Notes under the pieces: model-generated
Told to the model about the DNA's origin: nothing
Database searches by the model: none
The model's input: only the letters and a program-made list of their open reading frames with translations
Source: a virus
Lineage: Duplodnaviria; Heunggongvirae; Uroviricota; Caudoviricetes
Reading direction: 5' to 3' (one strand)
DNA: 64,000 nt
IMG/VR virus record: IMGVR_UViG_3300035698_011431
Coordinates: 1 to 64,000 of that record
In this document: positions 1-64,000 of the stretch, piece after piece
How positions within the stretch are numbered: position 1 is the first letter of the stretch
How the letters are laid out: each line of letters starts with the position of its first letter
Translations under genes and position numbers: made by a program

Positions 1-17
1 GAGTAGATAGTGATTCT

Positions 18-926
18 ATGGGAACAATCACTTGGACTGAAGGGACAAGGACTTTTTCCCTTGAACCAAAAGCTGGTCAATCTGAATTTCATTTTTGGTC
101 AGGTGGGAAGTTCTTTTCAAAGACATCCACTGAAAGCCTTGTTATCCCCGATGTTGGAGGTACTTATTATGTTTATTATGATACGGATGGTGTCTTACAG
201 TCGGTATTAAACCAAAATTTTGCTGGTGATTTATTTAGAACTGTGGCTATTTCAGGGATGTGTTATTACAATAAAACAGAAGGCACTCTTTGGGTCGCTT
301 CAGATGAACAACACGGGATTATAATGGACTCAGTTACACATTTAAGACTGCATTTGACTGATGGGTATGCACTTTCAATATGGCAAGGTGATAGTGCTTT
401 AATAACAGGGTTAGTCGATGGTGCTACAACGTATACTAATACAGGTTCGGGATTGTTTGAAGATGAAGACATAAGGACAATGGCATCACTAGCGACAACT
501 CACCCTTTTATATATCGTGATGGTGCAACAGGCGAGTGGCGAGAAACAACAGCAGATAATGAATGTGGGCATACTGTTAGTGGTGATACTTGGAATTCTT
601 GGAACGAGAATACTTCAGGGACTATTTGGCAATTAACAGAGTGTACGAATTCAACTGATTTTGTTATTCAATTTTTCATTGCTACAAACTTCACACCCAA
701 CCCTATTAGAAAAATAATAGGTCAACAAACATATTCGAGTAGGGCAAATGCCAGAGCGGGGCTTAAAAATGAACTTACAGCAATCGAACTAGCAGGGTTA
801 CCTTCAGCAGAATCAGTATTTTTATATGCTTATATTTGCAAAAGGACTGGAGAAGTAGAAGATGACGGAGACGGGAATGATTATGTAGACTTAAGAGCCA
901 CAAAAGGATATAATTTACCTGATTAA
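18..926 (+). CDS. hypothetical protein; frame is open to the window edge, so the true start may lie upstream
   Basis: ORF track 302 aa; no stop in frame between nt 3 and 18; no motif recognised. Confidence 0.35.
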   Translation: MGTITWTEGTRTFSLEPKAGQSEFHFWSGGKFFSKTSTESLVIPDVGGTYYVYYDTDGVLQSVLNQNFAGDLFRTVAISGMCYYNKTEGTLWVASDEQHGIIMDSVTHLRLHLTDGYALSIWQGDSALITGLVDGATTYTNTGSGLFEDEDIRTMASLATTHPFIYRDGATGEWRETTADNECGHTVSGDTWNSWNENTSGTIWQLTECTNSTDFVIQFFIATNFTPNPIRKIIGQQTYSSRANARAGLKNELTAIELAGLPSAESVFLYAYICKRTGEVEDDGDGNDYVDLRATKGYNLPD

Positions 927-945
927 TAAATTAAATTTAAAAACA

Positions 946-1287
946 ATGGCAATAACAACAAGTGTAGATGGTGACAATAGAACCGTAACAATAGAATATA
1001 CAGCACTAAAGACAAAAGTAGATCCTACCCTAACGGATGCAGCTCAATGGATATACGAACATCCTGGTAAAGGACATGGAGACTTTACTGTATATAATGA
1101 AGGCGAAGAACCCACAGCAAAGACATTCGACGAGTTAACAAACTTAGAGAAATTACAGTTAATAGACAAAGGTGTTAAGGCTTCAATACTACACTGGGCT
1201 AAGAACAAAGATTCAAATGACAAAGAGATAGCAGCAAGGGAAGCGGTAGAAGCATCAAATCCTGATTATTCCTTAAATGGAGAATAA
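946..1287 (+). CDS. hypothetical protein in head module
   Basis: 113-aa ORF, same strand and tight spacing with flanking morphogenesis genes. Confidence 0.3.
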   Translation: MAITTSVDGDNRTVTIEYTALKTKVDPTLTDAAQWIYEHPGKGHGDFTVYNEGEEPTAKTFDELTNLEKLQLIDKGVKASILHWAKNKDSNDKEIAAREAVEASNPDYSLNGE

Positions 1288-1330
1288 GTGATATTGTGCA
1301 TGATATTATTGTTAATTTATATAAAAAGAA

Positions 1331-1765
1331 ATGAAGAATAAGGATCTAGTAAGAATCTATAATGGAATAAACTCCTTAACTGGATTAAAAGGGACAAAGT
1401 TTACTTATGCAATGGCTAAGAATAAAAGAATATTGGAACCTGAAGTAACAGATATCCAAGATACTTTGAAAAAAGATAATCCTAAGTTTGTAAAGTATCA
1501 AGAAGAGATGGGGGTTATAACAAAAAAGCTTAAACAGGAAAAAGATGAAAAGAAAGTAATCGAATTGCAAACAGAATTTACAGAAGTTCAAGAAAAACAT
1601 AAAGAGACAATAGATAAATTTATGGCTCAAGATAAAGAGTTGGGAGAGATAGAGAATAAAGTAGAGGTACATAAAATAAAACTAGAAGATGTTCCTGGTG
1701 AAATAACCAATGAACAAATGGATAGTATTTATGAGTTAATAGAGGGGAAAGTTGACGCAAAGTAA
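1331..1765 (+). CDS. hypothetical coiled-coil protein (K/E-rich, scaffold-like)
   Basis: 144-aa ORF, charged heptad-like composition; followed by hairpin+T-run terminator. Confidence 0.3.
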   Translation: MKNKDLVRIYNGINSLTGLKGTKFTYAMAKNKRILEPEVTDIQDTLKKDNPKFVKYQEEMGVITKKLKQEKDEKKVIELQTEFTEVQEKHKETIDKFMAQDKELGEIENKVEVHKIKLEDVPGEITNEQMDSIYELIEGKVDAK

Positions 1766-1815
1766 GATAGTTAGTATGTTATAGATACAAATTAGAATAG
1801 TCTTAGCGAAAAAAA

Positions 1816-1848
1816 GCGAGATCACGTACAAAGTGACTCGTTTTTTAT
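1816..1848 (+). terminator. intrinsic terminator (CGAGaTCAC/GTGACTCG stem + T6)
   Basis: stem-loop followed by TTTTTTATTTT; begins with the AAAAGCGAGAT box also seen at 5266 and 7460. Confidence 0.55.
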
Positions 1849-1884
1849 TTTGTTTAAAAAATAACATCTATAACCCTAAAACCC

Positions 1885-2940
1885 ATGGAAATTAAAAAAA
1901 ATAAGAAAGAATTAGAAGTAGTAATAAAGACAATAAGTGAGGATGGCGTTATTGAAGCCATTGCATCCGTTGAAAAGGAAGACAGAGATGGAGACATTGT
2001 AGTCCTTAGCGGGATAGATTTAAAAAACTTCAAAAAGAATTCCCCTGTATTATGGAATCATAATTCAGGTCTTCCTGCTATTGGAAGAGTTATAAAGACT
2101 TGGATTGCCGGAAAGAAATTAATGATGAGTTTTGTCCTTGATAAAGCGGATTCATTTGCAATGGATATAAATAGAAAGATAGTAGACGGATTTATTAAAG
2201 CATTCTCAATAGGATTTATTCCATTAGAATTTGAAGGGAATAAGATAACTAGGACAGAAATGCTTGAGTTATCAGTAGTAAATATTGGAGCTAATGCGGA
2301 AGCATTGAGATCATTCGGAAAATCTTTTGAGGCTAAGGTAAAAGCATTTGAAGCGACTGAAAAGGAAGAGGTAAAGGAGGAAACAGAAGTTGTTTCAAAA
2401 GAAACAAAGGAAGTGGAAAAGGAAAGTGTTGAAAATATTACAGTCAATGTTGCAGTGGATGTTGATCCAAAAAAGGTAGTAAAAGAGGTTAAAGAAATCA
2501 TAGATGAAAAGGAAGTTGATGTTGATGGAGAAGAAGAGTTGGTTACCAAAGAAGAAAACACAGTAGTAGAAAAGGAAGAAGAGGAAGAACTCAAAGGAGA
2601 GGAAAAAGAAACAAAGGAAGATAAACCAGAAAAGGAAGAAGACAAAGAAGATAAAGAAGATATTAAGAAAGAAGATGAGGTAGTTGAGGATAAAACAGAA
2701 GCAAAAAAATTAGAAACTACAGAAGATGTAAAGAACATGGTTCGTAATGCAATAGATTCAATGAATATAACAGTTGAAGCTTTAAGTGGAGTTCTCAGCA
2801 ACTCAGAATCCACAAAAGGTGATAAGACTGTTCCAAAAAAGAAAAAGGTCGAAGACCCAGCCAATAAAAAGGTTGTGAAAAAAGGGAAGCTCGCATACAG
2901 AGCTTTAGAGTCGTTATTACAAGACTTAAAAAAACAATAA
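1885..2940 (+). CDS. prohead protease (HK97/U35-like N-terminal domain) with acidic, lysine-rich C-terminal scaffold-like tail
   Basis: N-terminal ~170 aa resemble phage prohead protease; C-terminal half is E/K/D low complexity; immediately upstream of the capsid gene. Confidence 0.55.
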   Translation: MEIKKNKKELEVVIKTISEDGVIEAIASVEKEDRDGDIVVLSGIDLKNFKKNSPVLWNHNSGLPAIGRVIKTWIAGKKLMMSFVLDKADSFAMDINRKIVDGFIKAFSIGFIPLEFEGNKITRTEMLELSVVNIGANAEALRSFGKSFEAKVKAFEATEKEEVKEETEVVSKETKEVEKESVENITVNVAVDVDPKKVVKEVKEIIDEKEVDVDGEEELVTKEENTVVEKEEEEELKGEEKETKEDKPEKEEDKEDKEDIKKEDEVVEDKTEAKKLETTEDVKNMVRNAIDSMNITVEALSGVLSNSESTKGDKTVPKKKKVEDPANKKVVKKGKLAYRALESLLQDLKKQ

Positions 2941-2941
2941 A

Positions 2942-4255
2942 ATGGAAAAAGAACTAAAAGAAAAGTTGGCAGCTTATTTAATGAAAGATGCTGACACAGA
3001 AGATAAAGAAGAGGTCAAAGAAGAAGTTAAAGAAGATTCAAAGGAAGGCGAAACAAAAAGTGTTGAATCAATGAAAAACGAAATCGCAGAAAGTATCGCA
3101 AAAACAGTTTTCGATAAACTGGAAAGCGATAAAGTTGCTAAAGAATCAAAAGAAAAAGCAGCAAAAGTTAACGAGGTAAACGTACCTAGTATTCAAGTAA
3201 AAGAATATGAAAGAGCTATTTATACTAAGAAAGATGGAAGTAAAATCACTTGTGCGAAATCAGTGAGTGAAGCTATTCAAGGTTGGTATAAAAGTGTTGC
3301 TTCTCGAAATTACGAGGCAGCAGAGACAAAGAGAGCGGAAATCGATACTAAATTTGCACATTTAACAAAGAATGGTTTAGAACCATTGAATCAAACAAAT
3401 GCAGCAGATGGTGGTGTATTAGTTCCAACAATTTTAGCTAATTTTATCGTAGAGATAAAAGAAGATGTGGCTAAAATGAGAGCATTGTCAAATCCTATTG
3501 ACATGACTTCAATGCCTGGTAACACACTAGACATTTCAAAAGAACTTACAAACCCGAAAGTATCATGGTCCGGTATCGAACAATATGATGCTGATAAGTC
3601 AACTACTTCAGCTCAGTATGAGAAGCAAACACTTACTCCTTATACTGTAGCCGCTGTTGTAGCTATTACTAATCAGTTGATTGCAGATTCACCTTTCAAT
3701 ATGATTCAGATCCTTTCTCGTCAACTAGGACGAGCAATGGCTACTGAAGAAGATAGGGTGGCTATCAATGGAACGGGTGTTAATCAACCTACGGGAATTA
3801 GCACATATACTGCAAGCTCAACTATCAATGCAGGTGGAAACCTAACATTTGATAATTTGAACTCGGCATATTGGGCAATGAGAGAAAGTTATAGAGAAGG
3901 TGCTGTTTGGCTCATGAATTCAAATAGGATGGGAGTTGTTCAAGGATTAAAAGATTCTAACAACCGACCTATTTACATCCCTCAAACATTGACAGGGCAA
4001 CCTCCAATGTTGAATAACCTACCTGTTATAGAAAACAATAATGTGGCAAATGCAAGCATTTACCTAATTAACATGAGTTTTTACATGTGGGCATTCAAGA
4101 GTGGTGTTGTAATCGATATTGCTGACCAAGCAAGTATTGGAACTTCAGATCCTGTAAACTTATGGATGAGAAACATGAAAGCTGTTAAAGCTGAAGCTAG
4201 GTATGATGCCGAACTTGTGGATGTTCGCGGACTTACTGAAATTACAAATCCATAG
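2942..4255 (+). CDS. major capsid protein, HK97 fold, with N-terminal delta/scaffold-like coiled-coil
   Basis: 437 aa; charged N-terminal ~60 aa then capsid core incl. GGVLVPT-type motif; position after protease. Confidence 0.75.
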   Translation: MEKELKEKLAAYLMKDADTEDKEEVKEEVKEDSKEGETKSVESMKNEIAESIAKTVFDKLESDKVAKESKEKAAKVNEVNVPSIQVKEYERAIYTKKDGSKITCAKSVSEAIQGWYKSVASRNYEAAETKRAEIDTKFAHLTKNGLEPLNQTNAADGGVLVPTILANFIVEIKEDVAKMRALSNPIDMTSMPGNTLDISKELTNPKVSWSGIEQYDADKSTTSAQYEKQTLTPYTVAAVVAITNQLIADSPFNMIQILSRQLGRAMATEEDRVAINGTGVNQPTGISTYTASSTINAGGNLTFDNLNSAYWAMRESYREGAVWLMNSNRMGVVQGLKDSNNRPIYIPQTLTGQPPMLNNLPVIENNNVANASIYLINMSFYMWAFKSGVVIDIADQASIGTSDPVNLWMRNMKAVKAEARYDAELVDVRGLTEITNP

Positions 4256-4267
4256 GAATAGTTTGAA

Positions 4268-4307
4268 AGTACTGAGATTGAGGGGAGATACGCCCCTCAA
4301 TTCAGTA
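4268..4307 (+). promoter_or_regulatory. 15-bp near-perfect stem-loop between capsid gene and homing endonuclease, no U-tract
   Basis: ACTGAGATTGAGGGG...CCCCTCAATTCAGT inverted repeat. Confidence 0.4.
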
Positions 4308-4375
4308 CGGTTAAACGATTTGACGCTGAACATAAAATACGTTATAATATATAACATAGAATTAATATTATAATC

Positions 4376-5245
4376 ATGGAAAGTAAAAGATTTTATGTTT
4401 ATCAATTAATAGACTCTAGGACTGAACAGGTTTTCTATATAGGTAAAGGACAAGGAAAAAGGTGTAATGATCATGAACGAAATGCAAAAAAGGGTCGTTC
4501 TCATAACAGGCATTTAGGATATAAAATTCTGAAGATCCTGGGAGAAGGGGAAGAGGTGAAGATAAAGAAAGTATTTGAGACTGATGTTGAGCAAGAAGCA
4601 TTTGACAGGGAGATTGAATTAATAAAAATGTATGGGAAAGAAAACTTATGTAATTACGCTGATGGAGGGGAAGGATCGTCTGGGGTGCCATCACCTAAGA
4701 AGGGGCTTACTGTAAATGACGATGATAGGATAAGAAGATTTGTAGAAGCAGGTAGAAAGGCAAGGAAAGGAATGTCGGCATGGAACAAAGGCAAAGAATA
4801 TACAGAAGAGGAAAAAGAGATGATAGATATGGAAGGGTTAAAGAAATATAGAGAAGAGCATGGCAATTGGAACAAAGGCAAAACCTTTTCAAAGGAATAC
4901 CGTCAAAAACTATCAGAAGCCCACAAGGGAAAAACGCTACCAGAAGAACAAAAACGAAAGATAGGACAAGCATTAAAGGGAAGGATAGTAACTGAAGAGA
5001 CTAGGAAGAAAATAGGGGATGCTAATAGAGGAAAGAATAGTGTAAATTATGGTAGGAAATATTCAGAAGAAGAAAGAGCAGAATTAAGTATGAAAGGTAA
5101 TTCTAAGCTAGATCGAGAAACGGTACTAGCAATAAGGGGCTATAGTGGTAACATGAGTTTAAGAGAGTTAGGGGTAAAATATGGAGTATCTAAACAGATA
5201 GCACAAGGTGTGAAGAGTGGGCGAACATACCAATACATAAAGTAA
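4376..5245 (+). CDS. GIY-YIG homing endonuclease with repeated NUMOD3-like DNA-binding motifs
   Basis: N-terminus FYVYQLIDSRTEQVFYIGKGQGKRCNDH (GIY-YIG); repeated W/NKGK...E/K modules; free-standing between capsid and connector genes. Confidence 0.8.
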   Translation: MESKRFYVYQLIDSRTEQVFYIGKGQGKRCNDHERNAKKGRSHNRHLGYKILKILGEGEEVKIKKVFETDVEQEAFDREIELIKMYGKENLCNYADGGEGSSGVPSPKKGLTVNDDDRIRRFVEAGRKARKGMSAWNKGKEYTEEEKEMIDMEGLKKYREEHGNWNKGKTFSKEYRQKLSEAHKGKTLPEEQKRKIGQALKGRIVTEETRKKIGDANRGKNSVNYGRKYSEEERAELSMKGNSKLDRETVLAIRGYSGNMSLRELGVKYGVSKQIAQGVKSGRTYQYIK

Positions 5246-5265
5246 AATAAAATATATCTAGCTAA

Positions 5266-5312
5266 AAAAGGCGAGATCGTATCCTATAAAAAGGTACGGT
5301 TTCGCTTTTTTA
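5266..5312 (+). terminator. imperfect hairpin + T6 after the endonuclease gene
   Basis: GCGAGATCGTATCC...GGTACGGTTTCGC then TTTTTT. Confidence 0.4.
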
Positions 5313-5327
5313 AATTAGAAAAATAAT

Positions 5328-5555
5328 ATGCCAATAATTAAACTTACAAAACCATATAGAGATTATAAAGCAGGATGGGAAGGTGAAATGGATAAGACTA
5401 AATGTGAAGAATTAATCTTAAGAGATAATGCGGTTTATATAGAAGTAATAAAACCATATATGTCTGAAATAAAGGGAGCTAAAAATAAGATGATAAATAC
5501 AACCAAGAAAAGAAAGGTTGTAAGGAGAAAAAGAAAAGTAACTAAGAAGAAATAA
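5328..5555 (+). CDS. small protein with very basic C-terminus
   Basis: 75 aa, C-terminal KKRKVVRRKRKVTKKK. Confidence 0.35.
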   Translation: MPIIKLTKPYRDYKAGWEGEMDKTKCEELILRDNAVYIEVIKPYMSEIKGAKNKMINTTKKRKVVRRKRKVTKKK

Positions 5556-5557
5556 AT

Positions 5558-6181
5558 ATGGCTATAGTAGCACATGCCTTAACTACTCTTGATAGAATCA
5601 AAGATTTCCTTGGAATAACAGGGTCAACTTCCGATACGATCTTAGAAAGATTAATAAATTCGGCCTCTGATTTTATTGAAAAGGAAGTAGGAGGAAGAAG
5701 ATTTAAACTTACTGCTTATACTAATGAAGAATATGATGGTTCGGGAACTTCAATATTAAACTTGAGAAATTGGCCTGTTAGTAGTACAGCAACTACAACT
5801 CTTCAGTTTAGAGAAACATTAGAGAATGTAGCACAATGGCAAACGATACAAAGCAAAGATTATAAAATTGATCTTATTTCCGGCCAGCTTAAATTTATAC
5901 AGGGGACATTGTTTAGCGACATTCCCTTGCATTATAGGGTTAGTTTCACGGCTGGATTTGATTATGATAATGTAGCAACATTTTTATCAGATATAGGAGA
6001 AGGTGACTTAGAATATGCATGTTGGATATTAGTCAGGGATTATTTCAATAAAAAAGGCAAGTCTGGGGATATACAATCGGAATCAATTGGAAATTATTCG
6101 GTAACATTTAATCTAGTAATAAGGAGAGATCAAGAAATGCAAGATATAATCAGAAAGTATTCCCGACCAATGGTGTTTTAA
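5558..6181 (+). CDS. head-tail connector/adaptor (gp6-like)
   Basis: 207 aa; N-terminus MAIVAHALTTLDRIKDFLGI typical of head-tail connector proteins; gene order. Confidence 0.5.
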   Translation: MAIVAHALTTLDRIKDFLGITGSTSDTILERLINSASDFIEKEVGGRRFKLTAYTNEEYDGSGTSILNLRNWPVSSTATTTLQFRETLENVAQWQTIQSKDYKIDLISGQLKFIQGTLFSDIPLHYRVSFTAGFDYDNVATFLSDIGEGDLEYACWILVRDYFNKKGKSGDIQSESIGNYSVTFNLVIRRDQEMQDIIRKYSRPMVF

Positions 6182-6188
6182 TAATAAT

Positions 6189-6518
6189 ATGAGTACAATA
6201 CAACATTTATTTAATAGAAGTTTAACAATAAGAAGGAAGCAATTATTGAATGGTTTCAAGAAAGATTTCAGTACTGTTACCGCTTCTATGCCAGCTCATA
6301 TTCAAAGAGGGACAAGTAATACAGCGATAGATATATATGGAGTAGACAGAGCAGCTTTTTCAGGATGGGTTGATATTAATGCGGATGTTAAGAAGAACGA
6401 CATGATAATAGATCAATCAGACGGTAGAATATATATGGTATCGGCAGTAATAAGGCAGGGAACGGATACAGCAGTGAATGAACATAAGGAATTAATATTA
6501 GCCGAATATCCCAAATAA
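6189..6518 (+). CDS. head-closure / head-tail joining protein (putative)
   Basis: 109 aa, position after connector. Confidence 0.35.
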   Translation: MSTIQHLFNRSLTIRRKQLLNGFKKDFSTVTASMPAHIQRGTSNTAIDIYGVDRAAFSGWVDINADVKKNDMIIDQSDGRIYMVSAVIRQGTDTAVNEHKELILAEYPK

Positions 6519-6544
6519 GTAAGCAAATAAATAAATAAAAAGAG

Positions 6545-6943
6545 ATGGCAAGCAAAGGATTTACTATAAGAATACCTAGTCTTAATAGATATAAAAAAGC
6601 ATTGAGTTCATATCCGAAACTAGTAAGGCCAAAGATAAAGGAGGCCATGAAGAAATCTATTAAGGATATAGAGAAAGCAACTGTTCCTATAACACCGATT
6701 GATACGGGAAAGCTAAGAAAATCATTAAAAACAGGTCAAAGGATTACAGCTACTAGAGGAGTGATAGGAACAGGATTAGGTTATGCATTATATCAACATG
6801 AGACAACAGGTTTGAATCATCCAGGTGGAGGAGAAGCAAAATATTTAGAGACAGGAACTCAAGATTCAATGAAAAAGATTCAAAAGAATTTCGGGCTTGC
6901 AGTGGATGAAACGTTAAAAATAATATCTAAATTCGGAGATTAA
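6545..6943 (+). CDS. neck protein (HK97 gp10-like, putative)
   Basis: 132 aa, size and position. Confidence 0.35.
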   Translation: MASKGFTIRIPSLNRYKKALSSYPKLVRPKIKEAMKKSIKDIEKATVPITPIDTGKLRKSLKTGQRITATRGVIGTGLGYALYQHETTGLNHPGGGEAKYLETGTQDSMKKIQKNFGLAVDETLKIISKFGD

Positions 6944-6954
6944 TCAATAGACAA

Positions 6955-7425
6955 ATGGCACAATCAGTTCATACTTTGATAAAAAATAGAATAAAGACTA
7001 AACTAGAGGAAGTGGACAAGATTCAAGTAGTTTATGATAAGCCTCAATTAGAGTTTGGAGGAATGCCTGCCGCTACTATAATGAGTAGTACGATTGAATC
7101 AGAACCAAACGAAAATGCTAGTGATGAAAGGCGATATATATTTAAAGTTAGATTGTTTTATGATGTTGATAGGGATAATAATGATTCGGTAGGATGGGCA
7201 GTGGATTCACTTTATGATTTGGTAGATGATGTCTTAGATAAGTTTACAGAAGACAAGGATTGGAATAGTCCAACCTCATTTGCCGCTTCAATCCCAGCTA
7301 ACTATACATGGATAGGATTAGATACAGCTGTAGGAGAATGGGATCAAGAAGATGAAAGATCAATAATATTTGTTGATATAGAAATAACAGCCAAGTTTTT
7401 GAGAGATACGGGAGCTTGTTCATAA
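6955..7425 (+). CDS. tail-completion/neck protein (putative)
   Basis: 156 aa, position before major tail gene; followed by terminator. Confidence 0.3.
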   Translation: MAQSVHTLIKNRIKTKLEEVDKIQVVYDKPQLEFGGMPAATIMSSTIESEPNENASDERRYIFKVRLFYDVDRDNNDSVGWAVDSLYDLVDDVLDKFTEDKDWNSPTSFAASIPANYTWIGLDTAVGEWDQEDERSIIFVDIEITAKFLRDTGACS

Positions 7426-7462
7426 CAAGTTCAAAACTAAATTAAATAGTCTAGCTATAAAA

Positions 7463-7510
7463 GCGAGATAAGTTTATATGAAAGCCATATAAGTTTATCT
7501 CGTTTTTTTT
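7463..7510 (+). terminator. intrinsic terminator (17-bp stem, T8)
   Basis: GCGAGATAAGTTTATATG...CATATAAGTTTATCTCG then TTTTTTTT; AAAAGCGAGAT box. Confidence 0.6.
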
Positions 7511-7532
7511 ATTAATTAATTATTTTAAAAAT

Positions 7533-8507
7533 ATGACAACATTCTCGGGGCGAAGAGTCTCAGTAGGATTAGCGAAGGAGATTACAAGGGGAACGGGTGT
7601 AGCACCAGCTCACTGGTTACCACATACATCTCTTTCTTACGATGACAAAGTAGAAAAAGTTGATAGCACTGAAGCTATTGGAAGGATAGAGGATTCGGAT
7701 GACACATTTGTAACAAGCAAATGGGCTGAAGGATCATTAGAAGGAAATATTCGAACAGAAGGATTTGGATTAATATTATTGGGAACAATGGGTACTGTTG
7801 TATCTGCCAGTGTAGGTGGAAGTGCTTATTCTCACACCTATACTCTAAGTCAAACAAATAACCATCAATCATTGACATTTACAGCTGTTGATCCAATCGG
7901 AACTTCTCAGTTCGTAAAATCAGTAATTAGTAGCTTGGCAATCAATGTAGAAACAAATGCTCTAGTAACTCATACAACTGAGTTTATGGGGATGACTTCA
8001 AAGGGAGCTTCTGCAACTGCTTCATTTGCATCAGAACCAACCTTTACTTCAAGACATGTTTGTTTGAAATTAGCTGCTGATACAACGGGATTAGACGCAG
8101 CTACGAATATAACAATCAAAGGATTTACAGTTACATTCACTAAGAATGTTCTAAAGAATGATGTTACATGTTCAGTAGAACCAGATGACTTCTTTAATCA
8201 GGACTTTGTAGTTGAGGGAGAATTTACGCTTGATTATAATGACAGGGTTTACAGGGAACTAATGAGAGAAAATAGTTATCGAGCATTGAGGTTAACAGCA
8301 GAAGATACTGGGGTATCAATTGGAGACGATGATAATCCTAAATTAGTTATTGAATTATCAAGAGTAGATCTTAGAGATTGGGAAGCTGATAGGCCTATTG
8401 ATAGTGTGAGTACCCAAAAGGTAGCTTTTAAGGCATTTGTTGATATCGCCAATTCAAAAGATATGGTAAATGAAATTTCGCTCGTCAATACTACTGCTAG
8501 TTATTAG
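7533..8507 (+). CDS. major tail (tube) protein
   Basis: 324 aa, follows a strong terminator, precedes the chaperone/TMP pair. Confidence 0.5.
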   Translation: MTTFSGRRVSVGLAKEITRGTGVAPAHWLPHTSLSYDDKVEKVDSTEAIGRIEDSDDTFVTSKWAEGSLEGNIRTEGFGLILLGTMGTVVSASVGGSAYSHTYTLSQTNNHQSLTFTAVDPIGTSQFVKSVISSLAINVETNALVTHTTEFMGMTSKGASATASFASEPTFTSRHVCLKLAADTTGLDAATNITIKGFTVTFTKNVLKNDVTCSVEPDDFFNQDFVVEGEFTLDYNDRVYRELMRENSYRALRLTAEDTGVSIGDDDNPKLVIELSRVDLRDWEADRPIDSVSTQKVAFKAFVDIANSKDMVNEISLVNTTASY

Positions 8508-8538
8508 ATAAAAACTTATTAATTAAATCGAATAAAAA

Positions 8539-8886
8539 ATGGAAACAATAGATAGGCCAACAAAAGAAAAAACAATAGGGAATCACAAAATCGTATATAA
8601 AGAATACTTAACAAAGAGAGATAGGCTTTCAATCGATAAGGCTGGAACAGCTAATGCTTCAAGTATTATGCAACAAGGTAGTCAGGAAATGGAAATGAAA
8701 GGATTCTTTGATCCGGAGGCAGCAACCAATGCAGGGATTAAAGCGGTCTTGATTAAAGTAGATGACTTTGAAGGAGATGCAATGTGTAACTTTCTATTGG
8801 ATATGAAGGAGCAAGAATCAGATCCGATTTTCGATTTCATTAATGAACAGACTGAAGAACATAAAAAGGAAGCAAAAAAAAACTAG
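8539..8886 (+). CDS. tail assembly chaperone (gpG-like)
   Basis: 115 aa, acidic, directly upstream of tape measure; ends at an A9 slippery run. Confidence 0.6.
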   Translation: METIDRPTKEKTIGNHKIVYKEYLTKRDRLSIDKAGTANASSIMQQGSQEMEMKGFFDPEAATNAGIKAVLIKVDDFEGDAMCNFLLDMKEQESDPIFDFINEQTEEHKKEAKKN

Positions 8887-9125
8887 ATGATTTTCATCGA
8901 GAATATGATGATTATTTATCAGCATATTCTAAACAAGGAAAACTTACAGAGGAAATACTATGTATATCTGTATGTGAAAAAATGGGCTGGGGAAAGGAAG
9001 AATACCTTGCCCAGCCTGATTTATTTATAAATCAATTATTAGTTAAGTGGAGTCTTGATTCGGAGGATGAGGAAATGAAAGCAAAACAAGCAGAGACGGA
9101 ATCAACTTCTAAGTTAAAGAAATAA
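8874..9125 (+). CDS. -1 frameshift extension of the tail chaperone (gpGT-like)
   Basis: A9 run at 8874-8882; the -1 frame is open for 83 codons to TAA at 9123-9125 and has no ATG start of its own. Confidence 0.55.
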   Translation, partial: KKKLDDFHREYDDYLSAYSKQGKLTEEILCISVCEKMGWGKEEYLAQPDLFINQLLVKWSLDSEDEEMKAKQAETESTSKLKK

Positions 9126-9141
9126 ATTAAATTACAAAACC

Positions 9142-11709
9142 GTGGCAACTTCAGTCTCAAAACTCAAAACTGTCCTTACAGCAGAAGATAAAGCGTCGGC
9201 AGTCTTTAAAAAGATGGCCGGCAGTATGAAAAAAATGGGGAAGTCGGCAGCTCTTGCAGGGGCTGCAGTTGCTGCAGGTATTGGAGCTGGCCTTTTGTTT
9301 TCAATAAAGAAAGCTGCTGATTTTGAAAAGGCAATGAATAGGGTTGGAGCAATTACGGGAGCAACAGGGAAAGAGTTTGAGGCATTAAGAAAAGAAGCAA
9401 AACTCCTTGGAATAACAACTGCGTTCTCGGCAACACAAGCTGCTGAAGGAATGCAAGCATTAGCACAAAAAGGATTTACTACTACGCAGGTAATAGCATC
9501 CATGAAAGGTGTTCTTGATTTGGCAGCGGGATCACAAATGGAAGTTGGAGAAACTGCTGAAATCGCTGCTGGTATTTTAAATACTTTCAATTTATCAGCA
9601 TCAAATTCACAACGAGTAATGGATAGCTTAGCATTTGCATCTATAAATTCAGGCTCAAATGTAAGGGAATTTGGGGAAGCTATGAAGTTTGTAGGTCCCG
9701 CAGCTCAGTCATTAGGAGTCCCAATGGAAGAAGTTATAGCAGCATTAGGAGTTTTAGGAGATAGATCAATCACGGGATCGTTAGCTGGTACTGCTTTAGG
9801 GTCTTCAATGACAAGACTAGCAAAACCAACTAAGGCTATGGGTGTTGAAATGAAAAAGCTAGGAGTTGATTTTTTTGATGCAGACGGAGAATTTGTGGGG
9901 ATACAAGGGACTGTTTCACAACTAGAAAAAGCATTTGTAGGTTTAACTAGTGAACAAAAAGCAGCGGCAATTTCTACAATATTTGGAGCAAGAGCAGTAA
10001 AACAATGGTCAACATTAGTAGATGCAGGAGCAGGGAAACTAGGAGCATTTACAAAAGAGATAGAAGGATCTTCTGGTGCGGCTGATAGACTTGCCAAGGG
10101 ACAATTGAAGGGTTTGTCTGGAGCATTAACAATCTTAAAATCAGGACTTGAAGGAGCAGCGATAGCAGTGGGGGATAAAATCAATCCAAGTCTTTTAAGG
10201 ATGACAGAAAAATTTCAGAAACTATTCCAACCGACTGAATCTTTTGGAACAGCATTAGCGAAAATATCCGGCAAATCATTGGAAGAACTTAATGACGCAA
10301 TGACTCCTGAACAAGTTGATGCTTTTGGTCAAGCATGGAAATTAGCAGGAGATGATGTTGATGAATTCAATGCGGTTTTAAATGAATTAGGGCAAGGAGA
10401 TGTAATAGATGGATTTGATGAACTAGGGATTGGAATAGAAGATATTATGCAAAGCTTTTCAGCAGCAGATGAATCATTAAGTCCTTTTGAAACAGGGCTT
10501 AATAAAATAATGGAATCCTTTAAGTCTTTGCAAGAAATTATAATTCCATTCATTCCAAGCATAGAAGATGTTCGAAATGCGTTTATTAGTATAGGAGAAA
10601 ATCCTCAAGTGATAGCATTTTTTGAAGCTTTAAAAACTCAATTCTTTGCGTTTATAGAAATAGTCACACCTCTTGGACAAAAGTTAATGGAAATAGGACA
10701 GGTAGTGATTCCTTTACTTGGAGAAATGATAGTATTTTTAATGGAGAAGTTTGTAGAGATACAGCCTACATTGGAATCATTATTAGAAGTATGGGGAAGA
10801 GTTTGGGGATTAATTCTAGATGCAAATTTAGTCTTTGTAGAATGGTTTAAGAATGAAGCATGGCCAATAATACAGCAGGTTATTAATGACATAATCACTA
10901 ATTGGGAATTGTTATGGACTGTCTTGCAACCAATTATTACAAATATGGTTAATTTTATTAGAGAGAATTGGGATACAATTAAGAATTATATAGAGGGGAT
11001 ATTAAACGTAATCCTTGGCATTTTTGAAACCGTATGGGCGTTTATTTCCGGTAACATTAAAATATTTTTAGCAGTAATTCAAGGTGATTGGAGTGGTGCT
11101 ATGGATGCAATGAAAGAAATGAATAGTAGGGTATGGGAAGGAATAAAAAGGATAATAAGTGGGGCATGGGAGGCTATAAAAGCATTCTTCTCATTACATT
11201 TAGCGAATATACAGAAGGGATGGAGTTCGGCATGGGATAAGATAAAAGCAACATTAGCTGACATATGGGGAGGAATAAAAGAAAAAGTAAGGGATGGCGT
11301 GGAAAACATAGTGGGCTTCTTTACTGATTTGCCAAGTAAACTAGTAGCGGGATTGTCAGGATTAGGGGCAAAACTAGGCAACAAGTTGAAGTCTGAATTA
11401 AAAGAAGCTTCCGGCCCAATTGGAGGAGCGGTATCTGGGATTGTAGGGTTGTTCAATAAAAATCAATCAGGTACAACTTTTTCGCCAGGTGGGCCGACAC
11501 TTGTAGGTGAACAAGGACCTGAATTAGTTAACCTTCCAAGGGGATCAAAGGTAACTCCGAATACAAGAGCTCAAAGAACTATTGATAATTCAAAAAGTGG
11601 AAACACTGTAGTTTTTAATATTTCCGGTGCTGATCCTCGTTCAATAGCTCAAGAAGTAAAAGCAATATTAGATAGAGATTTAGAATTAAGCTCAAAAGCA
11701 GTAGCATAA
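9142..11709 (+). CDS. tail tape measure protein (GTG start)
   Basis: 855 aa, Ala/Gly-rich helical N-terminus, long W/I-rich repeat region, position. Confidence 0.85.
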   Translation: MATSVSKLKTVLTAEDKASAVFKKMAGSMKKMGKSAALAGAAVAAGIGAGLLFSIKKAADFEKAMNRVGAITGATGKEFEALRKEAKLLGITTAFSATQAAEGMQALAQKGFTTTQVIASMKGVLDLAAGSQMEVGETAEIAAGILNTFNLSASNSQRVMDSLAFASINSGSNVREFGEAMKFVGPAAQSLGVPMEEVIAALGVLGDRSITGSLAGTALGSSMTRLAKPTKAMGVEMKKLGVDFFDADGEFVGIQGTVSQLEKAFVGLTSEQKAAAISTIFGARAVKQWSTLVDAGAGKLGAFTKEIEGSSGAADRLAKGQLKGLSGALTILKSGLEGAAIAVGDKINPSLLRMTEKFQKLFQPTESFGTALAKISGKSLEELNDAMTPEQVDAFGQAWKLAGDDVDEFNAVLNELGQGDVIDGFDELGIGIEDIMQSFSAADESLSPFETGLNKIMESFKSLQEIIIPFIPSIEDVRNAFISIGENPQVIAFFEALKTQFFAFIEIVTPLGQKLMEIGQVVIPLLGEMIVFLMEKFVEIQPTLESLLEVWGRVWGLILDANLVFVEWFKNEAWPIIQQVINDIITNWELLWTVLQPIITNMVNFIRENWDTIKNYIEGILNVILGIFETVWAFISGNIKIFLAVIQGDWSGAMDAMKEMNSRVWEGIKRIISGAWEAIKAFFSLHLANIQKGWSSAWDKIKATLADIWGGIKEKVRDGVENIVGFFTDLPSKLVAGLSGLGAKLGNKLKSELKEASGPIGGAVSGIVGLFNKNQSGTTFSPGGPTLVGEQGPELVNLPRGSKVTPNTRAQRTIDNSKSGNTVVFNISGADPRSIAQEVKAILDRDLELSSKAVA

Positions 11710-11713
11710 ACAA

Positions 11714-12475
11714 ATGGCAAGGACATCAGTAACATTCGATGGAGTAAGTTTACAAACGGCTAATATTATAGCTAGTCGTATAGCACATGAAAGCTATGAA
11801 AACAGGAATCTTTTAGTTCAAGAATTAGGAAATAGAGATGGGGGAAAATTAGTTCAAGAAAGAAGGACTCCAAAGTTTGTACAAATAGAAGGACATTTAA
11901 AATATGATACTCAAGATTTATTAGATGCAGCAATGGATGCTTTGAAAAAGACTTTAAATATACAGGAAGCTAATTTAGATATTTCTTTCGGAGGAGAAAT
12001 AAGACGATATAAAGCTACATTAACAAAGGCAGTTTTACCAAGGGAGCATTTCAATATTAACTGGATTCCTTTTGAACTTGAATTTGAGATTCCAGAAGGG
12101 TTTGGAAAAGATACTACTATCTCATCAGATTCAACAGTAGATGCAGTTGCAACAGTGGACAGAACAATAGATGTAGGAGGAACTTTAGCTCCAAAACCTA
12201 CAATAACCATAACTATAAACTCCGAAACAAATTTAAATAGATTCATAGTCAAAAACGTTACAACTAATAGATCTATGACAGTGGAGAAAGCTTATGATAC
12301 TGATACTCTTGTAATAAATATGGATACAAATGAGGTAACTGTTAATGCTGTTAATCAAGAATATACTGGAGTTTTCCCTGAATTCGTTTTAGGGAATAAT
12401 AATTATACAATCACGCCTAATGCAACAGCAGTGGACATGGATGTAACTGTTTCATATACGGCAACTTATTTGTAA
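11714..12475 (+). CDS. distal tail protein (Dit)
   Basis: 253 aa immediately after TMP. Confidence 0.55.
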   Translation: MARTSVTFDGVSLQTANIIASRIAHESYENRNLLVQELGNRDGGKLVQERRTPKFVQIEGHLKYDTQDLLDAAMDALKKTLNIQEANLDISFGGEIRRYKATLTKAVLPREHFNINWIPFELEFEIPEGFGKDTTISSDSTVDAVATVDRTIDVGGTLAPKPTITITINSETNLNRFIVKNVTTNRSMTVEKAYDTDTLVINMDTNEVTVNAVNQEYTGVFPEFVLGNNNYTITPNATAVDMDVTVSYTATYL

Positions 12476-14829
12476 TGGCTTTACGAAGAACAATCACAAT
12501 TGATAATACCAAAGTTAGTGGGGGTTCAAACCTTACTGATTTTAGGATGTTATTTAAAGGGACTGAAACGTGGTTAAAAACTAAGTCTAATGGTGGAGAT
12601 GTTGAGAATGTAGGAGGGTTTGATTTAATATTCTGGGCTGATTCAAATAGATCAACTCAATTAGATCATGAAATAGTGAATTATGATGGGGTTAATGGAA
12701 CATTTATAGCATGGGTAAGAATTCCAACTTTAAAAGCAGCTTCTGATACGGATATATATTTATCTTATGGAGATAATACAATATCCTCATCGCAAGAAAA
12801 TGTAACGAGTGTATGGGGAACTGCTTATGAAGTTGTATACCATGGCAAGAATTCAACAACGACTACCATAGCTGATAGTACTTCCAAGGCAAGGTTAGCA
12901 ACTAAATTTGGTGTAGGAGAACCGGTAGAAGCAACAGGTCAAATATATAAAGGCCAAAATTTTGATGGTGTAGATGACATAATAACAGTACCTTCAATGT
13001 CCTTGGATATGACTACGTTATCAATGACATGGTCAGCATGGATTAATATTACCTATGTAGCGCCGAATCCAGCATATGCTAACTACCAGATAATGTCATT
13101 ATGGCCTCTAGTTGGAATGCTATTAGTAAATAATGCGGGTGTAAACTATAAGATAGGAGGTTGGGCGGCTTCTAATGCAACAGCATCGGGAGCGGCTAGT
13201 TATGGAGCATGGCATCACGTAGCAGTAGCTTATCAAGGAGCAGGTAGTAATAGTCGAATAACTTATATAGATGGCGTGGCGACCGGAACAGACACCTCAG
13301 GGTCAGTATTTGCATGGGGCGGTGTTCAGAAGATTGGGGAAAATCCTTATACGGCAGTTCCAACGGGAACTATTGAAGAAGTGAGGATGAAGAAAGACCA
13401 AACTTCTGTAGGATGGTTGTTGACTAGATTTAATAATGAAAATGATCCGTCAACTTTTTATGGGATACAAGATGCAGTAGATTTAAGTGCCGCAGCAGGA
13501 ACTTTAAGAAAGAAATACTTTTATAGGTTATATGATGTAAATAGAACCTATCTAGGGAATTTAGATGATACGGTAGTAACGACTGAGCCAGGTTTTACAT
13601 GGGCTGTTAATTCAGGAATGGGTAGTCATGCATTGGGAATTGCTACAACATTAGATGGAGCCGCAGCTACTGATTTAATTAATGGAGAGATACCGGCAGG
13701 GGAAGTAGTAACTAGATGGGATGATATATATCAATGGGATGCAGCCGATTCATTTTGGGATAAAAGTCCCGGAACAATTACTGAAGTTCATGGAGTAGAT
13801 GCTTATGTAGTAGATGCGGATGATCCTACAGGAAAGATAGTGTTTAGTGGAATATTAAAGAAACCAGAACAGTTTGTAAGCAATTCAGGAAATGAAGGAT
13901 TAACATGGAATCTTTATTCATGGGTAACCGAAATGACGGCTACAATATATGAAGATTCTAGTAATAACACAACAATAACCCATACAAACACAGATCCTTC
14001 TGCCATGTTAAAGGATGTGATAGATAGATTTAATGCTAAGAAAAATTATTTTACATACGATTCCGATTCAATTCAGAATACAGGATTAAGTATAACTTAC
14101 ACATTCAAATATGTTACTTGCAAAGAAGCATTAGATAAGATCATAGAATTATGCCCTAATAACTGGGTTTATTATCTAGACGCAGACAGGAAATTCCATT
14201 TATTCCAAGCAGATACAGCAGCACCTACACATGTTCTAAATTTGGGAGTGGAATTTAATGAATGGAATGGATCAATAGATCGAAGCAATATAGTAAATAA
14301 GATTTATTTTAAAGGTGGAGATACTGGAGGGGGAAGTGATTTATATAAACTATATCAAAGAGCTGGATCAATAGCTTTATATGGAGAGCAAGAAATAACA
14401 CTAACAGATTCAAGGGTAACAATAGCAGCTACAGCAGAGCAAAAAGCAAATAGGATCTTAAATGAAAGAGAGGCGCCTGTGAAAGAGATTAGTTTATTTG
14501 TTCCAGACAGCAATTCAAATCTAGGAGAGTTAAAGGGATATGACATAGAAAGTTTTAAACCGGGAGATTCGGTAGAAGCAAGAAATCCTGCAATAAGTAC
14601 AAATATAACAAAGTGGGATTCAACCTTTAACTGGGATGAGGCTTATTGGGATGCAACACCTAATGCTTTATTCGGAATTCCATTATTCATAAATGGAATA
14701 GGTTATACAAGCACTGGTGCTCAATTAACATTGAAAACGGGAGTACCTACATTTGCAAAGAGACAAAAAGATATAGAGAGGAACCTTGTGGATGAACAAT
14801 CCCTTACTATTCCAGCACAACCATCATAA
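12475..14829 (+). CDS. tail-associated baseplate protein (Tal-like), possibly receptor-binding at C-terminus
   Basis: 784 aa after Dit; start overlaps Dit stop. Confidence 0.55.
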   Translation: MALRRTITIDNTKVSGGSNLTDFRMLFKGTETWLKTKSNGGDVENVGGFDLIFWADSNRSTQLDHEIVNYDGVNGTFIAWVRIPTLKAASDTDIYLSYGDNTISSSQENVTSVWGTAYEVVYHGKNSTTTTIADSTSKARLATKFGVGEPVEATGQIYKGQNFDGVDDIITVPSMSLDMTTLSMTWSAWINITYVAPNPAYANYQIMSLWPLVGMLLVNNAGVNYKIGGWAASNATASGAASYGAWHHVAVAYQGAGSNSRITYIDGVATGTDTSGSVFAWGGVQKIGENPYTAVPTGTIEEVRMKKDQTSVGWLLTRFNNENDPSTFYGIQDAVDLSAAAGTLRKKYFYRLYDVNRTYLGNLDDTVVTTEPGFTWAVNSGMGSHALGIATTLDGAAATDLINGEIPAGEVVTRWDDIYQWDAADSFWDKSPGTITEVHGVDAYVVDADDPTGKIVFSGILKKPEQFVSNSGNEGLTWNLYSWVTEMTATIYEDSSNNTTITHTNTDPSAMLKDVIDRFNAKKNYFTYDSDSIQNTGLSITYTFKYVTCKEALDKIIELCPNNWVYYLDADRKFHLFQADTAAPTHVLNLGVEFNEWNGSIDRSNIVNKIYFKGGDTGGGSDLYKLYQRAGSIALYGEQEITLTDSRVTIAATAEQKANRILNEREAPVKEISLFVPDSNSNLGELKGYDIESFKPGDSVEARNPAISTNITKWDSTFNWDEAYWDATPNALFGIPLFINGIGYTSTGAQLTLKTGVPTFAKRQKDIERNLVDEQSLTIPAQPS

Positions 14830-14861
14830 TCAATTAATCAATTAATTAATTTAATAAAAAA

Positions 14862-15377
14862 ATGAGTAATAATATAAGTTCAAATACATTTTCATCTGCT
14901 ACCCAGATAAAATCAGCAGAAGTAAACACAAACTTTACCGACCAAGCAGAATTAATAAATGCTAAGGCTTTAGTCAACTTAACATCGGATCAAAGCATAG
15001 CAACTGGAACGGAAACTTTGTTAGCTTTTGCAACTGAAATATACGACCCAGGAAGCAACTTTGATAATACAGGTGGTAACTATAGCTTTACAGCTCCTGT
15101 AACAGGATATTATTGGATCAATCTACAAGCTAGGGTAAACACTTTAACAAATGCAAAATTCAATTCAGTAAGAATAAAGAATAATAGTACAGTTATAGCT
15201 CAACAGGAAAGATATGCATCGGCAAATGTGAGTACATCTTCAAGTGTGAGTATTGTTTATCTGTTAACAGCAACAGATGTATTACAATTTTATGAAGCAC
15301 ATGATAACGGTTCAAACAGAGATGTAGAAGCTGATGGAATAGCAACATGGGCTAATATTCATCTATTAAGTACATGA
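14862..15377 (+). CDS. putative tail fibre / receptor-binding protein
   Basis: 171 aa, S/T/N-rich, beta-rich C-terminus, position after Tal. Confidence 0.3.
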   Translation: MSNNISSNTFSSATQIKSAEVNTNFTDQAELINAKALVNLTSDQSIATGTETLLAFATEIYDPGSNFDNTGGNYSFTAPVTGYYWINLQARVNTLTNAKFNSVRIKNNSTVIAQQERYASANVSTSSSVSIVYLLTATDVLQFYEAHDNGSNRDVEADGIATWANIHLLST

Positions 15378-15859
15378 TAAGATTCACCTGCTTACAATGT
15401 AATAAGGTTTATAACTTCGAAAACCTAAGAGCTATGAATAGCTTCAGGAAGACTTATCATATTGTAAGTGAGAAAGGGAATAAGACGAGGAATGCAGTAT
15501 GTTCTACTTGTTATTCGGATCTATTTAATCGAGATGGAAGCATTAAGAGTCGTACAGAGGTTGTAGCTCTATACGTTAAGTCAGGGGGAATAGAAGAAAA
15601 CTTCCAGGCAATGGATTGGGATGAAACTGAAATGGATTATAAAATAATCAAAGGAACGATTGAAAATGTCCAATTAAAAGCTAAAGTAGTGAGGGCATTT
15701 TCTCCTGCACAACAGGTTGTAACGGCTAACTTAAGGGGGATATTATATAACAGAGTAATTAATGATCTATATGAAGCAGGTTGTTCATTACAAGAGATTA
15801 GAGACGCCAGGAACGCTGGTCACCCATCTTTGGTAGATTTAATCAGAACATATTTATAA
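15374..15859 (+). CDS. hypothetical protein (Cys-containing N-terminus)
   Basis: 161 aa ORF overlapping neighbours by 4 nt. Confidence 0.35.
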   Translation: MIRFTCLQCNKVYNFENLRAMNSFRKTYHIVSEKGNKTRNAVCSTCYSDLFNRDGSIKSRTEVVALYVKSGGIEENFQAMDWDETEMDYKIIKGTIENVQLKAKVVRAFSPAQQVVTANLRGILYNRVINDLYEAGCSLQEIRDARNAGHPSLVDLIRTYL

Positions 15860-16206
15860 TGGACATAGAATTAATCAATAAAATAGGGTGGCAGGCAGCG
15901 AGCTTTGTTGTGACACTTTTGTTGTTAGTATGGATAGTTAAAAAAGCTTTTTCTATGATGGATAAACAACATAAAGATCATAGGGAAGACAGAAGAATGG
16001 ATGGGGAAAAAATAGAAAAGATAAGTGATGAATTTACAGTAGCACTCAAGGATATTAGTGTGGAAGCTAAAAAAGGACATGATAAAGTACAAGCTCAATT
16101 GAACAGAATAGAAGATTATTCCAGTAAAACCTATTCAAATTTAACAAACCTAAAAGATAATACAGATCGTATAATTCATAATAAAGACTATGATAAAAAA
16201 GTTTAA
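15859..16206 (+). CDS. putative holin / lysis membrane protein
   Basis: 115 aa with one N-terminal TM (AASFVVTLLLLVWIV) then charged coiled-coil; directly upstream of endolysin. Confidence 0.3.
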   Translation: MDIELINKIGWQAASFVVTLLLLVWIVKKAFSMMDKQHKDHREDRRMDGEKIEKISDEFTVALKDISVEAKKGHDKVQAQLNRIEDYSSKTYSNLTNLKDNTDRIIHNKDYDKKV

Positions 16207-16981
16207 AAGAGGGACCAAAGAATTCCCTAAAAGTTGGGAGATATATTATATGCACCCCTATGAGTATGATTGCCCTTGTGGTTGTTCGCCTACTCCAATT
16301 GATAAAGGACTTGTACAGAAAGACGATGTAATGAGGGATAGTGCAGGACATCCATTAATTATAACAAGTGGACATAGATGTAAGAAACACAACTCTACTA
16401 TTAAGGGAGCCGCTTCAAACTCTCAACATATCTATGGAAAAGCTTCTGATAAAAAGATACCTGGAATAACTATAGGACAATTGCACAACCTTACAGAAAG
16501 GCTTGGCTATAATGGGATAGGATATTATACAAATAGAATACATGGGGACGTAAGAAGTAAGAAAGCTAAATGGAATCTTCCCCTAAGAAAGACTACTAAC
16601 AAGCCTATTACAATTAAAGATGATCAAATGTATAAAAAGAAATTTGAGTTCATGGATAAGGAATATAAACGTTTAGAGAAAACATACTTTAAAAGACAAG
16701 CTCAATTAGAAAAAAAGACAATTGAAGTTCTTGAATTAAAAGAAGAGATAACGGATCAACAAATAGAAATAACAGATTTGAATATAGAAGTAGATAAATG
16801 TAGGGCATTTGTAGATGACCAGGCAAAAGAGATAACACGTCTTAGAGGATTAGAAGAAGAAAGGGAAGAAGAAGAGAAAGAAAAGGAAGAAGAGGAGGAG
16901 GAGAAAAACAATAATGATACTAAACGTGTATCATTAATAGAATTTATAACTAATTTATTTAAAAAGAATGATAAAGATTAA
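16190..16981 (+). CDS. endolysin, peptidase M15 (L-Ala-D-Glu / VanY-like) catalytic domain + C-terminal coiled-coil/acidic region
   Basis: ITSGHRCKKHNSTIKGAASNSQHIYGKASD matches the SGYR...H...GGA.NSQH...A.D zinc-peptidase signature of phage M15 endolysins. Confidence 0.75.
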   Translation: MIKKFKRGTKEFPKSWEIYYMHPYEYDCPCGCSPTPIDKGLVQKDDVMRDSAGHPLIITSGHRCKKHNSTIKGAASNSQHIYGKASDKKIPGITIGQLHNLTERLGYNGIGYYTNRIHGDVRSKKAKWNLPLRKTTNKPITIKDDQMYKKKFEFMDKEYKRLEKTYFKRQAQLEKKTIEVLELKEEITDQQIEITDLNIEVDKCRAFVDDQAKEITRLRGLEEEREEEEKEKEEEEEEKNNNDTKRVSLIEFITNLFKKNDKD

Positions 16982-17180
16982 GGAGTATTTAGCTAATCAT
17001 CCTCAAATAGAAAGAAGGTTTTGTTCGTTTATGTGGAGGTTTCTTCCAGCAGTAAGTTTATTTGCAATAGGATTCTTAACAGATTGGATTGACTCTGAAT
17101 TTAAAGAAGAGACCACAATTATGTTAGTGATCTCTTATCTATTAAATGAAGTTACAAAGTATCTTAATAAAAAGACTTAG
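16968..17180 (+). CDS. small membrane protein (lysis accessory?)
   Basis: 70 aa, one TM (FLPAVSLFAIGFL). Confidence 0.3.
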   Translation: MIKIKEYLANHPQIERRFCSFMWRFLPAVSLFAIGFLTDWIDSEFKEETTIMLVISYLLNEVTKYLNKKT

Positions 17181-17998
17181 CTTTTGATATCAATAAATGG
17201 GATTGCTCCACCTGTATATAATGGCATTACTCCATTCCATTTTTTAATTGATTCGTATTCGTTTTCAATCCTTCTCAGTTCTAGGATATCAGGGTTAGCT
17301 TGAAGAGCAGAAGCTTCTATTCTTATAGCTTCTGATTTACCTCTAGCTGCTTCTATCTTTTGATCTGATTGATATTTTACTTTCTCTAGTCTATTCTTTT
17401 CAGCTTCTGCTTCCTGAACTGCGGTTACTTTCGCTTCAATTGCTAGATCGAATTGTTCCGAGAATTGGAAGTTTACAAGTCTAACTTGTTCTACTTCGAT
17501 AAAGTCAGTTTCGATTCTTGATTTTACAGCTTCTTTAATCTCTTTATTAACTTCATCTCTTTTAGTTATCAATTCAGTTGCTGTAAATTTTGCTGTAACT
17601 GATTTTACACCTTCCTGTAATGCCGGCATAATAATTTTCCCTACATATTCTTCCTCGTCTCCAATTTTCTGATATAATTTATTTACTTTTTTAGCATCTG
17701 CCCTATAGTTTATAGCTACTGTTAGTTGAACATCTTGAAGATCAAGACTAGCCGCATCGGCAAGTTTTTCTTCTTTTTGAGTCCTTACATTCATCTTCTT
17801 AATCTTTTGTACGAAAGGAATCTTAAAGTGAACCCCTTCATCTAGAACTCTTTCTGATACTGCTCCAAATGTCATTAATACACCACGTTCCCCTGCTCTT
17901 ACTACACGCACACTTGCAAACAATAATATGATGATGGCAATAATGATTGATCCAGCCCATACTAATCGCTTGATTGTTTTTGACGATAATTCGTCCAT
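17177..17998 (-). CDS. SPFH / band-7 (stomatin/prohibitin-like) membrane protein
   Basis: 273 aa; N-terminal TM then RVVRAGERGVLMTFGAVSERVLDEGVHFKIPFVQKI, the hallmark SPFH start; C-terminal coiled-coil. Confidence 0.8.
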   Translation of the reverse strand: MDELSSKTIKRLVWAGSIIIAIIILLFASVRVVRAGERGVLMTFGAVSERVLDEGVHFKIPFVQKIKKMNVRTQKEEKLADAASLDLQDVQLTVAINYRADAKKVNKLYQKIGDEEEYVGKIIMPALQEGVKSVTAKFTATELITKRDEVNKEIKEAVKSRIETDFIEVEQVRLVNFQFSEQFDLAIEAKVTAVQEAEAEKNRLEKVKYQSDQKIEAARGKSEAIRIEASALQANPDILELRRIENEYESIKKWNGVMPLYTGGAIPFIDIKS

Positions 17999-18026
17999 AT
18001 ATTTTTTTCTTAATTATAATATAACT

Positions 18027-18452
18027 TCATTTAATTTTTTCTAGTAATAACATCCTTTCAATAGTAAGTGTTTGGATTTGAGGGGTAATATCTTCTACTC
18101 TTTGTGTATTTATCATTAGCTTAGCAGCGTTATCTTGAGCAGCATCGACAATCATTTCCCCACAAATTAATATCCCTTGATCTTTTAATCCTATAAGCTT
18201 AGTATCAACTTTAATTAATTCATTGTAACTATCTTCTTTCTTACATACTTCTTTCTCTACAATTTTCTCAACTTCCACTACCTTTTCTACTTCTTTCTCA
18301 ACCTCTACTTCTTTGATTTCAGGTTCTACTTCTTCTGGAGTAGGGGATATACCTACAAGTATTCCAAATATAAATACAAAGAATGCAAATCCTAATATTA
18401 CCACCCAAAACTCTGGCATTTTGAATGTATCTTTTAACTTATTAAAGTCCAT
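18027..18452 (-). CDS. NfeD-like membrane protein (putative SPFH partner)
   Basis: 141 aa, N-terminal TM, E/K/V repeat linker, C-terminal beta-rich domain; immediately upstream of SPFH gene on same strand. Confidence 0.35.
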   Translation of the reverse strand: MDFNKLKDTFKMPEFWVVILGFAFFVFIFGILVGISPTPEEVEPEIKEVEVEKEVEKVVEVEKIVEKEVCKKEDSYNELIKVDTKLIGLKDQGILICGEMIVDAAQDNAAKLMINTQRVEDITPQIQTLTIERMLLLEKIK

Positions 18453-18478
18453 GTTTTTTAACTAATTAATTATAATTA

Positions 18479-18823
18479 TTAACAATCTTCTATAGGATGG
18501 AATTCATCATCTATCTGACAACCAACTGCATAGCCAGGTAATTCTCCTGGGATACTTAACTCTTGAGATTCTGGTTCTATAGGTTGTTCCACTCTTCCCC
18601 ATTCCTTACTCATAATAGATAGATCTAAAACGTTAACTATCCCATCTCCATTGATATCAGCTATCTCATCATCCGATCCCCATTTCTTTCCTATGTATTC
18701 AAGATCAAATACATTAACTTCACCATCATTGTTTAGATCGCTTTGTAGTGCAGCATACACTGTATAAGAAGTGAATACTGTAAAGGTTGCTATTATTACT
18801 ATTGCTATTTTAATTTTGTTCAT
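18479..18823 (-). CDS. secreted protein with a dockerin type-I-like domain
   Basis: signal peptide then two Ca-binding repeats DLNNDGEVNVFDL and DINGDGIVNVLDL (D-x-N-x-D-G-x-V-N-x-x-D), the dockerin signature. Confidence 0.7.
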   Translation of the reverse strand: MNKIKIAIVIIATFTVFTSYTVYAALQSDLNNDGEVNVFDLEYIGKKWGSDDEIADINGDGIVNVLDLSIMSKEWGRVEQPIEPESQELSIPGELPGYAVGCQIDDEFHPIEDC

Positions 18824-18831
18824 TTGTTTTT

Positions 18832-18927
18832 TTATTAATTTAATCTTTTTTTTATTATAAAGAATACAATACTCGTAGTAATCGTTCCTATTATATCTCC
18901 GATTATTATTCCTAGTTCAAAGCTCAT
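18832..18927 (-). CDS. small hydrophobic peptide, copy 1 (MSFELGIIIGDIIGTITTSIVFFIIKK...)
   Basis: ~31-aa ORF lying in a 75-bp direct repeat (18853-18927 / 19645-19719). Confidence 0.35.
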
Positions 18928-19114
18928 TCCTTTATAATTTATTATATACAAATCATAATTATTTGTTTTCTGTTTTATCTTTTGGCCTAGATTTGTTTTT
19001 ATACAAGTTATCCAATAACTCTATCGCCTCATCCAATTCCACTACATTCCTACTCATGTCAAAAATTTTACAATACAACTTTTGATATTCCATTTTTCTG
19101 TTATTTCCCATTTT

Positions 19115-19399
19115 TTAAATTGTTAAAAGCTTTGCCATTTTCTCACTTTCTTCTTTTGCTTTATTTATCCCTTTTTCCGTTACACTTACATCTCTTCTAC
19201 TTTCCATCCTTTTGTTGTTATTATACTCGTCTATATCATTTACCATTTGTCCAAACCTTTTATAATATCCTTTCGTCTCTCCCATAATCATATGTCCTTT
19301 TACAAATTTCCCTGTTTTCATGTCAATTGCACCTTCTTCTTTTGGAGTTATATCTAGTACATTTTTCATGTTTATATAATTACTTTTAATATATTTCAA
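19115..19399 (-). CDS. hypothetical protein
   Basis: 94-aa ORF between the two small-peptide copies. Confidence 0.35.
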   Translation of the reverse strand: MKYIKSNYINMKNVLDITPKEEGAIDMKTGKFVKGHMIMGETKGYYKRFGQMVNDIDEYNNNKRMESRRDVSVTEKGINKAKEESEKMAKLLTI

Positions 19400-19562
19400 T
19401 TATACCATATGGATAGTTGTTGTCAACCCCTTAATCTTGTTTATTCATCATGTCTTTCAAGGTATAATATCTTTCTTTTTTCTTTTTTAATATTTTCTTT
19501 CTATTTTTCTTATAGCTTTTACGTTGTGATTTTCTACAAACTTCACGACGTTTATTTAAATC

Positions 19563-19719
19563 TTTATATGGCATCTTGATTGTTTTTTTCTAATAATTCA
19601 TAAGACTCTTTAAATGTCATCGGTAATTCCTTTAATCTTTTAATTATTATAAAGAATACAATACTCGTAGTAATCGTTCCTATTATATCTCCGATTATTA
19701 TTTCTGGTTCAAAGCTCAT
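19563..19719 (-). CDS. small hydrophobic peptide, copy 2 with C-terminal extension (MSFEPEIIIGDIIGTITTSIVFFIII...)
   Basis: 51-aa ORF, first 26 aa almost identical to copy 1. Confidence 0.35.
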
Positions 19720-19726
19720 CTCTTTA

Positions 19727-20191
19727 TTATTGATTATATTTCTCTAATAATTTTGTTATAGGTTTTAAAGCCTCAATGGCTTTTGCTATCTTCCATTTAT
19801 CCGCTGAAGGAATGCCAGAGTTATCATCCTCATCTATATCCTTTTGATTCTTAATAAGCTGAAGTAATGTATCTAGTCTTAATGTTACAAGGGTGTTTTC
19901 ATAAGGATCTCTATTGATCTTGAAGGCAAGTAAGGGTTCGTATCCTAGAACATCTAACTTCTCTGCTTGTTTCCACCATTCGGGGATGTGGATGTTCTTA
20001 TGGTTCTTAGCTTCTATTCCTGCTGTCTTCCCATTTACCATCATAGACGTATCCACATCTCTCTTCTCTCTATTGCCTGCTCCACTAGCACCATCTCTTT
20101 TAGCTTTGTCATCTAATCCATATTTGATTATCTGATCTGTTATCCAGGATTCTAGTTTCTTACCCTTCTGTTTTTTTTGGCTTGCTTTCAT
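19727..20191 (-). CDS. Holliday-junction resolvase, Hjc-like (PD-(D/E)xK nuclease)
   Basis: E...RDGASGAG...KRDVD...GIEAKNHK matches the Hjc order E / R.x.SG / D / IExK. Confidence 0.45.
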   Translation of the reverse strand: MKASQKKQKGKKLESWITDQIIKYGLDDKAKRDGASGAGNREKRDVDTSMMVNGKTAGIEAKNHKNIHIPEWWKQAEKLDVLGYEPLLAFKINRDPYENTLVTLRLDTLLQLIKNQKDIDEDDNSGIPSADKWKIAKAIEALKPITKLLEKYNQ

Positions 20192-20295
20192 TTAGTTTTC
20201 TTAATTCTTTTACATCTCCAATTTGAGCAATAGATTCTCCACATGCCTTACATCTAATATCCATTGCATATATAGTAGTGTTATTTTGATTTCAA

Positions 20296-20580
20296 TTAAT
20301 TCTCTATTTCTCCACCCCCTCCGAATTGATTATAATTATCTTCATTGAGAGTATAGATTATCATTCCTTTTATTGCCTTGAGTCCATAGAAATATGATTT
20401 CGGTTCTACTTGTAATTCTCCAGCCCAGTAATCTTTCATACATTTTTGAATCTCTATTGAATAGTCAAACACGAATTCAACTTTATTGTGATCTATTTTT
20501 TTTGTTTCAATTAACTTGAAATCGAAATATGACAATATTGAAGCAAATGCCATGTCGGTTGTTTTGTAATATTTATCCAT
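20296..20580 (-). CDS. hypothetical protein
   Basis: 94-aa ORF in leftward operon. Confidence 0.3.
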   Translation of the reverse strand: MDKYYKTTDMAFASILSYFDFKLIETKKIDHNKVEFVFDYSIEIQKCMKDYWAGELQVEPKSYFYGLKAIKGMIIYTLNEDNYNQFGGGGEIEN

Positions 20581-20787
20581 TGTGTTGATGTTCTAAATCT
20601 TGATTCTCTAATAATAACTTTACTTATATTACCGCATTATAAATCATATATGTTAATAGAGCAGTTGCAATTCCTATAGCCATGAATACTGTTATGTTTT
20701 GTAGTGACCAGTCTTTACACCAGCCTTTTATTTCTTCAGTCTCATTTTCTTTCTTTAGTGGTTTCATTGTTTTTTAATTGTTATTTT

Positions 20788-21063
20788 TTATAATTTATCT
20801 ATAATATCTCCTTCTTCTATTTTCTTCATCATACTCTTTTTGAAAAGCCTATATGTTTTTTCAGTCATTTTAAGATCTTCGATTATTTGATCTGTCATTT
20901 TTTTTGTTATCTCAAGGTTATTATTTGACTTTTCCTCAGGGAAATCTTCCTTGTATCGACTACACCAAATTCCTAAAACCTGTTGCCTTTCATTCATGCC
21001 TGCTTCATTCTTAGCTTTCATGAATTGATTTAATGATTCTGGCATCAGTCTTTCTATATCCAT
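20788..21063 (-). CDS. hypothetical protein
   Basis: 91-aa ORF. Confidence 0.3.
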   Translation of the reverse strand: MDIERLMPESLNQFMKAKNEAGMNERQQVLGIWCSRYKEDFPEEKSNNNLEITKKMTDQIIEDLKMTEKTYRLFKKSMMKKIEEGDIIDKL

Positions 21064-21213
21064 TTTTTTATTTTATTAATTTTAATAATTTCTATATGGT
21101 TTTTTATAAACTCCACACCCATTCAAGAGCTTTAAATAATAATGTTAATATAATAGTACCAATAAACATAAGTATTATTGCTCCGAATATTTCACCTAGG
21201 TTAAATCGTGGTT

Positions 21214-21567
21214 TCATTGTTGATTATTACTTAATCTTAATTCCTCTTCTTTTGCACGCAAATAATATTTTAATGATCTAGCAATTTCTACCGCTAACTC
21301 TTTGGTGTTACGAGCAGTTAATTTATTTTCATATTCTATGGATGTTTCAGCTATTATTTTAGCTCTATTCGCTTTCTCTTCCTGATCAAAGCATTCAAGT
21401 AGTTTTTTGTTGTAAATGATCTCGGTATTTTTAATCTTGTCATTAATATTTCCTAGCAATGCCGATGTCATTGTAAGAATTTCTGCTGCCCTATTTGGGG
21501 TGAGTTCTGATGACTTAAAAACCTCATCTTGGATTTCTCCTATTAGTTTTCTTGTATTGGATTCCAT
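21214..21567 (-). CDS. hypothetical helical protein (size and position reminiscent of Gp157-type proteins found beside phage recombinases)
   Basis: 117 aa; weak resemblance only. Confidence 0.25.
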   Translation of the reverse strand: MESNTRKLIGEIQDEVFKSSELTPNRAAEILTMTSALLGNINDKIKNTEIIYNKKLLECFDQEEKANRAKIIAETSIEYENKLTARNTKELAVEIARSLKYYLRAKEEELRLSNNQQ

Positions 21568-21652
21568 TGCAATTAAATGTTTCTATAGTTAACATATATC
21601 AACTTTAAACCTTAACTTCTACCACGAGCCTCTCAAGAGCAAATGAGAGCGA

Positions 21653-22495
21653 TTAAAAAGGAACGTCAGAAACCTTTATTTCCTCGTTATTCACTTCAGC
21701 AATTCTTTTATTAGCAGAAGATACTTCATCCATATCTTTTTCAGTATAATTTTTTCCTTTTGCTTGTTTGATCTTTGCCATTGTTTCTCCAAAATTGGTT
21801 ATATTATCTGTTGCATCCTGTGGAGACATTAATTCTCCTTTAGTAAACATAAGTTTAAAATAATCGGAAAAATCTCCACCACATTTCTCAACATCTATTG
21901 TAGTTTTATAAAAGGATACAGGAGAATTTTGATCAAATAAATCTAAATATCCTATTACAGCTGAGGTGCTTAATGGCTTTGCTTGAATTTTCACTACTTC
22001 TTTAGATGCAAAGATATAGAAATAAATATTTTGTATAAATGAAGGCTCAAGATTAAGTTCGTCTTTCATATAATCTTTTACTTCTCTATATTTTCCTCTT
22101 GTCATTTCTTCATATGTAGGTTTTTCTTCTCCTTTAATTTGAGTTTTCTTGGTTAGGATCACTTCTTCATTGAAGTTTAATATCTCATTTGTATAATATT
22201 GAATTTTTCCTTTCTGTTTTGAATCTGAAAGGTAAGCAGTCTTTGAAAGTATTTGACCAACTAAAGGAACTGGTATTCGTTCTTTCTTGTCGCTTTGTCC
22301 TGTGTCTGGATTTCTTACTGATACAAATAAACTTCCAAGTTCTAATTCGTCACCATTCTTCCTAAAGTTTCCTTTATCAGGTTGGTAAAGTTTAACTAAT
22401 GGAACCTTTGGGATACTATCCCTATCATTCCCTAAAAGCATATTTGCAAGTGCTAAATCTTGTTGATTTACATTTGTTATAGATGTATCGTTCAT
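21653..22495 (-). CDS. hypothetical protein, candidate single-strand annealing/recombination protein
   Basis: 280 aa, position in early-left operon upstream of resolvase; no motif recognised. Confidence 0.25.
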   Translation of the reverse strand: MNDTSITNVNQQDLALANMLLGNDRDSIPKVPLVKLYQPDKGNFRKNGDELELGSLFVSVRNPDTGQSDKKERIPVPLVGQILSKTAYLSDSKQKGKIQYYTNEILNFNEEVILTKKTQIKGEEKPTYEEMTRGKYREVKDYMKDELNLEPSFIQNIYFYIFASKEVVKIQAKPLSTSAVIGYLDLFDQNSPVSFYKTTIDVEKCGGDFSDYFKLMFTKGELMSPQDATDNITNFGETMAKIKQAKGKNYTEKDMDEVSSANKRIAEVNNEEIKVSDVPF

Positions 22496-22800
22496 GATTT
22501 TTAGTTAGTTAGTTAGTTAATTAGTTAATTAGTTGATTTAATTTAGTTGTTTTTTAATATGGTTGTGATATATAATACCAGCCACTATTTGGGATATTAA
22601 TAAGAATAATTGAAGAGTTATCAAGTAAGTAGTTGTCGTTGTGGAAGGTTTAAAAGTGAAGTTAATTAATGTTATTAATACTATCGGAACAAATCCCCAT
22701 ACTCCCCAATATTTACAAAAACGTATCATTATTTCTTTTTTAATTTTAACTTTAGAGAGAAGGGAGTTACCTCCCTATCTTCTATTCCTTTGTCTAATAA

Positions 22801-23052
22801 TTAATAAACAGGATTATCTTCCCAGTATTCAATATTTTCATCATAATTCCCTTCATCTGCATCTTTTATTAACTTTGCTAGGGCTTCTTCTCCTTCTTTT
22901 ATTCCTTTTTTTATTCCTTTTTCCTTTTCTTTTAGATTATCTATACCTCGTTTTATGTCTCTAATCTCATTCTTAATATTATCCTCTCTCTTTTCTTCTT
23001 CATCACTTTCAATTTCTTTTACTAATTGTTCTCCTGTTTTCATTGTTTTCAT
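22801..23052 (-). CDS. hypothetical acidic coiled-coil protein
   Basis: 83 aa. Confidence 0.3.
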   Translation of the reverse strand: MKTMKTGEQLVKEIESDEEEKREDNIKNEIRDIKRGIDNLKEKEKGIKKGIKEGEEALAKLIKDADEGNYDENIEYWEDNPVY

Positions 23053-23256
23053 TATTAATTTTATTATTACTGTTCGAATTTTTTATATCCAAGGCGTCCT
23101 TATTAGTGGATAGTCTCAGGTATTTCAAGTTGGCAAAGAATAGATCTATGAAACAATGACTTTTATAAGTCTAATATGCTTGTGATTATTCTTAATTACT
23201 TAATGTATTTCTAGTATATACCAAAAAGAAAACAATGTCAAATATTATAATAATTA

Positions 23257-23517
23257 TTATTGTGGAAAGAGAATAAATTCTCCTAGCTCCACATCATAAT
23301 ACTTGCAAAGTTTTGCAAGATTATATAACTTTGGATTCTTTCTTCCTGCTTCTACATTACAAATATAAGTTGAGTTCTTATGTCCCAACTTTTTAGCAAT
23401 TTCATTTTGAGTTAAACCCGCAACAATCCTTGCTCTTCTTAACTTTTTCCCTAAAATCATGTATGGTATTTTATTAATATGTGTATCTATATTATACCTT
23501 TTGAGAATAAAAGTCAA
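23257..23517 (-). CDS. XRE-family HTH transcriptional regulator (cI/Cro-like)
   Basis: ILGKKLRRARIVAGLTQNEIAKKLGHKNSTYICNVEAGRKNP is a canonical HTH_3 motif; faces a divergent promoter/operator region. Confidence 0.7.
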   Translation of the reverse strand: MTFILKRYNIDTHINKIPYMILGKKLRRARIVAGLTQNEIAKKLGHKNSTYICNVEAGRKNPKLYNLAKLCKYYDVELGEFILFPQ

Positions 23518-23619
23518 ATGATTAAAGACAGTCCTTTTATTTATTTTTTTCTGATTAATGGTATAATAAGATTATCTATATCAGCATGACTGGCTATGTA
23601 GTAGTGACGATGAGTATTC

Positions 23620-23649
23620 TGTTGATATCAACAAGACGCTCCATATAAT
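23620..23649 (+). promoter_or_regulatory. sigma70-like promoter (TTGATA-16-TATAAT) with a 14-bp perfect palindrome TGTTGATATCAACA over the -35 (operator candidate), followed by GGAGGTGA
   Basis: read directly; lies between the divergent repressor gene and rightward ORFs. Confidence 0.5.
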
Positions 23650-23994
23650 ATAAATTGAGGAGGTGAGCCTAGTCTAATTATGTACTGGACAATTATAAAA
23701 AAAATCCCTTCCTATAGCTGTAAAAAGGATAGGAAAGGATCATTTAAAAAATCAGAGAGAAGATCTTTTAAGAATAAGATCCATAAATTTTTATATAATG
23801 GAGAATTACTAGATTATTAAATAAAGCCAAATATCAGTATAAACACATGAAAAGAACTTATCAAGAACAAAATGACAGGATGTCCTGGATAATGTTAGCG
23901 GGAATATTAGCTCCTTTAGCAGTAATAATAATGATGGGTATAGGATATTTATTTATACTGTTATTGGATCAAATACCACACTGGGTAGAAGATG

Positions 23995-24315
23995 TTAAAG
24001 AGAATGAAGAGAGTATATTAGAAGAGTATTGAGGTGTGAAGAGACGCTATCTTTATCAAGCGTCTCTTTCAATTTCCTAATGCTCCAATGATTCTGTTTA
24101 ACAGATAATCCATTATGATTTTCTCTGTGTTTATGATCATCAACATGACAGCGTAAACACAAAAGTCTTCCATTAGAGGGGTTTGCATAGCCAGGGTTTT
24201 TACGAGAATGATCAATGTGAGAACATTGTAATCTAATCCCAGTAACACCACACTTCTTACAAACACCTTTATCACGAGCCCAAATGACTTCTCTAACATT
24301 TCTTGGAAATGCCAT
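23995..24315 (-). CDS. HNH endonuclease
   Basis: CKKCG...CSHIDH...NPSNGRLLCLRCHVDDH (Cys pairs + HNH); preceded by AAAGGAGG Shine-Dalgarno. Confidence 0.75.
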   Translation of the reverse strand: MAFPRNVREVIWARDKGVCKKCGVTGIRLQCSHIDHSRKNPGYANPSNGRLLCLRCHVDDHKHRENHNGLSVKQNHWSIRKLKETLDKDSVSSHLNTLLIYSLHSL

Positions 24316-24397
24316 TTCGCATCGCCTCCTTTTGGTTATTATAGCATCTTTTTTTTTACTCTAAAATGTGATATAATAAATAAAAGGAGGTAGCATT

Positions 24398-24565
24398 ATG
24401 GATTGGACTAAGACCATAAAAGAAGTATCAACCGCTTGGATTGGATATGGCCCTAGAGTCGCTAGAGTAATAGCTCAAGGCGATAAAGTATCCTTCGAAG
24501 CTGTGTTACAAAAAATGCCTACTGAGGTAAATAAGGAGGCAACATATGTTAAAAAAAATAATTGT
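24398..24565 (+). CDS. small hypothetical protein (55 aa) with strong SD
   Basis: AAAAGGAGGT 8 nt upstream of ATG; below the 60-aa cutoff of the ORF track. Confidence 0.3.
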
Positions 24566-24642
24566 ATTTGATTTGATTCTTGTCTTTTTGGTCTTGCTAA
24601 CGTTTTTAATAGTAACGGCAGTAAAAGGAGAGGAGATATATC

Positions 24643-24864
24643 ATGGAACTAACGCGAAAGAAGCACCTCAAAAACGGATCGGGATTTTGCATCGATAGTC
24701 CGGGTTCTCTACTAGGCAATCTATTAAGTGCCTTCAGAGGCATGGATCTAATCGCACGCACATCCCCTAAAGGCGACCGTATAACTGTTGCATCTAATCA
24801 CGAAATAGTGATAGATGAAGCGTATGATATCGCCAAGGACTTCGAGACATTCTCAAAGGAATGA
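24643..24864 (+). CDS. hypothetical protein with strong SD
   Basis: 73-aa ORF, GGAGAGGAG upstream; locally GC-richer than backbone. Confidence 0.35.
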   Translation: MELTRKKHLKNGSGFCIDSPGSLLGNLLSAFRGMDLIARTSPKGDRITVASNHEIVIDEAYDIAKDFETFSKE

Positions 24865-24912
24865 TCCACACACAAGGGACGGACTTGAAACGCCCGCCCC
24901 TTTAAACTAATA

Positions 24913-25091
24913 TAAGTTTAGTAGAGAGAAGACTGGTAGTGACCAGTAATGAGTCATGTCACCTCTGTATCCATATATACAAGCTCCTCAACGCATATGG
25001 TATGTAAAGTTGGTGAGTAGTTAGGCGGCAGCAAACCTACTATAAAAAAAGTGACCTGCAAGTTAAAGCCTTGCTCTCTCTACTAAGTTTA
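24913..25091 (+). ncRNA. tRNA-like structured element F (5' arm TAAGTTTAGTAGAGAG / 3' arm CTCTCTACTAAGTTTA, D-arm-like CTGG-TAGTGA-CCAG, T-arm-like GCAAG-TTAAAGC-CTTGC, ~110-nt insert)
   Basis: inverted terminal arms and internal hairpins read directly. Confidence 0.4.
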
Positions 25092-25160
25092 TGATAACTA
25101 CCCCTTGACGTCATGTACGGGTAGGGGATAGTTCTAATATAATAGAATTATAATAAAAAT

Positions 25161-25703
25161 ATGGGGAAATATAAAGAAGAATGGCTCAATGATGTTGATG
25201 CAAAAGAATTATTAAGAGGAGATAAAGTTAATATTGTTTTAGCTGAAGCGAAAGATTCTCTAAAAACTTTGATTGAGAATAGTGTACATATAGATAGAAA
25301 GGCAAATACAGCTTTAAATATAACGATAGCATTGCTTACAATATTATTTGGTTATTATATCGTAGAATGGCAAAAGGATAACTTTGATCTCATAATACCC
25401 TTAACCGTTTTTGGTATTTTTTTATTCATAGCAGCAATAATATTCTTTTTATCTTTAGTACCTAGAAAAGAATTCACAACCGGATATTCTCCAAAGATAT
25501 TATTATGGAAAGGGTCAAAAGAGATATATAAGGGGAAGGATGGGAAAAAACTAGTTGCTAATATATTTATGAAGTACCAGGAAAGAATAGAGAAAGTAAG
25601 GGATGGCAATAAAAAAAGGGCAGTTAGTTTGTTTATCGGTGAATTAATATTTATATTAGCTCCATTGTCATTTGTTATAACTTATTTGATAGTGAGGGAA
25701 TAA
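25161..25703 (+). CDS. membrane protein (two TM segments), function unknown
   Basis: 180 aa; hydrophobic stretches ALNITIALLTILFGYYIV and LIIPLTVFGIFLFIAAIIFFL. Confidence 0.4.
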   Translation: MGKYKEEWLNDVDAKELLRGDKVNIVLAEAKDSLKTLIENSVHIDRKANTALNITIALLTILFGYYIVEWQKDNFDLIIPLTVFGIFLFIAAIIFFLSLVPRKEFTTGYSPKILLWKGSKEIYKGKDGKKLVANIFMKYQERIEKVRDGNKKRAVSLFIGELIFILAPLSFVITYLIVRE

Positions 25704-25957
25704 TTTATTTTTCTTTAATATTATCTTTTTCAGCAGCTTTAATTTCTTCGGCTTCTTGCAACATATTTTCTTCAAATAAATTTTCTTCTTCTAGCTCATC
25801 TTCTTTATTTCTTTCTTCGTCTGTCATTTGGGTGTGAAATTAATTTTAATTTGACAATTTTTGTCAAAGACTTATTCTTTAAATAAGTAGTAAATTGATA
25901 AACAAAAACACTTGATAAACTTCTAATATTATGTAAATCTCATCAGTACCTTCAAAA

Positions 25958-26053
25958 ACACTAGAATGTGGAGATGAGGGGTCTTGAACCCCTTGCCGAC
26001 AAGTCTTGGAAACCCGAGCACCACCATGGCATCCCCACATCCTAGTGTTTTTT
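25958..26053. ncRNA. long GC-rich hairpin H1 (18-bp closing stem with G-U-compatible mismatches) with T-runs on both sides; interior carries a T-arm-like AGGGG-TTCAAGA-CCCCT on the minus strand
   Basis: CACTAGAATGTGG...CCACATCCTAGTG then TTTTTTT. Confidence 0.4.
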
Positions 26054-26065
26054 TATACAAAAAAA

Positions 26066-26166
26066 TCTACTGTACAGGCTAGCGCTTTGGGAATATCCAT
26101 TTACGTGAACACCCCCCAAGTATTTGGCTATCTGGGAGATAATCTCTCAAAGCGCCGACCTTTACA
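26066..26166. ncRNA. long hairpin H2 (~25-bp stem ATCTACTGTACAGGCTAGCGCTTTG / CAAAGCGCCGACCTTTACAGTAGAT) flanked by A/T runs
   Basis: read directly. Confidence 0.4.
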
Positions 26167-26291
26167 GTAGATCAAATTTTTAACAATTTTCTCTATACTT
26201 GTGTTTAATTATAGACTTGTAAGTTATTTTTATTATACTAAAATATAGGAAAGAAGGATAGAATCATTTAAGAAATATAAAAGATACAAAA

Positions 26292-26783
26292 ATGGCAAAT
26301 TTCCAAAAAGCAAAAAATGAAGCAGAGAGGGTTATTGATCAGAATTATGTTAGTGATCTGCCGGTCAGAGTAGAAGATTTTGTAGTTAATTATGGTTATA
26401 TAGTCAAAAAAGCAGATTTACCTTCAAATATCGCCGGCTTTGTTAATATTGACGAAAAAGCTATATATGTAAATGATCATGATTCCCCTCAAAGGAAGGC
26501 TTTTACAATTGCACACGAATTGGGTCATATTGTTCTTCATAAGAAAGATTTGGAGTCTCAACCGGAGATTGGTGTTATGTATAGACGTCCACTTGGGCAA
26601 AAAGACCCAGATGAAAAAGAACAAGAGGCAAATTGCTTTGCTGCAAATTTATTAGTTCCTGAAAAACTTTTGAAAGAAGCAATAGCAGAATATAGTCTTG
26701 GCGATGACAATGCTGCATTAGCCAGGTTCTTCGCTGTTTCTAAAGAAGTTATTGGATATAGGCGAAAAGATTTGAATATATGA
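26292..26783 (+). CDS. ImmA/IrrE-family zinc metallopeptidase
   Basis: HELGHIVLH (HExxH) in a ~160-aa protein with the ImmA layout. Confidence 0.6.
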   Translation: MANFQKAKNEAERVIDQNYVSDLPVRVEDFVVNYGYIVKKADLPSNIAGFVNIDEKAIYVNDHDSPQRKAFTIAHELGHIVLHKKDLESQPEIGVMYRRPLGQKDPDEKEQEANCFAANLLVPEKLLKEAIAEYSLGDDNAALARFFAVSKEVIGYRRKDLNI

Positions 26784-26873
26784 AAAATAAGGATGTACAA
26801 ATAAATAAAGGAGATCCAACAAATATTTATCTAGACCTTATCTCTAAATGCCAACTAACATTAATATACAACA

Positions 26874-27224
26874 ATGAACAAAGACACTAAAAAAGAAATC
26901 AAAGAAGAGGTTAAAAAACAACTAGAGAAAGTTCTAGGGGATAATGAAGTTCTAATAATTGAAAAGGCTTCTAATGGCTATAAGATTAAGTGTATGGACT
27001 GGGAAAGAGATGAACCTAAAATGGTAGAAACATTGTTTAAGATAGAACATAATTATGATTCATACGATAGATCTAAAGAATATGATAAAAAAGAGAAAGA
27101 AGGAATTAGTGAGATGGTTAGTGAGATACTTTTTTGGATGGGGTATGACTGGGATAAATGGAGGAAAGATAACCCCGAATTAAAATGGGATAATGTAGGA
27201 GATCATTATGAAGGCAATGGATAA
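26874..27224 (+). CDS. hypothetical protein (W-rich C-terminus)
   Basis: 116-aa ORF. Confidence 0.35.
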   Translation: MNKDTKKEIKEEVKKQLEKVLGDNEVLIIEKASNGYKIKCMDWERDEPKMVETLFKIEHNYDSYDRSKEYDKKEKEGISEMVSEILFWMGYDWDKWRKDNPELKWDNVGDHYEGNG

Positions 27225-27241
27225 ATGGTGGGTTAATGTAG

Positions 27242-27313
27242 CCATCTTAACTCAATCGGCTAGAGGGCAGACTGTAAATCTGTTATTGCTTGGTTCGATT
27301 CCAAGAGGATGGA
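27242..27313 (+). tRNA. tRNA, anticodon GTA (Tyr) with an unusually short variable loop
   Basis: Hand-folded cloverleaf. Acceptor stem CCATCTT/AGGATGG with one G-U pair. D-arm CTCA...AGAG pairs 3 of 4. Anticodon stem GCAGA/TCTGT, loop CTGTAAA. T-arm CTTGG-TTCGATT-CCAAG. No encoded CCA. Confidence 0.5.
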
Positions 27314-27882
27314 CATTATATATAGAAGAAATTAAAATCCCTATATATAAAATCTCTAATGAGGTAAAGGGGATACAGAGTTATCCACACTCAAATTAAA
27401 TCGATACATACATGAATTTAGACGAACAACTAGAAGAATATAGAAGGCTAGTAGACAAACTAGCAGAAGAAGAACCTGAAGAGGTTGAACATATAATGGA
27501 TATTTTTAATGGTATAAATCCTTTTAAGGATAAGAAAACCCGAAAACAATGATCTAGCAGCATCTATCAACTCGTGAGCTATTAGATAGGTCGCTTGGGA
27601 CTATTAGATCAATTGCTTTTGGGGAATAGGGTGTTATAATAGAAATAGCTCAACTCAAGGACTTGACTTTCACGTCAAATAGTGTATAATAAAGAAGCTA
27701 GTAGGTGTTCGATTAAATTCGAATTAAATGCCGAACCTACAATAGGATTGAAATTTGAATAGAACGGGGGTACAGTTAGAAAGCTATAAATGGATGAGCT
27801 TGATGCTAGGTTTACGTACCCTCGTACCGAGTTCAAGCAAGTCCGTTTATAGCTTTTTATATGCCTAAATTATAATAAACAA

Positions 27883-28227
27883 ATGAAATTAACATCAAAA
27901 ATACGTTTAGATTATCATATAACTACTGAATCTTATAGTGTACACGATCCTGTAGAATCAAGAAGACATGATAGTGAGCGAATAGATTTATATATGGTCA
28001 GCTATAATTTCCATGGGGGAACTAATCTTCTAGAGGACATAGATATAAAGATCGCTATTAAAAAATTAATAGACTGGTTCTTTGATAATGGGATAGAAGA
28101 TTATACTATGGATAGTATGACGAAAACAACAGATCCTGGATTAAAACCTTTATTGGAGATACGAGGAGAATTTCAATGTCATGAATTACCGAAAGGGTTA
28201 GAACTCAATAGTTCTTTTAACAATTGA
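27883..28227 (+). CDS. hypothetical protein
   Basis: 114-aa ORF. Confidence 0.35.
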   Translation: MKLTSKIRLDYHITTESYSVHDPVESRRHDSERIDLYMVSYNFHGGTNLLEDIDIKIAIKKLIDWFFDNGIEDYTMDSMTKTTDPGLKPLLEIRGEFQCHELPKGLELNSSFNN

Positions 28228-28356
28228 GTGAGAGAGTGGCGGAATAGTAGACGCAAGTATTAGCGTGCTGTAGAGGGCGAAGATTATTTCATGTCCCTTA
28301 AAATCAAATCCATGGTTAATTATCTACATGCAAGGTCTTGTCCTTGCCTCTCTCCC
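28226..28356 (+). ncRNA. tRNA-like structured element A (GAGAGAG-TG-GCGGAATAGTAGACGC ... GCAAGGTCTTGTCCTTGC-CTCTCTC)
   Basis: acceptor-like 7-bp terminal pairing, D-arm-like and T-arm-like hairpins, ~75-nt insert at anticodon position. Confidence 0.45.
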
Positions 28357-28451
28357 TTAGTTTTTAAAACTAAACTCAAATTACTTGTCTTTCTTGAGTA
28401 TAAATAAATACAAAGGCACAGCTTTAACTAATTAGAATTAATATTAAATAA

Positions 28452-28937
<486 letters not shown>

Positions 28938-28953
28938 AATTAATATTAAATAG

Positions 28954-29190
28954 ATGGAATATAAGGTTGGCGATAATGTAAAAGTAATAAATACAAAGGT
29001 TCCCTATAGAGAGAATGGAAGTGAGGCTAAAATACTAGAAATTAATGATAAAGGGGATGGTATATCTGAAGATAATAATCGTAGATATGAAATCAAATTA
29101 ATATTTATTGATGACAACGTTATTGCGTTTTATTACCCAGGAGATTTAGAAGCTAACCCTTTACAAGAAACAATAAATAGAGTATATTAA
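28954..29190 (+). CDS. hypothetical protein
   Basis: 78-aa ORF. Confidence 0.3.
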   Translation: MEYKVGDNVKVINTKVPYRENGSEAKILEINDKGDGISEDNNRRYEIKLIFIDDNVIAFYYPGDLEANPLQETINRVY

Positions 29191-29373
29191 ATGTACAAAT
29201 ACCAGCTACAATGACAAAATAGAAGGCCAACGGTGGTCTTACTAGGATAAATAGATTTTCTATTTTGTCCGTAGCTGGACCTAGTAACTACCGTTGGCTT
29301 TTTTAGTATTCAAATTACTTACTCTTCTTGAATTAAAATAAATACAAGAGTATCGCTTTAACGCCACTGATTT

Positions 29374-29523
29374 ATCAATTGAATAGAGTAGAAGTGTATA
29401 GGACACGCCCGCTGGACCTGCGGGATGTGGCAAAACCTTGAAGCAATAGTTGGTCACGCGACAGGGATTTAAAGTTAGACATAACCACCGCAAGTAACTC
29501 CTTGCCTACTCTATTCAATTGAT
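29374..29523 (+). ncRNA. structured element C: 150-nt hairpin closed by a perfect 18-bp inverted repeat ATCAATTGAATAGAGTAG / CTACTCTATTCAATTGAT, with GCAAG-TAACTC-CTTGC before the 3' arm
   Basis: read directly. Confidence 0.45.
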
Positions 29524-29556
29524 AAACAAACGCTAAAGTTCTTTTATAAATTAAGT

Positions 29557-29666
29557 GAGAGAGCGATAAGTTAGTTCTTATATGAAAACAAGTCCCAGGT
29601 GGAAACTCTTCAGAGACAAATTCCTGGTGGAAACCCTTACAAGGTGCAAATCCTTGCCTCTCTCCC
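29557..29666 (+). ncRNA. tRNA-like structured element D (GAGAGAG ... CAAGG-TGCAAAT-CCTTG-CCTCTCTC; internal direct repeat CCAGGTGGAAAC)
   Basis: same 3' module and CCCTTAGTTTTTAAAAC tail as element A. Confidence 0.4.
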
Positions 29667-29883
29667 TTAGTTTTTAAAACATTTGCATTAAATACTAATT
29701 AAGGTTATAATATACTTAATTGAATAGAACTCCGATGCCAAACGGAGAATAAACTGATACACGAATGAGAACGTTGTTTTTAACGACGATCCTAATCCTT
29801 ACATATTTGGCAAAAGTGTGTATCGATTTGGATTAGGAGCCGTTAAAAGTAACGTTTTTTTTATATTCTAATAAATAAAAATA

Positions 29884-30732
29884 ATGACAGGGGTCATGTC
29901 TGAAGGTTATGGAATCTTACCTAAAAAGATTCTAAAAGATAAAGAATTATCGAGTACAGCAAAACTTTTATATGTTCTTATAAGTTCATTAACTGCTAAA
30001 ACAGGATATTGTTATGCAAATAATAAATACTTGGGAAAAGAAATGGGCATTAGTGAAGTACAAGTATCGAACACCATTAAAAGGCTAGGCAAATACCTAG
30101 TAATTGAAGATCCAAAGTCTCATAAAAGGATAATCAACCTTAAAGAAAACTTTAAGGAACCACAAAGAAAACTTAAAGGTTCCTTAAAGAAAACTTTAAG
30201 GAACCACAAAGAAAACTTTAAACATAATAGTATAAGTAATAATAGTATAAAAGAAGAAGAAGGAAATTCTCCTTCTTTGGAAGAACCCACATACGTAACA
30301 GATAGAACGAGCATAAAGGAAAGTATTGGTGTATTAAAGGCGCAATTAGGGGAGAAAGCTATACAAACGGCTGATAACTATAAGCCAGACCATGATCCAC
30401 CTAACAAGCACAAGAAAAGGAGAAGCCGTTCCGAGTTACAATTATGTTATGACTATTTGTTAAGGGAAGGAGCGAGATTATTTAAGATAGAGGGGTGGAA
30501 TCCAGGACCGCAACGAAAAGCTATTCGGGCGATAATAGACAGATATCCTGATAAGTCAATTGAATATTTTAAAAAAGAAATAATAGACAGGGCAAACAAA
30601 ATGATTGAAGCTGGTTGGGTAGATGTATATGATTTTTCTAATCTAAATATACACTGGCACAAATTTGGAGAACAAAAGGTTGTTGGCAATACAACTGAAT
30701 TAAAGACAGCAGAGGAACTTCTAAAAAATTAA
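29884..30732 (+). CDS. replication initiator / replisome organiser (N-terminal HTH), containing a 36-bp x2 DNA direct repeat (ori candidate)
   Basis: The N-terminus LPKKILKDKELSSTAKLLYVLISSLT...GYCYANNKYLGKEMGISEVQVSNTIKRL is typical of phage initiators. The gene lies directly upstream of DnaB. Perfect direct repeats occur at 30139-30174 and 30183-30218. Confidence 0.5.
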   Translation: MTGVMSEGYGILPKKILKDKELSSTAKLLYVLISSLTAKTGYCYANNKYLGKEMGISEVQVSNTIKRLGKYLVIEDPKSHKRIINLKENFKEPQRKLKGSLKKTLRNHKENFKHNSISNNSIKEEEGNSPSLEEPTYVTDRTSIKESIGVLKAQLGEKAIQTADNYKPDHDPPNKHKKRRSRSELQLCYDYLLREGARLFKIEGWNPGPQRKAIRAIIDRYPDKSIEYFKKEIIDRANKMIEAGWVDVYDFSNLNIHWHKFGEQKVVGNTTELKTAEELLKN

Positions 30733-30748
30733 AATATAATTTAATTTA

Positions 30749-32053
30749 ATGATCAAACAGATAAACGAAATTCCAAAATGTATTGAGACGGAAAAAGCGT
30801 TGTTGGGATGTCTAATGAATAATCCCCAAGAAGTTATAACACAAGTAAATGATCAAATAACTTTTGATGATTTCTGGGATATTACATACAAGAATATATA
30901 TAAGTCTGCTGAGTTTATTTATAAAAGAGATGGGAGTGTAGACATAGCGGTATTAAGAGAGAATACAAATATCAAGGCAACCGTATTGGCAAGCATATTA
31001 AATTATCCTTTTTCTTTAACTGAGATTCAAGATTATATCAAGAGGATAAAGAACGCTTCTAACCTTAGAAAGTTAATAAATGCAGGGGCAAAGATACAAG
31101 AATTGGGGAAATCGGAAGGGGACATAGATAATATCTTACAAGAAGGGACAAAGTTATTGTCAGATATTGACTACAAAGAGAATGACAGGCAGAAGAACAT
31201 GAATGAGATGTTAACGAATGCAATGCAAAGATATGAGGACAGGGTAAAGAATAAGGGAATGATTGGGATACCAAGTGGCTTTATAGATCTAGATAAATTG
31301 ATACACGGATTTAAGGAAAGCACTATGACGGTAGTAGCAGCAAGACCAAGTGTAGGGAAAACATCTTTTGTCTTAGACATGATTAGAAATATGATTAAAA
31401 AAGGATATTCGGCAATAATATTTAGTTTAGAGCAAAGTTATGAGGAGCTTATCGATAAACTTATATGTGCGGAAGGGGATATAGATCTTTGGAGAATGAG
31501 GGGTGGGAAAATAAATGAAGAAGTTGAAGGACAATATTCGGAAGCCCTTGGGATACTAGGGGATTGTAAATTAATTATAGATGACAGTAGTGCTATAACT
31601 CCAAATCATATTCGAACTACCTTGAAACAACAAATGGAGAGGCAGAAAATAGATATAATAGTAATTGATTATTTAGGATTGATGATGGCTGGATATAAGA
31701 CAAATAATATAACAGAAGAGATAACAAGGATTTCTCAGCAACTAAAATCAATATCAAAAGAGTTTAGGATTCCAGTGATTGTTATTTCTCAATTGAGTAG
31801 GAATATAGAACAACGGGGAGACAAGATGCCTAGATTATCAGATCTTAGAGATTCGGGATCGATCGAACAGGATGCTGATATAGTAATGTTTATTACAAGG
31901 GAATTTCAAAAACCAGAGGGTCAAGATTTATTTGATGTTGATATACAGATCCTCAAACATCGTGCAGGACCGATAGGGTTAGCACAATTATTATTTGATC
32001 CAAGCACTACAAGCTTCAAGAATAAAGTAAAACATGATGGTCCTTCATTTTAG
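30749..32053 (+). CDS. dnaB: replicative DNA helicase, DnaB family
   Basis: 434 aa; Walker A ARPSVGKTSFVLDM, the motifs IIDYLGLM and SQLSR, and a DnaB N-terminal domain. Confidence 0.8.
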   Translation: MIKQINEIPKCIETEKALLGCLMNNPQEVITQVNDQITFDDFWDITYKNIYKSAEFIYKRDGSVDIAVLRENTNIKATVLASILNYPFSLTEIQDYIKRIKNASNLRKLINAGAKIQELGKSEGDIDNILQEGTKLLSDIDYKENDRQKNMNEMLTNAMQRYEDRVKNKGMIGIPSGFIDLDKLIHGFKESTMTVVAARPSVGKTSFVLDMIRNMIKKGYSAIIFSLEQSYEELIDKLICAEGDIDLWRMRGGKINEEVEGQYSEALGILGDCKLIIDDSSAITPNHIRTTLKQQMERQKIDIIVIDYLGLMMAGYKTNNITEEITRISQQLKSISKEFRIPVIVISQLSRNIEQRGDKMPRLSDLRDSGSIEQDADIVMFITREFQKPEGQDLFDVDIQILKHRAGPIGLAQLLFDPSTTSFKNKVKHDGPSF

Positions 32054-32401
32054 GAATTAATTAAACAGGTAAGGAAACATGACTAAAGGAGAATATATTG
32101 AATGGACAAAAGAACTAGCAGGGTTTTGTAGATGGTTTCAAAAGAAATATAACACAGAATCTTTTCATTTAGGGAAATTTGAGAGAGGGGAATATTTTAT
32201 AGTTAGTCCTGTATTGGATAAATTAGTAGCAAATAGAGGGAAGAGATGGCCAGGGGATAATATAATAAAGATAAAAGAATTCAAAAAACAAGCACCTGTT
32301 TTAATATAAAATAAATCAATTTTTTTCCAAAGTTTTTCAAACGGTAAAATGAACGACCTAAGACACCGCATGGATAGTAGAGATACAGCCCTTTAAAATA
32401 T

Positions 32402-32430
32402 TTGACATTGTTTTCTCTTTGGTATATACT
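32402..32430 (+). promoter_or_regulatory. sigma70-like promoter TTGACA-17-TATACT with conserved leader TCATAATCAATTAA...CAAATG
   Basis: near-identical promoter+leader also at 54430-54488; same promoter core at 33224-33252. Confidence 0.5.
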
Positions 32431-32460
32431 TAATTCATAATCAATTAAATAAAAAAACAA

Positions 32461-32922
32461 ATGACTAGAGGTACGGGTTATATAATACAAGGGGATAAAA
32501 AAGGAAAGATTAAAATGTGGCAAACATGCGAATTTAATGGAGATATGTATAGGGAAAAAGAACATGGACATGGGGATAAATTCCTAAAAATGTTATCTAA
32601 AGTGGACGGTAAAGATAGTTTATTACAAATGGCTAAAGATTTTGACAAAGAAGAAGGGTTTGATTATCAAGAAAATTATAAAAATCATTTTAAAATATCA
32701 GAACTTAAGATTAAAGAATTAGAAGAACTTGAAATAGACTTTAACATAGATTATTTCGAAAGATTCTTTTCAGACTGGGTTTTTATAAAAAACACGACGT
32801 CTCTGAATTTCAAATTAATTACTGAAGACAATAAAAAGATCTTTTTACATAAAGAAGAAAGCATAGCTTTAAATTTTGGGAATATTGAGGGTCATTATAA
32901 AATAAAAGCTTCAAACCTATGA
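32461..32922 (+). CDS. hypothetical protein
   Basis: 153-aa ORF downstream of promoter. Confidence 0.4.
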   Translation: MTRGTGYIIQGDKKGKIKMWQTCEFNGDMYREKEHGHGDKFLKMLSKVDGKDSLLQMAKDFDKEEGFDYQENYKNHFKISELKIKELEELEIDFNIDYFERFFSDWVFIKNTTSLNFKLITEDNKKIFLHKEESIALNFGNIEGHYKIKASNL

Positions 32923-33227
32923 TAACTAAAGAACAGATATCACAACAGATTCAAGCATTAGATGAGAAATATTGTGGGGATGGAATACCAGCCTTAGAGA
33001 TATATCAAGCATTTGAATGGGAAAGGAACAGACAGATGGTACAAGTTAAGAAATTACAGGATAATTTGTGGAGGGATAAAATGGAAAAGTTGGAACTAGA
33101 GCATCGAATTCAATTATTAGTAGAAGAGATTGATGAGTTGAAAAATGGGGTGGATACCGAACCGAAAACAACGGAAGAACTAATGGACGATGAGTCATCT
33201 CAATCAATATCGAATAAGAATGTTTGA
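32919..33227 (+). CDS. hypothetical coiled-coil protein
   Basis: 102-aa ORF. Confidence 0.35.
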   Translation: MITKEQISQQIQALDEKYCGDGIPALEIYQAFEWERNRQMVQVKKLQDNLWRDKMEKLELEHRIQLLVEEIDELKNGVDTEPKTTEELMDDESSQSISNKNV

Positions 33228-33252
33228 CATTATTACCCCTTTGGTATATACT
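33224..33252 (+). promoter_or_regulatory. sigma70-like promoter TTGACA-17-TATACT (second copy of the CTTTGGTATATACT core)
   Basis: read directly. Confidence 0.45.
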
Positions 33253-33682
33253 GTATATAGATAAGGTTAATCTAGATCACCTAGCGAGCTTCCGCAGTTC
33301 GAGGATAAAACAAAAGATTAATCGGGTAACAACTCTATAATTAAAATAAACAAACATGGTTACATTTCAAGAGTTAATGGCAAAGATGGTAGAGAGGGGA
33401 AAACTTTCTAAAGAAGGAGCAGATTGGATGACAATAGAATTAAGAAAAGCAGAAGCAATAGAGAGATTAAAAATCTTGAAAAAGAAAAGAGTTCATTTAG
33501 AACAATGGGAGCAAAAAGCGGAATGGGATGGAAATGTATTAGTATTGGATAGGTTGACGTAGGTGAGGTGTTAATCAAAAAGAGGTATGAAATATCAACT
33601 TCGGCATTAAAGCCTCGCTAACATTATCGTACGAGCTAGAAACGTATAATAAGTATAACTTATAATTAAGAAAATGAAACAA

Positions 33683-33859
33683 TGAACTTTAGATTTAATA
33701 AAAAGGATAAAGAGAAATTGGTAGGAGTGAGATTGAATTTGAAGGATTGGAACGAGCTAAATGAGATTGCAAAAAACGAAAAGGCTACTTTAGCTGAGAT
33801 AATAAGAGTATTTATTGAAGAAGCAAAAGAGGAATATAATAATTTAGATAAATAACATA
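33683..33859 (+). CDS. small ribbon-helix-helix (CopG/Arc-like) DNA-binding protein, 58 aa
   Basis: MNFRFNKKDKEKLVGVRLNLKDWNELNEIAKNEKATLAEIIR: beta-strand then two helices; below ORF-track cutoff. Confidence 0.35.
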
Positions 33860-35021
33860 ATGAATAATCAAGATTAAAAACTTAGCTTGCAGGAGACAAA
33901 TATTAAATTAACAAAAATTGTTTAGTTGTTGTTGTTATTATTAGAATGTTTGTTCTATCCTAGACCCTTAGACCTCCTGCAAGTTAATTCTTTAATTAAT
34001 AAACAAATGACAGACAAACTACTAAGAGGATATTTCAAAGCAAACATGATAATAATACCTCCATTATGTTTAGTGGGATTTATTATATCAGTTCAGGGAG
34101 ATATGATATGGGAAGGGATAGTATTATTATTGATAGCGGTAGGGCATTTCTTCATTTCAAAATCATTATATAATAATATAGATAAGATATGAACATCATA
34201 AAAAGGCTAGAAAGAACAATCAATTCAGAGGTAATATTCTGTTGGAATAAAAAGATCAACTTAGAGACAGCAAAGAAAATAACCAAAATACAAAAAAAGA
34301 TAAAAGAGATATTACCAGAGGGATGGAATTATGAATATCATACAAACAAAACTAATTATACAGAGCATATAATTGAGAAGAAAGACGGGAGTTTAATTGA
34401 TATATTACATAACACAGAAAAAACATGAACATAAAAAGAGAGGACGCATATCCTAACATAACAGACTTAGCACGCGCACAATTAAGCAAATCAGATAAAC
34501 AGCCTATAAGAATGGATATAAACAAGCAATTAAAGATTTTAAAAGGAAGTTCCTTGAAGATAAAAGGGATGATCTGTATTTAACTACAAAAAAAATGTTA
34601 GAAAATAAAACAATGAAAAAGAGAATAGAATTTCTAGTAAATTATAAGCCTCCTATATCTAAACTGGGAAAGGAAATGGTTGGCGTACTTAGTCGCATGG
34701 ATCTAGGGATAAGTGGTGTAGAGTTACCACCAACAACAGAGAACTGGAGCTGGTCAACTACCGAGAAGGTGGATAATGAATATATTAAGAAGATGAAAGG
34801 AGTAATTCAAGAAGCTATCAATAGCCAAGGTGGTGAATTAATAAAAGTAAACTATTTACAATGACACTCCATCAAAAGTTAGTTAACAGAGCCTACGCAA
34901 ACAAAAGGCTCACCAAAAGAGAATATAGTAATCTATTAAAAGTAATAGATAAAGGAGACCTAGGGAGTGAGCAAGAATTTAAGATGATAGTTAACAAAAT
35001 TAATAGATAATAACATTGATA

Positions 35022-35199
35022 ATTAGAGTTTTATGGAGTAGTGGCGGAATAGTAGACGCATATATGAAGCGGATTCCAGTATAGTTACACTGTGGCGCAA
35101 CGGTAGCGCTTAGGGGTTTTCCCCTGCGGTTGTAGGTTCGAGTCCTACCAGTATGTAACATGCAAGGTCTTGTCCTTGCCTACTCCATTAAGCTCTAAT
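35022..35199 (+). ncRNA. tRNA-like structured element B: long terminal stem ATTAGAG..GGAGTAG / CTACTCC..CTCTAAT, A-type D-arm and T-arm modules, and a nested second cloverleaf-like insert (D-arm GCGC-AACGGTA-GCGC, T-arm GTAGG-TTCGAGT-CCTAC)
   Basis: read directly; anticodon-equivalent region of inner unit is a 4-nt-loop hairpin AGGGG-TTTT-CCCCT. Confidence 0.45.
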
Positions 35200-35251
35200 C
35201 ATCACAAAAACAAAAAAAACATGAATTATAATATAAAATTAATAAATAGAC

Positions 35252-35539
35252 ATGAAAGAATTAAGATTAGAGTTAAAAGTTGGGGAAGTTTTTACAAAAG
35301 AAAAGTCTGATAAGCTCATGGAATATATTAGAATACTTATTGATGGAGAGCGAAACTTATGGAAGCCTATAAGTAAAAAGAAGAGTTTATTGTTTAAGGA
35401 TAGATTGCTTAATTTTATGTTGAATAATGACACAAATGAAATGTCGTTAAGGGAGATTAGTAGGGCAGTTGGTGCAAAATATCCACAGAAGACGAAACAC
35501 CACCTTAATCGGCTTCATAAAGCAGGGTTAATAAAATAG
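35252..35539 (+). CDS. hypothetical protein, possible winged-helix DNA binding
   Basis: 95 aa, basic C-terminus KTKHHLNRLHKAGLIK. Confidence 0.3.
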   Translation: MKELRLELKVGEVFTKEKSDKLMEYIRILIDGERNLWKPISKKKSLLFKDRLLNFMLNNDTNEMSLREISRAVGAKYPQKTKHHLNRLHKAGLIK

Positions 35540-35569
35540 TAATAAAATTAATAATTAATAAATAATAAG

Positions 35570-36229
35570 ATGGATAAATATAAATTAACAGAAAACAAAA
35601 GAGAAGTATTTGGAATAACATTATTCCAAATAGAAGCATGTATTTCGTTTGGTAGTATTAACAAGGGAGAAAGAGGTGGATGGATAGAGAAGGAAGAAAA
35701 CTTGTCACAGGAGGGAGACGCAAGGGTTTCTGAAAACGCATGGGTTTATGGAGACGCAAGGGTTTATGGAAACGCAAGGGTTTATGGAAACGCAAGGGTT
35801 TCTGAAAACGCAAGGGTTTATGGAGACGCACAGGTTTATGGAAACGCAAGGGTTTCTGAAAACGCAAGGGTTTATGGAGACGCACAGGTTTATGGAGACG
35901 CAAGGGTTTATGGAGACGCAAGGGTTTATGGATACGCATGGGTTTCTGAAAACGCACAGGTTTATGGATACGCAAGGGTTTATGGAAACGCAAGGGTTTA
36001 TGGAAACGCAAGGATTTCTGGAAAGATAAAATTATTGGCAGGATTTTTCTTCGAGATGAGAAATAACAAAGAAGATATTAATTATAAAGAGGTAGATGAA
36101 GAAACGGAATTGATATATAAAGGGGATGCTAAGTTTGGTGAAGAAGAAGATGGTGAGGTTGAGATAAAAGTAGAAGGAAAAACAGTGAAGATAAGTCGTA
36201 AAAGTGCAAAAGCACTAAACTTGATTTAA
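35570..36229 (+). CDS. hexapeptide-repeat protein: ~16 tandem copies of (G-[DN]-A-[RQW]-V-[YS]), beta-helix candidate
   Basis: 18-bp DNA tandem repeat GGARACGCAMRGGTTTMT from ~35712 to 36012 inside the ORF. Confidence 0.5.
   Translation: MDKYKLTENKREVFGITLFQIEACISFGSINKGERGGWIEKEENLSQEGDARVSENAWVYGDARVYGNARVYGNARVSENARVYGDAQVYGNARVSENARVYGDAQVYGDARVYGDARVYGYAWVSENAQVYGYARVYGNARVYGNARISGKIKLLAGFFFEMRNNKEDINYKEVDEETELIYKGDAKFGEEEDGEVEIKVEGKTVKISRKSAKALNLI
35712..36012 (+). repeat. 18-bp tandem repeat x ~16.5
   Basis: read directly; generates spurious antisense and off-frame ORFs (35658..36011 -, 35748..36029 +). Confidence 0.85.
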
Positions 36230-36266
36230 CAAAATTAATAAATAATAAACAAAAATAACATTGATA

Positions 36267-36365
36267 ATTAGAGTTTTATGGAGTAGACCTGCGCAGGCCA
36301 TGGTAAAGCTATACTACGAGCGTAGCGAGCAAGTTCGAACCTTGCATGCTCCATTAAGCTCTAAT
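36267..36365 (+). ncRNA. tRNA-like structured element E (same 5' flank as B: ATTAGAGTTTTATGGAGTAG; canonical T-arm GCAAG-TTCGAAC-CTTGC; 3' ATGCTCCATTAAGCTCTAAT)
   Basis: read directly. Confidence 0.4.
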
Positions 36366-36419
36366 TATTACAAAAACAAAGGTTCAAAAATACTAATATA
36401 TGAACTACTAGATAGTTAG

Positions 36420-37184
36420 TTGGTATTATACGAACCACAAAAAAATATGTATAAAATTAAACATACGAGTATTAGTAATTTAAATAGACAGAACAAGAAA
36501 CGTCTTAAAAGAAAAAAAGAAAGTAAAACCCTAGCATTAACAGCAATAGCTACAATGCTAATTGTATTCATAGCATTAAAAGGAATAGACAAAATAAATG
36601 ATTATCAGAATAAGGTCATTGAAGACGGATTACAAAGAACAATGGATAGAGAAGAAAGCCGAAGGAATGTATCCGAAATTAATGAAGCAATCGTATATGC
36701 TGAAGAAGTATATCAAGAGGTACAGGAGCGAAAACGTATTGAAGAAGCTAAAAGAATCGAAGATGAAAGGCTTGAAAAGATACGTAAGGAAGCTGAAGAG
36801 AAAGCTAAGATTGAGGCGGCTAAACTTAAAGTTAGGGAAGAACAGGCGTCTAGGATTAAACTTGCAAAGGTAAAAAAGAAAACAGTACCTAAAGCGGTTA
36901 GTGGAAATATTCCCCAAATTATAAAGGATGCTAGTCGAAAATACGGAGTGAGTTATAATTTGATGATGAGAATAGCTAGATGTGAAAGTTCATTGAATCC
37001 GAGAGCTTTTAATGGAAAGAATAAGAACGGGACATGGGATGCGGGATTATTTCAGTTCAATTCTTGCCATGGGATTTCAAAAGAGAGGTTATTTGATCCT
37101 TATTATAATGCAAACTTAGCAGCAAGCTGGTTGAAAAATGGGACTAGCCCTTGGAATGCAAGTAAGCATTGCTGGAATAAATAA
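36420..37184 (+). CDS. membrane-anchored lytic transglycosylase (SLT domain) with coiled-coil linker
   Basis: N-terminal TM, then C-terminal RIARCESSLNPRAFNGKN...DAGLFQFNS (catalytic Glu-Ser and GLxQ motifs of SLT). Confidence 0.6.
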   Translation: MVLYEPQKNMYKIKHTSISNLNRQNKKRLKRKKESKTLALTAIATMLIVFIALKGIDKINDYQNKVIEDGLQRTMDREESRRNVSEINEAIVYAEEVYQEVQERKRIEEAKRIEDERLEKIRKEAEEKAKIEAAKLKVREEQASRIKLAKVKKKTVPKAVSGNIPQIIKDASRKYGVSYNLMMRIARCESSLNPRAFNGKNKNGTWDAGLFQFNSCHGISKERLFDPYYNANLAASWLKNGTSPWNASKHCWNK

Positions 37185-37207
37185 TATATAATTAAGTAAC
37201 AAAGAAG

Positions 37208-37717
37208 ATGTTTGGCATAAAATCAGCGAGTAGACAGATAAGTGCAAATACAAGACAAGCGGGAATGGATATTGAAGAGTCAATTGACACTGGAGCAGTG
37301 CAAGTATCTAGTGCTATTAATAAGCAAACCAAATCAATTGATAAACAAACCGAGGTAATGGAAGAGGGGGGTAGGGAAATAGCGTTAGCTATCTTAGATT
37401 CCTCTTGTTCAAATAAAGTTATTGAAGATTTATACGAGCTAATTTCGCAAGCTAAAAAAATAGAGCACAGTTCTTGGATGTCGTCTAATTATAGGGAGAA
37501 AAGAAATACATATACTGTCAATATACAAGATGTTCAGATAATTCTTAGTATATTTAGTTACCTTAATGTGCCAGGGTATACTTTAACTATGGAGATAGAA
37601 GATGAAAAGATTGACCTGACATTAAGGACACCATACCAAAACAAATGTATCTTAAACGCAATCAAAAGGAAGAAAGGAGCATTGGATATTAGGGAGAAAA
37701 TAACACAACCCAAGTAG
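37208..37717 (+). CDS. hypothetical protein
   Basis: 169-aa ORF. Confidence 0.35.
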   Translation: MFGIKSASRQISANTRQAGMDIEESIDTGAVQVSSAINKQTKSIDKQTEVMEEGGREIALAILDSSCSNKVIEDLYELISQAKKIEHSSWMSSNYREKRNTYTVNIQDVQIILSIFSYLNVPGYTLTMEIEDEKIDLTLRTPYQNKCILNAIKRKKGALDIREKITQPK

Positions 37718-39109
37718 TAAACTAATATATAATTAGTAATAAATAGATGAAAGTAAAATACGAAAGTCCTAAATATAAAGTTGGAGATATAGTAATATGT
37801 GGAACTGAGAATCCATATATGACTAAAATCATTTATGCAAGGTACGAGAATGGGAGTTGGCACTATTTTCTAGAGACGTTAAAGGAAGGTAGAGCAACAG
37901 GTTTGAATATACCTATGGTGGTATTTGATAATGGGATTCTAGAGAGAGTATCGTAGGTTTTAACTAATAATAAAAAGATGAGTAGTTATGAAAAGTTAAG
38001 GGATATAATAATAGAATACTTTGATTTACGAGAAGAGGGTGTTCCCAAAAAAATGAGAAAGAAGACGAAGCGGATGAGAGAACTTAAACATATTACGTTG
38101 CCATTAGTTTTGCAGTTTTTAGAAATGGAGAAGATTGCAGTGTTAAACTATTCTTATAGAGAGGGTTATGTGTTTTACGATAGCAAGGGAAGTCATCTTA
38201 ATATTGGTTGGGAGATGCTAAGCGATGACAATAGGGAGCTTACGTTACAAGATCAGTCCGTAGAGTTTATGGATAACGTATTATACTTAATGAACAAAGG
38301 TAATATATAATTAATAAGGTATATAGAATTAAAAGATAAGATAATTATATACAAAGAAAAAAAGATAACGAACTTTGATATATTAAAATTAATAAAATGA
38401 AAACATGCAACAAACAACGGCAATAATGTTACAAGAAGACGAGTTAAAATTAATACTTGAATCTTTAAATGAGAATGAGACGCATGCAACCAATAATATT
38501 TATAAATCGAGAAGGATAGAAGCATTGAAAGTTATTATAAAACAAACAATTAAATGTTTTTGAACGGTCTACGATTCAAGTTCAAAGGTAATATATAATT
38601 AGTAATAAATAGATGAAATATAAACTAGGAAAAAACGTACAAAAAGGTGATAAAATTTTGTTAGCAGGGAAATGGTATCAGATAGAAGAAAAGCTTGATG
38701 GATGTGTAAGTGTAGATAATGGCGGACAAGTTGCTTATGGAGAAGAAATTGAAGGTTGGAAACGTAGAGGAATGGATACTGAGGAGTATCTAGAGTTTAC
38801 CAGGTCAACTGAAAGAGTTATGAAGTATCTATACGATTATCATAATCCACACACAATAATTACCATAAATTGTAACTCTGCGGAAATCTTAGGAGGGCAA
38901 AGGATGCACAAAACAAATAAATATATAAAAGATTGATTAATAGGATGGATATTTAAGGCGATCTATGAAATACTCGGAGATTAAAGTAATGAGAGGGAGG
39001 AAATACGAGAAAAGATTGCTAAATTGGAGAAAGAATTAAACGCAAGGGATGTTCATTATTAGACGACTCAAGTAGTAAGGTAATAAATAATTAAAATTAA
39101 GAAAAAAAT

Positions 39110-39778
39110 ATGGATAAGAAGAAAAAAAATATTAGGGTGCCGGTAAAAACACTAAACATTAAAAAGATTAATGTAAAAATAGGTGGCAAGTCATTAATAA
39201 CTCATCCCTTTAGCGAAAAGGCTAAAAGGCAAATGAGAGAAAAACAAGCAGGACCCACAAAGAAAATAGGAAAAAGGGATGCAAGAAAACCTAAGGAGGA
39301 ATTTGAACATGCTTTGCATATTTTAAAACCAGGAAAGTTTGAATATGTAGAGAATGGAGAAGATTGTGGTCTTGGAGAAGTTAAATTTAGTGGTAAAGCT
39401 GGATTCCCGGCAGTAGGATTTAAGAAAGCTATTGTTGGATCAGCTAGATATGTAGATAGTCTTCCCATGACAGTCCTTAGAGGTTGTCTTTTTGTAAAGG
39501 GAGATGAGGAGACAATCAATGATCTAGTAGAAATAAGTTATAAGAAATTAATTATGCGTGAAGATGCTGTAACAGTGGGAAATGGTTCACAGGATCTTAG
39601 GTATAGGCCAGAATTTAGGGATTGGTCAGCAGAATTATTAGTGGAATATAACGCAGATGTTATGAGTGTTGAGCAAATTACAAATTTAATAAACTTGGCG
39701 GGATTCTCTGCTGGTATTGGTGAAATGAGACCAGAACGAACAGGAGGGAATTACGGGCAATGGTTTCTTATGAATTAA
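39110..39778 (+). CDS. hypothetical protein (basic N-terminus)
   Basis: 222-aa ORF upstream of the TTAAGGCAGAT box array. Confidence 0.35.
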   Translation: MDKKKKNIRVPVKTLNIKKINVKIGGKSLITHPFSEKAKRQMREKQAGPTKKIGKRDARKPKEEFEHALHILKPGKFEYVENGEDCGLGEVKFSGKAGFPAVGFKKAIVGSARYVDSLPMTVLRGCLFVKGDEETINDLVEISYKKLIMREDAVTVGNGSQDLRYRPEFRDWSAELLVEYNADVMSVEQITNLINLAGFSAGIGEMRPERTGGNYGQWFLMN

Positions 39779-40245
39779 GATTAAAAAACATGACAAATAA
39801 AAAAATAGTAGTATCTACTGTACAAAAATCATTAGCTAAGATTGGAGGAGGAGCTGGATTTATACGTCCAGAAGATGTCCTTGCAGAGGCTGAAAGCCCA
39901 AAAAGTCTTCTTCATGATTATTTTGAATGGGAAGATAATAAGGCAGCAGAAGGATATAGATTAATGCAAGCCAGGTGGCTTATAAAAAGTGTAAAGGTAG
40001 AAATAGAAGGAGAAATAACTACGGCATATAAAAATGTACGCATTGAAACAGAGGATGGTAAACAAGAACGTGCGTATGTTCCAACTGTTCAGGTATTTAA
40101 CAATGAGGACTTAAAGACTCAGATTAGAGCGGATGCTTTAGGAAGGTTAGAACATTGGCAAAAACAATATGAACAATGTGATGATCTTCAGGCATTAATA
40201 GATAAAAAGGGCATGAAGGAAATGCGAAAGAAGTATAAAAGCTAA
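39760..40245 (+). CDS. hypothetical protein
   Basis: 161-aa ORF ending at the start of the box array. Confidence 0.35.
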   Translation: MVSYELRLKNMTNKKIVVSTVQKSLAKIGGGAGFIRPEDVLAEAESPKSLLHDYFEWEDNKAAEGYRLMQARWLIKSVKVEIEGEITTAYKNVRIETEDGKQERAYVPTVQVFNNEDLKTQIRADALGRLEHWQKQYEQCDDLQALIDKKGMKEMRKKYKS

Positions 40246-40269
40246 CAGTAACGAAGGATATGGCAAGTT

Positions 40270-40860
40270 TTTATATGGCAGATACGTTCAGGTGAGTGCG
40301 TTATGTAAGGGTCAGCAAGGCAAGGGAATGTTAAGGCAGATGCGTTTTGTATGGTTCGTTCCGAAATGATTCGTTGACTTTCGGTTTTATTAAGGCAGAT
40401 GAGGATAGGAGTGTTTTTCTTCGCAATGGGGTGGAAATATGGGGAAATATTAAGGCAGATGTGATTTAGCATGGACAGGTATGACACATTCCGTAAAGAT
40501 TTGGCAGATGAGGTTCGGTGCTCTAAGTCCGTTAGGGTAAGGTCCGTTTTAATGGGATAAGGCAGATAAGGGTGGCTGGGGAGTGATTAGGTTAGCTACT
40601 GTGTACTTAGTTAAGGCGGATAAGATGCGATTGTTATGGATTGGATGGTTCGGCAGTGGTCGGTACGGTAGTAGGAGATCAGGCATAAATAAGGCAGATA
40701 AGGTGCAAATGCTATGTGTTGGTACGGTCCGGAAACGGTTAAATACGGCAGATATGGATAGCTTAGGCATATCAAAACTAGGGGGGGGTAAGGATTCCCC
40801 TCTCTAGTCAGAGGATATCATGGAGGGGGGGGAGGTGTATTAGCAGTTGTTCTTGTAGAA
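40270..40860. repeat. iteron-like array: nine TTAAGGCAGAT(R) boxes at ~58-bp phasing, ending in G8-containing imperfect palindromes
   Basis: boxes at 40277, 40335, 40394, 40454, 40503, 40561, 40615 (GGCGGAT), 40693, 40747; ~600 bp without credible ORF, GC higher than surroundings. Confidence 0.6.
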
Positions 40861-42137
40861 ATAGGCACAGCAATATTTATTTTGGAATAATTAATAATAA
40901 TAAAAAACATGGAGAAAATAAAAGGATGGAGAAACCAATATGATAAAGACTTTGATGACGTTGGGCGTGTAATAGTATTTGAAAAGTTTATTCAAGGGAT
41001 AGGATTTGGATTTACACCAGCACATGCAAAAGAACATATTAAAGAAAAAGAAGAGAGATATAATAAGGAAATAGCAGCAATGAAAGAAGCGTTTGAATTA
41101 TGGAAACAAGAATTTAAAAGCTAACAAATAATAGATAGATGAAAATAGTAAAAAGTAAGCATCGAGGGTTAGTTCATCAAAGAGCAAGTTGTCTTGAGTG
41201 TGATTGGATGAATGAAGAATATATTGATTGTGAGGCCAGAAAGGAGGCAAAGAAACACGTATTGAGGACAGGGCATAGGGTACAACTGGAAAGTGGTATT
41301 ATGCGACAATATTATTTAATAAATAGCTAACAAATAAATAAAATGGATATAGAGAAAATAAAAGAAAATATAGAACTTGTTATTAAAAAGTTAAAGTATA
41401 TGAATGAGAAAGATGCGGTGCTTCAAGAAAAGATAATATTTATGGGCATAGATGATTTAATAGGAATCCTAACCTTTCGACAAAAAGAGAAGCTAAAAGA
41501 GATATCAGAAAAGATAGATTCTATGATTACGGATCAAGGCACTGAATTCAGTCTAGGTTACGATCAGGCCATAGTAGAAATTCGAGCTTTAAAACTATTA
41601 AATAAATAAAACATGAACAAAAAAGAAGAGATTAAGGCGGCAATTAGAATCCAGTTCAAACAAGCAGTAAATGAGGCATGGGCTAATGGAGCAGACAGAG
41701 TTATTGTTTTACCATCAGCTGAAAAAAGAGAGAAGAATATTTGTGATTTAATAGATGAATTAATAAATGAAACAGATACTCCCAAAAAAAAGAATTAAGA
41801 AAGAATCACTATTGATAAAGATAATAATGTGGATAATAATAGTTCCATTATCTATAATAATAGCGGTTCCAATCACAGTAGTAGTTACTATTTATTTAAT
41901 TAGATTTGCATTTACATGAGGAGGACAATAAATTGGATAATAGTAAGATATAAGATATTGAAATTGCGCATAACCATTAGAAGATTAAAGAGGAAAGGAA
42001 TTTTAAAATAAATATGAGGGGGTAGCTATTCCCTTACCAAGGGCATAGCTAGGAACAAATCTTACAAAGGTTTGTGGAGGTTCAAATCCTTCACCCTTTC
42101 GTCAAACAGCACATTACAAAAGGAGGTGAGATTTCTT

Positions 42138-42302
42138 ATGAGAAGACTTACAGCATTATTGATGATACTAGGCGTGGTTATATTGGTAGCTGGCTGCGAG
42201 ATAAAAGCCAAAGATGATCGCAAAACGATCAAGCGTAACCCAATACGGCCCCCGTACCATCAAATCGCAATGACTTACTATCGACACATTAAGTTGGTAT
42301 AA
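42138..42302 (+). CDS. small lipoprotein (signal peptide + lipobox LVAG-C)
   Basis: MRRLTALLMILGVVILVAGCEIK...; GGAGGTGA Shine-Dalgarno 7 nt upstream; start chosen inside ORF-track ORF 42072..42302. Confidence 0.5.
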   Translation: MRRLTALLMILGVVILVAGCEIKAKDDRKTIKRNPIRPPYHQIAMTYYRHIKLV

Positions 42303-42365
42303 GTTAAAGGCTTTGACAGGTGTGCCTTTGAACACCTGTCACTTACAATTAAGGAGGATAAAAAC

Positions 42366-42737
42366 ATGAACATTGGAGTAGATTTCGGAGCAGTGATTCA
42401 GAAATATCCAGAAATCTTTAAACACCTATTAAGGTGGCATAGGAATTCTGGTGACGTGATTCATATGTTACCGGGTCGAGATTATCATAAGTATTACGAA
42501 GGCACAGATAAAGAAATCCACGAGCAAGTAATGGCAGCGTATAAGGATAAGTTCGATACCTTTGAGATACCATATGATTTTCTTATGCCTCATGACAACG
42601 AATCACACAATGGACATTGTTTTAAGGGTAAGTACTGTCGCGATCACAAGATAGATGTCATGTACGAAAACGAAGAAAGATATTTTCGAGATATCCAGAA
42701 GTGGTCGCCAGAGACCAAATTAATCAAAGTAGATTAA
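42366..42737 (+). CDS. hypothetical protein (His/Cys-rich), strong SD
   Basis: 123 aa, TTAAGGAGGA upstream; 9-bp stem hairpin GACAGGTGT/ACACCTGTC between it and the lipoprotein gene. Confidence 0.4.
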   Translation: MNIGVDFGAVIQKYPEIFKHLLRWHRNSGDVIHMLPGRDYHKYYEGTDKEIHEQVMAAYKDKFDTFEIPYDFLMPHDNESHNGHCFKGKYCRDHKIDVMYENEERYFRDIQKWSPETKLIKVD

Positions 42738-42744
42738 TAGGGTC

Positions 42745-43347
42745 TTGGCAACATTCCCCTCCAAAGAAAGTTGCTTTATCACTAATTTAAAAACAATGAA
42801 GGTATTAGAACAAATAAAAAGGAATTATAAAGACTTTGGATATGTGAGTGTGTTGGAACATAAAAGGCAGTGGGTTTTTGCATCTAATAGTGAGATGCGT
42901 ACAGATATGGTAAGTAAGAAATTTAGAAAGAATTTAATATTCTTTAAATTTGATAATGTCTTGGGTGATTTTAATGAAGGGGATATTGAAATAGTAGCCA
43001 CAATACCCGCAATGGAACTAGCAGGGAAGTTTAAAGTTGGGGATAAATTTAAGCTAAGAAAGTGGGATCCAAATGCGTACAAGGTTATCCATGAGGTGTG
43101 TTCGTTTGATGTTAATGCTAAGACTGGAGAAGTAGCGATAATGGACGACAAGCAAGATCCATATTCATTAACCGAAATAGAACCATATTACGAGGAGGAG
43201 CTAAAAGAGTATAGTCCTAGAAATATAATAATGGAGAAAGAATTAGAGTTTATTGAATCCTTTGCCGAGCATCATACTTTGACAAGGTCTTTGGTGGCTC
43301 AATTTGTAGAATTTCAAGAAGACATAAAGAAGCTAAAAAGCATATAA
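42745..43347 (+). CDS. hypothetical protein
   Basis: 200-aa ORF. Confidence 0.35.
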   Translation: MATFPSKESCFITNLKTMKVLEQIKRNYKDFGYVSVLEHKRQWVFASNSEMRTDMVSKKFRKNLIFFKFDNVLGDFNEGDIEIVATIPAMELAGKFKVGDKFKLRKWDPNAYKVIHEVCSFDVNAKTGEVAIMDDKQDPYSLTEIEPYYEEELKEYSPRNIIMEKELEFIESFAEHHTLTRSLVAQFVEFQEDIKKLKSI

Positions 43348-43372
43348 ATTAAATATAATTAAGAAAAAAATA

Positions 43373-43930
43373 ATGAAATATAAAGTCATAAAAGAGTTCA
43401 TGCCTGAGGAGAAGTGGAAAGATATTACAAGTTATGAAGGTTTATATCAAATAAGTAATAAAGGAAGAGTCAAAAGTTTAATAAACAATATAATACTCAA
43501 ATTATACGATGATAGATATAACACTGTTTTTTTAAGCAAAGGGAAAAAGCAAAAATGTTATTTAGTACATAGATTGGTGGGGAAAGAATTTATTGAGAAT
43601 CCATTAGGGAAATTAGAAATAAATCATAAAGATGGGAACGGGTTAAATAATAATGAGGGGAATTTAGAGTGGTGTACTAGAGCAGAGAATGTGAGACATA
43701 CTTATAGGATCTTAGGAAGAGAGAAAACTAATCCGACCAAAGGGAAGTTTGGCAAGTTGCATTTTAGAAGCAAATTAATATATCAATATGATTTAATTGG
43801 GAACAAAATAGCCGAATATTGGGGAGGTAATGAGGCTAAAAGAAAGACGGGATATACTCAATCGCAGATAGCAAAAGCTTGTAGAGAAGGGAATGTTGTT
43901 TATGGTTATAAATGGAAATATATAAATTAA
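43373..43930 (+). CDS. HNH homing endonuclease (NUMOD4 + HNH_3 type)
   Basis: YEGLYQISNKGRVKSL (NUMOD4-like) and INHKDGNGLNNNEGNLEWCTRAENVRH (HNH_3). Confidence 0.7.
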   Translation: MKYKVIKEFMPEEKWKDITSYEGLYQISNKGRVKSLINNIILKLYDDRYNTVFLSKGKKQKCYLVHRLVGKEFIENPLGKLEINHKDGNGLNNNEGNLEWCTRAENVRHTYRILGREKTNPTKGKFGKLHFRSKLIYQYDLIGNKIAEYWGGNEAKRKTGYTQSQIAKACREGNVVYGYKWKYIN

Positions 43931-44569
43931 TTTAAACTTATGAGATATCGAGTAAAAATTGCTTTCTTCCCTGATGTAATTGTAGGGCAAATTATAGAAA
44001 GATCAGGACACGACGGTTTATTTAGGGTCCATTGTCATAGTAATGTCAATGAGTTTAATCTGCAATATATAAAATCCCACCCAGAAATCTTTGAGCCAGT
44101 AGAAGAGAGGTGGAAGCCTATAGCGGGTTGTGGCTATTATTCTGTTTATGTAGAAGGGGAAGATGACATTAATATGCACATTAGGGAGGCTGGGACTAAG
44201 TATTTCGATCGAAAATATGACATTGGCAATTGTTTCGAAACAGAAGAACAAGCCTCGGAGGCAACAAAAAGAATTAAGGAATTATTACTTAATTATCACG
44301 AAGAAATCAATGAAAAAGAAGACTAAACATTTCAATGAGGACAAACCCTCCGCATTAGGTATGGGGTTAGTTAATAATCCATATGTAGAACCTAAAGAAA
44401 AGAAGGATCCACTAGATAAAATAGCTGGAGACTTTACAGAAGGATTTATGGAAATAAGTTGGAAGGGGATTTGGAAGAAATATATAGCTCCGATACTGAA
44501 ATTCTTAACCATGGTTTTGATTATAGTAGGTTTTATATTACTTTTAACTTCAAACTTAAGGAGCACATA

Positions 44570-44821
44570 ATGCTAGTAGAGATAATTGGATATGTAGCAG
44601 CACTATTAATCTCAACAATGGCTATCCCTCAAATGGTAAAGGCCTATAAGTCAAAAAGCACAGGGGATATATCAATAATATCCCTTGTAATGAGACTTAC
44701 AGGAACTATGCTCTGGATGGTATACGCTATATCGAATAGCTTATGGCCTATGATTATAGGAAACGTTGTAATAACAATAAATTACAGCATCCTTATCTGG
44801 CTTAAGCTAAACTATAAATAG
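44570..44821 (+). CDS. PQ-loop / SemiSWEET-like three-TM membrane protein
   Basis: 84 aa from the internal Met of ORF 44459..44821, with AAGGAG 6 nt upstream; carries IPQ in the first TM (AIPQMVKAYKSKSTGDIS). Confidence 0.4.
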   Translation: MLVEIIGYVAALLISTMAIPQMVKAYKSKSTGDISIISLVMRLTGTMLWMVYAISNSLWPMIIGNVVITINYSILIWLKLNYK

Positions 44822-45622
44822 GATCTTTGCTACTTTCACCTCTAAAGAAAGTAGCTCTACAATAATTAAACTAAAATAATGAGGGAAATAAAGTTTCGAT
44901 GGTATTCAAAAGAATTAGGAATGAGTAAAGGTAAGCTATTAGATAAGTTTATAGATCATAATTCAGGGAACGATATATTAGATTTTGAAGAGGCAACGAT
45001 AGAAAAGCATGAGTTGAATGACTTGTCCGGTCCAATACAATACACAAATTCAGTCGATAAGAAAGGAAAAGAAATATATGAAGGAGATATTGTAAGGTTT
45101 TATGAGGGGGATCAAATTAAATGGGATAGGTTAAGAGTTCAATGGGACTGTGATAGGTGGGGTTTATTCGATGGTATTTGTAATGAGGAATCATTAGACA
45201 TTAATCAAGTACAGATTATAGGTAATATATATGAAGAATTAGAAACAAAATAATTACAATTAAACTAAATATATGTTTCAGGGGATGTTTATTTTAATGG
45301 AATTAGGATTGACAATTCTAGCAGTAAAGCAAAACCTTAAGACAAGAATGAGTTATAGATTTCGAGGATAATGTGGTATAATATATATATCAATCTGGTC
45401 GATTGGTATTTATAAATTTAACAAAAATTAGTTTTGGTTGATTTTGTACTTAGGGAGTGAACTGTTTTTGAAGATTTAATAATGTTACATCTTTTTGACC
45501 AATATTGGTGCACAATTTCTTCTAACTGAGCTATTCGTATAAGATAGGAAGGCTCTAGAGCGTCTCATCGTTCTTCAGTACCCTTTCAGCATACGGTAGG
45601 TTGGTGATAAGAAATATACTAA

Positions 45623-45668
45623 ACAGGCTAGAGTTTTTAAACTCTCGTGGGCCTGTTTTTTATTTTCA
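45623..45668 (+). terminator. intrinsic terminator (ACAGGC...GCCTGT stem, T5ATTTT)
   Basis: read directly; preceded by a GC-rich structured ~80-nt segment. Confidence 0.55.
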
Positions 45669-45863
45669 TTGTATATGTTTTATGGTATAATAGGTATTAA
45701 TAATTATTAATTATAATATTATGGAAGAAGAAAGTTCGGATGCTTATTATGGAGAAGATGATTTGGGAGATGACGAATTAGACATTGATTGGTTAGATGA
45801 AGTAGACAAAGAGAATAATAAATAAATCTTGAATAAAAAGGGATAAATATTAATTAAAAATCA

Positions 45864-46214
45864 ATGAATAATCAAAGGATAATATATCAAAGGACAATAT
45901 TAGAATATCTTAAGTATAATAATTATCTATCCAAAGTAAAGGATTGCAAATTTTGCACGCTTGGAGGGCAACAAGTACTCCATAAATATACATATTGGAC
46001 ATTAATAAGAAATAAGTTTCCTTGGAAGACATGGAAAGAACATAATATCCTTTTGTTAAATAGACACATAAAAAATATAGATATAGAGGAGTTAAAGAGA
46101 ACCGAAATACAAGAGTTCAATGAGATAAGAATAAAACATCCAGAGCATGTAGTAATGCACACAGCTCCAAAGACAATCAAAGTAGATCACTTCCATTATC
46201 ATCTTTGTAAATGA
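45864..46214 (+). CDS. HIT-family (histidine triad) protein, candidate 5'-deadenylase/nucleotide hydrolase
   Basis: C-terminal DHFHYHL fits the HxHxHxx histidine triad motif; sits at head of RNA-ligase cassette. Confidence 0.4.
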   Translation: MNNQRIIYQRTILEYLKYNNYLSKVKDCKFCTLGGQQVLHKYTYWTLIRNKFPWKTWKEHNILLLNRHIKNIDIEELKRTEIQEFNEIRIKHPEHVVMHTAPKTIKVDHFHYHLCK

Positions 46215-46404
46215 ATAAAATAGATCATCCAAAACATTATAATCAAGTACCAGAGATAGAATGTATTGATGTAGTGGAATGGTTTAATTTTAATTTAGGT
46301 AATTCTGTGAAATACATTTGGAGAGCAGAGTTTAAAGAAAATAAGGAGGAAGATCTAAAGAAAGCAATTTGGTATATTAATAGAGAATTGAATAAAAACA
46401 AGGA

Positions 46405-47448
46405 ATGAATTTAGATAAAATAAATAATTTAATAGAGGAGAAGTATGTCTCAGTGCAGAAACACCCTATTGAAGATTTATATATCTATAACTATACACAC
46501 AAGGCTCAATTCGAGGGGAAATGGGATAAGGAAATAAGGATATGTAGGGGATTAATTTTAGATGGGAATAGTGATATTATAGCTAGACCCATGGAAAAAT
46601 TTTTTAATTATGAAGAGGTCGAAGTTAGGGATATTGAAATACCTAAAACAGATTTTAAGGTTTATGAAAAGTTAGACGGCTCGTTAATAATTTTATTTTA
46701 TTATAAACATAAATGGCGAGTAGCTACGAGGGGAAGCTTTACTTCAGATCAGGCAATAAAAGCCCGGGAATTATTAATAAATTATCAGCAATATATAAAC
46801 AAATTTAATAGAAATTATACATATTCACTAGAAGTTATTTATAAATCGAATCGTATTGTATGTGATTATGGAGAAGATGAAAGGCTAGTATTATTAGCAG
46901 GAATAAATATAGAGACAGGCAAAGAAATAGATATAATGAATATAGATTATCCTGATAAGCCAGAAATATTGTCAGGAGTTAAAGATTACAAAGAGATTAA
47001 GGCAAAAGAAGAAAAGAATAAAGAAGGATTTGTAATTAGATATGAAAATGGATTCAGATTGAAGGTTAAGTTTGAAAATTACAAGCGTTTGCATTCTATG
47101 TTGACAGGGATGACAGCACGTAAGATATGGCAAGCTTTAAAAGATAAAGAAGAGGTAAGTAAATATTTGGAAAAAGTACCAGATGAGTTTTATAAGTTTT
47201 TTAAAGACAAAGTAAAAGAAATTGGGAATAATTATAAGGAGATAGAGAGTAAATCAATTGAATATTATAAAGAGAATAGGGGACTAGATCGAAAAGAATT
47301 AGCAATTAAAGTAAACAAAGAAAAGGATAAACGAATAATACCGATTGTATTTAGTCTTTTAGACAAAAAGGATTATTCGGAAACAATATGGAAGATGATA
47401 AAACCAAAACATGAAATGCCACTTAATCAAATAGAAGACAATGAGTAA
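46405..47448 (+). CDS. RNA ligase 1 (T4 RnlA/gp63-like)
   Basis: CRGLILDG...ARPMEKFFNYEE parallels T4 Rnl1 ECRGIMFE...SRPMEKFFNLNE; motif I KLDGSL. Confidence 0.7.
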   Translation: MNLDKINNLIEEKYVSVQKHPIEDLYIYNYTHKAQFEGKWDKEIRICRGLILDGNSDIIARPMEKFFNYEEVEVRDIEIPKTDFKVYEKLDGSLIILFYYKHKWRVATRGSFTSDQAIKARELLINYQQYINKFNRNYTYSLEVIYKSNRIVCDYGEDERLVLLAGINIETGKEIDIMNIDYPDKPEILSGVKDYKEIKAKEEKNKEGFVIRYENGFRLKVKFENYKRLHSMLTGMTARKIWQALKDKEEVSKYLEKVPDEFYKFFKDKVKEIGNNYKEIESKSIEYYKENRGLDRKELAIKVNKEKDKRIIPIVFSLLDKKDYSETIWKMIKPKHEMPLNQIEDNE

Positions 47449-48292
47449 AATTTACATGACCTGTGGCTTACCTGCAAGTGGGAAAAGTACATGGGCGAAA
47501 CAATATATAAAGGAGAATCCTAACACTAAAATCGTAAATAAAGATTCTTTTAGGGCAATGTTAGATAATGGAAAATGGTCAAAGGGAAATGAAAAGTTTG
47601 TTTTAGAAGTTAGGGATTTAATAATAATCGCAGCATTAAAACAAGGTAAAGATATTATAGTAGACGATACTAATTTTAATATTGTTCACTTGAAAAGAAT
47701 AGAAGAAATAGCAGAAAAGCATAATGCAGAGGTGGAAATAAAAGATAGTTTTTTGGATATTCCATTGGATGAATGTATTGAGAGAGATAAGAAAAGAGAA
47801 GGCAGTGTTGGGGAAAAAGTTATTCGAGGGATGTATGACAAATATTTAAAGGAAAAGGATTATGTAAGACAAGACAAAGAATTATCAAAGGCTGTTGTCT
47901 TTGACGTCGATGGGACTTTAACTACAGGTCCTAAAGACAGAAGTCCCTATGAATGGAGTAAGGTTGGACAAGACGAACTATGTCAAGAAGTATATAATGC
48001 GTATAAGCTATACAAAGAAGCTGGATATAAAATAATAATCTTTACAGGACGTGATGGGTGTTGTGAAAAGGAGACAAAGGAATGGTTAAAAAAATATAAT
48101 ATAGAGTATGATTATTTTGATATTAGACCATTGGGAAACGCCGAAAACGATGCTATAATAAAGGAAAGGATGGTAAAGGAAATCTTAGATAAATATTACA
48201 TAGAAGTGGTTTTCGATGACAGAAATCGTGTTTGTAAAAAATGGCGTCAGCTAGGATTCAAATGTTATCAAGTGGCGTGTGGGGATTTTTAA
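47441..48292 (+). CDS. polynucleotide 5'-kinase / 3'-phosphatase (T4 PseT-like)
   Basis: P-loop GLPASGKST at N-terminus; HAD phosphatase motif VVFDVDGTLT in C-terminal half. Confidence 0.85.
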   Translation: MSKIYMTCGLPASGKSTWAKQYIKENPNTKIVNKDSFRAMLDNGKWSKGNEKFVLEVRDLIIIAALKQGKDIIVDDTNFNIVHLKRIEEIAEKHNAEVEIKDSFLDIPLDECIERDKKREGSVGEKVIRGMYDKYLKEKDYVRQDKELSKAVVFDVDGTLTTGPKDRSPYEWSKVGQDELCQEVYNAYKLYKEAGYKIIIFTGRDGCCEKETKEWLKKYNIEYDYFDIRPLGNAENDAIIKERMVKEILDKYYIEVVFDDRNRVCKKWRQLGFKCYQVACGDF

Positions 48293-48302
48293 GAATATTT
48301 AA

Positions 48303-49430
48303 ATGACTATGAAAAGAAAATTAGCTAGTATACAAATAATCGAGTCTTTGGAAGAAATCCCTAATGCAGATAGGATTGAAGTTGCAACTGTTTTGGGATG
48401 GCATTTAGTAGTAAAGAAAGGACAGTTCGAGGTTGGGGATAAATGTGTATATTTTGAAACTGATTCTCTCCTTCCGATAAAAAAAGAGTTTGAGTTTTTG
48501 GCAAAAGATGGGACAAAGAAAATAATTGGAGATGATAATAAAGAATATGAAGGATATCGGCTGAAAACTATAAAGTTGAGAAAACAAATATCTAGTGGCT
48601 TGGCATTATCGCTAAATGAATTAAAGGTAAAGGGGAGCGAAGGGGATGATCTAACAAAAGAGTTAGGGATAATAAAATATGAAGCATTGTCTATTGGAAC
48701 AAATGTTTCAAGTAAAAGACCGGTAGTTTTTCCAAAGTGGATTCCAAAAGGGATAGGGGTTTTTATTAAAAGACATTTTCCTAAGACTGCACGAAAATTG
48801 TGGGGAAAGTCTTTGAGAAGTTTTCCTTCTTATATAGAGAAAACAGATGAAATAAGAATACAAGGTTCTCCTAAGATATTAGAACGACATAAGGATAAAA
48901 AGTTTTATGTAACAGAGAAATTGGATGGTTCTAGTGTTACGATATTTAGGGAAAAGGATAAAACTCAAGTTTGTAGTAGAAAGGTATGGCTTCCAAGGGA
49001 AGACGGCAATCAGTTTTGGGATGCGGTAACTAAGATTGAGGATAAGTTAAATGATTTGGAAGATATAGCATTACAGGGGGAATTAGTAGGGGTAGGGATT
49101 CAAAAGAACCCATTAAAAATGAAGGATAGAAAGATATATTTCTTTAATGCGTATGATTATCAAAAAGGAGAATATCTTAATTTCAAAGAATTCCAGGGAC
49201 TAATAACTAGGCTTGGATTAGAAACTGTTCCTATAATAGAAACAAGTTATAGGCTTCCAGAAACAATTGATGAAATGGTAGAGTATAGTACAAGGAAATC
49301 GACAATAGCAAAAGAAGAGTGGGCAGAAGGATTAGTATTTAGATCTTTAGAAGAAACTCAAGATCAAAGGATTGGTAGGTTAAGTTTTAAATGTATAAAC
49401 CCTAGCTTTCTTCTAGCACATGGGGATTAA
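48303..49430 (+). CDS. second ATP-dependent polynucleotide ligase (KxDG nucleotidyltransferase; RNA ligase candidate) with N-terminal OB-like domain
   Basis: motif I TEKLDGSSV, downstream ligase-like motifs; family assignment uncertain. Confidence 0.5.
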   Translation: MTMKRKLASIQIIESLEEIPNADRIEVATVLGWHLVVKKGQFEVGDKCVYFETDSLLPIKKEFEFLAKDGTKKIIGDDNKEYEGYRLKTIKLRKQISSGLALSLNELKVKGSEGDDLTKELGIIKYEALSIGTNVSSKRPVVFPKWIPKGIGVFIKRHFPKTARKLWGKSLRSFPSYIEKTDEIRIQGSPKILERHKDKKFYVTEKLDGSSVTIFREKDKTQVCSRKVWLPREDGNQFWDAVTKIEDKLNDLEDIALQGELVGVGIQKNPLKMKDRKIYFFNAYDYQKGEYLNFKEFQGLITRLGLETVPIIETSYRLPETIDEMVEYSTRKSTIAKEEWAEGLVFRSLEETQDQRIGRLSFKCINPSFLLAHGD

Positions 49431-49572
49431 AAATTTTAGGATACAAGGGAAATATAGAAGCAGGGATGTATTTTGACAATCCTATGAATAACGTTGTATG
49501 ATTAGTTCATACAAACCTTACGTAAACCCTCTAAATAATTGCTCAGTTTACTCGTAAGGTTTCTGGGCGTTT

Positions 49573-50088
49573 TTGTTTAGAGGGTTTGTACTTTACAAAT
49601 CAATGTTGAAAGTACCAAGTCTAAAAGATATTAGACCGTATTACCCTAAGCTTAATAAAACAACAAAATCAGACAGATCGAGTATATTATGGCATCAATT
49701 AGAATACTGGTTTTGGGTAGTATGGGAAACTAAAAAGAAGAAGAACTTTTATAAATTCATAGAGCCACCAAAGAAAAACAGAGGAGACTATAAAATAGGG
49801 GATAGCTGGAGTGAAGAGTTAGGGTTTACAAAGAGAATATACAGAAATGCCTTTGATAAGATAGGGGTAAGATGGGAAAGCTCAACTCATTTGAAATTAG
49901 CAATAGAGGAGTATGGAGAAGATATAAAGTTCAATAATAGGATGTATTGTAGTGTATATAGCAAGGCAAACAAGAAAAACTTTTATTATAGAAACGAGCA
50001 ATTAGTGAATAATTTGATAAAAGAAAACGAATATGAAGTGTACTTTGACTTTGATAAAAAGATATTAAAAGAACTGTCAAAAGAATAA
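49573..50088 (+). CDS. hypothetical protein
   Basis: 171-aa ORF; nested inverted repeats upstream (49505-49595). Confidence 0.35.
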   Translation: MFRGFVLYKSMLKVPSLKDIRPYYPKLNKTTKSDRSSILWHQLEYWFWVVWETKKKKNFYKFIEPPKKNRGDYKIGDSWSEELGFTKRIYRNAFDKIGVRWESSTHLKLAIEEYGEDIKFNNRMYCSVYSKANKKNFYYRNEQLVNNLIKENEYEVYFDFDKKILKELSKE

Positions 50089-50096
50089 CAGGGTAC

Positions 50097-50160
50097 GAAA
50101 TGTACCCCCAACCATGTAACAAAACGTACCCCCAAAACCAGTTTGGGGGTACGAAAAGTC
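50097..50160. promoter_or_regulatory. cluster of GTACCCCC palindromes (ACGTACCCCCAAAACCAGTTTGGGGGTACG ~14-bp arms; plus GGGTACGAAATGTACCCCC) upstream of ParB-like gene
   Basis: read directly. Confidence 0.45.
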
Positions 50161-50255
50161 CTGTGGTAAACAAAGAGTACCTATCAAAGACTACTAACAG
50201 ATATAATGTAAATTAAATTTAATTTACATTCTCCTTTAACCCAATAACTAATATA

Positions 50256-50771
50256 ATGGAAATAAAAAACATACCAATAGAAGAAATCAATGTAATAGGA
50301 GATAATCCTAGAGAGTTATCAGATGAAAGATTTGAAGCTCTAAAAAAGTATGCCAAGAAATATGGTTTGCTTACTCCATTAGTAGTAGACAAGAGAAGCA
50401 ATAGTTTAATCGGAGGACATTCAAGATTATTAGCTATTAAAGAGCTAGGATGGAAAGAAGTACCTTGTAATATGGTAGAGCCAAAAGACGATTCAGAAAG
50501 GAAAGAAATGCAGTTAATAGACAATGAACAGTTTGGACATTGGATAGAAGATGAGTTGGTAGTTTTCGTTAAAGACACTGGAATAATACTAGAAGACTAC
50601 GAAATACAAACAGATAGTATTAGTTTAGATGAAATAGTTAATGGGGAGGACGTAGATATAGATGATTTCTTCAGGGAGAAAACAGACGAAGAGAAAGAAA
50701 AGGAAAGGGAGGAAGAACAAGAAAAAAAAGAAATTAAATGTCCCAAATGTGGATTTTTATTTGAAAGATGA
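50256..50771 (+). CDS. ParB/Srx-fold nuclease-domain protein with C-terminal Zn-ribbon (DpdB-like partner of DpdA?)
   Basis: IGDNPRELSDERFEALKKYAKKYGLLTPLVVDKRSNSLIGGHSRLLAIKELG fits ParB N-terminal domain; CPKCG at end. Confidence 0.6.
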   Translation: MEIKNIPIEEINVIGDNPRELSDERFEALKKYAKKYGLLTPLVVDKRSNSLIGGHSRLLAIKELGWKEVPCNMVEPKDDSERKEMQLIDNEQFGHWIEDELVVFVKDTGIILEDYEIQTDSISLDEIVNGEDVDIDDFFREKTDEEKEKEREEEQEKKEIKCPKCGFLFER

Positions 50772-51676
50772 AAATATTTTTAGCAAATACTTATTCGTCT
50801 TGGAGGGGGGATATATTAGAGAATTATATGAAAATTTATTTAGCGGGGACACTTACAGGGAATAATAGTTATATTTACCGAGATATGAATGTACATTTAG
50901 TTGATTTAAAAAGAATAAAAAAAGACATGGAAATTTTTATAGCGAGAGGGAATTGCGGGTGGATGACTGGGAAAGAGATAAAATTCAATGATTTTCTCGA
51001 TATATATATACTTGAGAGTTTTTTCTATTTAGATGATTGGATGAAGGTCTTAATAAAAAAGAAGGTGTTTAAAAGGTTTTTATTGGATAGCGGAGCATTT
51101 ACGTTCATGACAGGGGTTGGTGGGGAAGTAAACTGGGAGGAATATGTTGATAAATATGCAAAATTCATAAAAGAATATGATGTAGAATTATTCTTTGAAC
51201 TAGACATTGATTCAGTTGTAGGGTTGAAGAAGGTTGAAGAGCTCCGAGGAAGGTTGGAAGAGAAATCGGGAAAAAGGTGTATCCCTGTTTGGCATAAATC
51301 AAGAGGGAAGGAGTACTTTATAAAAATGTGCGAAGAATATAATTATGTAGCAATAGGGGGGATAGTTACTAAGGAAATAACAGGGAGAGAACATAAGCAT
51401 TTCCCCTGGCTAATAGATATAGCTCATCAAAATAATGCTAAGATTCATGGATTAGGATATACAAACTTAAAAGGATTAAAGAAGTATCATTTCGATTCGG
51501 TAGATTCAACTGCATGGATATATGGGAACAGGGGAGGGTATTTATATAAATTTACAGGCAACACTTTAAAGCAAATACAGTCACCGGAGGGGCTTAGATT
51601 AAAAGGGAGAGAAGCGGCTATACATAATTTTCAAGAATGGATAAAATTTCAAAAATACGCAGATAAAAATTTATAA
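50768..51676 (+). CDS. dpdA: tRNA-guanine-transglycosylase-like protein, DpdA-type DNA 7-deazaguanine transglycosylase (putative)
   Basis: LLDSGAFTF resembles the catalytic TDSGGFQ of TGT; placed between ParB-like and queDEC-folE. Confidence 0.55.
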   Translation: MKIFLANTYSSWRGDILENYMKIYLAGTLTGNNSYIYRDMNVHLVDLKRIKKDMEIFIARGNCGWMTGKEIKFNDFLDIYILESFFYLDDWMKVLIKKKVFKRFLLDSGAFTFMTGVGGEVNWEEYVDKYAKFIKEYDVELFFELDIDSVVGLKKVEELRGRLEEKSGKRCIPVWHKSRGKEYFIKMCEEYNYVAIGGIVTKEITGREHKHFPWLIDIAHQNNAKIHGLGYTNLKGLKKYHFDSVDSTAWIYGNRGGYLYKFTGNTLKQIQSPEGLRLKGREAAIHNFQEWIKFQKYADKNL

Positions 51677-51681
51677 AAACT

Positions 51682-52026
51682 ATGTATAAACTAAAATACG
51701 AAACACAATTCGCAGCAGCTCACCAATTAAAGACAGCTTATTCAAAGGAATGTAATGACTTTTTACATGGGCATAATTGGGAAGTAATTGCTGAAATAGA
51801 GACTAAAGAGCTTGTTAATGATATGGTAATAGACTTTAAAAAATTAAAAGAAATTATTCATAAGTTAGATCATAAAAACTTAGTAGATATATTACCATTT
51901 CAAACAACAGCAGAAAACATAGCAAAGTATCTACATAACGAAATAAAAAAAGAAGTTAAACAAGAGTCTAAGGTTACAATTAAATTATGGGAGGCAGAAA
52001 AGTCTTGCATAGAATATTATGTTTAA
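51682..52026 (+). CDS. queD: 6-carboxy-5,6,7,8-tetrahydropterin synthase
   Basis: 114 aa; CNDFLHGHNWEV (Cys-x3-HGH) signature. Confidence 0.8.
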   Translation: MYKLKYETQFAAAHQLKTAYSKECNDFLHGHNWEVIAEIETKELVNDMVIDFKKLKEIIHKLDHKNLVDILPFQTTAENIAKYLHNEIKKEVKQESKVTIKLWEAEKSCIEYYV

Positions 52027-52921
52027 AGAAGGAAAGGATAATATTAACTATAAAGACGGCAAAACAAAGATGTTAAAGGATAAATTGGAAAACATTGACA
52101 ATTGCCTATTATGTGGGTCTGAGTTCTACTTACTTGTTCATCATCTTGATGGGAATCATGGTAATAACGTAGATGAAAACTTAAAAGTTATGTGTCATCA
52201 GTGTCATGATGTGATTCATCAAAAAGGTTTAAATTTTCACAACAAAAAATGGAAGATAAAAACAAGCGAGGATTTTTTGTCTATACAAGGAGAAGGGGTA
52301 ACGTGTGGGACACCTTCTCTTTTTATTAGGTTATTTGGGTGTACAACAAATTGCCCTTGGTGTGATACGAATTATTCTAAGGGTGATAATGCGTATAAAG
52401 AATACAATTATAAAGAGATAGCGAATTTAATCATTTGTTATGCCAAAAAGAGTTCTATAAGAAATTTAGTAATAACAGGGGGAGAGCCTTTGGAACAATC
52501 TGTCCAGCCTTTGATTATGATAGCGAAACTCTTAGGGTATAGGATAGAGATAGAAACTAACGGCAAGCCAATAGCAGATGGGAATAAATTCATATTACCC
52601 TCTTTTGTTGACCAGTTTAATATTTCACCTAAGTTATGGAGTAAAGAAAAAGTAAGGACATTTAGAAAAGATAGGATAAAAAAATTAATGCAAGTAAATT
52701 CTATTTTTAAATTTGTAGTAAAAACAAGCGAGGATTTTAGGATAGTAGAAGAAATGATAAAGAGAGGGGTTGATAAAGAGAGGGTATGGCTTATGCCACT
52801 AACGGGAGATAAGGATGAAAAAAAGACAATGGGGGTTGTTTGGGATTATTGTGTAAAAAATAAACTTAAGTTTTCGGCTCGGATACATTATTTATTATTC
52901 GGTAACAAAAGAAACATATGA
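52019..52921 (+). CDS. queE: 7-carboxy-7-deazaguanine synthase (radical SAM) with an N-terminal Cys/His-rich HNH-like extension
   Basis: FGCTTNCPWCDT radical-SAM cluster motif; extra N-terminal LCGSE...HHLDGNHGNN...CHQCHDVIH segment. Confidence 0.7.
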   Translation: MFKEGKDNINYKDGKTKMLKDKLENIDNCLLCGSEFYLLVHHLDGNHGNNVDENLKVMCHQCHDVIHQKGLNFHNKKWKIKTSEDFLSIQGEGVTCGTPSLFIRLFGCTTNCPWCDTNYSKGDNAYKEYNYKEIANLIICYAKKSSIRNLVITGGEPLEQSVQPLIMIAKLLGYRIEIETNGKPIADGNKFILPSFVDQFNISPKLWSKEKVRTFRKDRIKKLMQVNSIFKFVVKTSEDFRIVEEMIKRGVDKERVWLMPLTGDKDEKKTMGVVWDYCVKNKLKFSARIHYLLFGNKRNI

Positions 52922-53571
52922 AAACAATTGTAGTATTAAGCGGAGGATTAGATTCAACAACAGTATTATATAATCTTCTAGATAGAAAACATGAAGTAAA
53001 GGCTATATCTTTTGATTATGGGCAAAGACATAAAAAGGAATTAGATTATGCTAAACAGACAACGGATAAATTGGGGATAGAACATGAGGTCATTGATATG
53101 GCTTTTATGAAGAAATATATAAGCAATTCGGCTTTAACAGGTGATATAGAAGTACCAGAAGGGCATTACGAGGATGAGAACATGAAACAAACAGTAGTAC
53201 CGAATAGAAACATGATAATGGCGAGTATAGCGATAGGTTATGCAGTTAATATTGATTATGATGGAGTAGCGTTGGGAGTTCATTTAGGAGATCATGAAGT
53301 TTATCCAGACTGTAGGCCAGAATTTATTTATGCGTTAAAGGTTATTGCTTTAGTATCCAATTACAAAAAGATAAGGATTATAACTCCATATTTATATGTA
53401 TGTAAAGATGGGATAGTAAAAGACGGAATTAGATTAAAGGCAGATTATTCAAAGACATGGACATGTTATAAAGGAGGTGATCTTGCTTGTGGTAAATGTG
53501 GATCATGTCAAGAGAGGCTAGAAGCGTTTAATGATAATAATATTAAAGATCCAATCGAATATGACAAATGA
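52918..53571 (+). CDS. queC: 7-cyano-7-deazaguanine (preQ0) synthase
   Basis: PP-loop [11 protein letters not shown]; C-terminal zinc motif [11 protein letters not shown]. Confidence 0.85.
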
Positions 53572-54403
53572 AATAAAATGGTTAAAGGAAAAGATAGGTA
53601 AGAAAAAGGTTTACGGAATACCTAAAGGAGGATTGATTGTAGCTGGGTTAGCAGGTTTAAACATAGTAGAGACTCCAGAAGAGGCGGAGATAATAGTTGA
53701 TGATTTAATTGATAGTGGGGAAACAATAAAAAAGTATATAGGGAAGAAGGAGATTTATGTATTATATGTAAAACCACATTCCCCTTATAGGGATAAGATA
53801 AATTACTTTAAGGAGGAAGAAGGATGGGTAGAATTTTGGTGGGAGGATAAAGAAAAAGATCAGAAGGATTTAGTTATAAGGGAATTAGAATACATAGGGG
53901 AGAATCCAAAGAGAGAGGGGTTATTAGATACTCCAAATAGGGTAATCAAATCGTGGAATAAATTGTATGAAGGATATAAAACAAATCCAGATGATATTTT
54001 AACGGTCTTTACTAATGAATCAAAGATAGATCAAATAGTGGGATTATCAAACATAGAATTTTATTCAACATGTGAACATCACTTATTGCCGTTTTTTGGG
54101 AAAGCTCATATTTATTACATTCCAAATAAAAAAGGAAAGATTGTAGGAATAAGTAAACTTGCGAGAATAGTTGACATATATGCTAGACGGTTACAGAATC
54201 AAGAAAGGTTGTCAAAACAAATAGCAGATCTAATTGAAGAGAAGTTAGAACCAAAGGGAACGGCGGTAATATTAGAAGCTCAACATTTTTGCATGAAAGC
54301 TCGAGGAGTAGAGAAGGAAAATGCTATAATGAAAACATCTGATTTGAGGGGAGCATTTAGAAAAAATGAAAAGGCTCGCATGGAATTATTCCAATTAATA
54401 TAA
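53561..54403 (+). CDS. folE: GTP cyclohydrolase I (FolE), with ~100-aa N-terminal extension carrying a PRTase-like [10 protein letters not shown] motif
   Basis: [10 protein letters not shown]...[20 protein letters not shown]...RRLQNQERL are FolE hallmarks; alternative upstream start at 53531 in ORF track. Confidence 0.8.
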
Positions 54404-54429
54404 ACAACAGTTAAGTAACATATAAACAC

Positions 54430-54457
54430 TTGACAAACTATTTCGGTTTGCTATAAT
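54430..54457 (+). promoter_or_regulatory. sigma70-like promoter TTGACA-16-TATAAT plus conserved leader (duplicate of 32402 module)
   Basis: read directly. Confidence 0.5.
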
Positions 54458-54488
54458 TAACTCATAATCAATTAAGCAAATAAAACAA

Positions 54489-54863
54489 ATGAAATACGAT
54501 TATGAAGATCTAATGGAAATCACAAGTTTAAGGCATAAAATGCACGTCTGTAATGACGTAACAGAATGGATAGGATTACTAGAATCAGCTCACGAGAATT
54601 TAAAAGAATTAAAAATCAAAGATAGTGGGATAGCTAGATACGATATAGGTGATTTACCACAATGCGAAAAAGATGATTGCGGATATGAAGGAGGAGAATC
54701 ATGTGATTATTGCGATGAAATGGAAGAAGCATTTCTAGATGAAAAAAAAGAAGAAGTTAATACTCAAATCGAATCTTTTTTAGAGAAGTGCGAAGAGAAA
54801 CACGGTATTGAAAATTTAGCACCCACGGGGATAGCAAGATATAATTGGATAAAATCAGTTTAA
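54489..54863 (+). CDS. hypothetical acidic Cys-rich protein with internal GIARY repeat
   Basis: 124-aa ORF. Confidence 0.4.
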   Translation: MKYDYEDLMEITSLRHKMHVCNDVTEWIGLLESAHENLKELKIKDSGIARYDIGDLPQCEKDDCGYEGGESCDYCDEMEEAFLDEKKEEVNTQIESFLEKCEEKHGIENLAPTGIARYNWIKSV

Positions 54864-55255
54864 TGATAAATCACAACGATAAATGAGTAAATACAGTAAG
54901 ATATTAACAGAAGAAGGATATTTCAGAGACAAATACCAAGAGAACAAAGAGGCAAGACAAACTGCCTCTCGTTTTCGTGCAAGAGAAAAAAGATCATTGG
55001 AAATTGAAAGGATTTGTAAAGAGTGGGATAATGATTTAAATAAATATTTAAGGAGAAAATTAAGTAACATATAAAAGAGATGGCTAAGAAGGAATGCCCC
55101 CATTGTAAATTCATGGAAGAGATCGGAGACAACTTAACAGATAAAGACAAAAAGAACAGAACAATATATTACATACTGACAGAAGTATTTGTTTACTTAC
55201 ATAATGGGAAGGCCTATTGTGATTATAAAGATATATCTAAATAAGAATAAAAGAA

Positions 55256-55687
55256 ATGGCAAATGAAGAAAACCTAATACAAAATACAGATCGAAGCCGA
55301 GAGGAAGCCGAAGAGTTGAGTAGAAAAGGTGGTATAAGTTCAGGGGAGGTAAGGAAAGAGAAGAAAGCATTTAAAGATAGTATCTCGAAAGTTTTAGAAG
55401 TGCTAGGGAATAAGGTATCCAAAGGCATAGAAGATGAAGAAGTTAAAAAGCTTATAAAAGAAGAAGGGTATGATGTTTATAAGGCGGTATTGTTATTGAA
55501 TAGTCAAGATGCCTCTGTAACGGAATTAGTATCATTAATGAAACTATTATGGGGGTATAAACATGGGATGCCAGAACAATATATAAAACAAGATACAACT
55601 ATAATAGAAAGGAAGAAAGTAGGGGATTTATTCCCAGAGGATGAAGAATTAAAGGAGCCGGATGAGGATAATAAACCCAAACCTTAA
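55256..55687 (+). CDS. putative terminase small subunit
   Basis: 143 aa, charged helical protein overlapping start of large terminase. Confidence 0.35.
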   Translation: MANEENLIQNTDRSREEAEELSRKGGISSGEVRKEKKAFKDSISKVLEVLGNKVSKGIEDEEVKKLIKEEGYDVYKAVLLLNSQDASVTELVSLMKLLWGYKHGMPEQYIKQDTTIIERKKVGDLFPEDEELKEPDEDNKPKP

Positions 55688-56870
55688 ACAATTAGTAACA
55701 AGTTATAAAGATCCTGAAGTAAATGGATGTGTATTAGAAGGAGGAAGTCGAAGTGGAAAGACCTGGAGTAGTATAGACTTCCTCATATGGCTATGCTCTA
55801 AACACGAAACAAAATCAACTATTCATATAGTAAAGGAAACATACAACTCTTTTAAGACAACAATCTTTGATGATTTAAAGAGAAGACTTCCAATGTATGG
55901 GATAATTGATAGCCCCTTTGGAAGGATAGAAAACATTTCACGATATAATTTATTTGGGAATGAGATACATTTCTTAGGAGCGGATAGTTCAAGCACAGCA
56001 TTAGGGTCAGGTTGTGATTATTTATGGGCAAATGAAACACTTGATATTGCTAAGACTGTATTAGATCAAAAGGAAATGCGTTGTAGGAAGTTCTGGTGGT
56101 ATGATTATAACCCTAAAGAATTAGAACATCATATCTATACGATGGCTGATAATAGGAAGGATGTTAACTTCTTATTAACAACGATGCTAGATAATCCTCA
56201 TATTACAAAGAATGAAAAGAGGAAGATATTGGGATATGAAGCTACTGAACAGAATATAAAGGAGGGAACAGCGGATGCATACTTATGGAATGTTTATGGT
56301 AGGGGGGAGAGAACACAATTAGAAGGAGCGGTATTTATTAACTGGGAGAGTATTACTGAAATCCCAGAGGATGCGAAACTCCTTGGGTATGGATTGGACT
56401 TTGGATATACAAATGATCCAACTACATTAAGTGCTTTATATTTATATAACAATGAAATTTATACAAAGGAATTAATATATGAGACAGGGTTAACTAATCC
56501 AGATATTGCAAGGAAATTAATTGCTTTAGAGATAGACAAAAGCATTCCTATTTATGCAGATTCTGCAGAACCGAAAAGTATTCAGGAAATATATGAGTTT
56601 GGTTTTAATATCATGCCGGTAAAGAAGGGGGCGGATTCGATAAAGTTTGGAATAGATGTAATGAAACAATATAAAATAAACATAACAGCGGATTCAATAA
56701 ATGGAATCAAGGAATTAAGGAATTATAAATGGTTGCAAGACAAAGAAGGGAAGAGTTTAAACAAACCAGTAGACTCATTTAATCACTTTCTAGATGCATT
56801 AAGGTACTCTGTAATGATGTTATTATCAAAGCAGGATGAAACAACTCCAACAGAAATAAGATTCATGTAA
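55662..56870 (+). CDS. terminase large subunit (PBSX/Terminase_3-like)
   Basis: Walker A LEGGSRSGKTWS; C-terminal nuclease-like GLDFGYTNDPTT. Confidence 0.8.
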   Translation: MRIINPNLKQLVTSYKDPEVNGCVLEGGSRSGKTWSSIDFLIWLCSKHETKSTIHIVKETYNSFKTTIFDDLKRRLPMYGIIDSPFGRIENISRYNLFGNEIHFLGADSSSTALGSGCDYLWANETLDIAKTVLDQKEMRCRKFWWYDYNPKELEHHIYTMADNRKDVNFLLTTMLDNPHITKNEKRKILGYEATEQNIKEGTADAYLWNVYGRGERTQLEGAVFINWESITEIPEDAKLLGYGLDFGYTNDPTTLSALYLYNNEIYTKELIYETGLTNPDIARKLIALEIDKSIPIYADSAEPKSIQEIYEFGFNIMPVKKGADSIKFGIDVMKQYKINITADSINGIKELRNYKWLQDKEGKSLNKPVDSFNHFLDALRYSVMMLLSKQDETTPTEIRFM

Positions 56871-56876
56871 TTAATT

Positions 56877-57140
56877 ATGAGAAAGAAAAGGACTCTTTGC
56901 ATAGCAGAGATCAATGAAATGAAATACAAAATAGGACAACATTTAGAATATATAAAAGAAGGATTTAGAGGGTGGGATGGTTACGTAGAATCATATGAGA
57001 ATGATAGGTATGTTTTAAAAAGAGGCTTTGCAATTATAGGCGGATTGGAGGAGAAATATTTAATTCCATATAAAGGGAAAAAGGAGAAAGAGGGGTTAAC
57101 ATTTAAAGATTTAGTAGAGGGTTACAATAGTATGATTTGA
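56877..57140 (+). CDS. hypothetical protein
   Basis: 87-aa ORF. Confidence 0.3.
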   Translation: MRKKRTLCIAEINEMKYKIGQHLEYIKEGFRGWDGYVESYENDRYVLKRGFAIIGGLEEKYLIPYKGKKEKEGLTFKDLVEGYNSMI

Positions 57141-57265
57141 CACAAAAACACAATAGATTATAATAAGGATAAATAATAATCAATTAAGAGGTTGTAATAT
57201 ATCGGTTACTTCTTTTGATGAAACCACCGCTATTAATTCTCACCTCATAATTGATTGTTATCAGT

Positions 57266-57393
57266 AAAAGGGTTGCAATATAACAGTTACTTCAAATTTT
57301 TTGTCGTTGGTTCAATTCCAACCTTTGACTTCGGTCAAGGTAGCTCAGTGGTAGAGCAAAAATCAAGACTCTGTTATAAATTTTTACCCTTTT
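57266..57393 (+). ncRNA. circularly permuted tRNA-like RNA (YrlA-type Y RNA candidate)
   Basis: Module order: T-arm GTTGG-TTCAATT-CCAAC, acceptor-like hairpin CTTTGAC-TTCG-GTCAAGG, then TA, then D-arm GCTC-AGTGGTA-GAGC. The flanks pair: AAAAT/ATTTT, CTGTT/AACAG and AAAAGGG/CCCTTTT. It lies 50 nt upstream of the TROVE protein gene. Confidence 0.5.
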
Positions 57394-57441
57394 ATTGGTA
57401 GTTATGACTGTAATCATCTTCCTCCATTAATCAATAAAAAA

Positions 57442-58845
57442 ATGAGTAAATTTAATGAAAAGACAAAAGGATCAATGAAAATCGTAAATAAGGCTGGTGG
57501 TAGTGCATATAGTCATACTGCTGAGATGGAATTGGTAGTTAGTGTTCTAACTACTTTTTTAAATAACAAGTTTTATGAAAGTGGAGATGAAAGGACTGAG
57601 AGGATAAAAGGGTTAATCCAAAAAGTTGATCCAGAATTTGTAGCAAAATTGGCTATAGTTGCAAGGAAAGAATTTCACTTAAGGAGTGTTTCACATTTAT
57701 TAGTAGGTGAATTATCAAAGAGACAAGAAGCTTCTCCATATATAAGGAAGGCCATTTTAAGTATTACTCAAAGACCGGATGACTTAACTGAATTGGTTGG
57801 ATATCTTGACGGGAAACTCTCAAAGCAAGTTAAAAGAGGGGTAAGAAGGTCTTTATATAAATTCAATAGATATCAATTAGCAAAATATAAGCAAGAAGGA
57901 AGGAAGGTGAAGTTGGTTGATTTGTTTAACTTAGTACATCCTAAACCTGAATTTGCAACTGAGGAACAAAAGAGAGCGTGGAAGGATTTAATTAAGGGGG
58001 ACTTGAAGAGTACGGAAACATGGGAGAGTCAAATGTCTAGTGGTAAGGATAAAAAAGAGGTGTGGAAAGATTTGATAATGGAAGAGAAGTTGGGATATAT
58101 GGCATTATTAAGGAATCTAAGGAACATAGATCAATGGGCTTCAAGTGAAGTTAAAAAGAAAGCATGCGAGATGATTTCAAATAGAGAGATAGTTAAAAAA
58201 TCAAAACAATTACCATTTAGATTTTATTCGGCATATCAGAATGTAGAGAATCAGGATATGTTAGAAGCTATTAATCAAGCATTAGAATATTCAACAGATA
58301 ATATCCCTAAGTTTGAAGGAAAAACATTAATAGCAGTTGATGGGAGTGGTTCAATGATGGGAGATCCAATTGAAAAATCAAGTGTTTTAGCTAGTGCATT
58401 AATTAAATCAAATGATGCTGATGTTGTTTTATATGATGAAAGGATTAGAGAATTCAAATACTTAAGGAGTGAGCCAGCATTAACAATGTCTCAAAGGATA
58501 CAAAACGAATGTATTGGAGGTGGAACTAATACTAGTCAGGTATTTGAATATGCAAATCAAAAAGAAAAAAAATATGATAGAATTATTATCTTGTCGGATA
58601 AAGAAAGTTGGCAGGATTCGGATAGCTTATGGAGAGTAAAGGGAACACAAACAACCTATAATGCGTATCGAAAAATAAATGATTGTTTTGTTTATGCGAT
58701 TGATATTGAAGGATATGGAACAAAAGACATTACAAGCCCCAAGGTATTCCATTTAGCGGGATTCTCGGATAGAATTTTTGATTTCATAAAATGGATAGAA
58801 AAGGAAAATCAAATTGTTGATTATATAAACAAGATCGAACTATAA
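57442..58845 (+). CDS. rsr: Ro60/Rsr-like protein (TROVE domain + vWA domain with MIDAS)
   Basis: The N-terminus NKAGGSAYSHTAEMELVVSVLTTFLNNKFYESGDERTE parallels the Ro60 TROVE start. The C-terminal vWA domain has the MIDAS motif LIAVDGSGSM. Confidence 0.6.
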   Translation: MSKFNEKTKGSMKIVNKAGGSAYSHTAEMELVVSVLTTFLNNKFYESGDERTERIKGLIQKVDPEFVAKLAIVARKEFHLRSVSHLLVGELSKRQEASPYIRKAILSITQRPDDLTELVGYLDGKLSKQVKRGVRRSLYKFNRYQLAKYKQEGRKVKLVDLFNLVHPKPEFATEEQKRAWKDLIKGDLKSTETWESQMSSGKDKKEVWKDLIMEEKLGYMALLRNLRNIDQWASSEVKKKACEMISNREIVKKSKQLPFRFYSAYQNVENQDMLEAINQALEYSTDNIPKFEGKTLIAVDGSGSMMGDPIEKSSVLASALIKSNDADVVLYDERIREFKYLRSEPALTMSQRIQNECIGGGTNTSQVFEYANQKEKKYDRIIILSDKESWQDSDSLWRVKGTQTTYNAYRKINDCFVYAIDIEGYGTKDITSPKVFHLAGFSDRIFDFIKWIEKENQIVDYINKIEL

Positions 58846-59049
58846 GACATGAAAAGAAGGGCACACATATATATAGACATAGAACTTTGGAAGAAATTTA
58901 AGATCAAATTAATAAAGCAAGGCAAGACGGTATCAAGATGGGTGGAAGAGTCTATAAAGGCTTTTTTGGGAGAATAAAACTTATGAAGGTCGCACAGAAA
59001 CAACGTGTTCATAAGATTATTGTAAAATTATAAGTAGCTAATTAAAACG

Positions 59050-59625
59050 ATGAGCGAAATTACATTAAAAAAAGGGGATGACATAACCCTTAAAAAAGAA
59101 GACATGTCTCCAGTTAAGAACCTGATTGCAGGTATTGGTTGGGATTCAAAAGATGATAAAGATGTTGATGTTGATTTATGGATTGTTCCTAAGGAGGTAA
59201 CAAATGCAAAGAAAGATATTTTGTTTTTCCAAAGTGAACAAGAAAATAGTGATGGAAAGAAAATGATTCCTGGAATGGTTCATAGTGGAGATGACTTAAC
59301 AGGAAATGTTTCAGAAGATGGATGTGATGAAATGGTTCATATCAAGGGAGAAGAGTTAGATCAAAAAGAATATCTTGTTGTTGCAAATGTTTATTCAGGA
59401 GATGTATTTGGAACAATTGAAAGATGTTTTGCTGAAATGATTGATCAGGATACTCAAAAAAGTCTAGCTAAGTTTGACATGAGTGGAGAAGGGGGAGATA
59501 ACAAAACATTAGTTGTTGGTAAGATCACAGTTGGAGATGATAAGGCTCTTAGCTTCAAGGCTATAGGAGATTATTCAAAATTGACTTGTGATAATATTGT
59601 TAACAACCCTAGCGAACTATTTTAG
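59050..59625 (+). CDS. TerD-family (tellurite-resistance/Ca-binding) protein
   Basis: 191 aa; ITLKKGDDITLKK...GIGWDSKDDKDVDVDLW pattern typical of TerD domain. Confidence 0.6.
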   Translation: MSEITLKKGDDITLKKEDMSPVKNLIAGIGWDSKDDKDVDVDLWIVPKEVTNAKKDILFFQSEQENSDGKKMIPGMVHSGDDLTGNVSEDGCDEMVHIKGEELDQKEYLVVANVYSGDVFGTIERCFAEMIDQDTQKSLAKFDMSGEGGDNKTLVVGKITVGDDKALSFKAIGDYSKLTCDNIVNNPSELF

Positions 59626-59675
59626 TTTGACTCACAGCCTCGTCGACCCGAGGTTGTTGTTAATTTAAAACAAGA

Positions 59676-60686
59676 ATGATAATAGCCATCGTAATATTAC
59701 TGATTTCCTTTTATTTATTAGCAAAGATTTGTGATAATTATTTTGTTGATTCATTAGAGAAGATAGCCGACAAATTAAAGTTATCTTCAGATGCAGCAGG
59801 GGCAACTTTGATGGCAATCGGATCAAGTGCACCGGAATTGTTTATATCTATAATTGCATTACTAAAAGGGGGAGGGCATGAGATTATTGGGATAAGCACT
59901 ATAATAGGATCATCTTTATTTAATTTGTTAGTAATTATAGGGATTGTAGCTTTTGTTAAGAAGGCAAAGTTAGTGAAACAACCAGTTATTAGAGACATGA
60001 TCTTTTATGCGTTGGGAGTTATTGTGTTAATAGCAGTAATTATAAATGGATCTATAGGGCTTGTGGAGGCATTAGTATTACTAGCGTTATATCTTGTATA
60101 TGTATATTCAGTTGTTAAATGGCGTAAGTGGTTTCCTTATCAAGACAACGGGAAAGGGGAAGAAGAAGAAAAGATAGGAATGACAGGGATGAATAAAGTT
60201 TTAAGTCATGTTTTTCCAAATAAAAAGAGATATGTACTGACATTTATATTATCTATATTATGGATTGCTTTATTAAGTTGGGGATTAGTTGAAAGTGCTA
60301 TAATGATTGCATATAGATTAAACATTTCCGAGATGATTGTAGCTTTAATTATAGTAGCTATTGGAACATCTATTCCGGACATGATGGGATCTATAATTGC
60401 AGCAAAGAGAGGGAATGTGGATATGGCAGTGAGTAACGCAATAGGCTCAAATGTCTTTGATATATTCTTTGGGTTAGGATTACCATATACAATATGCCTT
60501 ATGTTGGGAGGGAAGATAGCTGTAGATAGTAATAACATCTTAATGGTAGCAATCTATTTAATAGGGACTATAATTATTACGTTATGTCTGTTAAAATTCA
60601 GGAAATGGGTATTAGATAAGAAGACGGGGATAATCATGATAGGATTATATGTAATTTGTTTAATATTATTATTAATTAATCAATAA
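59676..60686 (+). CDS. Ca2+/cation antiporter (CaCA, YrbG-like Na+/Ca2+ exchanger)
   Basis: two alpha-repeats GSSAPELFISIIA and GTSIPDMMGSIIAAKRG; ~10 TM segments. Confidence 0.75.
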   Translation: MIIAIVILLISFYLLAKICDNYFVDSLEKIADKLKLSSDAAGATLMAIGSSAPELFISIIALLKGGGHEIIGISTIIGSSLFNLLVIIGIVAFVKKAKLVKQPVIRDMIFYALGVIVLIAVIINGSIGLVEALVLLALYLVYVYSVVKWRKWFPYQDNGKGEEEEKIGMTGMNKVLSHVFPNKKRYVLTFILSILWIALLSWGLVESAIMIAYRLNISEMIVALIIVAIGTSIPDMMGSIIAAKRGNVDMAVSNAIGSNVFDIFFGLGLPYTICLMLGGKIAVDSNNILMVAIYLIGTIIITLCLLKFRKWVLDKKTGIIMIGLYVICLILLLINQ

Positions 60687-61896
60687 AATGATGTTTATTA
60701 TAGGGTTTGTAGTAGGAATCGTTGTTGGGGCTTATGCTCATAAGACAATAAAAGGATTCATAAATAAGGCAGGGAAAAAGATTGATGAAGTTTCAACTGA
60801 TTCAAGTGAAAAGAAATAAATTATTATTAACATAAAGAAGATGGAAGAAAAAAATAAAATAGATAAAAGTTTGGATAATATAATATCCAAAATAGATTCT
60901 AAGTTTGAGTCAGTAGAAGAGTTAGCAAAGACCGTTGGATCAAGAGCAAAAGGGAAGGTAAAGAAAGTAGTAACTCATATAAAGAAACATAAGAAGACCT
61001 ATATCACATTAGCTGGAGTAGCTTATGGAGTGCATTGGTTATTAAAAGAAGATTAATTAATATAAATCATGACAATATATCCTGAATATTGTGCTTTATT
61101 GGTAGTTTTTATTGTTTGTATTGTTATAGTTGTAAAGGAGGTTGTAAGACATTGGAGCGTTGATAGTGAATTAAGAGAAGCGATTCATGACTGGGAAGAT
61201 GATGAGTGTCATCGATATGATGTTTGTAAAGACTGTTCAAGATATAATGAATATGAGGACGAGTGTAGAAGGAGTAGCCCCTGTATAAAATGGAAGGATT
61301 GGAAGGCTAAAGAATTAGGGATTAAGGAGAAAGAAACAAAGGAAATTAAAAATATTAAATCTAAAAAGAAAATGAAAATACCAAAAATATATAGGATAAT
61401 TCTTTGGGGAATAGTAGTTAAGTTGCTATGGAATTTAACCAGTCTATTAATAAATTACTTAGAAACATTAGTATGATAATCGATATATTAATAATAGTAT
61501 TTATAGTATTTGGTGGAATAGCATGTTGGGGTTTAAGTGATTATGTTAAGGACTTAAGTGATGGGATAGAAGAGAAGTTTTGGGGAGACCATTCCGGTTT
61601 CTTGTATATAGGAGTGTGTAGCTCCCTCTCAATAATTATAATTCTAGGTTGGTGGGCATATGTAATAGAAGCTAATAAATACGAGAAAGTGAAGGAATAC
61701 GAAATACAAGGGCATATGGAGAAACATGGGGATCATTTCGTAGTAGACATGAAGGGAGATACCAATAAGGTTATAGAGGGTGACATTGATTGCGATACTA
61801 TCGAATATGAATACACAAAAGAAGAGCAGAAAGTAGTAATAAAGCAGAATGAATATAAGGACATCCGTGGTTGTAAGAAAGTAATAATATATGTAA

Positions 61897-62544
61897 ATGA
61901 TTAAACCAATTCTAAGTATAGACGACTTTAACTTAGGAAACATAGATCTAGCAAAGACAATACAGTCTTATGGACTACAAGAGAACACTATCTTTTTTAT
62001 TGAGTTAATGGGAAAGAGAGTAGACACAACGGGGAAGACAAAAGAAGAGTTAATAGATCCGGCGAATAAAGTACAAATAGAGAAATTAAACGAGATGGGT
62101 TTCGAGGTTTTTAGCCATAATATTTGGCACGATAATAGCTTGAAAGAAAGGATTCATAAAGAACAGTTTAACCAAATATTTAGAAGTAAAGAGATCTTAG
62201 AGGATTTAACGGGGAAGGAATGTACTTGGTATTGTCCAAATCGTGGTCGCTACAACGAACAAATATTAAACATAATAAAAGATGCAGGATACAAATACAT
62301 TAGAACAACAAAAGTATTTGACATAGAGCCAATAAAGGAAGGGATTAATCATACGAGTTTGCATTGTTTTGAAAGATCAGAATATGAAGGGGTTGATTGG
62401 TTAGAAGTAGGGAAGGGATTAATTGATAAGGTGAATAAGGAAGGCGGGTGTTTTAAAATGTGGGCTCACTGCAAAGAACTCTCAAGACCAGGAGAGATGG
62501 ATAAATTTAAAGAAATATTAAAACATGTCAAAGATAACGAATAA
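61897..62544 (+). CDS. hypothetical protein (possible polysaccharide-deacetylase-like fold; weak)
   Basis: 215 aa; HSHNIWHD motif only. Confidence 0.2.
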   Translation: MIKPILSIDDFNLGNIDLAKTIQSYGLQENTIFFIELMGKRVDTTGKTKEELIDPANKVQIEKLNEMGFEVFSHNIWHDNSLKERIHKEQFNQIFRSKEILEDLTGKECTWYCPNRGRYNEQILNIIKDAGYKYIRTTKVFDIEPIKEGINHTSLHCFERSEYEGVDWLEVGKGLIDKVNKEGGCFKMWAHCKELSRPGEMDKFKEILKHVKDNE

Positions 62545-64000
62545 AGATCCTTGGATGATATTTGATAAGGGTTATATAAATAGAGATAAGATTCAGTATA
62601 TTGAGAAAGGGATGGGTATAGGATTATGGCAAATCACAATAAATGATAAATATACTGGATATTTCCATAGTGAAGTTGAGATGGAAAATATTTTTAAGGA
62701 TCTTACTAGCTTCAACATTTAAAGAAATATTAGATCATAAATAATTTATAAGAAAATATGAATGATAAAGGAATAAGTGATAGCGGGGATGAGCCTGTTG
62801 AATTATGGCGATTATACTATAAGATTTTAAAAAAGTATAAGGGTCAAATAAAGAAAGTGGAATATAGAGAAGGAATAGATAATTATGAATATGGATATGG
62901 AGGATTACTTCCAGAGGAATTAACGAATAATGATTTTTATATGAAGGTTGGGAAGGATAATTTTACGGTCGGGGAACATAAGTATTTTTCGATAGATCTT
63001 TGGGGGAAACCGAAAACTTTTTATACTGTTTGTATGAATCAAGAAGAAATAATACAGGATAGATTGGCAAAAATTTTATATTTTCATATAAGGCAGATAT
63101 ATACAAGCAAAAAAGGTGAACCTTGTATTGATAGGATTAGTGAAAAGGAATTGATGAGAAATAGGGCTAATAAAGTATTAAGTTAATTATAAGGTTGTAT
63201 CAATATATAAACAGACAATACAAGTTTTAATATATAAATGAAGAAAATAAATAGCCAAGGGAAAAAGAAACAAGAGATAAAGAGATAGAACATGATATAG
63301 CTAGAATGCAAGGACGGCAAAAAGGGGAAGAGATTGTATCTAAGATAGAAAGAGAATCTAGTCTCGGGGGATTATTTTCAAGGATGTTTGGGGGATAAGT
63401 TTAAAGAAATATTAAAACATATAATTAAATAATAGAAGATGAAAGAAATAGAAGGAATAGATTTAAATGTATTAGTAGAAAAAACCTCAACAACCATTCT
63501 TGAAGATAAAGAGAAAGAACTTTCGGCTGTAATTAGAGGCATGATGTATAGGCAAATAGCATTACAGCAAGAAATTAAAACATCGGAGAATAAAATCAGT
63601 AAAGATAAGGAGAAATTAGAAAAAATAAAACAGAGGATAACGAAAATAAAAGCAGGAGATTGGAGTGTATTAGAGGAAAAGAAAGAAGAAAAAGAAACTC
63701 ACTCTAAATAAATATTAAAATATATTAATGAAAATACTAATGAGTCATAAACCAGAGTTCAGAATATCCGGAGGCTGGACATTTCAGTCTAATTTTATTA
63801 ATGGAATGAAAAGATATTTTCCTGATGTTGATCTTGTATATGATGAAAATGAAGAACATGATATTTATTTCATGCCAATGGTAACAAGCGTTATAGATGA
63901 CAAGGTTATTGAAAGGGAAAAGGATAAGGGTAAAAAGATAGTAATCAGGCTTGGAAATATGCCAAAACCTTCAAGGAATTCACGACAAAGGATATTTAAT

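Follow-up and report, generated by a model that had tools for sequence, protein, structure and literature searches.

A probable RNA-repair operon in an uncultured tailed phage

Five open reading frames are tightly packed on the plus strand between positions 45864 and 49430 of the stretch of DNA analysed here (the window, 64,000 nt), which comes from an uncultured tailed phage. The locus and its flanking signals comprise the following features.

45663..45691, plus strand: sigma-70-like promoter with an extended -10 element (TTTTCA-17-TG-TATAAT; 10/12 match with TG in a promoter scan)
45721..45825, plus strand: highly acidic 34-aa ORF (MEEESSDAYYGEDDLGDDELDIDWLDEVDKENNK), seen in translation as the first ORF past the promoter
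45864..46214, plus strand: HIT-superfamily hydrolase of a divergent Hint-like family, 116 aa (family profile, AF2 model, Foldseek)
46211..46408, plus strand: DUF3310 small protein, 65 aa (PF11753, 3e-15)
46405..47448, plus strand: Rnl1-family ATP-dependent RNA ligase, 347 aa (PF09511, phrog_562, T4 Rnl1 2c5u)
47441..48292, plus strand: bifunctional polynucleotide 5'-kinase/3'-phosphatase of the T4 Pnkp type, 283 aa (PF13671, PF25109, phrog_505, PDB)
48303..49430, plus strand: Rnl5-family nick-sealing RNA ligase, 375 aa (PF21189, PF09414, phrog_968, NgrRnl 5cot)
49473..49502, plus strand: strong promoter-like site (TTGACA-18-TATGAT, 11/12 in the promoter scan) inside the 142-nt gap past the Rnl5 gene

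The initial annotation had described the four enzymes as the products of consecutive genes. The boundaries it gave for these genes are exact and every motif it quoted is found in the translations, but the genes are not strictly consecutive, as the DUF3310 gene separates the HIT gene from the Rnl1 gene. ATGA overlaps occur at the HIT/DUF3310 and DUF3310/Rnl1 junctions, the Rnl1 and Pnkp genes overlap by 8 nt, and a gap of 10 nt separates the Pnkp gene from the Rnl5 gene. The five genes thus form a translationally coupled operon with one promoter before it and another after.

Transcription of the operon likely starts at the upstream promoter. A hairpin followed by a T-run lies just 5' of this site at about 45621-45666 (fold of 45380-45670; sequence), and the same terminator-then-promoter order is kept in the nearest relative, contig L001. 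This contig also carries a similar acidic ORF at the same position (blastn: window 45706-45786 versus L001 710-781). The downstream site is probably the start of the next transcription unit, so the cassette would end before it. Directly downstream lie a ParB-like gene and a DpdA/QueC/QueD/QueE/FolE DNA-modification cluster.

The healing and sealing enzymes

Family membership and catalytic residues are clear for all four enzymes of the operon, and the homology of the kinase/phosphatase and the two ligases greatly exceeds chance, bearing out or refining their initial assignments. The Rnl1-like ligase matches PF09511 (1.3e-17), phrog_562 (1.7e-68 over residues 7-336), and T4 Rnl1 itself (2c5u, 4e-14). 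Its motifs CRG (47-49), RPMEKFFN (61-68), and KLDG (89-92) supply R48, K65, and F67 of the N-terminal subdomain and the nucleophile K89, and are followed by E143, E207-G208, and K220/K222. In the 2c5u alignment, Arg109 of motif Ia replaces Lys119 of the T4 enzyme. T4 Rnl1 works physiologically in tRNA repair, and specificity for the anticodon loop comes from its C domain (PMC6379707); the corresponding domain of the window ligase is seen at the profile level only (PF20819, E 0.033, below cutoff).

The kinase/phosphatase matches PF13671 (6.7e-19), PF25109 (1.4e-38), phrog_505 (4.7e-86), and Pnkp1 (4xrp, 6.9e-43), and it aligns with T4 Pnkp over the full length (1ltq, 4.8e-34; query 1-283 versus 1-301). 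Both catalytic centers called for by a bifunctional T4-type enzyme are present, namely the P-loop GLPASGKS (G9-S16) with D35 and R38, and the HAD signature DxDxT as DVDGT (D155-T159).

The second KxDG ligase is a genuine RNA ligase of the Rnl5 type. An N-terminal OB domain (about residues 5-136) precedes a C-terminal nucleotidyltransferase domain that holds R185, the nucleophile K206 in KLDGSS (KLDG 206-209), E260, E342, and K363. Matches to PF21189 (2.6e-31), PF09414 (4.6e-26, above its cutoff), and phrog_968 (6.2e-74) are accompanied by a match to NgrRnl (5cot, 6.9e-46) in two colinear stretches. The window protein has the domain order of NgrRnl and conserves KLDGSS and motifs III, IV, and V; it differs in about 30 extra interdomain residues, which are typical of the phage clade phrog_968. 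A DNA ligase assignment was rejected, as PF01068 gave 22.9 bits, below its cutoff of 26.2, and a DNA ligase in PDB reached only 0.005.

In T4, tRNA repair by Pnkp (pseT) and Rnl1 (gp63), with Rnl2 (gp24.1) as a second ligase, counters the host anticodon nuclease PrrC. Both core enzyme families are encoded in the window too, with their catalytic motifs and full-length colinearity, and so is a second, nick-sealing RNA ligase. It differs from T4 in that all of the genes lie in one overlapping operon, in that the second ligase is an Rnl5 enzyme with an N-terminal OB domain rather than Rnl2, and in that genes for a HIT hydrolase and a DUF3310 protein accompany them. The phage is also unlike T4, having a siphovirus-like gene set (HK97-type capsid, tape-measure protein), a GC content of about 33%, and no DNA-level relative found among GenBank phages.

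The initial annotation regarded two ligases as a departure from the standard T4 set, and this was wrong in spirit. Because T4 itself carries two RNA ligases, a pair is not exotic. Moreover, Rnl5 enzymes are an RNA ligase family that occurs among bacterial viruses and seals nicks, and whose specificity in vitro is the same as that of T4 Rnl2 (PMC5397189).

A Hint-like histidine triad protein

The first of the five genes encodes the HIT protein. Single-sequence profile searches with this ORF alone gave no match. A full HMMER search recovered about 100 relatives, typically about 115 aa long, and in a 60-sequence alignment the motifs CxFC, NxFPYD, HxxLxPKRH, and HxHxH each occur in at least 90% of sequences. 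The window protein itself has CKFC (28-31, CxxC), H60, H68, and HFHYHLC (109-115) with the triad H109-x-H111-x-H113. The family profile matches solved HIT proteins in PDB (3r6f, 1.6e-7), and PF01230 and PF11969 are matched by 19 and 16 of the 60 members, respectively. The AF2 model (pLDDT 93.3) retrieves HIT/Hint structures with Foldseek at probability 1.0, the best being 5uvm, 4egu, ecHinT, and hHINT1; hinT bound to AMPylated GlnA (8v1y) is among the fold matches. The histidine triad assignment, made originally from the motif, is therefore borne out by both the family profile and the fold.

Comparison with aprataxin gives a different answer. The best structural and profile matches are of the Hint, Fhit, and GalT types, and aprataxin is absent from the PDB profile matches and the fold matches alike. 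The protein was consequently classed as Hint-like, and an aprataxin-like identity was rejected: the chain stops 3 residues past the triad, with no zinc finger or appended domain. It shares with aprataxin/Hnt3 the HIT fold, the HxHxH triad, an expected covalent His-NMP chemistry, and the logic of acting alongside classical ligases, but without the zinc-finger/DNA-binding extension or any detectable specific similarity the relationship is one of analogy, not membership. Its likeliest activity is that of a nucleoside-5'-monophosphate-X hydrolase acting via a covalent His111-NMP intermediate. As it is co-translated with two AMP-transferring ligases, a reasonable guess for its substrate, though no more than a guess, would be an RNA end that is adenylylated, or some other AMP adduct.

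Conservation of gene linkage

The Rnl1-then-Pnkp adjacency recurs in all four close relatives sampled (L073, L074, L075, and L008), whose Pnkp proteins are 68%, 58%, 54%, and 47% identical to that of the window. Among cultured phages, it is found in Arthrobacter phage Anansi (genes 65-64), and the ligase and Pnkp genes are close together in Streptomyces phages Yaboi and Evy. The genes for the RNA ligase (35% identity) and the polynucleotide kinase have the same order and strand in these three actinobacteriophages as in the window, but Rnl5 is absent.

The other members of the operon are linked far less regularly. Among 80 IMG/VR Rnl5 loci, Rnl1 is co-localized in 10 and a Pnkp or phosphatase gene lies nearby in only 3; in the window, the Rnl5 gene shares an operon with both. 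In IMG/VR locus L204, a DUF3310 gene sits between Rnl1 and an Rnl5-like gene. A HIT ORF is found at 0/7 other Rnl1-Pnkp loci and at 0/160 viral ligase loci in IMG/VR (0/80 Rnl5 and 0/80 Rnl1). No ligase or Pnkp gene lies within 6 kb of HIT family genes at 49 cellular loci, and of four HIT genes inspected in cultured phages, three lack a ligase in their vicinity.

Linkage of HIT genes to RNA repair is thus sporadic, with three exceptions: the window, Evy, and L019. Evy has a HIT gene some 0.8 kb upstream of its RNA ligase and kinase genes, in the same order as in the window. However, this gene encodes a canonical 153-aa Hint-like protein that is not an orthologue of the 116-aa family, and the Evy genes are spaced by small ORFs and tRNA genes, whereas those of the window are translationally coupled. 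In the viral contig L019, a stand-alone phosphatase of the Pnkp type (PF25109, 5e-47) comes after a member of the HIT family. Judged from these gene neighborhoods, the Rnl1-Pnkp pair is the conserved unit, and Rnl5, HIT, and DUF3310 appear to have been added to it in the lineage of the window.

Proposed function of the operon

The core of the operon quite probably encodes classical phage heal-and-seal RNA repair, as judged from the sequences of its products. What we infer beyond family and architecture concerns the substrates of the enzymes, the host nuclease, and any role of the HIT or DUF3310 protein. A ribotoxin of the host, for instance an anticodon nuclease, would cut tRNA or another RNA to leave 2',3'-cyclic-phosphate and 5'-OH ends. 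The phosphatase domain of Pnkp (DxDxT, D155) would then take off the 3' phosphate, and the kinase domain (P-loop, K15) would phosphorylate the 5'-OH. The Rnl1-type ligase (K89) would adenylylate the 5'-phosphate and seal broken single-stranded loops, the anticodon loop among them. The Rnl5-type ligase (K206, N-terminal OB), as the counterpart of Rnl2 in T4, would seal duplex-held 3'-OH/5'-PO4 nicks in which the 3'-OH strand is RNA.

Whether the first two genes belong to this pathway is a separate matter, and we give roughly even weight to the view that they do not. The HIT and DUF3310 proteins may be products of co-transcribed early genes that act on small nucleotides or AMPylated proteins, in nucleotide-pool housekeeping or anti-defense, such that the functional module consists of Rnl1, Pnkp, and Rnl5 only. 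The closest folds belong to Hint-type hydrolases of small molecules or protein-AMP, as exemplified by the hinT-GlnA complex. HIT family neighborhoods are also mixed: generic HAD hydrolases adjoin 7 of 53 members, the member in L021 has a Fic AMPylase domain nearby, and those in L002-L005 have a metallophosphoesterase nearby. L001 keeps the HIT-then-DUF3310 order independently of any visible ligase, though the contig stops there. Small proteins with DUF3310 are very common in phages, and their only annotation comes from fusions to nucleotide kinases. Against this view, the ATGA coupling continues straight into Rnl1, and the neighborhoods in Evy and L019 favor RNA-end enzymes.

The HIT protein could alternatively be an integral proofreader, an aprataxin-like deadenylase that recycles dead ends by clearing 5'-AMP (AppRNA from abortive Rnl1 or Rnl5 ligation) or other NMP caps. 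Its gene is coupled through DUF3310 to two AMP-transferring ligases. The triad is intact, including the nucleophile position H111, and aprataxin, a HIT enzyme, performs the same reaction on AppDNA via a His-AMP intermediate (PMC4499129). Evy and L019 provide two independent echoes of the arrangement. Nevertheless, 5'-AMP removal is put forward as an idea only, because the protein is Hint-like and lacks a zinc finger or any further module for binding nucleic acids, and because the linkage to ligases is not conserved. Additionally, in the closest homologue, P0002, which is 62% identical, Ala occupies the nucleophile position. On balance, we consider this role unlikely.

It is similarly improbable that the cassette, or at least Pnkp and Rnl5, works in DNA or RNA-DNA hybrid transactions instead of RNA counter-defense, healing 3'-P/5'-OH DNA breaks and sealing nicks that are RNA-primed or contain ribonucleotides while a deazaguanine-modified phage genome is replicated or repaired. 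T4-type Pnkp is known to act on DNA ends as well, and the ParB-like gene and modification cluster lie directly downstream. DraRnl, an Rnl5 enzyme, requires RNA on the 3'-OH side only, while the other strands may be DNA, and genome reassembly following irradiation is delayed when it is knocked out (PMC5397189). As this DNA repair function is the sole physiological role reported for an Rnl5 enzyme (PMC5397189), the target of Rnl5 in the window may not be RNA damage. Yet it is Rnl1, known for tRNA repair, that Pnkp has as its conserved partner in every relative, and the same genome carries Ro60, a Y-like RNA, and tRNA genes.

The Ro60/Y-RNA locus, also reported in the initial annotation, is real. 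It consists of a TROVE/vWA protein (57442-58845) and a YrlA-like RNA (57280-57380; 42.8 bits, E 1.7e-7, below gathering), and a tRNA-Tyr gene is present in the same genome. The combination of several RNA ligases with Pnkp-HAD and TROVE is already on record for phages (PMC7824862). The window resembles jumbo phages (Iyer et al. 2021, PMC7824862) as well as bacterial Rsr-Y RNA-RtcB operons in combining several RNA ligases, PNK-HAD, tRNA genes, and TROVE with a tRNA-like partner RNA, here in one phage genome. Unlike a jumbo phage genome, this one is apparently of ordinary size, because the structural genes and terminase all lie inside 64 kb, and its ligases are the ATP-dependent Rnl1 and Rnl5, with no RtcB seen in the phage. 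Ro60 also lies outside the operon, 8 kb away.

The operon would be a phage counter-defense kit of a well-known kind, in which the HIT gene alone is unusual, as a putative extra.

Organization of the repair operon

The initial annotation of this region described a cassette of four consecutive RNA-repair genes at 45864-49430, encoding a histidine-triad (HIT) protein, an Rnl1-like ligase, a T4-type kinase/phosphatase (Pnkp), and a second ligase. The enzymes are in place, and all the motifs quoted for them are found where expected, but the cassette comprises five ORFs rather than four, with a DUF3310 gene following the HIT gene.

Features of the repair operon and its immediate flanks
~45621-45666, hairpin followed by a T-run upstream of the operon (fold prediction and sequence)
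45663-45691, + strand, predicted extended -10 promoter after the hairpin (promoter scan)
45721-45825, + strand, strongly acidic 34-aa ORF (MEEESSDAYYGEDDLGDDELDIDWLDEVDKENNK) between the promoter and the HIT gene
45864-46214, + strand, HIT ORF, 116 aa
46211-46408, + strand, DUF3310 ORF, 65 aa
46405-47448, + strand, Rnl1 ORF, 347 aa
47441-48292, + strand, Pnkp ORF, 283 aa
48303-49430, + strand, Rnl5 ORF, 375 aa
49473-49502, + strand, predicted promoter-like site in the gap after the Rnl5 gene (11/12 match)

The HIT stop codon and the DUF3310 start codon share an ATGA overlap, as do the DUF3310 stop and the Rnl1 start. The Rnl1 and Pnkp genes overlap by 8 nt, and only 10 nt separate Pnkp from Rnl5. 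Such packing is an arrangement predicted to allow translational coupling. A gap of 142 nt follows position 49430. Taken together, the flanking promoters, the hairpin, and the gene overlaps suggest that the cassette is one operon of ~3.8 kb. Beyond the promoter-like site that follows the Rnl5 gene, an inverted repeat (AACCTTACG...CGTAAGGTT) and then a T-rich run occupy 49503-49572 (+ strand), and this repeat could form a short leader, or a small RNA, ahead of the next ORF.

Two RNA ligases and a bifunctional end-healing enzyme

Every enzyme of the cassette belongs clearly to a family already described. The 347-aa protein is assigned to the Rnl1 family, in agreement with the initial annotation, on the basis of profile and structure matches and retained catalytic motifs. 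It matches PF09511 at 1.3e-17 (64.8 bits; cutoff 28.3), while the Rnl2/Rnl5-type model PF09414 stays below threshold. Its residues 7-336 align with phrog_562 at 1.7e-68, a family annotated as T4 gp63-type, "RNA ligase and tail fiber protein attachment catalyst," and the protein matches T4 Rnl1 structures at 4e-14. In the alignment, the residues of motifs I, III, IV, and V (K89-L-D-G, E143, E207-G208, and K220/K222) correspond to T4 K99, E159, E227-G228, and K240/K242, and motif Ia has Arg109 where T4 Rnl1 has Lys119. Rnl1 enzymes possess a distinctive C-terminal helical domain that confers specificity for the tRNA anticodon loop. Approximately 125 residues follow motif V in the phage protein, and their weak match to PF20819 (T4_Rnl1_C; E 0.033, 14.9 bits, cutoff 27) points, at the profile level only, to a putative tRNA-specificity domain of this kind. 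The N-terminal subdomain carries CRG (R48) and RPMEKFFN (K65 and F67), the latter identical to the T4 segment; in Rnl1-type enzymes, Arg54, Lys75, and Phe77 of this subdomain contact the gamma-phosphate of ATP and its adenine (PMC6379707).

The 283-aa protein likewise proved to have both domains expected of a T4-type bifunctional enzyme, and we classify it as a full-length Pnkp with kinase and phosphatase in one polypeptide. Its kinase motifs are a P-loop (G9LPASGKS16) followed by N33-K-D35-S-F-R38, with a PF13671 match at 6.7e-19. The phosphatase motif, D155-V-D-G-T159, lies within a PF25109 (HAD_PNKP) match of 1.4e-38 over residues 150-283. Over its length the protein matches phrog_505 at 4.7e-86 and is colinear with T4 Pnkp (1ltq; 4.8e-34, residues 1-283 against 1-301), and among solved structures it is closest to bacterial Pnkp1 (4xrp; 6.9e-43).

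The domain order of the 375-aa protein, with an N-terminal OB domain (PF21189, residues 7-103, 2.6e-31) and a C-terminal nucleotidyltransferase domain (PF09414 RNA_ligase, residues 200-364, 4.6e-26), assigns it to the Rnl5 family. This family is defined by an N-terminal OB domain and a C-terminal adenylyltransferase domain, and is present in bacterial viruses (PMC5397189). The protein matches the Naegleria ligase NgrRnl at 6.9e-46, with residues 5-132 and 127-339 of NgrRnl aligning colinearly. The nucleophile and motifs III, IV, and V (K206LDGSS, QGE260, E342GLVF, and FK363) correspond to KLDGSS, QGE, EGLVF, and FK of NgrRnl. An ATP-dependent DNA ligase was considered for 48303-49430 and rejected. 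PF01068 reaches 22.9 bits, short of its 26.2-bit cutoff, over a stretch of just 79 residues, a PDB DNA ligase matches at E 0.005 versus 7e-46 for NgrRnl, and the OB domain is N-terminal, not C-terminal. Because the DNA-ligase models are subthreshold, the profiles do not place this gene among DNA ligases, and the earlier reading of the second ligase as an RNA-ligase type stands. The in vitro specificity of Rnl5 is that of T4 Rnl2, namely the sealing of nicks whose 3'-OH strand is RNA, and the physiological role of Rnl5 ligases has been described as uncharted (PMC5397189).

A divergent member of the HIT superfamily

The 116-aa ORF is a HIT-fold protein, although single-sequence searches of Pfam, PHROG, and PDB gave no match, as did tblastn of the protein and of its family consensus against GenBank phages. 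A word-indexed search recovered only the protein itself and one 62%-identical protein. An exhaustive HMMER search recovered 101 related proteins of ~110-140 aa. In an alignment of 60 of these sequences, CxFC, N..FPYD, H..L.PKRH, and all three HxHxH histidines are at least 90% conserved; the triad in the phage protein reads H109-F-H111-Y-H113-L-C. The family profile gives a full-length PDB match to 3r6f at 1.6e-7, followed by Hint, Fhit, GalT, and Ap4A phosphorylase. An AF2 model built with the family alignment has a pLDDT of 93.3 (39 with a two-sequence alignment), and Foldseek places this model among Hint-type HIT structures with probability 1.0 and TM ~0.5-0.6, a low value that is due in part to an extra N-terminal helix. 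Thus, both the family profile and the model place 45864-46214 inside the HIT fold, as was first proposed from the triad. Individually, 19 of the 60 family members reach PF01230, and the assignment to a branch within the superfamily is not sharp because 16 of the 60 touch PF11969 (DcpS_C).

In aprataxin, the HIT domain precedes a DNA-binding zinc-finger module at the C terminus. Membership of the phage protein in the aprataxin family was rejected: the chain ends at residue 116, three residues past the triad, without a zinc finger, and no aprataxin appears among 45 PDB profile matches (E up to 1) or the best 50 Foldseek matches. Its sole cysteine pair is an N-terminal CxxC, which is common in Hint/GalT-type HIT proteins. 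The closest homolog, the 62%-identical protein (positions 804-1145 of contig L001), reads H-L-A-Y-H, with alanine in place of the middle, nucleophilic histidine. This histidine is the catalytic residue of aprataxin (PMC4499129), and the homolog may be inactive as an enzyme or may rely on another mechanism.

Gene neighborhoods of the HIT family and of RNA repair enzymes

The linkage of HIT proteins to RNA repair was tested in both directions, from HIT-family loci and from ligase and Pnkp loci. The HIT-family loci were retrieved with sub-alignments of the 60-sequence set. The metagenomic loci among them represent one sub-branch, on large contigs of cellular appearance that carry GyrA and similar genes, and none of the 49 has Rnl1, Pnkp, Rnl5, or DUF3310 within 6 kb. 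The viral sample consists of six IMG/VR loci. A group of syntenic viral contigs has variable cargo after the small HIT gene: a stand-alone Pnkp-type HAD phosphatase (PF25109, 5e-47) in L019 (8001-8999), a small 113-aa DxDxT protein in L018 (7974-8704), and, two genes 3' of HIT, a Fic/DOC domain protein in L021 (7953-9164). The contigs of the closest HIT relatives are mostly shorter than 7 kb and barely informative. That of the 62%-identical homolog holds the HIT gene, a 77-aa ORF, and DUF3310 before it ends, and that of another close relative has a metallophosphoesterase two genes 3' of HIT and no ligase that we could see.

From the opposite direction, Rnl1 lies immediately 5' of Pnkp at the four loci of the closest Pnkp relatives (L073, L074, L075, and L008) and in phage Anansi, and none of these five has HIT or an adjacent Rnl5. 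Within 5 kb of 80 IMG/VR Rnl5 loci, Rnl1 is found at 10 and Pnkp or a phosphatase at three, and no HIT ORF is found at any. The same holds for HIT ORFs at 80 IMG/VR Rnl1 loci (0/80). One IMG/VR contig (L204, 5001-7656) encodes an Rnl1-type ligase, DUF3310, and an Rnl5-like ligase in that order, a second case of DUF3310 inside an RNA ligase cluster.

The HIT profile used in the neighborhood scans also detects canonical HIT proteins, such as one from Streptomyces phage Evy (35 bits). In Evy (MK977711, 100459-104298), HIT gene 183 lies ~0.8 kb 5' of RNA ligase 187 and PNK 190, in a region rich in tRNA and tmRNA genes. The gene order is that of the window, and the HIT protein is non-orthologous. 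Phage Yaboi, a relative of Evy, carries both ligase and kinase with no detectable HIT, and no ligase lies near the annotated HIT genes of phages Richie, Pupper, and Frankenweenie. Rnl1-Pnkp is the inherited module and Rnl5 is a recurrent joiner of ligase clusters. HIT genes are found with RNA repair genes rarely and sporadically, and three instances altogether are suggestive of a link.

A conserved noncoding element upstream of the operon

A conserved noncoding element occupies 45517-45666 (+ strand) and has a counterpart at ~565-700 of L001, the contig of the 62%-identical HIT homolog. Its pattern is ACTGAG..ATTCGTAT...GGAAGGC...GTACCCTT...TACGGT...TTGGT, and it ends in the terminator hairpin directly 5' of the operon promoter. 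The order of element, terminator, promoter, acidic ORF, and HIT gene is common to both, and the acidic 34-aa ORF keeps its position and character in L001. For the two copies, RNAalifold predicts 38 pairs, seven with compensatory changes, and the fold z-score is -4.1. The element has no match in Rfam, an Rfam search of the 610-nt upstream spacer returned only noise, and an exact-pattern scan of IMG/VR found no further copy. The element is possibly an sRNA of ~100-275 nt, and a TGgTATAAT sequence at ~45374-45382 could mark its start.

Genome context

The window encodes an HK97-type capsid protein, a tape-measure protein, DnaB, and a large terminase, and is phage. No DNA-level relative was found among GenBank phages, and scans of genome contigs that used either the HIT pair or Pnkp as the query gave no match. 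An exact search for the Rnl5 protein also turned up no existing record.

Other features of the window
27242-27314 and 35086-35156, + strand, two tRNA calls, one a tRNA-Tyr(GTA) and the other a tRNA-like gene (Rfam and ARAGORN)
50256-54403, + strand, ParB-N-like gene, then a 7-deazaguanine DNA-modification set, directly 3' of the repair operon
57280-57380, + strand, YrlA-like RNA (bacterial Y RNA; 42.8 bits, E 1.7e-7, below the Rfam gathering score of 69)
57442-58845, + strand, Ro60/TROVE protein with vWA domain (PF05731, 2.8e-28; phrog_850, 2.2e-45)

The association first drawn between the cassette and a Ro60/Y-RNA locus is borne out by the TROVE/vWA gene and by the YrlA-like match, itself below the gathering score, immediately 5' of it. 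This pair lies 8 kb 3' of the repair operon. For the tRNA-like gene, ARAGORN was unable to give a normal anticodon ("tt," tRNA-???). The combination of Ro60, YrlA-like RNA, tRNA genes, and the cassette fits a genome investing in RNA damage control. The window also encodes two proteins that are unusual phage cargo, a membrane protein of the Na+/Ca2+ exchanger family (59676-60686, + strand; PF01699, 1.8e-57) and an SPFH/Band-7 protein (17177-17998, - strand; PF01145, 8.8e-34). Band-7 proteins have been linked to RtcB/Ro60-type RNA repair systems. Jumbo phages with a comparable investment in RNA damage control have been described by Iyer et al. (PMC7824862). The 7-deazaguanine set comprises a DpdA/TGT-like gene (phrog_887, 2e-51), QueD, a QueE-like gene of the radical-SAM type whose N terminus carries a Cys/His-rich extension, QueC, and GTP cyclohydrolase I.

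Possible functions and implications

The T4 paradigm is the best-supported reading of the cassette. Under this scheme, Pnkp would heal 2',3'-cyclic-phosphate/5'-OH breaks, Rnl1 would seal breaks in loops, and the Rnl5 enzyme would fill a nick-sealing role like that of Rnl2. It is conceivable that Rnl5 and Pnkp serve DNA or hybrid repair instead, a role to which Deinococcus data (PMC5397189) and the adjoining deazaguanine DNA-modification cluster lend some weight.

Within the T4-like scheme, the HIT protein is the least conventional component. We give about even credence to its being a passenger or a small-molecule hydrolase, and rank such a role as more likely than the removal of 5'-AMP from abortive ligation intermediates that was initially suggested. 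Indeed, we consider an AppRNA deadenylase improbable. In a broader form of this idea, in which we also place little confidence, the protein would be a polynucleotide de-adenylylase or de-capping enzyme of minimal size and with no added domain, a Hint-derived functional analog of aprataxin that phages would have recruited more than once to rescue AppRNA dead ends or to strip NMP caps from broken RNA ends. The occurrence of HIT genes in the window, in phage Evy, and beside a Pnkp-type phosphatase on an IMG/VR contig would speak for repeated recruitment. If the proposal were true, the heal-and-seal pathway would gain a "proofreading" reaction as its third step. The comparative neighborhood evidence makes HIT proofreading unlikely as a general rule.

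Much of this system has precedent. Rnl1-Pnkp pairs, multi-ligase phages, and phage TROVE proteins have already been published, and the idea that a pair of RNA ligases by itself sets a phage apart was rejected. No evidence of new chemistry was found in the cassette. What is new is the arrangement, five genes in a compact operon that includes Rnl5 and a divergent HIT protein, in a phage lineage without a cultured relative.

RNA repair by phages is a known counter-defense against host ribotoxins, and the cassette is mainly one more example. Its HIT hydrolase stands in translational register with two AMP-transferring ligases, and should adenylylated RNA ends prove to be its substrate, it would represent the first aprataxin-like proofreader from a virus or a prokaryote. 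The presence of Rnl1, Pnkp, and Rnl5 in a single operon provides a clean genetic context for asking what viral Rnl5 ligases do.

What the first reader, a model, noticed from the sequence alone, without database searches (positions are those of the whole stretch)
50097..54403. 7-deazaguanine DNA-modification cluster (ParB-like + DpdA-like + queD-queE-queC-folE) with GTACCCCC palindromes upstream
folE, queD, queE and queC together make preQ0. The TGT-like protein (LLDSGAFTF) and the upstream ParB-fold protein match the DpdA/DpdB pair that, by established knowledge, inserts 7-deazaguanines into DNA. This predicts that the phage genome is hypermodified (dPreQ0 or a derivative) to evade restriction. 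Just upstream (50097-50160) are nested palindromes built on GTACCCCC/GGGGGTAC, a plausible binding site for the ParB-like protein or the modification target context. queE carries an unusual N-terminal Cys/His-rich HNH-like extension, and folE an N-terminal PRTase-like extension ([10 protein letters not shown]).
Basis: partly seen in the sequence, partly recalled or inferred. Interest (0 to 1): 0.6.

Follow-up and report, generated by a model that had tools for sequence, protein, structure and literature searches.

The report
Phage 7-deazaguanine DNA-modification operon
This uncultured phage carries a six-gene operon that should make the modified base preQ0 and swap it for guanine in its own DNA to escape host restriction enzymes; this is a known strategy, here with an undescribed, conserved ParB-type partner gene and two unusual enzyme fusions.

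Summary
Window 50256-54403 is a tightly packed plus-strand operon: ParB_N protein, DpdA-like transglycosylase, QueD, HNH-QueE, QueC, PRTase-FolE.

- **DpdA.** It has no Pfam, NCBIfam or PDB sequence match. Its model has the TGT fold, and its family profile aligns with the experimentally validated phage 9g DpdA (98.8%, E 9e-17), with the catalytic motifs conserved.
- **Predicted product.** I found no QueF, ArcS, Gat, DpdC-like or DpdL homologue, so dPreQ0 is the expected base.
- **ParB-like protein.** It is not a DpdB orthologue. It is a 171-aa ParB/Noc-type N-domain with a disordered tail and no HTH. A ParB-like gene sits immediately upstream of this DpdA clade in 56/60 viral loci and 58/63 bacterial-genome loci, even where que genes are absent. 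It is therefore very probably a functional partner, analogous to DpdB.
- **Fusions.** The PRTase-FolE fusion recurs widely. The HNH-QueE fusion is rare but conserved.
- **GTACCCCC palindromes.** They are real and locally enriched, but unique to this phage and absent from related loci. Nothing supports a ParB site or a modification target.

Verdict: a new variant of a known system, of moderate interest.

The parts
50091..50107 (.). Small inverted repeat GGGTAC-GAAAT-GTACCC, the first GTACCC(CC) unit, directly after the stop codon of ORF 49573-50088
   Evidence: first hairpin in the MFE structure; one search lists it as terminator-like on the minus strand
50125..50153 (.). Perfect 12-bp-stem hairpin CGTACCCCCAAA-ACCAG-TTTGGGGGTACG. 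It has an A-tract before it and no T-tract after it on the + strand. It is specific to this phage and its function is unresolved (an RNA structure or protein site at the operon boundary)
   Evidence: z -5.2; one of about 7 perfect hairpins with a stem of at least 9 bp in 64 kb; canonical terminator only for the minus strand; not conserved
50205..50230 (.). Perfect 26-bp AT-rich palindrome AATGTAAATTAAA|TTTAATTTACATT overlapping a TATAAT (50202-50207), 26 nt upstream of the parB-like ATG. Candidate operator and -10 element of the operon
   Evidence: no good -35 was found, so promoter function is an inference
50256..50771 (+). ParB/Noc-type N-domain protein of 171 aa. It has the boxes NPR, GGHSR and DN, then a DVDIDDFF motif, an acidic Lys/Glu linker and a C-terminal CPKCG knuckle. 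It is the conserved upstream partner of DpdA, translationally coupled to it by an ATGA overlap
   Evidence: adjacency statistics
50768..51676 (+). DpdA-type DNA guanine transglycosylase of 302 aa. Residues 1-75 hold four Met-initiated 'MKIYLAG'-like units. The catalytic TIM-barrel core starts at about aa 79 (ILESF, LLDSGAFTF, IPVWH, YVAIGGIV, KIHGLG, FDSVDSTAW)
51682..52026 (+). QueD (6-carboxytetrahydropterin synthase), 114 aa
   Evidence: PTPS, 87.8 bits against a cutoff of 22.4; TIGR03367, 2.1e-20, below the equivalog cutoff
52019..52921 (+). HNH-QueE fusion of 300 aa. Residues 26-80 (52094-52258) form a complete HNH/zinc motif, CxxC..HH..N..N..CxxCH..H, preceded by a GxxNxNY motif. Residues 82-300 are the radical-SAM QueE with CX3CX2C
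   Evidence: fusion conserved in P0122-P0126; an identical protein occurs in independent assemblies (P0121)
52918..53571 (+). QueC (7-cyano-7-deazaguanine synthase), 217 aa, with no Gat fusion
   Evidence: TIGR00364, 212.7 bits against a cutoff of 150.3; only the QueC part of 9g Gat-QueC matches
53531..54403 (+). PRTase-FolE fusion. A mini XGPRT-type phosphoribosyltransferase domain (probable true start at ATG 53561, through about 53866) is followed by GTP cyclohydrolase I (about 53867-54403)
54430..54457 (+). Perfect sigma-70 consensus (TTGACA-16-TG-TATAAT) directly after the folE stop. It marks the downstream boundary of the operon and the start of the next transcription unit
   Evidence: 12/12 matches

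Best explanation
The six genes form one operon that lets the phage replace guanines in its own DNA with 7-cyano-7-deazaguanine (preQ0), giving dPreQ0 DNA that resists host restriction. FolE, QueD, QueE and QueC convert GTP to free preQ0. The DpdA-type transglycosylase then exchanges guanine for preQ0 in double-stranded phage DNA after replication. These steps follow from established pathway knowledge and are not demonstrated for this phage. The upstream ParB/Noc-type N-domain protein is inferred to be an obligate accessory of this DpdA clade. It would be an NTP-binding, DNA-associated module that helps DpdA engage or scan DNA, functionally analogous to bacterial DpdB but recruited from a different branch of the ParB superfamily. 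The purine-PRTase domain fused to FolE is inferred to channel guanine, including the guanine released by each base exchange, back to GMP and then GTP, feeding the pathway. The HNH domain fused to QueE is a conserved nuclease or DNA-binding module of homing-endonuclease type whose role is unknown. The upstream GTACCCCC hairpins are a phage-specific structured element at the operon boundary and are not part of the conserved module.
For: Pathway enzymes: FolE 1e-65, QueC 4.9e-66, QueD 7e-25, QueE radical SAM plus phrog_2076 8.6e-48. Diagnostic motifs are visible in the translations: CEHH and HFCM in FolE, CX3CX2C in QueE, SGGLDS and the Cys cluster in QueC. DpdA: phrog_887 2e-51; AF2 pLDDT 82.6; top 40 Foldseek PDB hits are all TGT or ArcTGT; hhalign against 9g DpdA gives 98.8%, E 9e-17, with ILES, LDSGAF, GG-V, K-HG-G (9g His196) and DS-DS-W aligned. 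D107, D146, D148, D246, H176 and H227 are invariant in 40 homologues. No QueF, ArcS, DUF328/DUF6884, Gat, DpdL or YhhQ was found in the 40 ORFs scanned by Pfam or in a phmmer search of all window ORFs, so dPreQ0 is the expected end product. ParB partner: a ParB-like ORF lies immediately upstream of dpdA in 56/60 non-redundant viral loci and 58/63 loci in bacterial genome assemblies. Of those 58, 26 have no que gene within 4 kb. The pair persists while the que gene order varies (window D-E-C-FolE; L092 FolE-D-E-C; most loci C-D-E-FolE). The pair also occurs in cultured Fusobacterium phage phiFN37. The ParB boxes are retained (N17, G54, R57, N90), and the fold matches CTP-bound ParB, Noc and KorB N-domains. 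PRTase: the family profile hits purine PRTase and XGPRT structures at 4e-10 to 3e-7. There are 458 cluster representatives, and 9 of the 9 long ones tested are PRTase-FolE fusions. The domain is free-standing inside a que cluster in L074.
Against: No chemistry was measured. DpdA activity, its substrate (preQ0 versus another 7-deazaguanine) and its target motif are all inferred. Characterised phage DpdAs (9g, nt-1, VH7D) insert preQ0 in E. coli without any ParB partner (PMC6884629, PMC10516641), and 9g has no ParB gene beside dpdA, so a partner is not a general requirement. The ParB-like protein has no recognisable DNA-binding domain beyond the N-domain, and its C-terminal 60 residues are predicted disordered. 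The window's PRTase copy carries substitutions at two near-invariant positions (PRGG to PKGG, FPWE to FWWE) and lacks about 40 residues of canonical XGPRT, so it may be inactive or regulatory. Only about a quarter of related loci carry the PRTase. Structural-module ORFs of the window were checked only by phmmer with a few reference queries, not by Pfam.
Confidence: 0.75

Rival explanations
1. The ParB-like gene is functionally unrelated to DpdA. It could be a nuclease, a transcription factor or a partition remnant, and it merely travels with dpdA because of conserved synteny. In that case DpdA works alone, like phage 9g DpdA.
For: Validated phage DpdAs work without a partner (PMC6884629, PMC10516641). 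9g lacks an adjacent ParB. ParB_N proteins are common in phages in many contexts, and phiFN37 has three copies. About 7% of loci lack a detectable ParB-like ORF upstream.
Against: Adjacency holds in 114 of 123 loci across very diverse hosts (Bacteroidales, Clostridia, Veillonella, Collinsella, Staphylococcus). It survives shuffling or complete loss of the que genes. The stop and start codons overlap in the window (ATGA) and in many relatives. The same ParB_N module is fused to DNA methyltransferases (PDLC03229 1.5e-13, phrog_498 1e-22) and is linked to another phage DNA-modification system (PMC12783734). This points to a general role with DNA-modifying enzymes.
Confidence: 0.15
2. The module modifies tRNA rather than DNA. 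It would supply preQ0 and a TGT-like enzyme to put a 7-deazaguanine into tRNA, for example the phage's own tRNA-Tyr(GUA).
For: The fold is that of tRNA-guanine transglycosylases. The window encodes a tRNA-Tyr with anticodon GTA, a queuosine-family tRNA. A tRNA-repair module (Rnl1, Pnkp, Rnl2-like) lies directly upstream.
Against: The sequence relationship is to DNA-acting phage 9g DpdA. No TGT is detected by Pfam, NCBIfam or PDB sequence searches. The protein is about 80 residues shorter than bacterial TGT and has no conserved Cys/His zinc site (invariant list). No QueF, QueA or QueG is present. Its conserved partner belongs to a DNA-associated superfamily.
Confidence: 0.04
3. preQ0 is incorporated at the nucleotide level. 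The PRTase domain would attach preQ0 to PRPP, as proposed for ToyH in toyocamycin biosynthesis (my recollection, not checked here), and the resulting nucleotide would be used by a polymerase. DpdA would be auxiliary.
For: A purine-type PRTase is fused to the first pathway enzyme and recurs in many que clusters.
Against: DpdA is present in all related loci, whereas the PRTase is present in only about a quarter. No kinase or reductase needed to reach a dNTP is evident in the operon. The published view is that all known 7-deazaguanine DNA modifications are made after replication (PMC10516641).
Confidence: 0.04
4. The GTACCCCC inverted repeats are the loading or recognition site (parS-like) for the ParB-like protein, or they display the DpdA target context.
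For: The motif is locally enriched (3 of 4 copies in 51 bp). It is palindromic and lies directly upstream of the parB-like gene, as parS sites often do.
Against: No comparable palindrome lies upstream of ParB-DpdA in about 50 related loci. A few have ordinary A-stem-T terminators instead. The motif is absent from the closest relatives L092-L094 and from IMG/VR. The ParB-like protein has no HTH domain. A modification target would be spread over the genome, but there is only one other copy in 64 kb.
Confidence: 0.07

Closest known systems
Phage DpdA1 plus preQ0-pathway clusters (Enterobacteria phage 9g, CAjan, Pseudomonas phage iggy; Queuovirinae)
   Same: Same enzyme set (FolE, QueD, QueE, QueC, DpdA). 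The DpdA is homologous to 9g DpdA, with His196 and the Asp motifs conserved. With plain QueC and no QueF or ArcS, the expected product is dPreQ0, as measured for iggy (PMC10484667) and CAjan (PMC7544227).
   Different: No DNA similarity to any deposited phage, and DpdA identity to deposited phages is at most 46%. DpdA has an N-terminal array of Met-initiated repeats. A ParB_N partner gene is coupled upstream, which is absent in 9g. QueE carries an HNH domain and FolE a PRTase domain.
Bacterial Dpd system, DpdA/DpdB (Salmonella Montevideo; PMC10164549)
   Same: A TGT-fold DNA transglycosylase encoded next to a ParB-superfamily protein. In bacteria the ParB-fold protein is an ATPase required for preQ0 insertion.
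   Different: DpdB is about 44 kDa and belongs to the DndB subgroup, with a DGQQR motif and an SspE-like C-terminal helical domain. The phage protein is 171 aa, has the ParB/Noc-type boxes (NPR, GGHSR, DN), and gives no DpdB hit. There is no DpdC and there are no restriction genes dpdD-K. The DpdA is not recognised by the NCBIfam or PADLOC models.
ParB_N (ParBc) domains fused to or encoded beside DNA-modifying enzymes (ParB-methyltransferase fusions; CmoX carboxymethylcytosine clusters, PMC12783734)
   Same: The window protein aligns over residues 1-156 with the N-terminal module of type II DNA methyltransferases (PDLC03229 1.5e-13; phrog_498 1.1e-22; tblastn hits to phage adenine methyltransferases).
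   Different: Here the module is free-standing and paired with a base-exchanging transglycosylase rather than a methyltransferase. The role of the module is unknown in all these contexts.
Fusobacterium phage phiFN37 (OR492271)
   Same: The closest cultured phage with the same ParB-like then DpdA pair (35% DpdA identity, overlapping genes).
   Different: phiFN37 has no preQ0 synthesis genes next to the pair. Instead it has a DUF6884 protein (weakly DpdC/DUF328-like) and a YhhQ-type precursor transporter, which suggests precursor salvage and perhaps dADG rather than de novo dPreQ0.

Membership tests
Phage DpdA (DpdA1-type DNA guanine transglycosylase) | Detectable homology to an experimentally validated phage DpdA (9g) | tested here: met
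   hhalign of family profile A1 against 9g gp3: 98.8% probability, E 9.3e-17, 176 aligned columns; phrog_887 2.1e-51
Phage DpdA (DpdA1-type DNA guanine transglycosylase) | TGT-like TIM-barrel fold | tested here: met
   AF2 pLDDT 82.6, pTM 0.83. Foldseek PDB ranks 1-40 are all TGT or archaeosine TGT, E 8.6e-6 to 1e-3, TM 0.37-0.52
Phage DpdA (DpdA1-type DNA guanine transglycosylase) | Conserved active-site motifs, including the His at 9g position 196 that DpdA2 lacks (PMC6884629) | tested here: met
   LDSGAF, DSVDSTAW and KIHGLG are invariant in 40 homologues. H227 aligns with 9g H196
Phage DpdA (DpdA1-type DNA guanine transglycosylase) | Exchange of guanine for preQ0 in DNA | not testable with these tools
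   Needs LC-MS of DNA or an in vitro exchange assay
DpdA2 (Vibrio phage nt-1 type) | Homology to nt-1 DpdA2; absence of the His196 equivalent | not tested
   No nt-1 sequence was fetched. The presence of the His196 equivalent argues against membership
DpdA3 (Cellulophaga phiST / Campylobacter CP220 type) | Homology to phiST CGPG_00065 | tested here: not met
   hhalign of A1 against CGPG_00065: probability 0.1%, E 0.48. The neighbouring gene CGPG_00066 is not ParB-like
DpdA4 (archaeal virus HVTV-1 type, DUF6610) | Match to Pfam PF20314 | tested here: not met
   No PF20314 hit at E <= 0.01
Bacterial DpdB | DndB-subgroup ParB-fold protein with a DGQQR/DGQHR motif | tested here: not met
   The motif is GGHSR, aligned to GERR of Noc. 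NCBIfam gives only Noc/ParB models and PADLOC only methyltransferase N-domains. Foldseek top hits are CTP-binding ParB, Noc and KorB, and SspE is not among the 50 hits listed
Bacterial DpdB | About 390-aa architecture with a C-terminal SspE-like helical domain | tested here: not met
   171 aa. Residues 114-171 are predicted disordered, apart from a CPKCG knuckle
Bacterial DpdB | Conserved genomic coupling to dpdA | tested here: met
   56/60 viral loci and 58/63 genome loci; ATGA overlap in the window
Bacterial DpdB | NTPase activity required for preQ0 insertion | not testable with these tools
   Only the retention of the ParB nucleotide-pocket residues N17, G54, R57 and N90 is shown
Canonical ParB/parS partition protein | Central HTH DNA-binding domain and a cognate parS palindrome | tested here: not met
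   No HTH in the model or in Pfam. The upstream palindrome is not conserved in relatives
preQ0 biosynthesis pathway (FolE, QueD, QueE, QueC) | All four enzymes present with family-level matches | tested here: met
   FolE TIGR00063 216 bits (cutoff 181.6); QueC TIGR00364 212.7 bits (cutoff 150.3); QueD Pfam PTPS 87.8 bits (cutoff 22.4); QueE Radical_SAM 44.7 bits (cutoff 29.5) plus phrog_2076 8.6e-48. The QueD and QueE NCBIfam equivalogs score below their cutoffs
Type I purine phosphoribosyltransferase (XGPRT-like) | PRPP-binding loop (acidic pair, then D-[ST]-G-x-T), PPi loop and C-terminal W-x-x-P-W-E | tested here: inconclusive
   The family profile hits 1vdm at 3.9e-10 and XGPRTs at 1e-8 to 3e-7. 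D47, D48 and T55 are invariant. The domain is about 40 residues shorter than XGPRT, and the window copy has R22K and P93W
HNH (beta-beta-alpha-metal) endonuclease | CxxC..HH..N..N..CxxCH..H motif | tested here: met
   The motif is complete in the window and conserved in the five fusion homologues; phrog_1271 2.4e-9, ZorE HNH 1.8e-6. Nuclease activity was not tested

The most novel reading that the evidence does not exclude
This large, Pfam-invisible DpdA clade (5,554 cluster representatives at E <= 0.001) would be a two-component phage DNA transglycosylase. A minimal ParB/Noc-type NTP-binding N-domain protein would be required to load or activate DpdA on DNA. That would be an independent, convergent recruitment of a ParB-fold NTPase to 7-deazaguanine insertion, alongside bacterial DpdB of the DndB branch. 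It would also give a tractable model for what free or fused ParB_N modules do for DNA-modifying enzymes in general. In addition, the PRTase-FolE fusion would close a guanine-recycling loop: guanine expelled by DpdA would go to GMP, GTP and then preQ0.
Probability: 0.35. Interest if true: 0.65.

Novelty: new variant of a known kind. Interest (0 to 1): 0.45.

Why it matters
7-Deazaguanine hypermodification is an established phage counter-defence, so the core of this finding is expected biology.

Three things are new in the literature I could search.

- A very large DpdA clade, common in gut and environmental prophages of Bacteroidales, Clostridia, Veillonella and others, is almost always encoded behind a small ParB_N protein.
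- That clade often carries a purine PRTase fused to FolE.
- More rarely it carries an HNH domain fused to QueE.

Why bacterial DpdA needs the ParB-fold ATPase DpdB is described as an enigma (PMC10164549), and the role of ParB_N modules attached to DNA methyltransferases is called unknown (PMC12783734). A minimal 171-aa partner paired with a 300-aa transglycosylase would be a simple system in which to test both questions.

In practice, these genes currently escape Pfam and NCBIfam annotation, so phage DNA hypermodification is probably under-called in metagenomes.

Tried and rejected
- **DNA similarity to deposited phages.** A blastn 'distant' search of 50000-54500 found nothing.
- **Sequence searches of DpdA against PDB.** The single-sequence search and the 40-sequence profile search found no TGT or DpdA. 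Only the fold search and profile-profile comparison show the relationship.
- **Pfam, NCBIfam and PADLOC on DpdA.** No meaningful hit. The only Pfam hit was a sub-threshold diphthamide-synthase match.
- **Conservation of the GTACCCCC palindrome.** It was not found upstream of ParB in related loci or in the closest relatives, and IMG/VR has no exact match. A looser pattern in the metagenome collection returned 120 unrelated chance matches.
- **Intrinsic terminator on the coding strand.** Rejected, because the + strand has no T-tract. The pattern scan calls the hairpin a terminator only for the minus strand.
- **preQ1 or other riboswitches.** Rfam at gathering thresholds finds only two tRNAs in the window.
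- **DpdA3 and DpdA4 membership.** Rejected. phiST CGPG_00066 as a ParB analogue was also rejected.
- **Structure prediction of the ParB-like protein.** I repeated the job with 15 database homologues.
- **Bacillus phage BCD7's 757-aa DpdA.** I checked it for a fused NTPase or ParB domain and found no Pfam hit.
- **DNA-level tandem repeats under the DpdA N-terminal repeats.** None was found.

Full report
**Observation**

Window 50256-54403 holds six co-directional, abutting or overlapping ORFs.

| Coordinates | Product | Main evidence |
|---|---|---|
| 50256-50771 | ParB_N protein | PF02195 1e-9; phrog_620 8e-31 |
| 50768-51676 | 302-aa protein with LLDSGAFTF | phrog_887 'queuine tRNA-ribosyltransferase' 2e-51; no Pfam or NCBIfam family |
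| 51682-52026 | QueD | PTPS 7e-25 |
| 52019-52921 | QueE with N-terminal HNH | radical SAM; phrog_2076 8.6e-48; HNH phrog_1271 2.4e-9; ZorE-type HNH 1.8e-6 |
| 52918-53571 | QueC | 4.9e-66; TIGR00364 above cutoff |
| 53531-54403 | FolE with N-terminal PRTase | 1e-65; TIGR00063 above cutoff; PRTase phrog_8995 1.7e-5; xanthine PRTase 1e-4 |

The parB-like stop and the dpdA start overlap as ATGA.

The palindromes are real.
- GTACCCCC occurs four times in 64 kb against 0.5 expected, and three copies lie within 51 bp.
- A perfect 12-bp-stem hairpin sits at 50125-50153 and a 6-bp one at 50091-50107.
- The segment folds at -35.4 kcal/mol, z = -5.2.

**Is 50768-51676 a DpdA?**

Sequence searches alone are nearly blind to this protein.
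- PDB finds nothing with the single sequence or with a 40-sequence profile.
- None of the 120 best homologues listed, out of 5,554 with E <= 0.001, has a precomputed Pfam domain.

Three independent lines nevertheless place it in the DpdA family.
- The PHROG profile matches.
- A confident AlphaFold model (pLDDT 82.6, pTM 0.83) has only tRNA-guanine or archaeosine transglycosylases as its 40 best PDB matches.
- A profile-profile alignment with the experimentally validated DpdA of phage 9g gives 98.8% probability and E 9e-17. The motifs ILES, LDSGAF, P-x-x-H, GG-x-V, K-x-HG-x-G and DS-x-DS-x-x-W are in register.

The His in KIHGLG corresponds to 9g His196, which the DpdA2 subfamily is reported to lack (PMC6884629).

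The family shows no relationship to DpdA3 of phiST (0.1%). It gives no hit to DUF6610, the DpdA4 family, and no hit to the NCBIfam or PADLOC models. I therefore file it as a divergent DpdA1-like clade.

**Expected product**

The four preQ0 enzymes are intact, judged by family scores and by the diagnostic motifs visible.

Pfam scans covered 30 further window ORFs. A phmmer screen of all window ORFs used Gat-QueC, DUF6884 (DpdC-like), YhhQ and DpdL queries. Neither found a QueF, ArcS, Gat, DpdC-like, DpdL or transporter gene.

By analogy with phages that carry plain QueC and DpdA only (PMC10484667, PMC7544227), the predicted base is dPreQ0. This is an inference; no chemistry is available.

**The ParB-like protein**

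It is not a DpdB orthologue. DpdB is a ~44 kDa, DndB-subgroup protein with a DGQQR motif and an SspE-like C-terminal domain (PMC10164549, PMC5699537). The window protein differs in each of these respects.
- It is 171 aa long.
- Its N-domain aligns with Noc and ParB: NPR, GGHSR aligned to GERR, and DN aligned to EN.
- Its model matches CTP-bound ParB, Noc, KorB and PadC N-domains.
- Residues 114-171 are a disordered acidic linker ending in a CPKCG knuckle.
- It has no HTH.

Its nearest relatives in deposited phages are free-standing 'ParB-like nuclease domain' proteins and the N-terminal module of DNA adenine methyltransferases.

The genomic coupling to DpdA is very strong.
- Among IMG/VR and assembly loci, 56 of 60 non-redundant loci with enough upstream sequence have a ParB-like ORF immediately upstream of dpdA. 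At least two of the four exceptions still carry one: L006 has a divergent ParB-like ORF and L031 a split dpdA. L024 (a 445-aa longest-ORF call) and L058 (two overlapping DpdA-like ORFs) were not resolved.
- In an independent sample of bacterial genome assemblies, the figure is 58 of 63. Of those 58, 26 have no que gene within 4 kb.
- The pair is kept while the que genes are reordered or lost. It is also present in cultured Fusobacterium phage phiFN37.
- In the partner family, N17, G54 and N90 are invariant and R57 nearly so. A D-[IL]-D-x-D-x-F-F motif is nearly invariant. The C-terminal tail comes in three types.

I conclude that the ParB_N protein is very probably a functional partner of this DpdA clade. 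It would be analogous to DpdB but recruited from a different branch of the superfamily.

I found no description of this pairing for phages in the searchable literature. PMC12783734 notes that ParBc modules accompany other phage DNA-modifying enzymes and that their role is unknown.

**PRTase-FolE**

The N-terminal roughly 100 residues form a trimmed XGPRT-type purine PRTase, with G-I-P-[RK]-[10 protein letters not shown]-x-T and W-x-x-F-P-W-E.
- A 16-sequence profile hits purine PRTase 1vdm at 3.9e-10 and XGPRTs at 1e-8 to 3e-7.
- The domain occurs in at least 15 distinct related loci. In L074 it is free-standing, between queC and queD.
- An exhaustive search finds 458 cluster representatives. 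All nine long ones tested are PRTase-GTP cyclohydrolase I fusions, and one of them has an HNH intein in FolE.
- Homologue P0266 and the alignment suggest that the true start is ATG 53561.
- The window copy has substitutions at two near-invariant positions (R22K, P93W).

My inference is guanine salvage into the GTP pool that feeds FolE, which would neatly recycle the guanine expelled by DpdA. A regulatory role or a preQ0-ribosylating role cannot be excluded. No paper combining these terms was found.

**HNH-QueE**

The fusion is not an assembly artefact.
- The identical protein occurs in independent assemblies (P0121).
- Five homologues at 39-58% identity share the extension, with the CxxC..HH..N..N..CxxCH..H residues and a preceding GxxNxNY motif conserved. 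One of them sits in a different que cluster.
- The closest DpdA relatives (L092, L093) have a plain 197-aa QueE.
- There is no paralogue of this HNH in the window. A separate NUMOD4/HNH_3 homing endonuclease lies at 43373-43930.

The role of the fused domain is unknown.

**The palindromes**

Nothing ties them to the ParB-like protein or to DpdA.
- About 50 related ParB-DpdA loci lack any comparable element. A few have ordinary A-stem-T terminators at that position.
- The closest relatives and IMG/VR lack the motif.
- Only one other copy occurs in the window.
- The protein has no HTH.
- On the coding strand the hairpin has no U-tract. The pattern scan calls it a terminator only for the minus strand.

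It is best described as a phage-specific structured element in the 167-nt gap that separates the preceding genes from the operon. Immediately downstream lies a perfect 26-bp AT-rich palindrome that overlaps a TATAAT, 26 nt before the parB-like ATG. This is a better operator or promoter candidate. A 12/12 sigma-70 consensus directly after folE marks the next transcription unit.

**Verdict**

- It is right only by analogy about 'DpdB'.
- It is unsupported about the palindromes.

The system is a new variant of a known kind. The chemistry is expected. The variant features are the conserved ParB_N partner of a very large unannotated DpdA clade, the PRTase-FolE and HNH-QueE fusions, and the odd Met-initiated repeat array at the DpdA N-terminus. 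Together they make it moderately interesting and experimentally tractable.

Noticed in passing
window 50768-50990 (DpdA residues 1-75); homologues P0001-P0120: The DpdA N-terminus is an array of short units that each begin with Met: MKIFLAN, MKIYLAG, MNVHLVD, MEIFIAR. In 120 homologues there are 1-5 units (mode 3), spaced about 17-20 aa apart. The first residue is Met in 279 of 316 units. The unit resembles the core's own first strand (IYILESF). Only unit 2 is modelled as a confident strand. The units could be tandem duplications of the 5' end or alternative start sites; this is unexplained.
   Followed up: partly
window 46405-49430: Directly upstream of the operon region lies a tRNA/RNA-repair set: an Rnl1-type RNA ligase (46405-47448), a polynucleotide kinase-phosphatase (47441-48292) and a second RNA ligase with a PHA02142 OB domain (48303-49430). 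This looks like another anti-defence module, probably against anticodon nucleases.
   Followed up: no
window 27242-27314 and 35086-35156: A tRNA-Tyr with anticodon GTA, which belongs to the queuosine-family tRNAs, and a second tRNA whose anticodon ARAGORN could not assign.
   Followed up: no
window 27760-27870: An intergenic stretch holds the only other GGGGGTAC copy, a partner GTACCCTC 50 nt downstream, and an AAGCTATAAA...TTTATAGCTT hairpin. It may be a structured RNA. Rfam gives no hit at gathering threshold.
   Followed up: no
window 50205-50230: A perfect 26-bp AT-rich palindrome overlaps a TATAAT just upstream of the parB-like start. It is a candidate operator for the operon.
   Followed up: partly
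window 30178-30205: A perfect 12-bp-arm palindrome (GGTTCCTTAAAG-AAAA-CTTTAAGGAACC) lies inside the HTH_36 gene (29884-30732), next to the DnaB-like helicase gene. It may be a replication-origin element.
   Followed up: no
window 43373-43930: A free-standing NUMOD4 + HNH_3 homing endonuclease, unrelated in sequence to the HNH fused to QueE.
   Followed up: no
window 44459-44821: A 120-aa PQ-loop (SemiSWEET-like) membrane protein encoded among the early or middle genes.
   Followed up: no
L001 7826-8849 (Fusobacterium phage phiFN37); L096 12020-12448: A DUF6884 protein with weak similarity to the DpdC family (PF03883, 3.4e-5) follows DpdA in phiFN37. A DUF6884 gene also lies two genes downstream of queC in the L096 que cluster, after an unannotated 281-aa ORF. 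It may be a phage counterpart of DpdC that converts dPreQ0 to dADG. It is absent from the window.
   Followed up: partly
protein P0284 (571 aa): A PRTase-FolE fusion whose FolE domain is interrupted by an intein carrying an HNH_3 endonuclease. This is a second case of HNH elements invading this pathway's genes.
   Followed up: no
alignment A2 (ParB-like partners), window residues 132-139: A nearly invariant acidic-aromatic motif, D-[IL]-D-x-D-x-F-F, lies between the ParB N-domain and the variable tail. It loosely resembles a clamp-binding (PIP-like) peptide. It could be the DpdA-docking or clamp-docking element.
   Followed up: no

What the first reader, a model, noticed from the sequence alone, without database searches (positions are those of the whole stretch)
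57186..58845. Phage-encoded Ro60/Rsr with an adjacent circularly permuted tRNA-like RNA (Y RNA / YrlA-type candidate)
The 467-aa protein at 57442-58845 opens with a Ro60-like TROVE start (NKAGGSAYSH...FLNNKFYESGDER) and carries a vWA domain with an intact MIDAS motif (DGSGSM). Fifty nt upstream lies an element with exact tRNA geometry, but permuted. The order is T-arm GTTGG-TTCAATT-CCAAC, then an acceptor-like helix closed by a UUCG tetraloop (CTTTGAC-TTCG-GTCAAGG), then the canonical 'TA', then D-arm GCTC-AGTGGTA-GAGC. The two ends of the element (AAAAT/ATTTT, then CTGTT/AACAG, then AAAAGGG/CCCTTTT) pair into a long interrupted stem at the position where a tRNA anticodon stem would be. As I recall, this is the architecture described for bacterial YrlA Y RNAs that bind Rsr and are encoded next to rsr. 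A second hairpin (CAATTAAGAGGT.../...ACCTCATAATTG, 57186-57262) sits just upstream and repeats a 23-nt motif (GGTTGYAATATAWCRGTTACTTC) of the first, hinting at a two-RNA locus like yrlB-yrlA. Together with the RNA-repair cassette 9 kb upstream this suggests a phage-borne Ro RNP/RNA-surveillance module.
Basis: partly seen in the sequence, partly recalled or inferred. Interest (0 to 1): 0.85.

Follow-up and report, generated by a model that had tools for sequence, protein, structure and literature searches.

The report
Phage Ro60 gene with Y RNAs
An uncultivated tailed phage carries a Ro60/Rsr RNA-binding protein gene preceded by two small structured RNAs, one of them a tRNA mimic; the call is correct, but phage loci of this kind have been described since 2014.

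Summary
ORF 57442-58845 is a full-length Ro60/Rsr protein: Pfam TROVE E=2.8e-28, a Ro60-type vWA domain with an intact MIDAS motif, and Thermus phage phiLo Ro60 as the best solved relative. At 57266-57393 lies a YrlA-type Y RNA. Its order is T-arm, 7-bp acceptor-like hairpin with a UUCG loop, UA, D-arm, all closed by a long interrupted 5'/3' stem. It scores Rfam YrlA E=3.8e-6 over the whole window, but below the gathering score. The upstream hairpin (57181-57254) is a second Y-like RNA. A covariance model trained only on hairpins next to rsr in other phages ranks it first in the 64-kb window (27.8 bits). It is conserved and covaries across 42 elements from 20 related loci. A perfect sigma-70 promoter (57137-57164) precedes both RNAs and rsr. 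Phage Ro60 genes with adjacent Y RNAs are already published (Chen 2014; Hu 2025), so this is a new member of a known kind. Both RNAs lack the CGAA motif. No synteny links the locus to the RNA-repair cassette.

The parts
57137..57164 (+). Perfect sigma-70 consensus promoter (TTGACA, 16-nt spacer, TATAAT). The predicted start is near 57171, about 10-15 nt before the first RNA. The -35 box overlaps the stop codon of the upstream 87-aa ORF.
   Evidence: 12 of 12 hexamer matches, the only full match in 56700-59200. No terminator-like site lies between it and rsr; the one listed at 57306 is the T-arm.
57181..57254 (+). Y RNA-like hairpin 1 (YrlB-like). It has a terminal stem, a bulged helix, an internal loop, an 8-bp stem, UUAC, and a short UUC/GAA hairpin with a U-rich 7-nt loop. 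It has no tRNA-like domain. The core is 57186-57248.
   Evidence: Fold of -18 kcal/mol, z=-2.66. Model R1, built only from non-window elements next to rsr, places it first in the whole window: 27.8 bits, E=6.3e-5, next hit 10.8 bits. It fits the family alignment.
57190..57212 (+). Conserved 5'-strand block of hairpin 1 (GGUUGUAAUAUAUCGGUUACUUC). This is the candidate Rsr-binding side of the stem plus the UUAC (YUAY) motif.
   Evidence: pattern, 2 hits against 0.00 expected. (G9, G21 and UACUUC invariant in 42 elements).
57266..57393 (+). YrlA-type Y RNA: a long interrupted terminal stem closing a tRNA-like domain in the order T-arm, acceptor-like hairpin, D-arm.
   Evidence: Rfam YrlA 42.8 bits, E=3.8e-6 window-wide. 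RNAfold -34.1 kcal/mol, z=-4.64. Relatives carry YrlA matches next to rsr.
57271..57293 (+). Conserved 5'-strand block of the YrlA-type RNA (GGUUGCAAUAUAACAGUUACUUC), 20/23 identical to the block in hairpin 1. One difference, G57204 versus A57285, is compensated on the 3' strand (G-C versus A-U).
57306..57322 (+). T-arm: a 5-bp stem with loop UUCAAUU (U54, U55, C56, A57 and A58 equivalents).
57323..57340 (+). Acceptor-stem mimic: 7 bp closed by a UUCG tetraloop, stacked directly on the T-stem.
57341..57357 (+). UA (U8 and A9 equivalents) plus the D-arm GCUC-AGUGGUA-GAGC (A14, G15, G18 and G19 equivalents). G15 can form the Levitt pair with C57305.
   Evidence: The feature list is from PMC4201824.
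57393..57429 (+). Possible third, degenerate Y-like element. It has only the basal bulged helix (UAUUGG-U-AG-UUA ... CU-CCAUUA) and no UACUUC. It ends 12 nt before the rsr ATG. This part is tentative.
   Evidence: Model R1 with filters off: 16.4 bits, E=0.018 over 14 kb. In relatives a full element ends 11-31 nt before the ATG.
57442..58845 (+). rsr: a Ro60/Rsr orthologue of 467 aa with a TROVE HEAT-repeat ring domain and a C-terminal vWA domain carrying a complete MIDAS motif (D300-x-S302-x-S304, T362, D386).
   Evidence: Best solved relative 9KOP/9L5Y, Thermus phage phiLo Ro60, E=6e-24 over residues 18-454. The start codon and N-terminus are conserved in relatives of 61-63% identity.

Best explanation
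This is a self-contained phage Ro60 (Rsr)/Y RNA cassette.

A consensus sigma-70 promoter at 57137-57164 most likely drives one transcript. It carries, in order, a hairpin Y RNA (57181-57254), a YrlA-type tRNA-mimic Y RNA (57266-57393), a possible degenerate third stem, and the rsr coding sequence.

The two RNAs are probably cut out of the leader by host RNases. Each then binds the outer surface of the ring-shaped Rsr protein through the module they share. That module is a terminal helix with a one-nucleotide 5' bulge, an internal loop at the position of the published CGAA motif, an 8-9 bp stem, and UUAC.

The variable distal domains are a tRNA-like fold on one RNA and a short U-rich hairpin on the other. 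They would then act as tethers or gates that connect Rsr to host factors. The most likely partner is the host 3'-5' exoribonuclease PNPase, by analogy with Deinococcus, Salmonella and Thermus phage phiLo. The effect would be to redirect or dampen host RNA decay during infection.

Shown here: the identity of the protein, the fold and family membership of both RNAs, conservation and covariation of the shared module, and the promoter match.

Inferred only: co-transcription and processing, Rsr binding, the PNPase partner, and any benefit to the phage.
For: Protein. TROVE plus Ro60-type vWA domains. Full-length match to PHROG 850. Full-length match to the solved phage Ro60 9KOP/9L5Y. The three phiRo60 basic residues K141, K142 and R178 align with K131, R132 and K168; K142 and R178 gave the largest binding defects when mutated.

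YrlA-type RNA. Rfam E=3.8e-6 window-wide, on the same strand, 49 nt upstream of rsr. This satisfies the published operational criteria of best covariance-model match, E<5e-5, within 4 kb and on the same strand (PMC4201824), though with the Rfam model rather than the authors' own. The tRNA geometry and tertiary-pair nucleotides are present.

Second RNA. A model trained without the window ranks it first in 64 kb. The same model finds same-strand hairpins next to rsr in loci never used for training, including Xanthomonas phage Tenjo and a 635-kb megaphage.

Shared module. In 42 elements from 20 loci, 90.3% of cells pair, against 47-53% when partners are slid. There are 240 double-sided changes against 24-53 slid, and 0 of 500 shuffles reach the observed values. 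G9, G21 and UACUUC are invariant.

Linkage to rsr. A blind scan of IMG/VR with a stricter version of the RNA motif returned 120 loci. Of these, 31 carry a TROVE gene, and 41 of their 42 motif copies are on the gene's strand.

Cassette autonomy. None of the window's rsr neighbours recurs beside rsr elsewhere.

Transcription and folding. The promoter matches 12 of 12 positions and no terminator precedes rsr. The whole leader folds into two independent domains, z=-5.17.

Precedents. In M. smegmatis, YrlA and YrlB are processed from one precursor upstream of rsr. phiLo Ro60 binds two upstream Y-like RNAs and forms a complex with host PNPase that attenuates its nuclease activity.
Against: - There is no expression or binding data for this locus, and the host is unknown.
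- The YrlA match is below Rfam's gathering score (42.8 against 69).
- Both RNAs lack the CGAA/GNCGAAN0-1G motif. At the equivalent position they read UGUAAU and UGCAAU. For phiLo Ro60, each CGAA substitution cost 3-4-fold in affinity.
- Several phiRo60 RNA-contact residues (R137, R163, R169, R173) are not conserved in register.
- The family alignment used for pair counts was anchored on predicted pairing, which inflates the percentage paired.
- The PNPase partner is argued purely by analogy.
Confidence: 0.8

Rival explanations
1. The structures act mainly in cis. They would be leader elements of the rsr mRNA to which Rsr binds to regulate its own translation or stability, rather than stable trans-acting Y RNAs. 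This is not exclusive of the main explanation.
For: No terminator lies between the RNAs and rsr, and there is one strong promoter upstream. A basal-helix-only element ends 12 nt before the ATG. In 12 of 14 relatives with upstream RNAs, the last element ends 11-31 nt before the ATG. There is no Shine-Dalgarno sequence before the ATG.
Against: In the L002, L022, L024 and L090 type loci, elements with the same module lie downstream of rsr. In L033 they are divergent from rsr. Neither arrangement can act as a leader. Characterised homologues in Salmonella, M. smegmatis and phiLo are stable RNAs or bind Ro60 in trans. The third element is statistically weak (E=0.018).
Confidence: 0.15
2. The tRNA-like RNA works independently of Rsr as a decoy or substrate mimic for host tRNA-directed enzymes or defence nucleases. 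It would act alongside the phage's other tRNA mimics and its RNA-repair genes.
For: The phage encodes Rnl1, Pnkp and a second RNA ligase. It also carries a cloverleaf whose anticodon loop is replaced by a UUUU tetraloop at 35086-35156 and a tmRNA-TLD-like element at 25966-26036. Bacterial YrlA RNAs are substrates of TruB, DusA, RNase P and the CCA-adding enzyme (PMC4201824).
Against: The element has no anticodon stem-loop, which is the target of known anticodon nucleases. Its position is instead the conserved stem shared with the non-tRNA-like hairpin. The element type is tightly and specifically linked to rsr across phages. No repair gene is syntenic with it.
Confidence: 0.07
3. The tRNA-like element is a remnant of tRNA genes (the T-arm of one gene and the D-arm of the next, or a decayed permuted tRNA), and the upstream hairpin is a chance structure or a DNA-level repeat such as a protein-binding site.
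For: The Rfam tRNA model gives weak partial matches at 57264-57330 (20.7 bits) and 57334-57396 (16.1 bits). The phage has tRNA genes elsewhere. Chen et al. warn that tandem tRNAs can mimic YrlA.
Against: Both partial tRNA matches are below the tRNA gathering score of 29, and ARAGORN finds no tRNA here. Only a 4-nt UUCG loop joins the two acceptor strands, so two gene ends cannot fit. The same architecture recurs next to rsr in many unrelated phages. RNA-level compensatory changes are extensive, and strand bias is 41 of 42, which argues against DNA sites. The hairpin is a significant match to an independently trained model.
Confidence: 0.02

Closest known systems
Bacterial Rsr with YrlA and YrlB (Salmonella Typhimurium, Mycobacterium smegmatis; Chen et al. 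2014, PMC4201824; Rfam RF02553)
   Same: A Ro60 orthologue with, on the same strand and within a few hundred nt, one tRNA-mimic Y RNA (T, acceptor-like and D arms closed by a 5'/3' stem, with YUAY before the distal domain) and a second hairpin Y RNA that shares the protein-binding stem. As in M. smegmatis, the RNAs lie upstream of rsr.
   Different: The score is below the Rfam gathering score. The GNCGAAN0-1G motif is degenerate (UGCAAU and UGUAAU). There is no V arm in the window's YrlA. There are no adjacent rtcB/rtcA genes and no RtcR/sigma-54 control, as there are in Salmonella; a sigma-70 consensus promoter is present instead. The carrier is a phage, and the protein is short at 467 aa.
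Thermus phage phiLo Ro60 with Yrl1 and Yrl2 (Hu et al. 2025, PMC12135203; PDB 9KOP, 9L5Y)
   Same: A phage-encoded Ro60 with two Y-like RNAs immediately upstream, each a stem, internal loop and stem. It is the closest solved structure by sequence (E=6e-24, residues 18-454). The MIDAS motif is conserved, as are the basic residues K141, K142 and R178; K142 and R178 gave the largest binding defects.
   Different: The phiLo RNAs were found through their CGAA motifs, and the paper does not describe a tRNA-like domain. The window has a full tRNA-like domain on one RNA and no CGAA on either. Whether the window's RNP binds PNPase is untested.
Mycobacteriophage Ro60 genes with YrlA-like RNAs (Pedulla 2003 as cited in, and Chen 2014, PMC4201824: 22 bacteriophages)
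   Same: The same kind of cassette in tailed phages, and this is what establishes the kind as already described.
   Different: The phage lineage is unrelated. No DNA match was found in 50,697 phage records, and protein identity to any deposited phage is below 40%.
Deinococcus radiodurans Rsr, Yrn1 and PNPase (the RYPER complex) and metazoan Ro60 with Y RNAs
   Same: A ring protein bound to the stem formed by the RNA's 5' and 3' ends, and a helix with a single bulged nucleotide on the 5' strand next to the contacted bases. The distal RNA module is proposed to act as a tether.
   Different: Sequence similarity to X. laevis Ro60 is marginal (E=0.0065). The sequences of the binding helices are not alignable, and no functional data exist here.

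Membership tests
Ro60 / Rsr protein family | TROVE (HEAT-repeat ring) domain | tested here: met
   Pfam PF05731 at 99.7 bits against a cut-off of 23, E=2.8e-28. PHROG 850 over the full length, E=2.2e-45.
Ro60 / Rsr protein family | C-terminal Ro60-type vWA domain with a MIDAS motif (DxSxS...T...D) | tested here: met
   PF25045 at 28.5 bits against a cut-off of 27.7. D300-G-S302-G-S304, T362 and D386 align with DVSGSM, GT and TD of 9KOP and are invariant in close relatives.
Ro60 / Rsr protein family | Closed ring fold with a central cavity and an outer Y RNA-binding surface | not tested
   Only sequence homology over residues 18-454 to the solved phage Ro60 (E=6e-24). No structure prediction was run.
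Ro60 / Rsr protein family | Conserved basic residues that contact the Y RNA stem (phiRo60 R137, K141, K142, R163, R169, R173, R178) | tested here: inconclusive
   K141, K142 and R178 align with K131, R132 and K168. R137, R163, R169 and R173 align with S, G, V and N, with basic residues one or two positions away.
YrlA Y RNA (Rfam RF02553; Chen 2014) | tRNA-like domain in the order T-arm, acceptor-like stem-loop, U8-A9, D-arm, with T-loop and D-loop consensus nucleotides and a Levitt pair | tested here: met
   57306-57357. T-loop UUCAAUU, D-loop AGUGGUA, 7-bp stem with UUCG loop, UA, G15:C48.
YrlA Y RNA (Rfam RF02553; Chen 2014) | 5' and 3' ends pair into a long interrupted stem where the anticodon arm would be | tested here: met
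   RNAfold MFE and centroid. The stem covaries across relatives.
YrlA Y RNA (Rfam RF02553; Chen 2014) | Best covariance-model match, E<5e-5, within 4 kb of the Ro60 gene and on the same strand (criteria of Chen 2014) | tested here: met
   E=3.8e-6 window-wide and the only YrlA match; it ends 49 nt before rsr on the same strand. The Rfam model was used, not the authors' own.
YrlA Y RNA (Rfam RF02553; Chen 2014) | Score at or above the Rfam gathering threshold (69 bits) | tested here: not met
   42.8 bits. Relatives also score 31-56 bits. The model's alignment of the window's stem is mis-registered compared with its alignment of L002.
YrlA Y RNA (Rfam RF02553; Chen 2014) | GNCGAAN0-1G (CGAA) motif near the 5' end | tested here: not met
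   The positionally equivalent bases are UGCAAU (57274-57279) and, in hairpin 1, UGUAAU (57193-57198). Only 2-3 of the 5 fixed positions are kept. The mapping comes from L002 and L014.
YrlA Y RNA (Rfam RF02553; Chen 2014) | Conserved YUAY preceding the distal (V/T) region | tested here: met
   UUAC at 57287-57290, and at 57206-57209 in hairpin 1. UAC is invariant in 42 elements.
YrlA Y RNA (Rfam RF02553; Chen 2014) | Stable RNA bound by Rsr in vivo that carries tRNA modifications | not testable with these tools
   This needs a Northern blot or RIP and modification mapping.
Second, hairpin-type Y RNA (YrlB / Yrn2-like) | Shares the putative Rsr-binding stem module with the YrlA of the same locus and lacks the tRNA-like domain | tested here: met
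   The 5' blocks are 20/23 identical. Model R1, trained without the window, gives 27.8 bits and E=6.3e-5, the top hit of the window.
Second, hairpin-type Y RNA (YrlB / Yrn2-like) | [quoted passage not shown] | tested here: met
   The apical loop UUUUGAU is 7 nt with 5 U.
Second, hairpin-type Y RNA (YrlB / Yrn2-like) | Sequence homology to Salmonella YrlB | not tested
   No YrlB sequence or model was available. Chen 2014 found YrlB orthologues only within S. enterica.
rsr-yrlBA-rtcBA RNA-repair operon (Salmonella type) | rtcB and rtcA adjacent to rsr and co-transcribed with it, under RtcR/sigma-54 control | tested here: not met
   The neighbours are the terminase large subunit, small ORFs, TerD and a Na/Ca exchanger, with no RtcB or RtcA. 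The promoter is a sigma-70 consensus. ATP-dependent ligases and Pnkp lie 8-11 kb upstream and are not syntenic in relatives.

The most novel reading that the evidence does not exclude
Rsr genes of this almost wholly viral clade are served by arrays of one to five tandem Y RNAs embedded in the rsr leader. All copies share an invariant G...G-W-UACUUC stem module, while the supposedly critical CGAA motif is dispensable, and it is absent from both window copies. The copy abutting the start codon is reduced in this phage to the bare bulged helix at 57393-57429. It may be an operator through which Rsr autoregulates its own translation. If so, this would be a feedback loop not described for any Ro60, and a different RNA recognition code from the one defined on phiLo and Xenopus Ro60.
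Probability: 0.15. Interest if true: 0.5.

Novelty: new member of a known kind. Interest (0 to 1): 0.3.

Why it matters
This adds an example from an uncultivated tailed phage to a known but poorly understood class. What phage Ro60/Y RNA particles do during infection is still open.

The comparative set assembled here could help in three ways:
- It comprises more than 50 rsr loci with unannotated Y RNA arrays, including cultured Xanthomonas phages.
- It gives a sharper definition of the conserved stem module. The terminal helix has a 5' bulge, and G9, G21 and UACUUC are invariant.
- It shows that CGAA is not obligatory, which gives concrete mutants for binding studies.

The finding does not overturn anything and does not open a long-standing question by itself.

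Tried and rejected
1. The default Rfam scan and ARAGORN list nothing at the locus. The element appears only with E-value thresholds.

2. I first read UACUUCG(AA) as the published CGAA motif, because Rfam aligned L001 and L003 that way. I rejected this after comparing the higher-scoring L002 alignment, the exact GGCGAAG in L014, and the published statement that YUAY begins the V loop. The CGAA position is the internal loop next to the basal helix. UAC is the YUAY motif. UUCG...CGAA is the V hairpin.

3. MAFFT on whole hairpins misaligned the 3' halves. A naive pairing search mis-assigned several partners, pairing W1 with W2's 3' strand among others. A first exhaustive fold scan timed out. I replaced these with an anchored, N-padded alignment.

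4. Model R1 cannot span the 73-nt tRNA-like insert, so it does not score the YrlA-type element.

5. The motif as first written had too few fixed bases for a collection scan. A stricter version that excludes window-type variants was used instead.

6. The synteny search for the window's rsr neighbours and for Rnl1, Pnkp and the second ligase in 150 loci found only the window's own fragments.

7. The genome-contig scan gave only three short contigs, so no host could be inferred. There is no megablast match in the phage collection.

8. The supplementary tables of Chen 2014 are not held.

9. No further RNA-family matches were found in 40.5-46.5 kb, next to the repair cassette.

10. NCBIfam gave nothing for Rsr or its small neighbours.
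Full report
CONTEXT. The window is part of a tailed phage. It encodes a major head protein, a head protease, a tape measure protein, a minor tail protein, a DnaB-type helicase and a large terminase at 55662-56870. It has no near-identical DNA in 50,697 deposited phage records. Two short metagenome contigs (L021, L030) are 100% identical fragments of the same phage.

THE PROTEIN. ORF 57442-58845 encodes 467 aa. It matches Pfam TROVE at 99.7 bits (cut-off 23, E=2.8e-28) and the Ro60-specific vWA domain at 28.5 bits (cut-off 27.7). It matches PHROG 850 'RNA-binding protein' over the full length, E=2.2e-45.

Its best relative among solved structures is 9KOP/9L5Y (E=6e-24, residues 18-454). That entry is the Ro60 of Thermus phage phiLo. 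X. laevis Ro60 is a marginal match (E=0.0065).

The MIDAS residues (D300, S302, S304, T362, D386) are present and are invariant in close relatives. Hu et al. tested phiRo60 residues for RNA binding by mutagenesis. K141, K142 and R178 align with K131, R132 and K168 here, and K142 and R178 were the two mutations with the largest defects. R137, R163, R169 and R173 are not conserved in register.

Ro60 homologues occur in 119 deposited phage records, all below 40% identity to this protein.

THE tRNA-LIKE RNA.
- T-arm at 57306-57322, with loop UUCAAUU.
- A 7-bp acceptor-like stem closed by UUCG at 57323-57340, stacked directly on the T-stem.
- UA at 57341-57342.
- D-arm at 57343-57357, with loop AGUGGUA.
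- G15 and C57305 can form the Levitt pair.

RNAfold of 57266-57393 gives this junction closed by an interrupted stem (-34.1 kcal/mol, z=-4.64).

Rfam YrlA matches 57280-57380 at 42.8 bits. When all families are searched over the whole window, only four matches reach E<=0.01, and this is one of them (E=3.8e-6). The score is below the curated gathering score of 69, so strict Rfam membership is not met. It does satisfy the operational criteria of the paper that defined YrlA: best model match, E<5e-5, within 4 kb of the Ro60 gene, and on the same strand (PMC4201824).

ARAGORN finds no tRNA here, and the tRNA model's partial matches are below threshold. A 4-nt loop joining the two acceptor strands leaves no room for two tRNA gene ends.

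THE SECOND HAIRPIN AND THE 23-nt REPEAT. I collected relatives of the protein from viral and metagenome collections, at 28-63% identity. Almost every locus carries one to five same-strand elements that share a 5' block of the form GG-N-RG-YRA-N8-9-G-W-UACUUC. These lie within a few hundred nt upstream of rsr, or in one subgroup just downstream. Usually one copy per locus carries a T/acceptor/D domain and is matched by Rfam YrlA. The others are plain hairpins.

I curated 42 elements from 20 loci. They fit one architecture:
- a terminal helix of 4-6 bp;
- a single bulged nucleotide on the 5' strand;
- two more pairs;
- an internal loop (YRA opposite an A/U-rich stretch ending in UU);
- an 8-9 bp helix ending in an invariant G:C;
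- W-UAC, followed by the variable distal domain.

G9, G21 and UACUUC are invariant across the 42 elements. On the anchored alignment, 90.3% of cells pair, against 47-53% when partners are slid by 1-3 columns. There are 240 cells with a change on both sides, against 24-53 slid. No shuffle out of 500 reaches the observed values. One caveat applies: the 3' blocks were placed using predicted pairing, which favours the structure. Even so, the helices have entirely different sequences between paralogues and remain complementary.

Both window elements fit this architecture. The bulged U is followed by UG:CA in hairpin 1 and UG:UA in the YrlA-type RNA, where relatives have GG:CC or AG:CU. Between the two window copies, the G/A difference at 57204/57285 is compensated (G-C versus A-U).

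TESTS THAT DID NOT USE THE WINDOW FOR TRAINING.
(a) Covariance model R1 was built from 36 non-window elements with the distal domains excised. It ranks 57186-57248 first in the whole window (27.8 bits, E=6.3e-5), and the next hit scores 10.8 bits.
(b) R1 also finds same-strand hairpins beside rsr in loci never used for training. These include three short genome contigs, the 635-kb megaphage LR745206, and Xanthomonas phage Tenjo, where the hairpin lies between two YrlA matches in an unannotated intergenic gap.
(c) A blind scan of IMG/VR used a stricter form of the RNA motif, for which many chance hits are expected. It returned 120 loci. Of these, 31 contain a TROVE gene, and 41 of their 42 motif copies are on the gene's strand. 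The exception (L033) is a genuine divergent array.
(d) The generalised pattern occurs exactly twice in the window, against 0.00 expected.

RELATION TO THE PUBLISHED ARCHITECTURE. What I first called a 'basal module' is the architecture already described for YrlA. The Rfam alignment of the L002 element puts AUGGUGA on the consensus acggCga, the 9-nt helix strand on uuggGgaa, AUAC on CUAc, and the UUCG...CGAA hairpin as an insertion. L014 reads GGCGAAG exactly at that position.

Chen et al. describe a GNCGAAN0-1G motif near the 5' end and a YUAY that 'begins the V loop'. Hu et al. describe a 5'-3' stem flanking an internal bulge that harbours CGAA. So:
- the internal loop next to the bulged helix is the CGAA position;
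- W-UAC is the YUAY motif;
- the short hairpin after it is the V arm.

In the window the CGAA position reads UGUAAU and UGCAAU, so the hallmark motif is not kept. In this clade the G of CGAA is A in about a third of elements. For phiLo Ro60, each CGAA substitution lowers affinity 3-4-fold.

TRANSCRIPTION. A perfect TTGACA-16-TATAAT promoter lies at 57137-57164. No terminator-like site lies between it and rsr. The 281-nt leader folds into two independent domains (z=-5.17). This mirrors M. smegmatis, where YrlA and YrlB are processed from one precursor upstream of rsr. Co-transcription and processing are inferred here, not shown.

With filters off, R1 reports a weak third match at 57393-57429 (16.4 bits, E=0.018). 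It is the bulged basal helix alone and ends 12 nt before the ATG. In most relatives a full element ends 11-31 nt before the ATG.

THE RNA-REPAIR LINK. An Rnl1-type ligase, Pnkp and a second RNA ligase are at 46405-49430. They are separated from rsr by a ParB-like gene, a DpdA/QueC/QueD/QueE/FolE cluster and the terminase. None of the window's rsr neighbours, and none of the repair genes, recurs in any relative locus within the flanks held. The conserved unit is therefore the Y RNAs plus rsr. Any cooperation with RNA repair is a same-genome co-occurrence of the sort already noted for jumbo phages.

MECHANISM AND VERDICT. The most likely function is a Ro60/Y RNA particle. Both RNAs would bind Rsr through the shared stem, and their distal domains would recruit or gate host factors. 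The best-precedented partner is PNPase. Only identity, fold, conservation and linkage are shown here. Binding, processing and the partner are inferences.

The kind has been published for phages since 2014, with structure and biochemistry added in 2025. This is therefore a new member of a known kind, of modest interest.

Noticed in passing
window 35086-35156 (+): A tRNA-like gene that scores above the Rfam tRNA gathering score (40.3 bits). Its 6-bp 'anticodon' stem is closed by a UUUU tetraloop, and ARAGORN reports a 2-nt 'anticodon'. It cannot decode and may be another tRNA mimic.
   Followed up: partly
window 25966-26036 (-): A partial match to the tmRNA model (25.3 bits, E=2.7e-6, below the gathering score of 47). 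It folds into a 12-bp terminal stem with a T-arm GGGG-UUCAAGA-CCCC. It lies on the opposite strand to the flanking ORFs, and ARAGORN does not call it.
   Followed up: partly
window 57393-57429 (+): A mini-hairpin that reproduces only the bulged basal helix of the Y RNAs and ends 12 nt before the rsr start codon. It could be a degenerate third copy or a cis operator. The rsr start has an A-rich leader and no Shine-Dalgarno sequence.
   Followed up: partly
window 46405-49430 (+): An RNA-repair set: an Rnl1-type ligase, a Pnkp kinase-phosphatase, and a second RNA ligase with a PHA02142 OB-fold. It is not syntenic with rsr in any relative examined.
   Followed up: partly
window 50256-54403 (+): A 7-deazaguanine cluster made up of a ParB-N-like protein, a DpdA-like transglycosylase (PHROG 887), QueD, a radical-SAM QueE-like protein, QueC and GTP cyclohydrolase I. 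This suggests modified phage DNA.
   Followed up: no
window 58849-62544 (+): Downstream of rsr are a 42-aa ORF starting 4 nt after the rsr stop (no family match), then TerD, a Na/Ca exchanger family membrane protein and a polysaccharide deacetylase. This looks like a run of auxiliary, moron-like genes after the terminase.
   Followed up: no
L006 1925-2483; L158 (Xanthomonas phage Tenjo LR743531.1) 841-1409: Y RNA arrays can be large. L006 has five tandem elements upstream of rsr. In cultured Xanthomonas phage Tenjo, the unannotated gap before the Ro60 gene holds two YrlA matches with a hairpin element between them. None of these RNAs is annotated in the GenBank records.
   Followed up: partly
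L157 (Microcystis phage Mvi-JY20) 1391-3361; L159 (phage csAssE-Sib) 1166-1384: In more distant phages the Ro60 gene is flanked by ordinary tRNA genes (tRNA-Leu upstream and Gln, Arg and Met downstream; tRNA-Tyr and Lys upstream), with no Rfam YrlA match at E<=0.01.
   Followed up: no
L033 340-620: This is the one locus where the Y RNA elements, including a T-arm, are on the strand opposite to the TROVE gene, which suggests divergent transcription.
   Followed up: no
L153, L154, L155 (genome contigs): The only hits to this Rsr clade in 185,579 reference genomes are three contigs of 2.4-3.4 kb, from Nitrolancea hollandica, a Saccharibacteria MAG and an Aenigmarchaeota MAG. Each has Y-like hairpins upstream. 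They are probably phage or prophage fragments binned with the genomes.
   Followed up: no
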